Assembly (NCBI RefSeq): GCF_020745735.1
Contig: NC_083426.1
Span: 12,338,001 to 12,402,000 of the forward strand
Direction of reading: 5' to 3'
Length of the DNA stretch: 64,000 nucleotides
Source: Hemiscyllium ocellatum
Taxonomy: Eukaryota
Shown piece by piece: positions 1-64,000 of the stretch. The position numbers and the translations under genes are program-made. The first letter of the stretch is position 1; each line of letters begins with the position of its first letter. The notes under the pieces are model-generated. The model saw nothing but the letters and a program-made list of their open reading frames with translations, made no database searches and was not told where the DNA came from.

Positions 1-142
1 TTGTTCGATCTATTGAAAAACCAGATGAAGTAAATTTGGCCAGTTCCAATTTTTCAGACTGACTGCATGAATATAATCAGCAACTAATTTGTGAGACATT
101 TATATTTTGACAATTATATTGTTTGTTTACAGTGTAACTTAC

Positions 143-469
143 CACTGGTGCTGATTTGTGCCACATAACTGCAGTTCTCCCCTGGTCTGTGTGTGACTGA
201 CACATTAACCATTTCACTGGATTTTTCTCCTTGAGTATTTGAGGCTGTGCAGTAATATTGATGATGTTTCTGTGTGAAGGATTGACAATGTAGATCCAGT
301 TTACTGGTGTTAGAGATCTTTGAAGCTTCAGATGGGGTTCTTTCATACCATGTGTAGTGAATGGGGAGGGATCCCTGGACAGATTCACAGGAGATTGACA
401 CCGAGCTCCCAAAACATGAGGCATTTGGTGGAGATGATAAAAATCTAAGTTCAGGAAGAGACACTGGTT
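143..469 (-). CDS. Gene C exon C2b (gene continues beyond the window start)
   Basis: 327 nt, ccccag acceptor, GTAAGT donor, open frame. Confidence 0.9.
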
Positions 470-649
470 CTGGGGAAAAGAATCAGATATTCAGATACCA
501 CCTGAACAGCGTTCAAATACTTTCTTCTTTCTAACATTTCTAAACTTCTCCATCTCATCCAGGGCTTGTATGGTGGAATATCCTCAACACACCTCCCTCT
601 CCATACCTCTCCGGACTCCAAGTAAAGTGATTTCCCATGTCTACTATTA

Positions 650-1140
650 CAGGTGGTTCTCCTATATTGCTATAGTTGTGTTCCAGTGAAAACTCGCTGA
701 ATATAAATAATGGGGCCTACGGGAAAAGTGGGGTTAGGGCAGACAGGCAAAAAATATCACTCAAGATTGCTCAAAAATCACCCAAAAGTCTAACGCAAAG
801 TATAGCACAGCCTGAATGAAGGTGGAAATCATATTTATTAATGAGACAAAAGTAAATTTAACACAGTGCATTTAAAAATGTCTGAAAGCTGCTCTCTGTG
901 CAGTCCCTCTCACAGAAAGCTGCTCTGTCAGCAGCTGATATCAGTTCATGTGCAGGACAGTGCGGAGACTTTGGCGCGGACATTGCTGTATGTGCTGAAC
1001 GAAGCATGCAAACCCATCCCTGCTGGAAATGTGCGAGTCACAAAGGAGGTAGACATTCTTGAAAATACCATTCCCTAATTCTTCAACAACGTTCTAGTCA
1101 AATCGCGCAGCCGAAGAGCACATTATCCCAGAACTAACTG
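650..1140. mobile_element. Non-autonomous Tc1/mariner (Tigger/pogo-like) MITE, 491 bp
   Basis: TA at both ends. Imperfect TIRs: CAGGTGGTTCTCCTATATTG vs reverse-complemented end CAGTTAGTTCTGGGATAATG. Confidence 0.65.
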
Positions 1141-2533
1141 TATATCGGAACTTAGGAGAACTCTAAATCAGGACAAATGCAATGATGATGGTCATGTGTC
1201 AACATGGAAATCAGAGCCAATATTTTCTCTCAGGAGCAGATCAAAGACTGTAACTGGTTCAGTGTCTGATTTACAAATGGAAAGCTGTCGGACAGAAACT
1301 TACATAAAAATGGAATAAAATAAGACAATAAATTGGCTGATATTTGTTACAAGATTTCTGGCCTTAAACACAGAGTTTAAATATGCTTTGTCCGACTTCA
1401 CTGTGACTGAAAAGGACATTTTAACTCAAACATCCAGAGGGAGGTGGCAAATTGTGTTTCAGGGATTCTGAAATCCAGAAATGCTGGGTAAATGGATATT
1501 GTGCCAGATTTACTGTCTACTTCAGTGTCCCCAGAGCCAATGTCTTTAAGATATAATTTGGGTGAATTTATTGTTTACACTGACTAGAATCCGATCCAAC
1601 ATTCATCAGCCAAATTGGAGTAATGGGTGTGGAGTAACATTTTCCCCTTTATCTCTGCATCAAGAGAGTATCGAGACACACTGGTGACCAGACACATCCT
1701 TAGGACGGTTCCTGAGAGGAACTCACTGGATTCTCCTTTTGGTTACAAGTTCTGCATGTGTTCACCAGAGAGTGTGTAGTGTTTTAGTGATTGTCCTTCA
1801 TGTTAGCTGAAGCAGTAATGCATACTTAATCTGGGTTGATCCTGATTGACTCACAAGAGGCAATTGTGTATCTTAGATGCAACGCAATGAGCTATTCCTT
1901 GATGTGTAATAATCCAATCTGCTGTTTGATCAAATCAAACTGATATTCTCCTTAAGACAGTATGAGGCTATTCTTCCCGAGTGATATCAATGGGCTTGAA
2001 TAATATCAGCAAAGTGGTTGGTAGCAGAAAATTTCCTTAAAATGGCTCTGAATGACCTATTACAGCACATCCCAGAGCCCCATCCCTCTCTCTCTGCACT
2101 GACAGCATGTCCCAGACTGGAACCTGGCTCTTCCCCTTCAGGGAACTTGCTCAGCTCCGAGTGGTGCCCACTGCTGCTGAGGGACCAAAAGTCACATCCC
2201 CATTCACTTCCCTCTGTACTCAGTGTTAAATGACTCTAGGCAGCCATTGAGAATGGAGGTGTAAACTCTCACAATGTTTTAGCTGGTGGTGGGGACAAGG
2301 AGAATAAGAACGACAGCATTCCACTTAATCAAATTTGATGTTTTTAGATCAGTCATCTTGGCCAGGAGGTTCCAATTCTTTTTACGAAGCATTGAGCTAC
2401 CTGCCCCCCAAATGCAAAACCCTTTCACTGTCACGGGGCATCAGGGTACTGGAACTGTCATGTTCTCTCACAGATAAAACATCGATCTTACATCTCAATG
2501 GGGAATAATCAATGATATCACTGAGAGATTTAC

Positions 2534-2842
2534 CATCAGATATTTGCAGCTCTACAGCAGACACTGAAATGAGGCTGGATTGGTCAAAACCACAGCTGTA
2601 CCATCCTGCATCTTCATAACGAAGATCCTCCATAGTAACAGAAAATTTATTTTGTGTCATGTTATCTGTGATCGACATCCTTCCTCGTTGTCCATGATGT
2701 TCACTTGATTTTACTAAAACAGAGCATTGGCGCATCCAAAGTTTCACAGACCATCGTAACCATTGGTCATAGTGACAGTCTATTGTGATCGCTCTTCCCA
2801 AAACTCCTGTTACTTTACTTTTCACCGGCACTACACCTGAAC
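2534..2842 (-). CDS. Gene C exon V2
   Basis: 309 nt, AG/GTAAAT, open frame, V-set motifs. Confidence 0.9.
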
Positions 2843-3764
2843 CTGAAAAGACAATGAATTCATCAAACAGAAAATAGCTTCTCAACACAGTCAGATACTT
2901 TTAATATGAGTTACCACTGAGTACAGAGGAATCCTTCCACTGCATCTACTCAGGCAGTTTGTGGTGAAATCCATCTAATTGTATTAGGGAGACCAGCATT
3001 GCCTCAGAAATGTAACAACCAGTGTGCACTCATTTGCAAAGCTTATTACAGCAGCATTCAATTCTGCCCAGCAACAGGGTTTGTATCAAATAGCCTCAAA
3101 ATTGGGTTGGTCACTCAGCACAGTTTGAGTGTCACTAAGAGGAGTTTAAAAGATTACACACAGCGACTGAGGGTCACTGAATTTTGGAAAAGGCAGAGAG
3201 TAGACTTCTTCTTCAAAGCATTGTTACTAGCATTGTAGTCTTGTGGACAAGGCAACAGAATTGCTTGGCTTCTACAGAGGGGACTATGAGTGAAGCTCAA
3301 AGGCAGTTGTATATGGCTAGGCTGTGTTGGATATGGCCATCAGTGATCTGGAGTAACTCTGAAGGACCCATTAGGCTGAGATCTTTGAGGGTAACACATG
3401 CAATGGTGTCACCACACCGCAGGTAGAGGGGGAACTGACAGAAAGGGAATGGGAGACCACCCAGACAGAGTGAAAACATGAGGCAGGGAGTGCAGGAATA
3501 CACTGCGGCTGCCTTCCTTTCTCATAGATTTTCCCTTTTGAATGCAACTGGGGGAAATGTGTTCTCAGGTGAATGCAGCGAAAGTCACATCCATGGCACC
3601 AGGAATGGTTCAGCTGCCTGATTGTAAGGAGAGAGGGATTTGGACTTTTGAGGTATTGGGTCCAATTCTGGAGAAGATAGAATCTGTCCAAGTTGGACGG
3701 GTCATGAATCAGCAGGATTAAGACCAATACTCTCCAAGGGGCATTTGCTAGTTCTGTGATGTGC

Positions 3765-4010
3765 CACCCTACCACTCCACATTCACCCAGCCTAATGCAC
3801 CTACCCGACAAACTACGGGTGATTTAACATAGTCAATTCACCTGACCTGCATATCATTGGATTGTAGGAAGAAAGCAGAGCACCCTGAGGAAACCCACAA
3901 AGACACAGGGAGAATGTGCAAACTCCACACAGACAGTCACCCGTGTCTCGAAATGAACCCAGGTCCCTGGTGCTGTGAGGCAGCAGTGCTAACCATTGAG
4001 CCACCGTGCC
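3765..4010 (-). mobile_element. HE1-like tRNA-derived SINE
   Basis: Minus strand starts GGCACGGTGGCTCAATGGTTAGCACTGCTGCCTCACAGC (A box), followed by a degenerate B box. Confidence 0.85.
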
Positions 4011-4511
4011 TCTGACATCTTATGTTTCAAGTATTTTCAAGTGTAACTATATTTCATTTAATCGCTTATATATAGAACTTTACTTTCGATATTTGTTTTT
4101 AAAGAGAACTGATCAAGCCAAAATGACTGCAGATGTGAATTCAGTGGAGATGTGGAGGGAGACCTTGGAAATTTGTACAAAACAGTGTGTCACGGAAACT
4201 TCAAAAGGATTGACTTAAATGGAGAAATATACAGAAAAAAAAATGTATTCACCAGCACGGGATGGGTTGGAAGACCATTGTTCTGGACTTTTATTTCAGC
4301 AAGGCTGGACATTTTACTTCTTTATTTTCTAACATTTTGTAACTAAATAAACTGCACCCAGCTACCTTTGTACTTAAGATGTCACTGTAACTGCGACATA
4401 AACCTTTTCCCTGTATTCATTGAAAGTATGTGACGGTAAAACTAATTTATCTGTGGACAGAGTCAAAAATCACACAACGCCAGGTTATAATCCAACAGGT
4501 TTATCTGGAAG

Positions 4512-4546
4512 CACTAGCTTTCAAAGCATTGCCCCTTCATCAGGTG
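4512..4546 (-). ncRNA. Minimal type I hammerhead motif, second family (paralog 46716-46750)
   Basis: CAC-CUGAUGA-A-GGGGC(AAU)GCUUU-GAAA-G-CUA^GUG. Stem I CAC/GUG; stem II mostly G.U pairs. Confidence 0.55.
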
Positions 4547-4923
4547 ATTGTGAGGTTAAGATCATGCTCATAGAATTTATAGCCAAAGGAGCCCAGTATC
4601 ATGGAGATGTGATACAGTAAACAATCTTAGATTAGCATTTTCATCTTTGATAATGGAATGTGCTGGTTTCTGTTCTTTGTTAGGTAAATCCCAGAATTTA
4701 TTTGAAATCACATTCTCAAGATAGCACAGCTTTTTAAACAATAGCCGTGAAGTCTGTGTCCCAGACAAACCCTCTGCATAGTTTTACAGAGTTTTACATG
4801 GATTCATGCAGCAAAATATAATGTAATTCTGGAAAAACAAATTCACCCCAGAAGCTGATATATGTGCATATGGACGCGTGACCGATTGAGTTGCATGTGT
4901 GAGTGTGGATGTGAACCCATATG

Positions 4924-4956
<33 letters not shown>

Positions 4957-5549
4957 AACCGAGAGTTTTGTGCAGTGGGGTCATTTGCTGTGATACTTGA
5001 ACCCTAGGCCCCAGTTGATCTGTAGACAGCCTGTTCTGAAGATCACAGTTTGGTGAACAGCCATTAAATATCCCTGCAGATTGGGAAAAGAATGAGGTTA
5101 CACCTTTTCTTATTCCGAGTGCTGCAGGCCAGTGTTTGTCAAACAAATGAATTTCAATTAACCTGCTCAACGCCAAGAATCTCAATCAACTGCTCAGTGC
5201 TCCAAGTAACATCCACTCTCATGGCTGTAATGTTCTGCAATCCACTCTTATAAACAACTCAGAGTCTCAACATCTTTAAAAAACTTTTATTATTTTCTTT
5301 AGACTCACTTCATACTCTCAATGTCTGTATATGTGTGTTATATTATTAATACTTCGTTTGTTAAGTAAAGAACAAACTCCCTCACTGTTAACGCAAGAAA
5401 GCCCAGTTAATTGACTCCTCTTAGAACATAAACACATATGGTTTGGGAGAAAGGTAACCACAAAATAGAGAATACATTGTATTCTATTAATGCACAGAAG
5501 AAATCAAAACAAACAAACTGCAATTCTTGAAGCAGAAAGTATTATTTAC

Positions 5550-5870
5550 CTCGGCTCCCAATCTGTGCCAGGAAAATGCAGTTCCTCTCTGATCTGTGGA
5601 CGATTGTCACTTTAACCATTTCACTGTATTGTTCTCCCTGAGTGTTTGAGGCTATGCAGTAATATTGATGATCTTGCTGTTTGAATAATTGACAATGTAG
5701 ATCCAGTATATTGTTCTCAGAAATCTTTGAACCTACAGATCGGATCCTTTCATACCATGTGTACCGAATGGGAAAGGATCCCTGGACAGACTCACAGGAG
5801 ACAGAAACTAGATTCTCAAAGCACCAGATATTTGGTGTTAAAAATCTAATTTCAGGGACAGACACAGGTT
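5550..5870 (-). CDS. Gene C exon C2a
   Basis: 321 nt, AG/GT, open frame, C2 cysteine and tryptophan motifs. Confidence 0.9.
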
Positions 5871-6581
5871 CTGTGGGAAAGAAACAAATGATCAGATACT
5901 CACTGAGGATCCAAAAATCAAATAATCTGTAAATTTCAACATTTCTATCTTTTCATCCAAGTATTTTCATGTTGGAATGTCCACAGAGCCATGCCGATAT
6001 CAACTTAATATTGCATTAATTGAGAAATTAACAGACTGTAATTGATCCTCCAGAACACTTTAGGATATATTTAAGTGATCACTTAAAGTGCCAGACCATA
6101 CAAGGCTCTAGGCAAAGTACTGGAACATGGGATCACGGTAGATAGATGCTTGTTAACCAGCACAGACATGATGGGACAGAGGTTCTCTCAGCGTGCTGTT
6201 GTACTCTATGTCTCTAAAATGGATGTCGACAGGATTGGCTGGCTTCCAGAAATTCTGAGAACTGCTGTATTGCTCCCAAACTTTGTGATACTGCAACCAA
6301 CCATGACCAACTTTAGTTTTTTGGAGCAGGATGACTAGAGGATGGTTTATTTTGGATGTACATCAAAGCCATGAGAAAGAACTAATTAAAGCCCTTGATG
6401 TAAAAGAACTTTTGGGATAAATGATCAGAATATGAGAGAATTATATGTTATGTCAGGAAGTGAGGTATTTCAAGCCGAAACAAGGTAAAATTAGGAAAAT
6501 TATGAAAGAGAGAAACACAAATTGGCTGAGTTGGATTAGAAAAAAGTGAAGAATGTAGATATTGGAGATCAGAGTGGAAGA

Positions 6582-6738
6582 GTGTGGTGCTGGAAAAGCA
6601 CAGCCAGTCAGGCAGCATCCACGGAACAGGAGGATTGACGTTTCAGGCATTAATCCTGATGAAAGGCTTAGGCCCGAAACATCGATTCTCTTGCTTCTTG
6701 AATGCTGCCTGACTGGCTGTGCTTTTCCAGCACCACAC
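6582..6738. repeat. Palindromic Penelope-derived repeat (paralog 48939-49095)
   Basis: GTGTGGTGCTGGAAAAGCACAGCCAGTCAGGCAGCAT and its reverse complement. Confidence 0.85.
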
Positions 6739-6769
6739 GCTTCGAGTCTGCGCTGGATTACAGAAGTAT

Positions 6770-7370
6770 ATTCAAAGGCAGGATTATGGGTTGTGAGAAA
6801 GATATAAAACATCTTGAGGAGGATTTGGATACACTTAACGATTGGGCAGGACTTTGGTCAATGCAATATGGTGTGGAGAAATGAGAAGTTGTCCACTTTG
6901 GTCGCAAAAACTGATGTGCAGTGTCTTCTTCAAATGGTGAGATGTTGGAAAGTACGGCTGTGCAAAGACACTTGGATGCTCTTGTCTATCAGATACTGAA
7001 GGTTAACATGCTAGTGCAGCAAGTTATGAGGAAGGCTAATAGATTATCAACATTTAATACAAGAGGATTTGAGGGCAAGATTTGAGAATTGATGCTTCAG
7101 ATGTTGTGTAGGGTCTTGGTTAGACCACACCTGAAGTATTTTTTGCAGTTTTGATCACTTGATCTCAGAAAAGATAAAACTGCCATAGAAGGAGTGCATC
7201 ATAGCTTCACCAGATCTTTTGTTGTATACTTAAAGTAGATGGTGATACATTTTTGATCATTAATAGGAGGAGGAGTTAAGTGTGGCTGAATGTATTGAAG
7301 TGTTCAATCAGCCATAATCATAGTAAAGTGTGAGGCAGGCTCAACAGCCTGTTGGCCTCCTCCTGTTCCT
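6770..7370 (+). mobile_element. Old CR1 LINE 3' fragment (paralog ~49135-49730)
   Basis: [15 protein letters not shown]-terminal region, frameshifted. Confidence 0.75.
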
Positions 7371-7501
7371 ATGTTCCTACCAACAAGTATCAGCATTGCT
7401 GGGGCACCTTGGGATATTGGAGCGTTCATGGTTCGTCCCAGATAAAACATTGATCAGACATTTCAGTAGAGATTAATCAAGGAAATCAATGAGAAATGTA
7501 C

Positions 7502-7822
7502 CATCAGATACTTCAAGCTTTACGGCACATAATTGATCACTATCTTGTTTATCAATACCACAGCTGTACCATCCTGCATCTTCCCTGCGAAGATCCTCCA
7601 TGGTCACAACAAATACTCCTTGTGCCTCGTAATCCTTGATTGATATTCTTCCTCGCTGTCCGCCTGGATCAGTTGTTCTCACTAAATATGAGCATTGTAT
7701 AGTCCATCCAAGACACCAGTATTTCATGTTGGGCTTGAACGGTGAGTTGTATCGACAATTTATTGTGATTGATCTTCCCACAATTCCTGTTACTTTCGTG
7801 TTTGTCCACAGAAATGATGAAA
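7502..7822 (-). CDS. Gene C exon V1, CD300/pIgR-type V domain
   Basis: 321 nt, [24 protein letters not shown]. Confidence 0.92.
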
Positions 7823-8506
7823 CTGGGGAAATAATGTTTCAGAAATTGAACAAGAATGAAATTCTTAATACAAATAAATATAACTCAGTATGTTGTGCCC
7901 CTGTAAAGAGGGGAAACTTCACTATATCTGTGACAAATATATGACGATATATGTTAGATATTCAGTTGGCACAACATCGAGGGTTAAAGGGCCTGTACTG
8001 GGCTGGAATGTTCGATGTTCTGTGTTGGGGAGTACAATCTGGAATGATAAGGCAGAAGTGGGATCTTCAGCCCATTGAGAAGGTCATGGCTGATCTGGCT
8101 GTGTTCTGAATTTCACTTTCCCATTCATCCCTGATTGCATTTGAATCCTGCAACTATATGGACCCTAAACCTTTTGATTACTTGGATTGGGACAGAAAAT
8201 TTGGACAAAAAGTTATGGTTATTTCTGCAGCGTTTAATTTTATGGTCATGCAATTTAAAAATTATTTATGTGTCTGCATAAACATAGTGGATAGTTTATC
8301 AAAACACAGTCAAAAAACCCAATTTCTGTAATGCAAGTGGAATTATATTTAAAAAAAAGGTTGTCATTAAACTCATTGTATGTTTTAATGTCATTACATG
8401 ATTACCATAAACAAAATGCAAACATAAGGATTTTCAAAGTAATTTTTGATGTAAAATGGTAATGGCTCTGAATGATATATTTTCAATCTTCTTTGTGGGG
8501 AACTAT

Positions 8507-8806
8507 GATTAGATTACTTACCGTGTGGAAACAGGCCTCTCGGCCCAACAAGTCCACACTGACCCACTGAAGTGCAACCCACCCAGACCCATTCCCCTAC
8601 ATCCAACATTATGGGCAATTTAGTATGGTCAATTCATCTAACCTGCACATCTTTGGATTGTGGGAGGAAACCAGAGCACCCGGAGGAAACCCACGCAGAC
8701 ATGGAGAGAATGTGCAAACTCCAAACAGAGAGTCGCTTGAGGCGGGAATTGAACCCGGGTCTCTGGCGCTGTGAGGCAGCAGTGCTAACCACTGTGCCAC
8801 CGTGCC
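8507..8806 (-). mobile_element. HE1-like SINE
   Basis: tRNA-like head with A/B boxes and TAATCTAATC tail. Confidence 0.9.
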
Positions 8807-9959
8807 GATGAAAGGCATCTGTACATATATGTGTGTAAACATAATGTATACGAATCATTTTTAGTGATTGGATTTCAAATGGTTGGCATTTGGGTGTTGG
8901 TCACTCTTGTGACATAGTTATTGACAGGGTTATAAAAGACAACGTCAGAGTGATCTTTCCAGAATAATGATCCAATCCACACATGTCAAAGAGCAGAGAG
9001 GAGTCTGCATACCTTCTGGAGTGTTAATAGATTATTGTTGATGCTGTGGAGTTTACGACAGGGTGGATAAATATTGAAAGGCTCTTGCTTGCTTTTGATT
9101 CAAATAATTATTGATTTACTTTAGCTCAGAAAAATGCAGTCAGTCAAATCTTTTGGGGCAGGATTTGGTGAGGACCGTCATGGTGTCAAAGGCAAATATA
9201 TTTTCTCAACTAAATTGCAAAGTACAGTTACCTCAATGTCAAGTCTTAATTTGAAAAATTTCCAGGCCTGAATTACATCAAACTTTGTTTTATCTGGCAC
9301 CTATTAGAGCAGAGTATACTGGCTGACCAAATTTTCCAGGTGATCATGAGGTCTATATAATCAATGTAAACACACACACTAAGAAATCAGACCATAACAC
9401 AGGAGTGACAATACAGTAAACTTACAGTATTTGAGGTATATAACTTTGGGTGGTCTATTCAGAGTGCTGTTTCACAGCAGATAGCTAAACTTACTTTATT
9501 TTTATCTTTTTTGTTCTTCCGTGTAATAAAGAAAGATGCAACAACAAAATACATTGGCCGGCTCCAAATTTAAGGATCACCACATTTAACTAAATTAACA
9601 ATATTGCCAGAAAACAAAATATTTGAGGGAAATCACTGAACTCCAGAATTGTGACTTGGATTCTTGATCAGAACAATTCGGGTCTCTTTGCCTATGTTTT
9701 CCACCCATGACATTTCTGCAGAATTATCTGTCTTGGTGATGGATTTTGTGAATTAATGTTTGTGTGTTTTGGGATTAACATTTAATAAACTCCTTCAGGG
9801 CTATCCCCTTAAAATTTTCCTTTCCAGGAGGAATGCATGTGTTCTGAGGATTCTGGAATATCACTTTGACTGTCTGCAGCTGCTTCCGTACTGACCTATC
9901 TCCAGTTCCCTTCAGCTCGATCAGCTTTCAGGTCCACACAGTTGCCTTTTGTTGGAGGT

Positions 9960-10440
9960 TTAGGGGACAGCAAAGGTTACCTCAGAGAACAATGGAATCT
10001 TGTTTGGATGGGTCAATGGGATGAGGAATGTTTTCCCTCAAGTGGCAAAGGCTGAGGGGTGACCTTATAAAGGTTTATGAAATCATGAGGGCTATGGATA
10101 GGGTAAATAGACATGGTCATTTCCCTGGGGCGGTGGATTCCAGAACTGCAGAGCATAGGTTTAGGTTGAGAGGGGAAAAATTTAGAAAGGAACTAAGAGG
10201 GAACTTTTCCATACAGAAGTGCGTGCATGGAATAAGCTGCCAGGGAAGTGATGGACACTGGTACAATTACGGCATTTAAAAGACATCAGACTGAGTATAT
10301 GAATATGTAGGGTTTAGAGGGATATGGGCCAAGTGCTGGCAAATGGGATGAGATTAGGTTAGGATATCTAGTCAGCATGGGCAAGTTGGTCTAAAGTGTC
10401 TGCTTCCGTGCTGTACATCTTTGTGACTCTGTGACTCTCT
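9960..10440 (+). mobile_element. CR1 3' end
   Basis: [13 protein letters not shown] motif and CR1-type 3' tail. Confidence 0.85.
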
Positions 10441-10814
10441 ATGGGGCTTGCACAGGAAAGAGGAGTCGAGAGAGATCAGCCACAATGTTGTTCAGAGATG
10501 GAACTGCCATGAAGAGCCTCCAACACAAATTTCACTGAAGCTAAAATCATTACATTAATTTGGAGTGGATGTAAATGCAATAAATTTACATGTTTGAGCT
10601 AAAGAATGAAAGGAAAACAATACCTTACTGATAGAGCACTGTGTATAAAATGTGTGCGATTGAGGAGCAGTGACATTGACAGAGCCTCAATATTTCAGCA
10701 GCAGAACAGAAACAATTACAAACTCAGGGACTGTTCCCTTAGAGGCTTCATTACCACTGCAGCCTTCAGTTTCTATTGGATAGCAAATTGCATGCAAAAG
10801 TTCACTTTTAGAGT

Positions 10815-12990
10815 CATAGAGTCATAGAGATGTACAGCACGGAAACAGACCTTTCAGTCCAACCCGTCCATACCAACCGGATATCCCAACCCAATCTCGT
10901 CCCACCTGCCAGCACCCAGCCCATATCCCTCCATACCCTTCCTATTCATATACCCATCCAAATGCATCTTAAATGTTGCAATTGTACCAGCATCTACCAC
11001 AGCCTCTGGCAGCTCATTCCATACAAATATCACCCTCTGTATGAAAAGGTTGCCCTGTAAGTCTCTTTTATATCTTTCCTCTCTTACCCTAAACCTATGC
11101 CCTCTAGTTCTGGACTCCCCGAGCCCAGGGAAAAGACTTTCCCTATTTACCCTATCCATGACCCTCATAATTTTGTAAACATCCATAAGATCATCTCTAG
11201 CCAACAATGTTACAGAGAAAACAACTCCAGCCTGTTCAGACTCTCCCTATAGCTCAAATGCTCCAACCCTGGCAACATCCTTACAAATCTTTTCTGAACC
11301 CTTTCAAATTTCACAACATCTTTCTGATAGGAAGGAGGCAAGAATTGCACGTAATATTCCAACAGTAGCCTAACCAATGTCCTGTATAGCCGCAACACGA
11401 TCTCCCAACTCCTGTACTCAATACTCTGACCAATAAAGGAAAGCATACCAAACGCCTTCTTCACTATCCTATCTACCTGTGACTCCATTTTCAAGGAGCT
11501 ACGACCTGTACTCCAAAGTCTCTTTGTTCAGCAACAATCCCGAGGACCTTACCATGAAGTGCGTAAGCCCTGCTAAGATTTGCTTTCCCAAAATGCAGCA
11601 CCTCGCATTTATCTGAATTAAACTCCATCTGCCACTTCTCAGCCCATTGGCCATCTGGTCAAGATCCTGTTATAATCTGAGGTAACCCTCTTCGCTATCC
11701 ATTACACCTCCAATTTTGGTGTCATCGGCAAACTTACTAACTGTACCTCTTATTCTCGCATCCAAACCATATGTGAATGATAAAAAATAAAGGACCCAGC
11801 ACTGATCCTTGTGGCACTCCACTGGTAACAGTCCTCCAATCTGAAAAAAGACCCTCCACCACCACCTTCTACCTTTCAGCCAGTTCTGTATCCAGATAGC
11901 TAGTTATCCCTGTATTCCATGGGATCTAACCTTGCTAATCAGTCTCCCATGGGGAACCTTGTCAAACGCCTTACTGAAGTCCATATCGATCATATCTACC
12001 ACTCTGCCCTCATCAATCCTCTTTGTTACTTCTTCAAAAAACTGAATCAAGTTTGTGAGACATGATTTCCCATGCACAAAGCCATGTTGATGATCCCAAA
12101 TCAGTCCTTCCCTTTCCAAATACATGTACATCCTGTCCCTCAGGATTCCCTCCAACAATGTGCCCACCATCGAAGTCAGGCTCACTGGTCTATATTTCCC
12201 TGGCTTGTCCTCACCACCCTTCTTAAACTGTGGCACCATGTTAGCCAACCTCCAGTGTTCCAGCACTTCACCTGTGACTATCGATGATACAAGTATCTCA
12301 GCAAGAGGCCCAGCAATCACTTCTCTAGCTACCCACAGAGTTCTCGGGTACACCTGATCAGGTCCTGGGGATTTATCCACCTTTATCCATTTCAAGACAT
12401 CCAGCACCTCTCCCTCTGTAATCTGGACATTTTGCAAGATGTCACCATCTATTTCCCTGCAGACTATATCTTCCATATCCCTTGCAAAATATTCATTTAG
12501 TATCTCCCCCATTTTCCGTGGCTCCACACAAAGGCCGCCTTGCTGAGCTTTGATGGGCCCTATTCTCTCCCCAGTTACCCTTTTGTCCTTAATGTTTTTG
12601 TAAAAACTCTTTGGATTCTCCTTAACCCTATTTGCCAAAGCTATCTCATGACCCCTTTTTGCCCTCCTAATTTCCCTCTTAAGTATACTCTTACCTCTTT
12701 TATACTCTTCTAAGGATCCACTCGATCTATGCTGTCTACATCTTACATATGCTTTCTTATTTTTCTTCACCAAACCCTCAATTTCACTAGCCATCCAGCA
12801 TTCCCTGTACCTACCAGCCTTACCTTTCACCCTGACAGGAATATACATTCTCTGGATTCTCATTATCTCATTTCTGAAGGCCTCCTATTTTCCAGCCGTC
12901 CTTTTACCTGCGAACATCTGCCCCCAATCAGCTTTCGAAAGTTCTTGCTTAATACCATCAAAATTGGCCTTTCTCCAAATTTTAACAGAT
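10815..12990 (-). mobile_element. 5'-truncated CR1 LINE with RT fragments
   Basis: ORF 11904-12863 (KSPGPD, YRPVSLTS, QHGF, DFSKAFDKVPH), later ORF2 frames and (CTATGA)-type tail. Confidence 0.95.
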
Positions 12991-13614
12991 TAAATATATT
13001 ATTCCTGCATTTCTTTTATGTTGCTCACAACTCTTGTAAAAAATGAAGCAGGAGCCTACATTTGATGTTCAACATGAATAATGTGCATTAGTATATTTTG
13101 GTAAGTATTTTTGAGATTGAATAGGATACACAAAGTAGGTATAAGACTTCATTCAAAAAATTTCTCCGGAGTATTCTATGCCTATATGTGTCTCTGAGTA
13201 TTGAACCATCACTGCTGAACAAGACATAAACGAGATGTGTCTCTACACTGACAATCCAACACTCCAGTTCTGGCTGTCACTCACTGGGCAGTGAATAAAT
13301 GAATAGAATTAGACTCCCCATTCTCCTTGTTAGCTGCAGATATTCTTGCAACAGAAAGCACAGCTCGCTATCTGCCTGTGTGTTTCCTTGGAGATCATTG
13401 TTACCAGGAGGGTGTTGCATGGTTTGCAGAAGTAGTTACTGACACCATGCAATGTGATGGTCAGCCTGCGATGCTTTATATCCTGTCAATTCTTGAAAAC
13501 ATAATTGAATAATACTGCTGAAAAAATAAATTATGAATGAATAAAGGCAGTGTCTGCTAACAGTGGGAATGCAGGACAATGTGAGTGCACACTCACTCAG
13601 GAAGGTGCATGCAC

Positions 13615-13990
13615 ATAGTACCAGACCCTGCACGGTGTTGTGTCATGTCCAGTTCCACACCCTGCATGGTGTTGTGTTATGTACAGTTCCAGACTCTGCA
13701 CACTGTTGGATCATGTACAGTTCCACACCATGCACGATGTTGTATCATGTACAGTTCCACACCATGCACGATGTAATATCATGTACAGTTCCAGACCTTG
13801 AACACTGTTGTGTCATGTACAGTTCCAATCCCTGCACAGTGTTGTGTCGTGTACAGTTCCAGTCCCTGCACAGTGTTGTGTCATGTCCAGTTCCACATCT
13901 TGCATGGTGTTGTCATGTACAGTTCCACACCCTGCATGGTGTTGTGTCATATACAGTTCCACACCCTGCACGGTGTTGTATCATGTAATG
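13615..13990. repeat. 34-bp minisatellite, ~11 copies
   Basis: Unit CATGTACAGTTCCACACCCTGCACAGTGTTGTGT. Confidence 0.95.
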
Positions 13991-14339
13991 TTCTGGAATG
14001 TGAAAGTGCACAGACCAGGTGTCACATCAAAATCGGAATAGACGGCAAATGTGGGAGAAGTAGAAAGAATGGACAGGGTCTGGCCAACCCTAGTCTGACT
14101 GAAACCCTCCCTCATTACCTCCAGGCCCAATCCCATACCCCAACTCCCCAGATCAATGCTCTTTCTCTCCCTGAGGATATTTATTTCCTCTCTACCTATG
14201 GAGTCTCAGGCTGAAGAGTGACCATCTCTATATATCTGCTATCCACAATACTCACCATCTCCTGGCTGCTTCACATTGTCTACTGGCATCACTCCTGCTC
14301 TGAAATCCAGACAGCCAGGATATGCTGTGGGAGATACTT

Positions 14340-14578
14340 CCTACACACTGATTGGTCCCAGGAGATAACTCTCCTCCTGACACTCCACAATTTGAGTTGC
14401 ACAAGTCAGGACTATGATGGGAAGCTCTCCGCTTCCCTGGATGGGTGCAGCTCCAACAATACTGAAGCCATTTGATACATTCCAGGACAAAGTTGCCCAC
14501 TTGTTTGGCACCATTTCCACAATCTTAAACAGTCTATCCTCAACATACAGTGACACCAATGTGTACCATCTTCAAGAT
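14340..14578 (+). mobile_element. Second LINE family (CR1/L2 group) 3' ORF2 fragment; longer copy at ~56075-56600
   Basis: [22 protein letters not shown], typical of the ORF2 C-terminal region. Confidence 0.65.
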
Positions 14579-15559
14579 GTCTGTCTGAATCCCCTTTAAC
14601 ACCGTACCCACAAGAGATGTTTGGATCTTCAATCCAAAGTTCCCAGGTATTTCCGTACGGCCTTTCTTAAATAATTGTCCAAGATTAGCCACACTCCAAC
14701 CCCTCGGCACTCCACCCACGGCTATCGCTGACACAAATATCTGTGCTAGGGGCCCCACAATTTCCTCCCAGGCCTACCAAGTGGCCTTGGGATAGACTTC
14801 ATAAGACCCTGGGGATTTATCTACCTTAATGTGTTTTAAGATGTCAGGAACCTCCTCTTCTGTAACGTATACTCTCTTTCACACCGTTGAAAGAACTATG
14901 TGGTAATCGATTGGGAAATGTAATTATCTGAGCTGGACAAGAAGAATTACATTGTATAGGGTACAGAGAGGGATATCATTTACTGAAGGATGCTCAAAAA
15001 ATTTTGTAAATGAATATTCTGAGCTTTAGGTTTTACATCACAACACAATGTTAAGTTTACTGATTGGAGTAAGTTGGATGTGAGTGCAAGTTGTGAGGAA
15101 GAAACAAAGAATCTGCAAAGAGATTTAGACAGTTACAGTGAGTGAATAACAAGTTGGGAACTTTAATGTTGATTGTTTTAAAACAGGTTGTTTATAAATG
15201 AATGTGAGATTGAAATATTGAACAATAATTTTGTTGCAGTGCTACATTACAATGTTAAATTTGATGGAAATGAAAGAGTGTAAGCAACTTGGTTAAAGCA
15301 CAAGACTGAAAGGAAAAAGGTTTCTTAAGCAAAGAGAAATCTGTATCAATCGTCTACTTTTGCAACTGACCCTCACAAAACATCATTGTCCTGTAAAAAA
15401 AGGAATAATCACAAATTCAAGATTTTGTCAACGTGTGACAAGATCTCCCTTTCTGCTTTTACAGGTTGATAAACATTGAAGCATCTCTCCTGTTCAAACC
15501 AGACAGTGCACTTCAACAAACATTGATTGTCTTAATGTACAACTGGGATGGTCACTCAC

Positions 15560-15599
15560 CAGGAATGGAACAAATGAGGAGAATTAAAATCCACATCAT
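15560..15599 (-). CDS. Gene C signal-peptide exon [13 protein letters not shown]
   Basis: Same as the 59019-59058 paralog, with GTGAGT donor. Confidence 0.85.
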
Positions 15600-15790
15600 T
15601 TTATTCAAAAGATCAGCTCAGTTCTTGATGTCAGTCTCTCAGCTCTTGTTTCTCACATTGTGGTAAGTGTGAACAGCAATTTCTACAAGAAGTTAAATGA
15701 GGAAGAAGATATAGGAAGCCAGATTCTGAAACTACAGGAAGCTAGAGGGGGTGAACTGACCCTGAAGGAGCAGTTTCCTCTCAGTTATAT
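15600..15790 (-). promoter_or_regulatory. Putative proximal promoter/5'UTR of gene C with RUNX (TGTGGT 15659-15664) and several ETS (GGAA) cores; paralogs ~59060-59250 and ~27322-27510
   Basis: Directly upstream of the ATG and conserved among paralogs. Motif calls only, no functional data. Confidence 0.4.
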
Positions 15791-16299
15791 TTAAAAGAAG
15801 AACTAAATTAACTTTCATTAAATGAATAGAGAATCCTGAAATCAAAATGATGAAGGAATCAGATGCTATCGGCAATGGTGACCCAAGCTCATTATTTATC
15901 CTGAATTAGAATTAGAATTCAGTTTTATTGTCATGTGTGCTCAAGTACAAAAGTACAGGGGTCCACTGAAAAGTGTATGATGTTGCCATGCATAGTGTCA
16001 TCTTAGGGACAAAGTGTATCATTACAAAACTCAGGGACTAAAATAGATTAGTTCCAAAAAGAGGGAAGTAAAGAAAAAAGCTAAAAGCTCTACACGACAG
16101 TTCTTCATTGTATATGTTAGGGAAATAGAGAGATAAAGTTAAAAGATAGCTATTACAGTCCTTCTATAGCCTGCAGTCGCTCCATGCTGGGGGATTTCCA
16201 CACGTGTTCTCTCTCAAGCTATCTCTCTCTCCTCAGACTGAGCTGATTCCAATCAGACAAGAAAGATGCTGACCATCATCTGTGACACACTCCCTGCTC

Positions 16300-16680
16300 C
16301 GGCACCCCCACCCACCGCCCAATCCACTCTCATCCTGCTGCCACCCACTGCCCACTGCACTCTACTCCAGGCCCACTCCCCTCTACTCCAGGCTCACTCC
16401 ACTGTGCGCTCCCCACCCACTGTCCACTGCACTCTACGCCTGGCCCACTCCATTCTACTCCAGGCCCACTTCCCTCTACTCCAGGCTCACTCCACTTTGG
16501 GCCCCCCACCTACTGCCCACTGCACTCTTCTCCAGGCCCACTCCACTCCACCCCCAACCACCCACTGCCCACTCCCGTCTATTCCAGGCCCACTCCACTC
16601 CCGCCCCAACCACCCACTGCCTACTCCCCTCTATTCCAGGCTCACTCCCCTCTACTCCAGGCCCAATCCACTTCAGGGCC
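16300..16680. repeat. C-rich ~20-bp minisatellite (CCCACTCCCCTCTACTCCAGG) with higher-order structure; paralog 59770-60230
   Basis: Direct inspection. Confidence 0.9.
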
Positions 16681-16872
16681 TTGGCTGCTGCCACACTCTG
16701 ATGTTGTCACCACCACTAACTCCACAAGGTGAGTTAGAAAACCTGTAAATAATTAAGAAGAGAAGATCGAGAAACGGGAAAAAAGGTGAGAAGCGGCTGA
16801 ACAGGGCGAGCCCAGGGCTGAGTCTAGAATCTCGACAAAAGTGAGGACTGCAGATGCTGGAAAACAAAGTCT

Positions 16873-17052
16873 AGATTAGAGTGGGGCTGGAAAAGCACAG
16901 CCAGTCGGGCAGCATCAGAGGAGCAGGAAAATCGATGTTTCGGGCCAAAGCCTAGCGTCAATCCTGATGAGGGGCTTTTGTCTGAAACGTCGATTTTCCT
17001 GCTCCTCGGACGCTGCCTGACCGGCTGGGCTTTTCCAGCCCCACTCTAATCT
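16873..17052. repeat. Palindromic head-to-head Penelope-derived repeat (paralog 60419-60598)
   Basis: Long inverted arms (AGATTAGAGTGGGGCTGGAAAAGC...GCTTTTCCAGCCCCACTCTAATCT). Confidence 0.85.
16960..16995 (+). ncRNA. Minimal type I hammerhead ribozyme motif
   Basis: AAUC-CUGAUGA-G-GGGC(UUUU)GUCU-GAAA-C-GUC^GAUU. Stem I AAUC/GAUU; palindromic ACGU stem III. Confidence 0.7.
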
Positions 17053-17759
17053 CGACACTGGGCCTAGAATCTGCCAACTCCATTGCCACCATTTTCCCAT
17101 TCTCAGATGAACACCAACTGACTCATTCTCCAGTGTCAGAAACTTTCAACAAACAGTTTTTAACAAATAGAAATTTCTTTTGTGAAAATTACTACTGCAA
17201 TTCAATGCAGGATTTTTATTAATATTTTGCTTTTAGGCCAAATGATTCTGATGTAGGTGCTGAATAATTATTGTGTCAGGATCTAATCTCCTAGATGTGC
17301 AGGAGTAGGGCATACTCTGTTCCATTTCCACAAGATCCAAGTAAACAAGTCTTGGGGTTGATTTTAGGCAGAGAAAGGAATTCAACAACAGAGAGAAAAT
17401 TCTTTCAAACATGAACTGTGATTGAGTAACTGGGAGTGAGCTTCAGTTCCAAGGTGAGGATCCCTTTGGTGAACCGACGGACATGGGGCTTTGTATTCAC
17501 CAGGACATGGTTGATGATGAGTGAGTCTGGTGAACCATGCTGGGTTTCACCTTTGAGAAGATCAAAGGGACTGACACCCTTCACCAACCGTGCTCATCCC
17601 CAGCCACAATGCTGAAGGCAGTGCCCCCACCTTAACCCTTAATATGGGAGGAGAGTCACTGGAGTCATTACCCAGAGACTGAACCTGTAAAGTAACTTGC
17701 TCAGTGTCAAAGCCATATCCTAGTAGACGGTCACTCAGCAGTTTTTAAAAGACCGTTCT

Positions 17760-18130
17760 TCTGAGACAAACAATTGCAGGACCTGGAGCTGCCACAAAGC
17801 CCCTCCCCCATTCGGATGGATGTCCCATTTGCTCTGGAATGGTGCAGTGATCCACCCACAACATGGACATGAGCCTGTCCCAGGAGGTTTCCTTCCCAGT
17901 GATTGTGATCAATGGGCTGGGTCTGAAAACTCTCAGTGCAGCCTTGAATGACCCAGAGTGTGCCACCCACAATATCCTGTTGATTAACACTGACTGGGCT
18001 CTAAGAAAACTGTCCCCACCCTGCCTTTCCAGAAAGCCTCTCCACTGAACATTTCTGTCAGTGGCTGTGCAAACGTGGCTGCAGACATATTGCTCCAGGT
18101 GACACAGTTCTCCGTCTTTCCTGAGCTGTA
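17760..18130 (+). pseudogene. Degenerate NLR-type leucine-rich-repeat fragment
   Basis: SQEVSFPVIVINGLGLKTLSAALNDPECATHNILL matches, from memory and without gaps, the RI-like LRR pattern of fish/shark NLRs (QELxLxxNxLGDSGVKLxSAALxNPEC). Stops and frameshifts flank it. Confidence 0.55.
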
Positions 18131-18814
18131 GACAATGGGTGCCAGGAGGGTGTTACAGTGCCTGCAGGTATGGGTTGTGGTTTCACAATGGGCTTTCCCA
18201 CAGACTCTGGGGTTTTACTAGTGACAGAGGAGGCCAATCCCAAGTGTCTACTCAGCTTTTTGAAAGCCTGTGGAAGAGTTGTGTAATGTCCCTGCTGTCG
18301 CAGTTAGTGACATATTCCTGAACTCCTGAGCTATTTGTCACACAGTTCCTGGACAATATAAAATGCTCAGTGCTGAAGGAACTTTAGGAACAGTTTACAG
18401 CACAGTTTAATTGATAACTCTTCTTCTGGTCCTTTGGAATCTCCCCTGTAGATTAATCGATAAAGCTTCTCTCCCCTTTCAGCTGTCCTCTTTGTGATTC
18501 ATAACCTACATCTCACACAGGCCGGACCCTGATACATCTGTCCACTGTTTGTTCTATCCACATCCAACAATGTCCTTCAAATGGACCAGGACTTACAACA
18601 TTAGCCTCCAGCGAGTGCTGTACCAGGGCAGCTCTCTCTCCAATTTGCAGACAAAAGTAACTCTCACTTACTCTCATTGTACATCTATGACTATCTATCA
18701 CACATCCCCCTTGATAATATTCACACTTTTTTCTGATAGTGTCAAAAGACAATGACCATCAAAATATGCAACAAACGTAGACACTTTTTTTTTACACCCC
18801 ACTCTCTCAAAAAT

Positions 18815-19162
18815 GGACAGCACAGTGTCTCAGTGGTTAGCACTGCTGCCTCACAGCTCCCATGAACTGAGCTCAGTTCAAACCTTGGGTGACTGTCTGT
18901 GCAGTTTGCACATTTTTCCTCTGTCTGTGTGGCTCTCCTCCAGGTGCTACAGTTTTCTCTGAACGTCTCGCAATGTGCAGGTTAGGTCATGCTAAATTGC
19001 CACAATACCAAGGATGTACAGGTAATGTGGGTTAGCCATGGGAAATGTGTGGCTATGGGAACAGAGTGGAGTTCTGGGTCTGGTGGAATGCTCTTCAGAT
19101 GGCTGGTGCAGACCAGAGGGGCCAAATGGCCTCTTTCTGCACTGTTGGGTTTCTATAATTCT
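18815..19162 (+). mobile_element. HE1-like SINE (older)
   Basis: CAGTGGTTAGCACTGCTGCCTCACAG head; CR1-type tail. Confidence 0.8.
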
Positions 19163-21483
19163 CAGTTACAATCCTCATTGATCATGAACCTGTTTGAGGT
19201 TTTAATGGAATGGTCCCAAACTGAATGTGTGTTCATTTACAATGAGCCATTCACACACAGCATGCTGCAGACAGAAACATATTTTATAAACAGAATAATT
19301 TTGGGAGGAAAACTATTTTACCAGATTTAAAATTTAATTTGACAAAAATTTAAAATTATTCAATTCTATTGAAATTAATTTGGTTTGTAACATTTGGGAT
19401 AAAAGCTCAAATTGTTTCAGAATGATGGGTGAATTTGCAGCTTTCTAAATACAGTGAACTGAAAAGCACATTCATTTTCAAAGCCTTGTCTTTCAGTGTT
19501 CACGAATATGGCAAGTTGCATTTATATAGCACCTTCAAAGAAGTAAAGCTGAAGGAAAGATATAGATGAGTGGAAGTTGGAATATTCAAGGCTGGACAGA
19601 AAGATATTGGAATGATTGAGTGTGGAGCTAACAACATCGTGAATGAGAGCTCTGTTGGACAGAGAGGGGGATGGAATCAGTGGCTAAGGAAAGGTGATTG
19701 CAGCGGGATAAAGACAATGGCTTCTAGCTTCAGAATTGTCAGATTTAATTTTATTGAAGTTGTGAAAATGCACAGACAAGCACAATCACAGCAGGTCGGT
19801 ATGTCAGAGAGAGTCCTTAAACTGGATCAATGGAGATGGAGGCATCAACCATCACTATCAATCCCGAGCCGTATGTCTAGCTGTCTCCTTGGAGAGGTGA
19901 ACAACTGTCATTCAGACTCAGGCTCAGCACTCACTGTCTGCTGGATATGAGCCACTGGCAAGAAGATTCAGGATGTGGAGGGGCTGCTGTTGGACTGGGA
20001 TGGACAAAGCTGAAAATCACACAACACCAGGTTATAGACCAACAGGTTTATTTGAAAATGCAAGCTTTCAGAGCACTACTCTTTTTTCAAGGAGTCAGTG
20101 GGGCAGGATACATAGGACACAGGATTTTTCAGTAAAAGATCAAAGTGTCACACAACAGATGCAATGTGTTAGAGAAACCGAGATTGCTGTAGAGTCTGTA
20201 ATCACGTAGAATGGGGTTGCAGGTTTTGATTGGTTAATATGTAAATCCCAGAATTTCTCTGAAATTCCCACCCCATGTATCTTTAGGTTTTATCCATCAA
20301 TAAACTGTGACATCTCAGCTCAGGCAATGCATTAAAGGTATGAGGTTAGAGTCTGTGTCCCAACCTGGTGTCAGACTCATTTTATTTTGAAAATAGGACT
20401 TTACAAATTGTCACATTGTCTGACTGTCAATAGATTGTGTGCTTTTTGAACAAAATAAAAACCATCTGCAAATACAAATTTGCAAATGCATTTCACCCAA
20501 TCGATTTATATGTGTATGTGTGTGTGTTTGTGAAAATTCAGGGGAAATGTTATTATAACTCCATTAGGATGTCCAATGTGTGTATCCTCATCCAACTGTC
20601 ATTGGCACAACCAAGGAGCCTTACACATTGCAGACTATCTCCTCACAGACTGACAATTCAGTGTATGGCCATTGTAACTGAGGATTGCTGCCTTCCACTG
20701 TTTGCCATGCAGTGCATTACAGAAATACCAAACCCAAGTGGCCCTTTAAAATGTACTCGTCTGATTACATTCACCTCATTAATGAGACACTAACTCACTT
20801 GTCTCTCTACCCAACAACATTGTCATTGTCTTCATTCTAGATTAGGACATATGACTATCTTATCCAATGAGATTTAAACGAGGGCATGGACAGGGCGAAC
20901 AGCCAAGGTCTTTTTCCTCTCTGGCAGTGTCCAGATCTAAAGGTCATAGGTTGAAGGTGAGAGGGAAAAGATTTCAAAATGACCTGAGGAGTAACCTTTT
21001 CACACAGAGGGTGGGTGAGTGCATGAAATGAGCTGCCAGAGGAAGTGGTGGATGCTGGTACAATGACAGCATTTCACGCATGAGATCACCATGGAGAGAG
21101 ATGAGGCAGGACCAGAGTAGGCCATTCAGTCCCTCGAGGCTCCTTCAGCATTCACCTGGATCAGAGCAGATCTTACACCTGAATACCATGCTTTCTTGCA
21201 CTATGCCTCATACCCTCTATAGTATATTTTTATTAGCCAAAACATTATTGATCTCTGTTTTGAATATACTCAAGGCTGGACCCCCCAGAGCTCTCTGGGG
21301 CAGAGAATTCCAACAAACCATCACCCTCTGAGTGAAGAAATTCCTGCTCATCTCAGTCCCAAATGGTCAACCCATTCTTCTCAAACTGTGTCTCCTGCTT
21401 CGAAACCCCTCCACCCAGGGCCACCTCATTGATGGGGAACTTAGAGTGCTCAAAATCATTCTTGTAAAGGCTATGATGCTCAC

Positions 21484-21574
21484 CTCATGTTTTCGTGTAA
21501 GTATTGTGACTGAAACAGAACAAATCACCAGGAGAGTGAAGAGTACCCAGCGCATCACATCCCAGGCAATGTAA
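21484..21574 (-). CDS. Second TM exon [30 protein letters not shown] (orphan or alternative)
   Basis: 91-nt paralog of 32835-32925 with intact acceptor and GTGAGC donor. GAG (Glu) stands where the other copy has TAG. Confidence 0.75.
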
Positions 21575-21653
21575 CTGTGTAAAACAGAAGAAATACAAAA
21601 TCATTTAAAGGAAACAACGCCGCTTCATACTTCAAGCATATATTCCTTTGAAA

Positions 21654-21960
21654 GATTAGATTCCCTACAGTATGGAAACAGGCCCTTCGGTGCAACAAGT
21701 CTGCACTGACCCTCTGCAGTGTAACCCACCTCGACCCATTCCCCTACATTTACCCTGAATATGGGCAATTCAAGATGGCTAGTTCACTTAACGTGCATGT
21801 CTTTGGATAGTGGGAGGAAAGCAGAGTACCCAGAGGAAACCCACGCAGATATGGGGAGAATGTGCAAACCCCACACAGGCAGTCACCCGATTTGGGAATC
21901 AAACCCAGGCCCCTGGCTGTGTGAGGCAGCAGTGCTAACCACTGAGCCACCATGCCGCCC
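21654..21960 (-). mobile_element. HE1-like SINE in the TM intron, absent from the 32.9 kb paralog
   Basis: Full head and tail; empty site near 32995-33001. Confidence 0.85.
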
Positions 21961-22329
21961 CTGTGAACCTGTTACACTGCAGCATAATGTAGCAAAGTAA
22001 AGCAGCAAAGCTGATGCAGTAACGTGGGAAAATTAAATTATAATTTATTTTACTAAAATCATAAACAACATATAAAGGTCAAATGAAAGAATCCTCTGTG
22101 GTATGTCCTGTAAAAGTATTTATACCTGATGAGGTAGTCTTTGTGTTAGCTCCTGTCAGATGCAGACAAGGCGGGGCTAGCACTGACAAATCAGCAGATG
22201 TTCAGAACAGTTTCCGGTCTGATTGTGCCTTACATACACAGTAATGAACAGTAGATAAAGGTTAAATGAAACAAGTTGCAGTAACACGTCCTGTAATGGT
22301 CAGCTCAACGTTATATGTGAGGATTATAT

Positions 22330-24200
22330 CCCCTCATGCTGGCAATCACCATCCGAGGAAAAAGGCACTCACTATCCACTCTGTCTCACCCTCTGATTGT
22401 CTTATATGTCCCAATCAACTCACCTCTCAATCTTCTTTTCTAGAACAAAAGCACCCTCAAAACCATCAGCATTTCCTCATAACACCTTCCCTCTATACCA
22501 GTCATGGTCCTAGTAAATCTCCTCTGAACCCTTCCACATCCTTCCCATAATGTGGTGACCAGAACTGTACACAATACAACAAGTGCGGCTGCACGAGAGT
22601 TTTCTACAGCTGCAGAATGACCTCATGGCTCTGAAACTCAATCCCTCTACCAATAAAAGCTAACGCACCTTGTGCCTTCATAACAACCCTATCAACCTGG
22701 GTGGCAACTTTCAAGGAGCTATGTACATGGACACCAAGATCTCTCTGCTCATTTACACTACCAAGAATCTTACAATTAGCCCAGTACTCTGCATTCCTGT
22801 TACTCCTTCCAAAGCAAATCACCTCACACTTATCTGCATTAAACTCTATTTGCTACCTCTCAGCCCTGCTCAGCAGCTTATCTACTTCCCTCTATAACAT
22901 ACAACATCCTTCATCACTACCCGCAACTCCACCAAATTCAGTATCATACGTAAATTTACTAACCCATCCTTCTATGCACTCATCCAAGTCATTTATAAAA
23001 ATGACAAACACCAGTGGACCCAAAACAGATTCTTGAGGTACTCCACTGGTAACTGACATTCAGGATGGATATATTTCAACCACAACCCTCTGTCTTCTTT
23101 CAGTTTGCCAATTTCTAATCCAGACCATTAACTCTCCATCAATCTCATGACTCTGCATTTTATGCAAAAGCCTACCGTGGGGAGCCTTCTCAAACACCTT
23201 CCTGAAATCCATATCCACCACGTCAACTGTTTTACCCTCATCCACCTGATTTGTAACCTTCTGAAAGAACTCAATAAAGTTTGTGAGACATGACCTATCC
23301 TTCACAAACTACGTTGGTGTTGACTATACCTCATCACCTTTTTCATTTCTAGATGATTAATGATCCTATCTCTTATAACCCCTTCCAACGCTATACCAAC
23401 AACTGAAGTAAGACTCACTGGTCTATAATTACCGGGGTTGTCTCTACTCCCTTTTTCAACAACGGAACAACATTTGCCACCCTCCAGTCTTCTGGTACTA
23501 TTCTTGGAGACAATAATGACATAAAGATCATAGCCAAAGGCTCACAATCTCCTTCCCAGCTTCCCAGAGAATCCATGGATAAATTCCATCTGGCCCAGAA
23601 GACTTATCTATTTTTATACTTTCCAGAATTGCTAACACCCCACTCTTGTGAACCTCAATCCCATCCTGTAGCTCAGTATTCTCCTCAACAACATTGTCTT
23701 TTTCTAATGTGAATACTGATGAAAAGTAATCATTGTGTGCTTTTCCTATCTCATCTGACTCCACGCACAAACTACCCTACTATCCTTGATTCGCCCTCAT
23801 CTTGCTCTAGTTGTTCTTTTATTCATGACATAGCTGTAGAAAGCCTTAGGGTTTTCCTTGATGCTATGTCCAACAACTTCTCATGTCCCCTCCTGGCTCT
23901 TCTTAACTCTCTCTTTAGGTCTTTCCTGACTAACCTGTAACTCTCAAGTGCCCTTACTGGGCCATCACATCTCATCCGAACATATACCTACTTCTTCGTC
24001 ATGACAAGACATTTACCTTCCTGAATAAACCACGGCTCCTGCACTCAACAACTTCTTCCCTGCCTCATAGATCCCCGCAATAGCTGCTCCTTGAATAAGC
24101 TCCGCATTTCAATTGTGCCCATCCCTTGCAGTTTCCTTCCCCATCCTATGCATCTTCAATCTTGACTAATCAAGTTGTAATTGCCTTGCCCCCTGATCTA
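22330..24200 (-). mobile_element. Degenerate CR1 LINE (RT fragments)
   Basis: SCLTNFIEFF, DFRKVFEKAPHGRL, KSSGPDG motifs. Confidence 0.9.
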
Positions 24201-24689
24201 ACTCTTACCCTGTGGTATATACCTCTCCCTAGGACAGGCAAAAACTGAGAGAAGCTTTGTCAATTCATCTACAGGGCACATTCCAAAGGACCAGAAAAAG
24301 AGCTCTCGCTTAAACTGTAAACTGGAGCTAACGTTCCTACAGCACAGAACATTCCAGAGAGTCCCGGAACTATGTGACAAATAACTCAGGAGTCAAGGAA
24401 TATATCACCAAGTGTTATAATGTGGGACATTAACAAACTATTCCAAAAGCCTTCAAAGCCTTATGGACTTTGTCATTGGGAGGGAGATGTATATCACAGT
24501 GACTCACCGCCAGAGTTCTACACCCCAACTAGTGCTCCAACCCTTTGGTTCTGCCAATGACGTGTGGATGAGGGTACACATCCTGGACATCCTAATGGCG
24601 TTATGACATGGACAATAGTTCCCATGAATTTTCATACATACTCTCTCTCACTCACACACATACATAAACAAACACACTGTCCCATACGG

Positions 24690-25300
24690 TGTGTCGGCAT
24701 TTATCAACAGGGGGCTTGAGTTTCGGTTATGCTTCAGCTGTACAAGACACTGGTAAGGCCACACCTGGAGTATTGTGTGCAGATCTGGTCACCGCATAAT
24801 AGGAGGGACGTGGAAGCATTGGAAATGGTTCAAAGGAGATTTATGAGGATGCTGCCTGGTATATGGAAGGAAGATCTTATGAGGTAAGGCTGAGGGAACT
24901 GAGGCGGTTTTTGTTGGAAGAAAGAAGGTTGAGAGGTGACTTTATTAAGTCATATACTATAATCAGAGCTTTAGATAGGGTGAACAGTGAGAGCCTTTTT
25001 CCTTGGATGGTGATGGCTAACACAAGGGGACAGAGCTTTAAATTGAGGGGTGATAGATTTAGGACTAATGTAGGGGTAGTTTCCTCACTCAGAGAGTAGA
25101 AGTGATGTGGAACGGCCTGCCTATAACAGTAGTAGACTCGTCCATATTGAGGGCATTTAAATGGGCATTGGACAAACACACTGATAATAATGGAACGGGG
25201 TGTAGATTAGATGGGAATCAGATTAGTTTCGCAAGTCAGCACAAAATGGAGGGCCAAAGGTCTTTTAGTGTGCTGTAACATCCTATATTCTGTGTTCTAT
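24690..25300 (+). mobile_element. CR1 3' fragment
   Basis: LYKTLVRPHLEYCVQ and RLRGDFIK motifs. Confidence 0.85.
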
Positions 25301-25834
25301 ATATGTACACTGTCTCTCCCTCACACACATACACATATCTCCTCATCTATGATGTCGTTAACTTCACGCTCAATCATTCCAATATCATTCCAGCTGACAT
25401 TGAATCTTCCAACTTACACTCATCTATTTCTCTCCTCCAGTTTTACATTTTTGAAGGTGCTATATGAATGCAACTTGCCATATTCAATAACTCACTAATG
25501 ACAAGGTTTTGAAAGAAATGAATGTGCCTCTCAGCTCACTGTATTTAGAAAGCTGAAAATCCACCTATCATTCTGAAATAATTTGAACTTTTATCCCACA
25601 TCCTACAATTCAAGTTAACTTCAATGGAATTGAATAATGCTAAAATTTTATCAAATTAAAATTTAAATCTGGTAAAATAGTTTTCCTCCAAAAATTATTT
25701 TATTTCTAAAAGTGTTTCAGTCTGCAGTATGCTGTGTGTGAATGGCTCATTGTAAATGAACACACATTCAGTTTGGGCCCATTCCAGTCAACCCTCAAAC
25801 AGGTTCCTGGTCAATGAGAAATGTAACTGAGAAA

Positions 25835-26190
25835 TATAGAATCCCTACAGTGCAGAACGAGGCCATTTGGCCCATCTGGTCTGCTCCAGGTATCTGAAGA
25901 ACATCCCACCAGACCCAGAACTCCACTCTATTCCCATAGCCACACATTTCCCATGGTTAACCCAATGACACTGCACATCCCTGGACACTATAGGCAATTT
26001 AGCATGACCATTCCACCTAACCTGCGTATTGGTAGACAGTGGGAAAAAAAACTTGAGCAACTTGAGGAAACCCACAGAGACAGATGAAAAATGTGCAAAA
26101 TATACACAGACAATCACCCCAAGGTCTGAACTGAACCCAGGTCACGGGGGCTGTGAGGCAGCAGTGCCAACCACTGAGACACTGCGCTGT
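25835..26190 (-). mobile_element. HE1-like SINE inside the inverted paralog
   Basis: Reverse-complement paralog of 18815-19162. Confidence 0.8.
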
Positions 26191-27281
26191 CCATTTTTGA
26201 GAGGTTGAGGTGTAAAAACAAGTTTCCACACTTGTTGCATGTTTTGATGTTCGTTGTCATTTGGCACTATAAGAAAAATGTGAATATTTTCAAGAGGAAT
26301 GTGTGTTTGATGCCCATGGATGTACAATGAGTGTACGTGTTAATAAACAGGATATTGTGGGTGGCACAATAAAAGAAATAAAAGCAAATTTAAGATGGTG
26401 TTTTTTGAGGGCTTGTTATCACTCCAGTTTTCAGGATGTACTGAACATGTAAAACGTTGGGCAAATTAAAATGATTATGCTGTTTTTTTCACTTTAAAGA
26501 AATATTTCTTGGTCCTTTTTTTAATTCACTCATAATTAATAATGCCACTCTAAAGTAATCAAGAACTATGTCACATGGGACTATAATATGTTCAGGAGAA
26601 GATATGGCATTTTGTGATGTTATTCGGGTATTTTTATATTTGTTCCTTTAAACCTCAAAGACACATGGAGCAGCCAAAGTCCTTGCTGTGTCTGTTTTCT
26701 ACAGGTTGTCACTCGCCTGAAACCAGTTGCTGTAATGTGAGGGGTGTTACTCTGCATTGTGCAAGGCTGACCTGGAACCTTACCCAGTCCTGCTCCCTAC
26801 CACGGACATTTTGGAAGGATTTGCAGATTGATCATGAACCTTATTTGAGGAGGTGCCAGTGTTGGACTGGGTTGGATAATGTTAAAAATAATGCAACAGC
26901 AGATTATAGTCCAAAAGGTTTCATTAGAATTACTAGCTTTTGGAACACTGTTCCTTCATAAGGTTGCTATCTAACAAAGGAACAGTGCTCCGAAAGCTAG
27001 CCCTTCCAAATAGACATGCTGGATTATAACCTGGTGTGTGATCTCTAACTTTGAAACTGTTTGCCTTTGTCAGAATACACATTCCTTTGCAAAATGTGTT
27101 GGAGTGTGAATTGAACTCTGAGCATTTGTCACAACAATAACAATGTTACCCACTGTGTCACACAATCTTCCTTTGGTCCTTTACATACATCCAGATATTT
27201 AAACAACTTGACTGTAAACACCAGACCATAAACTTTATCTAACATTGATTATCTGAATATATAACTCAGACGGTCATTCAC

Positions 27282-27321
27282 CGGGAATGGAACAGATGAG
27301 GAGAATCAAAGTCCACATCAT
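27282..27321 (-). pseudogene. Orphan leader exon [13 protein letters not shown] (gene B shell)
   Basis: Paralog of the two other leaders, with GTGAAT donor and a homologous upstream region. No Ig exon was found between it and the next TM exon. Confidence 0.7.
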
Positions 27322-28669
27322 TTTATTCACAAAGACCAGTTCAAGTATTGATGTCAGTCTCTCAGCTCTTGTTTCTCACATTGTGATAAGTGTGTAATGC
27401 AATGTCTACAAGAAGTTACACGCGGAAGAGGATAAAGGAAGCCAGCGACTGAAACCACAGTGAGCCAGAGGTTGAAATTTTATTCTGGAGATTTTTTTCT
27501 CCTATCAGTTATGTTTAACAGAAGAACTAAATTATTTTTCATTGAAAGAATAGAAAATTCTGAAATCAAGACAGTTAAAGGATTCGGTGATGAAGATCAG
27601 GTTGACCCAAGGTCAGTAGTTATAGTGAAATCTCAACTGAATGACAAGTGGCTCGTTCTCTCATGTTAGAACATTTCAACAGTGTTTGACAAATATAGAT
27701 TTGTTTTGCAAAAAATAATCATGGAGCTAAAATAGAATTTTTTAGAATATTTTGTTTGTTTGCAGAATCTGCCTCCTGTTGATGTTGAATAATTATTGTG
27801 TCAGGATCTGAACTCTGAGGTGTACAGGAGAAGGACACCCTCTGCTCCATTTCCACAAGATCCAAGTAAACAAGCCCTGGGGCCGATTTTAGGCAGAAAA
27901 ACAAACTCAACAACGGAGAGAAAATTCAGGGTGAAGTGAGCTGTGATGGAGTAACTGGGAGTGAGCTTCAGTTCCAAGGTGAGGATCCCTCTGGTGAATG
28001 ACCCAAACTCTACTATTTAAAGAAAACAATTACAATTTTATTATTTAGCTCCAAAATGAACATTAAACGACAATTATTTACAACTCTAAGCATGCTTTCT
28101 CTTAGAGGTTTGTTATAAACCGCCCAATCGATAGCAATATATTGATCCAATAAAGCCCCTATTAAATTTACAGCAAAACAATTTTCAAATCCAGAGAGCA
28201 GTGTCGATCCTCCTCTGTCTGTAGATCTTCTTTGGTCTTCCACTGCACAGATTTTTCATACGAAAAATAAGGCCCCTTTCAGAAAGTGTTTTGAAAAGCA
28301 GTGTGCTGATGGCAGAAGGTGCACTTTTTCTGGCTACCTGTCTAAAATGCATGCTTTTGATACCCCAAAACATCAGATTGTCTCATTGGTTCAATGTTGT
28401 CAAACATGAAAATTCAAATTTGATTGGGTTTTGGTATCCTGGGGCATAATTTAAACAGACTGGTGAAATTCGAACTGCTGAACAAAACAGTCAGGTATCT
28501 AGGTTACAGCCAAAACATTTCAACTTTAAATTTTCCAGCAGACTTTGTGACATGGCAGGTGTTTGCTAGCTTTCACTCCCTCTTAAAGGTACAGTACACA
28601 CCTTCAAACTCATTTCAAAATCCATATCCTGGTAGATGGGCACTCAGCAGTTTTTAAAAGGCCGTTCTT

Positions 28670-28945
28670 CTGAGACAAACAATTACAGGACCTGGAGCTG
28701 CCACAAAGCCCCTCCCTCATTCGGATGGATGTCCCATTTGCTCTGGAATGGTGCAGTGATCCACCCACAACATGGACATGAGCCTGTCCCAGGAGGTTTC
28801 CTTCCCAGAGATTGTGATCAAAGGGTAGGTCTGAAAACTCTCAGTACAGCCTTGAATGACCCAGAGTGCACCACCCACAATATCCTGTTTATTAACACTG
28901 ATGTAGGCTCTAAGAAATGCCTTTCCAGAAAGCCTCTCCACTGAA
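28670..28945 (+). pseudogene. Second copy of the NLR-type LRR fragment (internally deleted)
   Basis: VGLKTLSTALNDPECTTHNILFINTD; DNA paralog of 17760-18050. Confidence 0.5.
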
Positions 28946-29297
28946 CATTTCTGTCAGTGGCTGTGCAAACATAGCTGCAGACATATTCAGATGACATATG
29001 ATATCCTGCTCAGGACATCTGTTCACTGTTTGTTCCATCCACATCCAATAATGTTCTTCAAATGTACCAGGGCCCACAATATTAGCCTCCAGTAAGTGCT
29101 GTTCCAGGGCAGCTCTCTCTCCAATGTGCAGCCAAAAGTAACTAACACTGAGTCTCATTGTACATCCATGGGTATCTATCACACATCCCCCTTGATAATA
29201 TTTACACTTTTTTTCTTCTTGTGTCAAACAACAATGAACATCAAACCATGCAACAAGTGTGGAAACTTGTTTTTTCACACCTCAACTTCTCAAAAAT

Positions 29298-29782
29298 GAC
29301 AGCACAGTGTCTCAGTGGTTAGCACTGCTGCCTCACAGTACCCGTGACCTGGGTTCAGTTCAAACCTTGGGTGACTGTGTGCAGTTTGCATGTTGTCCCT
29401 GTGTCTGTGTGTGTTTCCTCCAGGTGCTACAGTTTTGTCTCCCTGTGTAAATATCTTTTGCTGTAAATTCTGTACCCTATGATCCTACTCCTCCATCTAC
29501 CTGACAAAGGAGCAGCACTCCGAAAGCGTGCACTTCCAGATTAAACTGTTGGGCTGTAACCTGATGTTGTGTGATTTTTAACTTTAAATATGTGCAGGTT
29601 CGGTTGAGTGGTTATGCTAAATTGCCCATTGTGTTCAGAGATGTACAGGCTCAGTGGGTTAGCCATGGGAAATGTGTGGCTATGGGAACAGAGTGGGTTC
29701 TGGGTCTGGTGGGATGTTCTTCAGATGGATGGTGCAGACCAGATGGGCCAAATGGCCTCTTTCTGCACTGTAGGGATTCTAT
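29298..29782 (+). mobile_element. HE1-like SINE with a nested Penelope-type/hammerhead insert (~29455-29585)
   Basis: SINE body is interrupted relative to the 18815 and 62345 paralogs. Confidence 0.75.
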
Positions 29783-32700
29783 AATTCTCAGTTACATTCC
29801 TCATTGACCAGGAACCTGTTTGAGGGTTTGATGGAATTGGCCCAAACTGAATTTGTTTTCAGTTACAATGAGCTATTTATTTGCAGCATGCTGCAGACAG
29901 ATACATTTATAGAAATGAAGTAATTTTAGGAGGAAAACTATTTTACCAGATTTAAATTTTCATTGGATAAAATTTTAAAATGATTCAATTCTATTGAAAT
30001 TTATTTGAATTGCGATGTTTGGGATAAAAGTTCAAATTGTTTTAGAATGATAGGTGGATTTGCAGCTTTCTTAAAGCAGTGAGGTGAGAAGCACATTCAT
30101 TTCTTTCAAAGCCTTGCCTTGTTTGTGTGTTTGTGAATATGGCAAGTTGCATTTATATAACACCTTCAAAGATATAAAGCTGGAGCAGAGATATAGATGA
30201 GTGTAAGTTGATGTATGGTGGAAGATTTAAGGCCAGCTGTAATGATGTTGGACTCGTTCAGTGTGGAGCTAACAATATCGTGGATGAGAGCTCTGTTGGA
30301 CAGGGAGATGGAGGAGTCAGTGGCTAAGGAAAGGTGATTGCAGTGGGATAAAGATAATGGATTCAATCTCCAGAATTGTCAGGTATAATTTTATTGAAGT
30401 TGTGAAAATGCAGAAACAAACACAATCACAGCAGGTCAGTATGTCAGAGACAGCCCTTAAACTGGATCAATGGGGATGGAGGCATCAACCATCACTATCA
30501 ATCCTGAGCCGTATGTCTAGCTGTCTCCTTGGAGAGGTGAACAACTGTCATTCAGACTCAGGCTCAGCACTCACTGTCTGCTGGATATGAGCCACTGGCA
30601 AGAAGATTCAGGATGTGGAGGGGCTGCTGTTGGACTGGGATGGACAAAGCTGAAAATCACACAACACCAGGTTATAGTCCAACAGGTTTATTTGAAAGTT
30701 TCAAAGCACTACTCCTTTGTCAGGGAGCCAGTGGGGCAGGATACATAGGGCACGGGATTTTTCAGTAAAAGATCAAAGTGTCACACAGTGGATGCAATGT
30801 ATTAAAGAAACCGAGATTGCTGTGAAGTCTGTGGTCATGTAGAATGGGATGCAGATTTCAATTGATTAATATGTAAATCCCAGAATTTCTCTCGTCACCG
30901 CCCTGATATATCTTAAGGACTTATCAGTAAATAAAGAAATGATATCTCAGCTCAGACAATGTATTATAGGGATGAGGTTAGAGTGTGTCCCAACCTGGAG
31001 TCAGACTGGTTTTATTGTGCGGGTAGGAATTTAGGAGCCTTAGACATTGCAGATTATCTCCTCACAGACTGACAATTCAGTGTATGGCCATTGTAACTGA
31101 GGATTGCTGTCTTCCACTGTTTGCCATGCAGTGCAGTACAGAAATACCAAACCCAAGTGGCCCTTTAAAATGTACTTGTCTGATTACATTCGCCTCGTTA
31201 ATAAGACCCTGAGGGTGAACAACGTTGTTGGCAATAATTGCTTGAGGCCATCTCCTCTAATGTTTATTTTTGGAGAATGAGTGACCTGTTGTTGAAGTGT
31301 AAGTTGATGGCAGTGGTAGGACTGAATCAGTGGATGCACGGTGGATGCAATTGCCCTGAATAGGTTTCAAATTCATTGAATTTTAATGCAGCTCCCCTTC
31401 CCCTCCCAAAATATGAATTACTGTCTCCACCCCCACACTGTAATTGGGTGTCTGTCATTTTACACACTTATTGTACAGTGACTGGGTCAGGATTGGTGAA
31501 GTGTCAACTGAGTGTTTTTGTAACAAAAACAGAAATTGCTGGAGAAACACAGCAGGTCTGGCAATGTCTGTGGAGAGAAAGCAGAATTACTGTTTTGGGT
31601 CCATTGATTATCCTTCAGAACTATTAGTAGTTTCAATAAAGCGTTCCATATCCTGCAGATACAGAGTGTGTCTTTCCTGTGAATTAACAACAGACTCTAT
31701 CTGTGGTGCAGAATGATCCTTCTTCCTCTCTTTATTGTTGCTGTCCCTGTGGATCCAATGATCTTTTGTCATCTCACTGTTTCTGTTAATTCTCGCTCTA
31801 TTGACATTATGTCCCTAATTTCCCATCAGAGCTCATGTCTTTGAGAATTACAAAGCCCTTATTGGCCCTAACCCTCCCTATGTGAATGACAAAGTGACAG
31901 TGACCTGGGATAACCCCACCTCCTGTTGTTCTCTGACGCCTTCTATGTTCTATGAGAGCCCCAGAAAGGGGGATTCAATGCTGTGTTTCCTCTTTATATC
32001 AGACAAGACTCAGGTTTCTGTGTTTAAATGATTATTAATGTCTGCATGGGAGCTGTACATACCAACAAATGCTGACCAGATCAATTCATTCGAATAGCAA
32101 CAAATGTATCTTAATATTTTAACAGATAACAAGGTTTCGTCCAATCAAACATTTACACACTAGCTCTCTTGTCTCTCTACCCAACAACATTTACATTGTT
32201 TTTGTTCCAGATTAGAACACATGACTATGTTATCCAGTGAGATTTAAATGAGGGCATGGACAGGGCGAAGAGCCAAGGTCTTTTTCATTTCTGGGAGTGT
32301 CCAGACCTAGAGGGCAGAGGTTGAAGGTGAGAAGGAAATTATTTCAAAATTACCTGAGGAGTAACATTTTCATGCAGAGGATGTGCATTTATGAAATGAT
32401 CTGCCAGAGGAAGTGGTGGAGGCTGGTACAATGACAGCGTTTAACAGCATGAGGTCACCATGGAGAGAGATGAGGCAGGACCAGAGTAGGCCATTCTGCC
32501 CCTCTAGGCTCCGTCAGCATTCACATGGATCAAAGCAGATCTTCTGCCTGAGTACCACTTTTCTTGCACTTACCCCATGTCCCTCCCTAACTTTATTACT
32601 GATCACTGTTTTGAATATAATCAAGGCTGGAGCTTCCAGAGCTCTCTGGGGCAGAGAATTCCAACAAACAATCACCCTCTGAGTGAAGAAATTCCTGCTC

Positions 32701-32834
32701 ATCTCAGTCCCAAATGGTCAACCCATTCTTCTCAATCTGTGTATCCTGCTTCGAACTCCCTCCACGCAGGGCCACCTCATTGATGGGGAACTTAGAGTGC
32801 TCAAAATCATCCTTGTAAAGGCCATGATGCTCAC

Positions 32835-32925
32835 CTAATGTTTTTGTGGAAACATTGTGACTGAAACAGAACAAATCACCAGGAGAGTGAAGAATACCCA
32901 GCGTATCACATCCCAGACAACGTAA
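32835..32925 (-). CDS. Gene A transmembrane exon ending in TAG
   Basis: ttttacacag acceptor, 91 nt, [32 protein letters not shown] lies immediately before a retained GTGAG donor. Confidence 0.85.
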
Positions 32926-35900
32926 CTGTGTAAAACAGAAGAAATACAAAATCATTTGAAGGAAACAAGACTGCTTGATGTTTCAAACATTTATCCTCTG
33001 TTTACACTGCAGTATAGAGTCATAGAGATGTACAGCATGGAAACAGATCCTTCTGTCCAACCTGTCCTTGCCGACCAGATATCCCAACCCTATCTAGTCC
33101 CACCTGCCAGCATCCGGCCCATATCCCTCCAAACCCTTCATATTCATATCCCCATCCTAATGCCTCTTAAATGCTGCAATTGTACCAGTCTCCACCACTT
33201 CCTCTGGCAGCTCATTCCATACACTTACCACCCTCTGTGTGGAAAGATTGCCCCTGAGGTCTCTTTAATATCTTTCCCCTCTCACCCTAAACCTATGTCC
33301 TCTAGTTCTGGACTCCCCTATCCCCGGGAAAAGACTTTGTCTATTTATCCTATCCATGCCCTTCATAATTTTGTAAACCTCTATAAGGTCACCACTCAGC
33401 CTCCAACGCTCCAGGGAGTACAGCCACAGCCTGTTCAACCTCTCCCTATAACTCAAATCCTCCAACCCTGGCAACATCCTCGTAAATCCTTTCTGAATCC
33501 TTTCAAGTTTCACAACATCTTTCCGATAGAAAGGAGACCAGAATTGCACGCAATACTCCGACAGTGGAATTGGAGGTGTGGAGGACAGTGAAGAGGCTTC
33601 CAGAAATTACAACAGGATCTAGACCAGATGGGCCAATGGGCTGAGAAGTGGCAGATGGAGTTTAATTCAGATAAATGTGAGGTGCTGCATTTTGGGAAAG
33701 CAAATCTTAGCAGGACTTATCCACTTAATGGTAAGGTCCTTGGGAATGTTGCTGAACGAAGAGACCTTGGAGTGCAGGTTCAAAGCCCCTTGAAAGTGGA
33801 GTCACAGGTAGATAGGATAGTGAAGAAGGCATTTGGTATGCTTTCCTTTATTGGTCAGAGTATTGTGTAGAGGAGTTGAGATGTCATGTTGCGGTTGTAC
33901 AGGACATTGGTATATTGTAGCAAAGTAAAGCAGCACAGCTCAGTGAGTTATGTGGGAAAATTAAATTTCAGTTTAATTTATTACTGACTTGAACAACAGA
34001 TAACTGGGAACTGAGGCATGAACCATTTCACTGGGTTTTGTTCCCTGAGTATTTGAGGCTGTGCAGTAATATTGATGATGTTGTTGTGTGAAGGATTGAC
34101 AATGTAGCTCCAGTTTGTTGGTGTCAGAGATCATTGAATCTTGTGTTGGGGTCTTCTCAGACCATGTGATGTGAATGAGGAGGAATCCTCGGGCAGACTC
34201 ACAGGAGATTGTGACTAAACCCCCAGAGCATGAGACATTTGGTTGTGATTAAAATTGAAGTTCAGGAAACTTTCCTTTTTGGGAAATAAACATTTATTAG
34301 AAAACTGACTATATTGGAAAAGCCAGAAACCACTAACACTTTTCCCTTCATTATCCCATTCACTGTCATAGACTCATATGACACAGAAATAGTCCCTGCA
34401 GTTTAATACATCCGCGATGAACAAGTTTCTCAAAAAAACCAGTCCCACTTGTTTGCATTTGGCGCGTTCCCTCCAAGTCTTTCCTATTTATGTACTGATC
34501 CAAATGTCTTTTTAATCTTGCAACTGCCCCTTCATCTCCCATGTCCTCTGGCAGCTCATTCCACATATGAGCCACTCTCTCAGTGAGAATGTTGCCTCTC
34601 AGGTTCATTTCACATTTTTCTCCTCTCACCATGAAAACATGACCCCTCACCTTGAACTCTCCCAGCTTCGTGAAAACAACCTTTGCTAAACACCTTATCT
34701 AGATCTCTCATGATTTTATAATCCCCGATAAAGTCACCTCCCAACCTCCTCCGCTCCAGGGGAAAACGTCCCAGCCTATCCCTATCACTCAAACCCTCCA
34801 GTCACAGCAACATCTTAGGAAATCTTCGGTGAATCTTAGTAAATCTTCAATTTAATAATAATCTTCCTGAAGCAGGTTGATTCAAACTGTGCACAGTAAT
34901 CCAAAAGTGGCCTCACCATCATTCTGTACAGGTGCAGCGTGAGGTTCCAACTCCGACACTCAGTGGTCTGAGAAATGATTGTAAACATGCTCAGTACCTT
35001 CTGAACCACCCTGTCTATCTCTGGTGCAAATTTTTAAAGATCCCCTGGGTCTCTCTGTTCGATAGCATTACCCAGGCCCTACTTTTAATTGTATTAGTCC
35101 TGTCCTTGTTTGTTTTACCAAAAGGCTATACCTCACATTGATCCAAATTAAAATCCATCTGCCAATCCCCAGTCCATAGGATCAATTGATCAAGATCCCT
35201 TTGCAATCATAGATAACTTTTGTCACTGACAACAATACCACCAATTTTGGTGCCATCCACGAACTTACTAACCATGTCTTCTAATTTCTCATTCAAATTA
35301 TTTGTATAAATTACACTGATCCCTGCAGAACACCACTGATCACAGGCCTCCAATCCAAACAAATGACCCTCCACCACCCTCTGTCTCCTGCCATCAAGCT
35401 AATTTTGATTTAGTTGGCAAGCTCACCCTGAATCCCATGTGATCTAACTTTATGACTCAGTCTCCCATGTGGAACCTTGTTCCTAAAGTCCATATGGACA
35501 ACATCTACTGCTCTACTCTCGCAACATTTTTGGCTCCATTCTCAAAACCCTCAATCAAGTTTAGAACGCACAATTTCCCACATGCTATCCCGAATCAGTT
35601 CTTGCCTCTCTAAATGCCTGTAAATCAGATCTCTCAAAATCGCCTTCAACAACTTACCCACCACTGATGTCAGACTCAGATCTGTAATTTTGGTTAGAGT
35701 AGTGCAGGAAAAGCACAGCTGGTCAGGCAGCATCCGAGGAGCAGGAAAATCGACGTTCAGGCAAAAGCCCTTCATCAGGAATAGAGGCAGGATTCCTCCA
35801 GGGTGGAAAGATAAATGGGGGGGGGTGGGACTGGGGAGAAGGTAGCAAATATTACAATAGGTGAATGGGGATGGGGATGGAGGTGATAGGTCAGAGAAGA

Positions 35901-38900
35901 GGGTGGAGCGGACAGGTGGGAAGGGAGGTTGGCAGGTGGGGCACGTATTGCAGATGGTGCTGAGCTGGAGGGTTGGAACTGGGGTAAGGTGGGGGGAGGG
36001 GAAATGAGGAAACTGGTGGACTTGCTGAGATACTTGTATCATCAACGATCACAGGTGAAGTGCTGGCAGACTGGAGGTTGGCGAATGTGGTGCCACTGTT
36101 TAAGAAAAGTGGTAAAGGACAAGCCAGGGAACTACAGACCAGAGAGCCTGACATTGGTAGTGGGCAAGTTGTTGGAGGAAATCCTGAAGGACAGAATGTA
36201 CAAGTATTTGGAAAGGCAAGGATTGATCAGGGATCGTAAACATGGCTTTGTGCATATTCAATCATGTCTCTTCTGTCTGATATTTCACTTCTCATTTCCA
36301 GTGTGTTTAATATTTTGTTTCTTTTTACTCTGTTACCACCATCGTAAATTCAAACACTCAATTCCTCAGTGTTTATAACAGACAACATTTCTGATACTTA
36401 CTGTCAGCAGCTTGGGCAAATAATTTTGTAAATGTGAAGTGAATTCTGCAGAATGAATATGTACATCACAAATGAAAATGGAAAGATCTCCATCAAGCAT
36501 TGACTTAACATGACACAAGGTCCAGCTGCCACCAGATGAACATCCAGTTGTTCCACCATTGGCTTACTGTGAAAATAGGACTCACCATCTTCACGGACTT
36601 CAGTAAGACATTTGATAAAGTTCCACATGGTAGGCTGATGGAGTAAGTGAAGTCGCGTGGGGTCCAGGGAGTACTAGCTACATGGATAAAGAACTTGCTC
36701 GGCAACAGGTGACTGAGAGTAGTAGTGGAAGGGAATTTCTCAAAGTGGAGACCTGTAACCAGTGGTGTTCCACAGGGATCCGTGCTGGGACCACTGTTGT
36801 TTGTGATATACATAAATGATCTGGAGGAAGGTATTGGTGGTCTGATTAGCAAGCTTGCAGATGACACTAAGATTGATGGAGTAGCAGATAGTGAAGGGGA
36901 CTGCCAGTGAATACAGCAGAATATAGATAGATTGGAAAGTTGGGCAGGGAAATGCCAGATGAAGTTCAATCTGGGCAAATGTGAGGTGATGCGTTTTTGA
37001 AGATCCAATTCAAGAGCGAACTATACGATAAATGGAAAAGTCCTGGGGAAAATTGATGTACAGAGAGATCTGGATGCTCAAGTCCATTGTACTCTGAAGA
37101 TGACAGCGCAGGTCAATAGAGTGGGCAAGAAGGCATACAGCATGCTTTCCTTCATTGGATGGGGTGTTGAGTACAAGAGTTGGCAGGTCATGTTACAGTT
37201 GTATAAGACTTTGGTTCAACCACATTTGGAATATTGCATTTGGTTGTGGTTGACACATTCCCAAAAGGATGTCAATGCTTTGGAGAGGGTGCAGAGGAGG
37301 TTTACCAGGATTTTGCCTGGAATGAAGGGTGCAACCTATGAAGGGAAGTTAAGTAGATGAAGATTATTTTCATTAGAAAGATGGAGGTTGCTGGGGGACC
37401 TGATTGAGGTCTATAAAATCATGAGAGGTATAGACTGGGTGGATAGCAAGAAGGTTTTTCCCAGTGTGGGGGACTCAATTACGAGGGGGACATGAGTTCA
37501 ACGTGAGAGGGGGAAAGTTTAAGGGAGATATATGCATGGAAAGTCCTTCACGCAGAGGGTGGTGCGTGCTGGAAAGCATTGCCAGCAGAGGTGGTAGAGG
37601 TGGGCATGATAGTGTCATTTAAGATGTACCTAGACAGATACATGAATGGGCAGGGAGCAGAGGGAGACAGAGCCTTAGAAAATAGGTGGCAGGTGTAGAT
37701 AAAGGAGCTAGATCAACACAGGCCTGTAGGGCCGAAGGGCCTGTTCTTGTACTGTAATTTTCTTTGTTCTGTGTTCATCTTTGACAGAGTCATAGATAGA
37801 GCCATAGAATCATAAAGCATGGAAACAGACCTTCAGTCCAACTCATGCACACTGACCAGACATCCCGAGTTGCATTTGCCAGCATTTGTCCCATATCGCT
37901 CTAAACCCTTCCTATTCATATATCCATCCAGATGTCTTTTAAAGTGATCATTGTACTCACCTCCACTACTTCCTCTGACAGAATGTTCTGTACCTGCACT
38001 GTCTCTGCATGAAAATGTTGCCCCTTAGATCCTTGTTAAATGTTTCCTCTTTCACCATAAACCTACGTCCTCCAGTTTTGGACTCCCCCACCCTTGGAAA
38101 TAGTCTGTGGCTATTCATGTACTCATGCCCCTCATGACTTTATAATCCTCTGTAATATCATCCCTCAGCCTCCAAAGCTTCAAGGAAGAAAGCCCCAGCG
38201 TTTTCAACTCCCCCTCTAACTCAAACCCTCCAACATCAGCAACATCCTGGTGAGTCTTTTCTGCATTCTCTCAAGTTTAACAAATCCTTCCTGTAAACAT
38301 ACGATGACAACGTCAACATCCGGAGGATCTATTTCAAATATCTTGTCACCATTACTCACAATCACCTAATGTCTTGTACCAGCCAAAAGGATACATCAAA
38401 TACCATCATGTGAACAGACCTCCTCAAAACAATCTTCCATTCTGCCTTGATTATATATTTTTGCTTCTTTGATGAAACTGTGTACAATTGCGACATTGAA
38501 AGGCATCTGATGAGTATATGAATAGGAAGGGTTTAGAGGGAGATGGGACCAATGCTGGTAAATAGGACTAGATCAGATTGGGATGTCTGATCAGCACAGA
38601 CGAGTTGGACTAAAGGATCTGTCTGTGAGCTGTATGAGTCTATGACTTTATCTATGACTCTGCACTGTAAGGTACATGGTATATTTCCTACACCATTTTG
38701 AGAATACCACCAAGAAGAAGGCCTTCTCACTGCAAATTTGACCAAAGTTGACCAGGTGTTCCTCCCAAGTGACACCAAGGTTGAGCAGATTTATTAACAC
38801 ACAGTGAAACAACATTTCCCTCAGTACCACACCGAGGTGGAAAAGGGCAAGGTCAATGTGACATTCACAGTCTTCATTAGATTAGATTACTTACAGTGTG

Positions 38901-41900
38901 GAAACAGGCCCTTCGGCACAACAAGTCCACACCGACCCGCCGAAGCGCAACCCACCCATACCCCTACAGTTACCCCTTACCTAACACTACGGGCAATTTA
39001 GCATGGCCAATTCACCTAGTCTGCACATCTTTGGACTGTGGGAAGAAACCGGAGCACCCGGAGGAAACCCACGCAGATACGGGGAGAATGTGCAAACTCC
39101 ACACAGTCAGTCGCCTGAGTCGGGAATTGAACCCGGGTCTCAGGCGCTGTGAGACAGCAGTGCTAACCACTGTGCCACCCATTTCATGAAATCCAATCAA
39201 GGTAGTAGTGAAGTAATTGTGATGAATAATGGATCTGAGGGCCAGCTACCTGTAGCTGTTTTCCTCTTGTTCTTGTTTCCAACACAAATATCACAATTTG
39301 TTGAGAAGCTAATGCCACAGCCTGATGTCAATCCAGCCCCATTTCCATTCTGAGAGTTATGTCGTGAAATAGTAAATGATTTCGATCCCGAATAACAAAA
39401 CAGTTTTCTAGAGGATTTAATCTATCACATGGAAGTCATCAAACACTAACGTTGAGATAGTCGTACCTTATATCAAGTTGAGATGTGATGTTTGAATTTG
39501 TAGTTGTCGATGATACTGTTGAAATTTTATAACAGTCATCAGCTCCTATTGAAACAAAGAATAACATTCAGATTAACCTTTTTTTACTATAGTTAACCAA
39601 AAGAGCAACATTGTAAGATTGGAAGAAACGCCTGTCTGATACAATGGATTTGGAAAGTATAATCTCAGTGTAATGTCCACCCCCTCACCAGCCGGGTGTT
39701 CCCACTGTGACCTGTCAGTGACCCATCTTTCACGATCGCTTCTAATTGTTTCCCATGTCTCACAGATGGGAGCACAGCATTACCTACTGAGCCTGTTAAA
39801 GGAATCCAATCCCAACATCCCCTTTGTGTCCTCTGCAAACGCATAATTCCAGCCAGAGAACTGTCACTCCTCATCACTCGAGGAGATGATGACCAAGCGG
39901 TGTTATTGCTAGACTATTAATCCAGAGAGGCGAAAGTGAGTAGTGCAGATGCTGGAGATGAGAGTCAGGATTAGAGTGGTGCTGGAAAAGCACAGGACGT
40001 TAGGCAGCATCCTTGATGGTAGGCTTTTGCTCAAAACATCAATTTTCCTGCTCCTCAGATGCTGCCTGACCTGCTGTACTTTTCCAGTACACCACTCTAA
40101 TCTTGACTATTAATTCAGAGACCCAGCAATGCTCTGGGGAGCTGGTTTTAAACCCTGCCATGCAGATAGTGGAATTCCAGTGTCACCAAACAAAAGAAAC
40201 TGGAATTAAAAGTCTGATAGAGATCACAAATCTGTTGTCGATTGTCAGGAAACAACCATCGGGTTCTGATGTCCTTGAGGGAAAGGAACAGCCATCCTTA
40301 CCTGATCTAACCTACATGTGACTCCAGACCTACAGCAATGTGGCTGACTCTGAACAATTCAGACTGGGAAATAAATGTTGGCTTAGTCAGTGACACCTAC
40401 ATTCAGTGAATGAATAAAATATTCACCAGAAAATGTTTTTCTGGAGACCTAATAACTTTGATTCTGGCCATGATGGAAAAGGAGCTTCAGCTGCACACTG
40501 TATGTGGAGGGAAATATTAGAGCAGGAATTACTGCCTTCAGTGTCAGTGAACAAATAACCAATATTCATTCGATATTCCCCTGATCAGATCTTATTGCTT
40601 GTCTCCAAGGCTCCCCACATCCATTAAACCTGCAGGTAAGTGCCTCAGATGTGATTCAGATCATTCATTTAATTCAAAATCTCACAATAAATTGTGCTGA
40701 TCCTGCATCTTTCACAACCTCAGCACATCTTTAAATACTACACAACCCACAAAGCTCTTCCCTTTATTGTAATCCTGGTTATGACATGGGGAAACAGAAG
40801 CTAATTTGCATACATGAGAAATTCCCACAAATGTTATCACCAGATAATCTGCTCTCCATCATCTGAACTGAGGGGTGAAGTTGATGAAATACTGAGTGAA
40901 TTTTCCTGTTCTTCCTTGAATTATACCAGCTGACTATTCTAATGTTTCTCACTGAAAGCAACATTGATGAAACAGTTCCTGCTGTTTAAACTGTTACATT
41001 CAAAGATGGTAAAGGCACCCTTAACTCAGAACCAAGTCTTTGCCCCATTTTGATTCTGATACAGTCAGTTTCTGGTCAATGTAAATCTGAGATTTCTATT
41101 TGTAATTTGAGATGATGCAATGTTACAGCAAAGAAGAAGGAAGTTTATAACAGAAGAAGGGTGACTGGATCTGAAAGTTTAAATCTACTTTCTCTCCACA
41201 GAAGCTGCCAGAACTGCTGAGTTTCTCCAGCAATTTCAGTTTTTGTTTCAGATTTTCAGAATCTACAGTTCTTTGATTTTATTAATATCCTTTCACTTCC
41301 CTTTTAAACATTATTATTAACTCGGTTTCTAACACATATTCCAGCCTGCAATCCATGTTGCAAAGGATATTTACATCTGGGCCAGGGTTTGAGTATAAAA
41401 TTGAATGCTCTCACTCCAGTGTGTTGGTGAAGGAATGCTGCAGGGTTGGCAGTGCTACCTTTTCGGTAAGATGTTAAACTGAAACTCCATCTGCCAACTC
41501 TGATCAATGCCAATGATCCAGGGCACTATCTTGAAGAAGACTAGTGCAGTTACTCCAGTATCTGGATAAAATTTATCCCCCAATTAAAGATGTCATCTCG
41601 TGATTTTCACATTGTCATTTGTGATAGTTGTCTCTGGACAGATTGATTGCTGCACTTCCTGTATTGCAGGAGTGAGGAGACTTCAACAAGCAATGGCTGT
41701 AAATGCTTTAGATGTTCAGAGATTGTGCTCAGTCACTTCCATTTTAGATAAACTCTTTAACATTCTCTCCTGACATCCATCCGAAATGAGAATGCAGGAG
41801 CTGGAAGTCACAATAGCTATTTTAGCTGTTGAAGACTCATCAATTTACTGGAATTTCTGCAAAATTTATCCATGTTTTTAAGATATTTTATAATCTTAGT

Positions 41901-44900
41901 CTTCATCAGGAATGAAGGACTTTTGCCCAAAATGTCACTTTTCCTGCTCCTTGGATGGTGCCTGATCTGCTGTGCTTTTCCAGCACCACTCTAATCTAGA
42001 CACTGATTTCCAGCATCTGCAGTCCTCACATTTGCAATGTTGATTTTATAATCTTATCCTTATTCAACTAAATTGTCTTGTTCCGATCTATTGAAAAACC
42101 AGATGAAGTAAATTTGGCCAGTTCCAATTTTTCAGACTGACTGCACGAATATAATCAGCAACTAATTTGTGAGACATTTATATTTTGACAATTACATTGT
42201 TTGTTTACAGTGTAACTTACCACTGGTGCTGATTTGTGCCACATAACTGCAGTTCTCCCCTGGTCTGTGTGTGACTGACACATTAACCATTTCACTGGGT
42301 TTTGTTCCCTGAGTATTTGAGGCTGTGCAGTAATATTGATGATGTTGCTGTGTGAAGGATTGACAATGTAGATCCAGTTTACTGGTGTTAGAGATCTTTG
42401 AATCTTGAGATGGGGTCCTTTCATACCATGTGTAGTGAATGGGGAGGGATCCCTGGACACGTTCACAGAAGATTGACACTGAGCTCCCAAAACATGAGGC
42501 ATTTGATGGAGATGATAAAAATCTAAGTTCAGGAAGAGACACAGGATCTGGGGAAAAGAAGCAGATATTCAGATACCACATGAACAGCATTCAAATACAT
42601 TCTTTTTGCGAACATTTCTACACTTCTACATCTCATACAGGGCTTATATGTTGGAATATCCTCAACACACCTCCCTCTCCATACCACTCCGGACTCCAAG
42701 TAAAGTGATTTCCCATGTCTACTATTACAGGTGGTTCTCCTATAATGCTATAGTTGTGTTCCAGTGAAACCTCGCTGAATATAAATAATGGGGCCTACGG
42801 GAAAAGTGGGGTTAGGGCAGACAGGCAAAAAATATCACTCAAGAGTGCTCAAATATCACCCAAAAGTCTAACGCGAAGTATAGCACAGCCTGAATGAAGG
42901 TGGAAATCATATTTATTAATGAGACAAAGGTAAATTTAACACAGTGCATTTAAAAATGTCTGAAAGCTGCTCTCTGTGCAGTCCCTCTCACAGAAAGCTG
43001 CTCTGTCAGCAGCTGATATCAGCACATGTGCAGGACAGTGCGGAGACTTTGGCGCGGACATCGCTGTATGTGCAGAACGAAACATGCAAACCCATCCCTG
43101 CTGGAAATGTGCAAGTAACAAAGGAGGTAGACGTTCTTGAAAATACCATTCCCTAATTCTTCAACAACGTTCTAGTCAAATCGCGCAGCCGAAGAGTACG
43201 TTATCCCAGAACTAACTGTATATCAGAACTTAGGAGAACTCTAAATCAGGACAAATGCAATGATGATGATCATGAGCCAACATGGAAATCAGAGCCAATA
43301 TTTTCTCTCAGTAGCAGATCAAAGACTGTAACTGGTTCAGTGTTTGATTCACAAATGGAAAGCTGTCGGACAGAAATTTACATAAAAATGGAATAAAATA
43401 AGACAATAAATTGGCTGATATTTGTTGCAAGCTTTCTGGCCTTAAACACAGAGTTTAAATATGCTTTGTCCGACTTCACTGTGACTGAAAAGGATATTTT
43501 AACTCAAACATCCAGGGGGAGGTGGCAATTTGTGTTTCAGGGATTCTGAAATCCAGAAATGCTGGGTAAATGGACGTTGTGCCAGATTTACTGTCTAGTT
43601 CAGTGTCCCCAGAACCAATGTCTTTAAGATATAATTTGGGTGAATTTAATGTTTACACTGACTAGAATCCGATCCAACATTCATCAGCCAATTTGGAGTA
43701 ATGGGTGTGGAGTAACATTTTCCCCTTTATCTCTGCATCAAGAGAGTATCGAGACACACTGGTGACCAGACACATCCTTAGGACAATTCCTGAGAGGAAC
43801 TCACTGGATTCTCCTTTTGGCTACAAGTTCTGCATGTGTTCACCAGAGAGTGTGTAGTGTTTCAGTGATTGTCCTTCATGTTAGCTGAAGCAGTAATGCA
43901 TACTTAATCTAGGTTGATCCTGATGGACTCACAAGACGCAATTGTGTATCTTAGATACAACACAACGAGCTATTCCTTGATGTGCAATAACCCAATCTGC
44001 TGTTTGATTGAATCAAACTGATATTCTCCTTAAGACAGTATGAGGCTATTCTTCCCGAGTGATATCAATGGGCTTGAACAATATCAGCAAAGTGGTTGGT
44101 AGCAGAAAAGCTCCATAAAATGTCTCTGAATGACCTATTACAGCACATCCCAGAGCCCCATCCCTCTCTCTGCACTGACAGCATGTCCCAGACTGGAACC
44201 TGGCTCTTCCCCTTCAGGGAACTTGCTCAGGTCCAAGTGGTGCCCACTGCTGCTGAGGGACCAAAGGTCACATCCCCATTCACTTCCCTCTGTACTCAGT
44301 GCAGGCGGCCATTGGGAATGTAGATGTAAACTCTTACAATGTTTTAGCTGGTGGGGGACCAAGGAGGATAAGAACAACAGCACTCCATTTCATAAAATTT
44401 GATGTTTTTCGATCAGTCGTCTTGGCCTCAAAGTTCTAATTCTTTTTACAAAGTATTGAGCTACCTGCCCCCCAAATGCAAAACCCTTTCACTGTCACGG
44501 GGCATCAGGATACTGGAACTGTCATGTTCTCTCACAGATAAAACATTGATCTTACATCTTAATGGGGAATAATCAATGATATCACTGAAAGATGTACCAT
44601 CAGATATTTGCAGCTCTACAGCAGACACTGAAATGAGGCTAGATTGGTCAATACCACAGCTGTACCATCCTGCATCTTCAAAACGAAGATCCTCCATAGT
44701 AACAGAAAATTTATTTTGTGTCATGTTATCTGTGATCGACATCCTTCCTCGCTGTCCATGATGGTCACTTGATTTTACTAAAACAGAGCACTGGCGCATC
44801 CAAAGTTTCACAGACCATCGTGACCATTGGTCATAGTGACAGTCTATTGTGATCGCTCTTCCCAAAACTCCTGTTACTTTCCTTTTCACCGGCACTACAC

Positions 44901-47260
44901 CTGAACCTGAAAAGACAATGAATTCATCAAACAGAAAATAGCTTCTCAACACATTCAGATACTTTTAATATGAGTTACCACTAAGTACAGAGGTACCACT
45001 GCATTACTCAGGCAGTTTGTGGTGAAATCCATATAATTGTGTTAGGGAGACCAGCATTGTCTGAGAAATGTAACAACCAGTGTGCACTCATTTGCAAAGC
45101 TTTATACAGCAACATTCAATTCTGCCCAGCAACAGGGTTTGTATCAAATAGCCTCAAAATGGGGTATTTTGAAGGATTTCAGTTGGTCACTCAGCACAGT
45201 TTCAGGGTCACTAAGAGGAGTTCAAAAAATTACAGACAGCGACTGAAGGTCACTGAATTTTGGAAAAGGCAGAGAGGAGACTTCTTCAAAGCATTGTTCC
45301 TAATAATGTAGTCTTGTGGATAAGGCAACAGAATTGCTTGGCTTCTACAGAGGGGACTATGAGTGAAGCTCAAAGGCAGTTGTATATGGCTAGGCTGTGT
45401 TGGATATGGCCATCAGTGATCTGGAGTAACTCTGAAGGACCCATTAGGCTGAGATCTTTGAGGGTAACACATGCAGTGGTGTCACCACACCGCAGGTAGA
45501 GGGGGTAACTGTCAGAAAGGGAATGGGAGACCACCCAGACAGAGTGAAAACATGAGGCAGGGAGTGCAGGAATACACTGAGGCTGTCTTCCTTTCTCGTA
45601 GATTTTCCCTTTTGAATGCAACTGGGGGAAATGTGTTCTCAGGTGAATGCAGCGAAAGTCACATCCATGGTACCAGGAGTGGTTCAGCTGCCTGATTCTG
45701 GGGAGAGAGGGATTTAGACTCTTGAGGCCTTGGGTCCAATTCTGGAGAAGATGGGATGTGTCCAAGTTGGACAGGTCATGAACCAGCAGGATCAAGACCA
45801 ATACTCTCCAAGGGGAATTTGCTAGTTCTGTGATAAGACAGTAAGCTCGGGTGGCAGGGTGCCATGATCATGGATCATCACCTCATGTCACCTATGGATA
45901 TCATAGAATGAATCATAAAATCCTGCAGTGTGGAAATGGGCCCATTTGGCCCAAAAAATCTATATCCACCCTACCACTTCACATTCCCCCAGACTAATGC
46001 ACCTACCCGACACACTACGGATGATTTAACATAGTCAATTCACCTAACCTGCATATCATTGGATTATAGGAAGAAAGCAGAGCACCCAGAGGAAACCCAC
46101 AAAGACACAGGGAGAATGTGCAAACTCCACACAGACAGTCACCCGTGTCTCGAATTGAACCCAGCTCCCTGGTGCTGTGAGGCAGCAGTGCTAACCACTG
46201 AGCAACCGTGCCTCTGACATCTTATGTTTCAAGTATTTTCAAGTGTAACTATATTTCATTTAATCGCTTATATATAGAACTTTACTTTCGATATTTGGTT
46301 TTAAAGAGAACTGATCAAGCCAAAGTGAGTTCAGATGTGAATTCAGTGGAGATGTGGAGGGAGACCTTGGAAATTTGTACAAAACAGTGTGTCACGGAAA
46401 CTTCAAAAGGATTGACTTAAATGGAGAAATATACAGAAAAAAAAATGTATTCACCCAGCACGGGATGGGTTGGAAGACCATTGTTCTGGACTTTTATTTC
46501 AGCAAGGCTGGACATTTTACTTCTTTATTTTCTAACATTTTGTAACTAAATAAACTGCACCTAGCTACCTTTGTACTTAAGATGTCACTGTAAGTGGTGA
46601 CATAAACCTTTTCCCTGTATTCATTGAATGTATGTAATGGTAAAATTAATTTATCTGTGGACAGAGTCAAAAATCACACAACACCAGGTTATAATCCAAC
46701 AGGTTTATCTGGAAGCACTAGCTTTCAAAGCACTGCCCCTTCATCAGGTGATTGTGGAGGTTAAGATCATGCTCATAGAATTTATAGCCAAAGGAGCCCA
46801 GTATCATGGAGATGTGATATAGTCAACAAGCTTAGATTAGCATTTTCATCTTTGATAATGGAATGTGCTGGTTTCTGTTCTTTGTTAGGTAAATCCCAGA
46901 ATTTATTTGAAATCACATTCTCAAGATAGCACTGCTTTTTAAACAATAGCCGTGAAGTCTGTGTCCCAATGCTATGTCAAACTGACAATCCCTCTGTATA
47001 GCTTTACAGAGTTTTACATGGATTCATGCAGCAAAATATAATGTAATTCTGGAAAAACAAATTCACCCCAGATGCTGATGTATGTGCATATGGAGGGGAG
47101 ACAGATTGAGTTGCATGTGTGAGTGTGGATGTGAACCCACATGACAGAGTGTGTGTGTGTGTGTGTATATATGTGTGTGAGTAAGCTTGGCTCAGTGTAT
47201 GTGTGAATATTATGGTTATCTGTGAGGAGGTGCGCATGTCAGTTTGTGTGTGTGTGCGTG

Positions 47261-47303
<43 letters not shown>

Positions 47304-50300
47304 TTGAGAGAGAAAGCGAGAGTTTCGTGCAGTGGGGTCATCTGCTGTGTGACTTGAACCCTAGGCCCCAGGTGATCTGTAGACAGCGTGGTGTGAAGGT
47401 CACAGTTTGGTGAACAGCCATTAAATATCCCTGCAGATTGGGAAAAGAATCAGGTTACACCTTTTCTTATTCCGAGTGCTGCAGGCCAGTGTTTGTCAAA
47501 CAAATGAATTTCAATTAACCTGCTCAACGCCAAGAATCTCAATCAACTGCTCAGTGCTCCAAGTAACATCCACTCTCATGGCTGTAATGTTCTATTATCC
47601 ACTCTTTATAAACAACTCAGAGTCTCAACCTCTTTAAATAACTTTCATTATTTTCTTTAGACTCACTTCATACTCTCAAAATCTGTATATGTATGTTATA
47701 TTATTAATACTTCGTTTGTTAAGTAAATAACAAACTCACTCACTGTTAACTCAAGAAAGCCCAGTTAATTGAGTCCTCTTAGAACATAAACACATATGGT
47801 TTGGGAGAAAGGTAACCACAAAATAGAGAATACATTGTATTCTATTAATGCACAGATGAAATCAAAACAAACAAACTGCAATTCTTGAACAGAAAGTATT
47901 ATTTACCTCGGTTCCCAATCTGTGCCAGGAAAATGCAGTTCCTCTCTGATCTGTGGACGATTGTCACTTTAACCATTTCACTGGATTTTTCTCCCTGAGT
48001 GTTTGAGGCTATGCAGTAATATTGATGATCTTGCTGTTTGAATAATTGACAATGTAGATCCAGTGTATTGTTCTCAGAAATCTTTGAACCTACAGACTGG
48101 GTCTTTTCGTACCATGTGTACCGAATGGGAAAGGATCCCTGGACAGACTCACAGGAGACAGAAACTAGATTCTCAAAACACCAGATATTTGGTGTTAAAA
48201 ATCGAATTACAGGGACAGACACAGGTTCTGTGGGAAAGAAACAAATGATCAGATACTCACTGAGGATCCAAAAATCAAATAATCTGTAAATTTCAACATT
48301 TCTATCTTTTCATCCAAGTATTTTCATGTTGGATTCTCCACAGAGCCATGCCGATATCAACTTAATATTGCATTAATTGAGAAATTAACAGACTGTAATT
48401 GATCCTCCAGAACACTTTAGGATATATTTAAGTGATCACTTGAAGTGTAAGACCATACAAGGCTATAGGCAAAGTACTGGAGCATGGGATCACGGTAGAT
48501 AGATGCTTGTTAACCAGCACGGACATGATGGGACAGAGGTTCTCTCAGCGTGCTGTTGTACTCTATGTCTCTAAAATGGATATTGACAGGATTGGCTGGC
48601 TTCCAGAAATTCTGAGAACTGCTGTATTGCTCCCAAACTTTGTGATACTGCAACCGACCATGACCAACTTTAGTTTTTTGGAGCAGGATGACTAGAGGGT
48701 GGGTTATTTTGGATGTACATCAAAGCCATGAGAAAGAACTAATTAAAGCCCTTGATGTAAAAGAACTTTTGGGATAAATGATCAGAATATGAGAGAATTA
48801 TATGTTATGTCAGGAAGTGAGGTATTTCAAGCCGAAACAAGGTAAAATTAGGAAAATTATGAAAGAGAGAGACACAAATTGGCTGAGTTGGATTAGAAAA
48901 AAGTGAGGAATGTAGATATTGGAGATCAGAGTGGAAGAGTGTGGTGCTGGAAAAGCACAGCCAGTCAGGCAGCATCCACGGAGCAGGAGGATTGACGTTT
49001 CAGGCATTAATCCTGATGAAAGGCTTAGGCCTGAAACATCGATTCTCTTGCTTCTTGAATGCTGCCTGACTGGCTGTGCTTTTCCAGCACCACACGTTTC
49101 GAGTCTGCGCTGGATTACAGAAGTATATTCAAAGGCAGGATTATGGGTTGTGAGAAAGATATAAAACATCTTGAGGAGGATTTGGATACACTTAACGATT
49201 GGGCAGGACTTAATCAATGCCCAGCTTGGAGAAATGAGAAGTTATCCACTGTGGTCGCAAGAACTGATGTGCAGTGTCTTCTTCAAATGGTGAGATGTTG
49301 GAAAGTACGGCTGTGCAAAGACACTTGGATGCTCTTGTCTATCAGAAATTGAAGGTTAACATGCTAGTGCAGCAAGTTATTTGGAAGGCTAATAGACTAT
49401 CAACATTTAATACAAGAGGATTTGAGGGCAAGAATTGAGAATTGATGCTTCAGATGTTGTGTAGGATCTTGGTTAGACCACACCTGAAGTATTTTTTGCA
49501 CTTTTGATCACTCAATCTCAGAAAAGATAAAACTGCCATAGAAGGAGTGCATCATAGGTTCACCAAATCTTTTGTTGTATACATAAAATAGATGGTGATA
49601 CATTTTTGATCATTAATAGGAGGAGGAGTTAAGTGTGGCTGAATGTATTGAAGTGTTCAATCAGCCATAATCAAAGTAAAGTGTGAGGCAGGCTCAATAG
49701 ACTGTTGGCATCCTCCTGTTCCTATGTTCCTACCAACAAGTATCAACATTGCTGGGGCACCTTGGGATATTGGAGCGTTCATGGTTCCTCCCAGATAAAA
49801 CATTGATCAGACATTTCAGTAGAGATTAATCAAGGAAATCAATGAGAAATGTACCATCAGATACTTCAAGCTTTACAGTACGTAATTCATCACTATCTTG
49901 TTTATCAATACCACAGCTGTACCATCCTGCATCTTCCCTGCGAAGATCCTCCATGGTCACAACAAATACTCTTTGTGCCTTGTAATCCTTGATTGATATT
50001 CTTCCTCGCTGTCCGCCTGGATCAGTTGTTCTCACTAAATATGAGCAATGTCTAGTCCAACCATGACACCAGAATTTCATGTTGGGCTTGAACCGTGAGT
50101 TGTATCGACAATTTATTGTGATTGATCTTCCCACAATTCCTGTTACTTTCGTGTTTGTCCACAGAAATGATGAAACTGGGGAAATAATGTTTCAGAAATT
50201 GAACAAGAATGAAATTCTTAATATAAATAAATATAACTCAGTATGTTGTGCCCCTGTAAAGAGGGGAAACTGCACTATATCTGTGACAAATATATGACCA

Positions 50301-62700: not shown

Positions 62701-64000
62701 TCTAAGTTACATTCCTCATTGACCATTAACCTGCTTGAGAGTTTAATGGAATGGGCCCAAAATGAATGTGTGATCATTTACAATGAGCCATTCACACACA
62801 GCATGCTGCAGACAGAAACATATTTAAAAATAAAATAATTTTGGGAAGAAATCTATTTTACCAGATTTAAATTTTAATTTCATAAAGTTTTAAAATTATT
62901 TAATTCCATTGAACTTAACTTGGATTGTAACGTTTGGGATAAAATTTCACATTATTTCAGAATGACCGGTGGATTTGCAGCTTTCTAAATACAGTGAGCT
63001 GAGAAGCACATTCATTTGAAAGCCTTGCCTTGTCATTGTGTTTGTAAATATGGCAAGTTGCATTCACATAGCACCTTCAAAGATGCAAAGCTGGAGCAGA
63101 GAGATGGAAGAGTGTAAATTGGAAGATTCAAGGCCAGATTGAATGACGTTGGAATGGTTGGACATGAAACTAATAACATCATGGATGAGTGCTCTGTTGA
63201 GCAGGGAGATGGATGGAGTCAGTGGCGAAGGAAAGGTGAATGTGCTGTGATAGAGACAATGGCATCAACATTCAGGACTGTCAGGTGTAATTTTATTGAA
63301 GCTGTGAAAATGCAGAGACAAGCACAATCACAGCAGGTCGGTATGTCAGAGACAGTCCTTAAACTGGATCAATGGGGATGGAGGCATCAACCATCACTAT
63401 CAATCCTGAGCCGTATGTCTAGCTGTCTCCTTGGAGAGGTGAACAACTGTCATTCAGACTCAGGCTCAGCACTCACTGTCTGCTGGATATGAGCCACTGG
63501 CAAGAAGATTCAGGATGTGGAGGGGCTGCTGTTGGACTGGGATGGACAAAGCTGAAAATCACACAACACCAGGTTATAGTCCAACAGGTTTATTTGAAAA
63601 TACAAGCTTTCAGAGCACTACTCCTTTGTCAGGAAGCCATTTGGGCAGGATACATCGAGCACAGAATTTATAAATAAAAGATCAATTTGTCACACAATGG
63701 ATACAATGTATTAGAGAAACCTTGATTGCTGATAAGTCTTCAGTCACTTCGAATGAGGCTGCAGGTTTCCATTGATTAATATGTAAATCCCAGAATTTCT
63801 GTCAAGTCACCATCCCGATATATCTTCAGGTTTTATCCGTAAATAAAAAAGTGCCACGTCAGCTCAGACAATGCATTGCAGGAATGAGGTTAGAGTCTGT
63901 TTCTAGCATGGAGTCAGACAGGATTCATTTTGAAAGAAGGAATTTATAAAATATTACATTAACTCATTCTCTATAGATTGTGTGTTTTTGAACATAATAT

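Follow-up and report, generated by a model that had tools for sequence, protein, structure and literature searches.

The locus analyzed here raises the question of how a receptor ectodomain came to alternate V-type and C2-type immunoglobulin (Ig) domains twice over and to which receptor family such a gene belongs. The analyzed stretch of DNA, hereafter the window, comprises 64,000 nt of the epaulette shark (Hemiscyllium ocellatum) genome and contains two full four-exon copies of the gene, termed gene A and gene B, as well as relics. Gene B lies on the minus strand. Its leader exon, encoding the signal peptide, occupies 15560–15599 and runs from the ATG to a phase-1 GT donor. Downstream follow four Ig exons, Va (7502–7822, 321 nt) and C2a (5550–5870, 321 nt), forming module 1, and Vb (2534–2842, 309 nt) and C2b (143–469, 327 nt), forming module 2. 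All four have lengths that are multiples of three, are of phase 1/1 and carry an AG acceptor and a GT donor, the gene running out of the window past the C2b donor at 142. Sequence comparisons indicate that this stretch very probably represents the 5′ two thirds of a gene of the modular domain immune-type receptor (MDIR) family, with an ectodomain that would consist of a doubled V-intron-C2 unit.

Exons were joined on the basis of splice signals, reading frame, conservation and Gnomon (RefSeq) models. The leader and the four Ig exons translate into the first 439 residues of RefSeq XP_060701343.1 (H. ocellatum), with all in-window exons identical. This RefSeq model ends, outside the window, after the stalk exon and without a membrane span; gene B could, thus, be secreted or truncated, or the model could be incomplete. 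A search of positions 4000–16000 against Rfam gave no match.

Both V exons were assigned by Pfam to the V-set (E of 3e-12 for Va and 1e-11 for Vb), while C2a and C2b matched the C2-like models Ig_3, Ig_2 and Ig_C17orf99. Structures in the PDB that matched Va comprised pIgR, CD300/CLM-1, NKp44 and TREM, with V-domain E values of 5e-44 for pIgR and 2e-17 for CLM-1; the V domains are of the same type as those of mammalian CD300 (CMRF35-like) proteins and pIgR. The C2 domains are FcR-like, with FCRL5, FCRL4 and CD22 as the closest solved structures: C2b matched FCRL5 (E of 9e-39, over four stretches), FCRL4 and domains d6–d7 of CD22, and C2a additionally encodes a Cys-containing linker strand. Va keeps the extra Cys pair of the CD300 type, whereas a 4-residue deletion in Vb removes the first Cys of this extra disulfide. 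An AlphaFold model of Vb-C2b reached a pLDDT of 87.9, and its V domain superposed on CD300lf with an rmsd of 2.2 at 31% identity. Except for this CD300lf match of the V domain, a Foldseek search of the PDB with the two-domain model returned generic tandem-Ig matches only.

Similarity between the two modules extends beyond the exons into the intron that separates V from C2. Over ~100 nt following the V donors, the conserved start of this intron in module 1 (7401–7501, minus strand) and in module 2 (2434–2533, minus strand) showed 79% identity and a local-alignment score of 71, the mean after shuffling being 18 (z of 22); for the Va 3′ and Vb 3′ flanks, z was 25.5 with 200-nt and 22.4 with 300-nt flanks. 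Likewise, ~115 nt preceding the C2 acceptors, at 5871–5986 in module 1 and 470–586 in module 2 (both minus strand), aligned with a score of 42 versus 18.5 (z of 9.8, and 9.7 for the C2a 5′ and C2b 5′ flanks in a second comparison). No similarity was detected between the Va 5′ and Vb 5′ flanks (z of 0.9) or between the C2a 3′ and C2b 3′ flanks (z of −0.7). Outside the exons and shared flanks, the ~5-kb units, with a module start-to-start distance of 4968–5407 nt, did not align, and the remainder consists of repeats and unique sequence.

Comparison of introns beyond the species drew on one single-module locus of Chiloscyllium punctatum. The interval 7401–7501 resembles the same intron end in this V-C2 gene (z of 17.8), 5871–5986 aligns with its matching intron end (z of 10.6) and the C2b 3′ flank (1–142) resembles its C2-to-stalk intron (z of 13). 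The Va 5′ and C2b 3′ flanks matched only the outer introns of this gene, and the Vb 5′ and C2a 3′ flanks had no match in the flank matrix, these outer introns included. The pattern fits a duplication in which the internal intron travelled with the V-C2 unit, and it indicates which intron ends moved with the copied unit. An earlier sequence-only reading had described the four-domain ectodomain as two copies of V-intron-C2, and the shared V 3′ and C2 5′ intron flanks bear this out.

The ancestor would have been a leader-V-C2-stalk-transmembrane (TM) gene, within which the V-intron-C2 unit was tandemly duplicated. Recognizable ends of the inner, V-to-C2 intron would have been retained in both copies, while Va alone would still have the leader-side flank and C2b alone the stalk-side flank. 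The intron between C2a and Vb (2843–5549, minus strand), which contains a SINE-like repeat, a (GT)n run and a multi-copy repeat, would represent the junction made by the duplication. The locus would then offer a clean example of how Ig-superfamily immune receptors lengthen by copying of phase-1 exon pairs.

It is possible, although we regard it as rather unlikely, that the two modules share intron flanks not as mere remnants of the duplication but because these were held alike, either by selection, for instance on the splicing of phase-1 exons that can be skipped, or by gene conversion between the two modules. At about 21% (K of about 0.25), the flanks have diverged less than the V exons at synonymous sites (0.66) and about as much as the C2 exons (0.37). 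Moreover, the paralogous single-module gene of another species (C. punctatum) has conserved these intron ends, and a gene A isoform in RefSeq skips the exon corresponding to Vb (Vb′). However, the exonic modules 1 and 2 stay cleanly apart across three shark orders, which argues against recent exon conversion, and, as sharks evolve slowly, exon-proximal neutral sequence may simply persist. Selection or conversion acting on the flanks would, in any case, modify the duplication reading rather than replace it.

A further route, which we consider improbable, involves no intragenic duplication: two neighboring V-C2 genes with one module each would have fused, the upstream one losing its stalk, TM and tail exons and the downstream one its leader through a deletion or read-through. 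Such genes are densely arrayed in tandem at the locus, two Chiloscyllium gene models (P0151 and P0161) extend across neighboring genes and a fusion route has also been proposed for the D1a-D2a-D1b-D2b DICP of bowfin. That the Vb 5′ and C2a 3′ flanks are unlike either outer intron is allowed by fusion and by intragenic duplication alike. Against fusion, relics of leader, stalk, TM and tail exons were sought in the 2.7-kb C2a-to-Vb intron of both paralogues, with positions 3891–3942 masked or skipped in the intron searches, and none was found; the sole match (4454–4545) was rejected as an exon relic, being a multi-copy repeat with further copies, in both orientations, in the rest of the window. 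In addition, in a set of 74 shark V domains drawn from 41 proteins, no complete protein starts with a Vb-type domain. Since relics would have decayed, however, intragenic duplication and fusion of two neighboring V-C2 genes cannot be told apart.

The doubling of the V-C2 unit is old. In the module tree, modules 1 and 2 each grouped with the matching lamniform modules (support values of 98/99 and 95/83), and an AU test rejected a hemiscylliid-only origin of the doubling (p of 0.012). The 4-residue deletion and Cys loss of the Vb type are common to Orectolobiformes, Lamniformes and Carcharhiniformes and occur in internal V domains only; this shared deletion would place the module doubling before the split of the three orders. 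Synonymous divergence (dS) amounts to 0.66 between Va and Vb, 0.37 between C2a and C2b and 0.047 between genes A and B. Tandem V-C2 duplication had been put forward as the source of this particular receptor: the doubling itself stands, but it is not peculiar to this gene, the event being ancient and the modules grouping with lamniform counterparts. Shark and batoid modules formed separate clades, and an AU test rejected a clade uniting module 2 of sharks with that of batoids (p of 7e-4, for a group picked after the tree had been seen). These data suggest that the V-C2-V-C2 layouts of sharks and rays were either reached separately or homogenized within each lineage and, as the separate clades are open to both interpretations, the tree gives a minimum age only.

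As to family affiliation, cartilaginous fish possess type I immune receptors termed MDIRs, reportedly described in skate by Cannon and colleagues in 2006 (Immunogenetics 58:362). Their ectodomains contain a variable number of Ig domains of two types, one resembling those of pIgR, CD300 and TREM and the other those of FcR homologues. MDIR genes repeat a two-exon module, in which one exon encodes a V domain of pIgR/CD300 type and the next an FcR-like C2 domain. Gene B aligned end to end with skate MDIR5 (ABC86800.1), with 49% identity over 446 collinear residues (E of 2e-143), and a closely related paralogue (P0002) matched skate MDIR3, MDIR5 and MDIR2 with E values of 4.5e-146, 1.8e-122 and 4.5e-59, respectively. 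In a database search with the same paralogue, the strong matches were all chondrichthyan, and the best non-chondrichthyan match was mammalian pIgR with only 24% identity. The elephant-shark ‘modular domain immune-type receptor 2’ also belongs to the family. Gene B combines three features expected of an MDIR: homology to named skate members, both Ig domain types and a location in a multigene cluster. Among 95 family proteins, V-C-V-C and V-C layouts were equally frequent (27 each), three V-C modules were present in 13 and the overall range extended from V-C up to five or six modules. RefSeq labels of the members vary between ‘pIgR-like’, ‘Fc receptor-like 5’ and ‘CXADR-like’, an inconsistency that conceals a single family, MDIR.

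The sequence-only reading held that alternation of V and C2 fits neither CD300 nor pIgR. This is correct for both: CD300 proteins have one V domain followed by stalk and TM and lack C2 domains, whereas gene B has four Ig exons, two of them of C2 type, and pIgR, which binds polymeric Ig, has an ectodomain of V-type domains only, whereas in gene B these alternate with C2. FCRLs, with C2-only ectodomains that lack a pIgR/CD300-type V domain, likewise differ from gene B, which carries V-set domains at positions 1 and 3. The reading overlooked, however, the MDIR family, of which MDIR5 is V-C2-V-C2; the architecture is that of an annotated family, skate MDIR5 being collinear and the gene being present in RefSeq as XP_060701343.1. 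An undescribed architecture beyond all known families, to which the mismatch with CD300 (one V), pIgR (V only) and FCRL (C2 only) and the inconsistent RefSeq naming might point, has virtually no plausibility, as homology to three named skate proteins (MDIR2, MDIR3 and MDIR5) and to MDIR2 of the elephant shark is clear, and MDIR5 has its domains in the same order, V-C2-V-C2, and an Arg-bearing membrane span homologous to that of gene A. Judged by its sequence, gene B belongs to a known family, is already listed in RefSeq and does not represent a new receptor type.

Skate MDIR5 (Raja/Rostroraja eglanteria) resembles gene B in its leader-V-C2-V-C2-stalk organization and gene A in its homologous Arg-bearing TM, and skate MDIRs, like the shark genes, form multigene clusters with variable module number. 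Skate V2 retains four residues and one Cys that are absent from shark Vb. In bony fish, DICPs with D1a-D2a-D1b-D2b layout are similar to MDIRs in that two alternating Ig domain types are doubled as a pair, with duplication or fusion of modules suggested as the origin, and in that activating (TM Arg), inhibitory and secreted forms occur in tandem clusters. DICPs have been reported in teleosts, holosteans and coelacanth; their comparison with MDIRs covered the architecture.

The single-family identity is relevant to surveys of Fc or polymeric Ig receptors in cartilaginous fish. A 2014 survey (PMC4016189) reported no shark homologues of pIgR, FcRL or classical FcR. Because MDIRs pair a V type of the pIgR/Fc-alpha-mu-receptor kind with an FcR-like C2 type, and because pIgR, FcRL and classical FcR homologues went unreported in sharks, the conserved four-domain galeomorph MDIRs might conceivably be the cartilaginous-fish functional counterpart of an immunoglobulin (polymeric IgM/J-chain) receptor, a highly speculative assignment. 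If true, the doubled V-C2 unit would provide the multidomain binding surface that pIgR makes from V domains alone.

Gene A, the tandem paralogue (32835–59058, minus strand), encodes exactly XP_060701340.1 (495 aa). Its exons, all on the minus strand, are the leader (59058–59019), Va′ (50175–49855), C2a′ (48227–47907), Vb′ (44906–44598), C2b′ (42547–42221), the stalk (39545–39467) and an Arg-bearing TM exon (32925–32835) that terminates in TAG. Direct splicing of C2b to the TM exon was rejected for incompatible phases, which the stalk exon bridges, and a C2-like exon at 34009–34269 was rejected as a fifth domain for its in-frame stop and missing donor. The Ig exons of genes A and B share 91–95% protein identity, and positions 1–20457 and 42078–63999 of the window share 90–96% nucleotide identity; the whole gene was copied again much later than its modules (dS of about 0.05), within a 42-kb tandem segmental duplication that yielded genes A and B. 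For Va, the two genes differ with a dN/dS of 1.37, a value from just 10 versus 2 changes that we discounted as evidence of selection. The gene A membrane span carries one Arg and one Asp and is followed by a 4-residue tail. Given this Arg and the short tail, gene A would be of the activating type and should signal through an ITAM adaptor. We infer both the cell type and the signaling mode of what would be a leukocyte surface receptor. MDIRs comprise activating forms with a charged TM, inhibitory forms with an ITIM and forms with neither motif. A Chiloscyllium relative (P0151) features an uncharged TM and ITIM-like tyrosines.

The exon structure, domain types and family of the minus-strand gene under study (gene B) were established, together with two rounds of duplication. 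Its leader exon (15599..15560, 40 nt) codes for a signal peptide, with a phase-1 donor at its end. Four Ig exons lie further along the same strand: Va (7822..7502, 321 nt) and C2a (5870..5550, 321 nt), forming module 1, and Vb (2842..2534, 309 nt) and C2b (469..143, 327 nt), forming module 2. All are divisible by three in length, in phase 1/1 and bounded by an AG acceptor and a GT donor. Joined, the five predicted exons yield a stop-free translation of 439 residues identical to residues 1–439 of RefSeq XP_060701343.1 (H. ocellatum, assembly GCA_020745735.1), named ‘polymeric immunoglobulin receptor-like’. Gene B exits the window past C2b, beyond which the RefSeq model has only a 27-residue stalk.

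Pfam classified Va and Vb as V-set (E values of 3e-12 and 1e-11) and C2a and C2b as Ig_3, Ig_2 or Ig_C17orf99. The solved structures nearest to Va were pIgR (5e-44), CD300/CLM-1 (2e-17), NKp44, the Fc-mu receptor and TREM, and those nearest to C2b were FCRL5 (9e-39), FCRL4 and CD22 d6–d7. A confident AlphaFold model of Vb-C2b (pLDDT 87.9), with 59 family modules as input, predicted V and C2 domains plus a short additional strand from a Cys-containing linker; its V half superposed on CD300lf with an rmsd of 2.2.

A phmmer scan with C2b against 1.84 billion representatives retrieved proteins with one, two, three and up to six copies of the domain, in which mapped V and C2 profiles formed regular V-C2 repeats. 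Names among the matches included ‘modular domain immune-type receptor 2’ from Callorhinchus and MDIR2, MDIR3 and MDIR5 from clearnose skate, MDIRs being the modular domain immune-type receptors of cartilaginous fish. Strong matches were chondrichthyan throughout, the next being mammalian pIgR at 24% identity. Gene B aligned with MDIR5 (ABC86800.1) across 446 collinear residues (49% identity, E = 2e-143). Both are V-C2-V-C2, and the Arg-bearing membrane span of MDIR5 resembles that of gene A, the tandem paralogue in the window. The sequence-only reading had taken this architecture as new, fitting neither CD300 nor pIgR; the novelty was not borne out, as the gene is already modeled in RefSeq and MDIR5 shares the layout collinearly. 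The single V-C2 relatives for which it had proposed a search do exist: among 95 family proteins examined, 27 were V-C and 27 V-C-V-C, while 13 had three modules. A 2006 MDIR paper reportedly described one to six Ig domains belonging to four subfamilies, and receptor forms that are activating, inhibitory or motif-less. Bony-fish DICPs show a D1a-D2a-D1b-D2b doubling (bioRxiv 10.1101/2021.06.11.448072) and resemble gene B in this doubled layout, the comparison being one of architecture.

Within gene B, a repeat finder and self-BLAST each paired V with V and C2 with C2 exons, at spacings of 4968–5407 nt, as the proposed self-comparison had anticipated. Flanks were compared using intron sequence only, with local scores set against shuffles. 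The initial ~100 nt downstream of the V donors were 79% identical (score 71 versus a shuffle mean of 18, z = 22), and the final ~115 nt upstream of the C2 acceptors were alignable with few gaps (z = 9.8). The claim of shared V 3′ flanks (2400–2534 and 7400–7500) and C2 5′ flanks (470–600 and 5870–5990) was, therefore, right, coordinates included, on intron sequence alone. Between modules, neither the V 5′ flanks (z = 0.9) nor the C2 3′ flanks (z = −0.7) aligned, so that exactly both ends of the module-internal intron are shared.

The ancestral layout was taken from a Chiloscyllium punctatum gene with a single V-C2 module (locus L001). For the end of its leader-to-V intron, the sole match was the flank upstream of Va (z = 7); for the start of its C2-to-stalk intron, it was the flank downstream of C2b (z = 13). 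Its inner intron ends matched those of the gene B modules (z = 7–18); the C2a-to-Vb intron flanks had no match in the same comparison. This pattern is what would be predicted if a V-intron-C2 unit had been tandemly copied inside a leader-V-C2-stalk gene, giving the V-C2-V-C2 ectodomain. The four-domain gene may instead have arisen by fusion of two neighboring genes; no leader, stalk or TM relics survive in the inter-module (C2a-to-Vb) intron, which was searched with positions 3891–3942 masked. The flank pattern relative to L001 supports the tandem duplication of a ~5-kb V-C2 unit put forward earlier, with the event itself dated as ancient. Because the L001 matches show intron ends to be conserved across the family, these ends are not markers of a recent event.

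Protein identity was 50% for Va/Vb and 64% for C2a/C2b, with synonymous divergences of 0.66 and 0.37. Maximum-likelihood analysis of 67 V+C2 modules placed module 1 from Hemiscyllium, Chiloscyllium, Rhincodon, Carcharodon, Cetorhinus and Scyliorhinus in one clade (support 98/99), and hemiscylliid module 2 grouped with module 2 of two lamniforms (95/83). Constraining hemiscylliid modules 1 and 2 to one clade was 53 log-likelihood units worse (AU p = 0.012). Moreover, Vb has a 4-residue deletion that removes the first Cys of the extra disulfide typical of CD300/pIgR V domains and leaves one unpaired Cys. The deletion, confined to internal V domains save in one partial model, occurs in Hemiscyllium, Chiloscyllium, Rhincodon, Carcharodon, Cetorhinus and Mustelus, representing three shark orders. 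Given the cross-order module clades and the shared deletion, the doubling predates the divergence of three galeomorph orders.

With elephant-shark MDIR2 serving as the outgroup, shark and batoid modules fell into distinct clades, and joining module 2 of both lineages, a group named after the tree was seen, was rejected (AU p = 7e-4). On these grounds, the skate and shark V-C2-V-C2 layouts are either independent or homogenized in each lineage. Young module pairs were also seen in several other lineages, namely Heptranchias, Scyliorhinus (proteins P0186 and P0196), C. punctatum (P0180) and Mustelus (P0163), and may reflect either recent copying of modules or the merging of gene models.

The second round of duplication is a ~42-kb tandem segmental duplication carrying a whole MDIR gene (1–20457 versus 42078–63999, 90–96% nucleotide identity). 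The upstream copy, gene A (59058 to 32835, minus strand), has seven exons whose translation is exactly XP_060701340.1 (495 aa): leader, four Ig, stalk (phase 1 to 2) and TM (phase 2, TAG at its end). Its membrane span contains one Asp and one Arg, followed by a 4-residue tail. An Arg-bearing span with a very short tail is a hallmark of adaptor-coupled activating receptors. Every Ig exon being in phase 1/1, in-frame skipping of any is permitted, including the module 2 V exon Vb′ (44598–44906), omitted from RefSeq isoform X2 of gene A (XP_060701342.1, 392 aa) to give V-C2-C2. Genes A and B differ by a dS of 0.047 and a dN of 0.033, so that the module doubling is ~8 to 14 times older than their split. 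Va (7502–7822) and its gene A counterpart (49855–50175) have the highest dN/dS of the four exons (1.37), with 10 nonsynonymous and 2 synonymous changes, counts too few to call selection. Relative to gene A, gene B Va has an additional Cys near the domain end.

The region comprising the TM exon and the promoter side is present in a third, partial copy at 27631–32994, which resembles 17101–21643 at 77–95% identity. Three more features separate gene A from gene B. A C2-type pseudo-exon (34269..34009, minus) has an in-frame TAA, lacks a donor and shares 83% protein identity with the third-module C2 of Chiloscyllium relatives. No V exon partner was found within the window, and the pseudo-exon looks like what is left of a third module, or of a gene, that has since been lost. 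A third leader exon (27321..27282, minus) has no Ig exons downstream and is followed by a second Arg-bearing TM exon copy (21574..21484, minus), with GAG and a donor where gene A has TAG; the two would represent either a gene emptied of its Ig exons or a TM/tail cassette kept in reserve. The Hemiscyllium RefSeq model XP_060700982.1 (P0002) ends in an off-frame reading of the TM exon region that starts at an internal acceptor and runs through the donor, and, therefore, has no membrane span; its C terminus is likely a modeling artifact or a soluble isoform.

By analogy with paired Ig-superfamily receptors (CD300, TREM, KIR and DICP), the protein would be a type I leukocyte surface receptor binding ligand through its membrane-distal V domain. 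The doubled module would lengthen the ectodomain and add a second, divergent V surface, and forms with an Arg-bearing span would rely for signaling on an adaptor resembling DAP12 or FcR-gamma.

Repeats were also present in the window. An inverted repeat at 6570–6750 (79-nt arms, 85% complementary, 23-nt loop), with kin at 16834–17044, 48927–49107 and 60383–60593, looks like a MITE-type element. A SINE-like repeat of ~230 nt occurs at 3784–4015, 8580–8811 and at least six other sites, in both orientations and with copies 70–87% identical. Lastly, a 319-aa ORF at 11904–12863 (minus), with related fragments at 22.6–23.6, 34.5–37.6 and 52.6–54 kb, resembles the N-terminal portion of a LINE reverse transcriptase.
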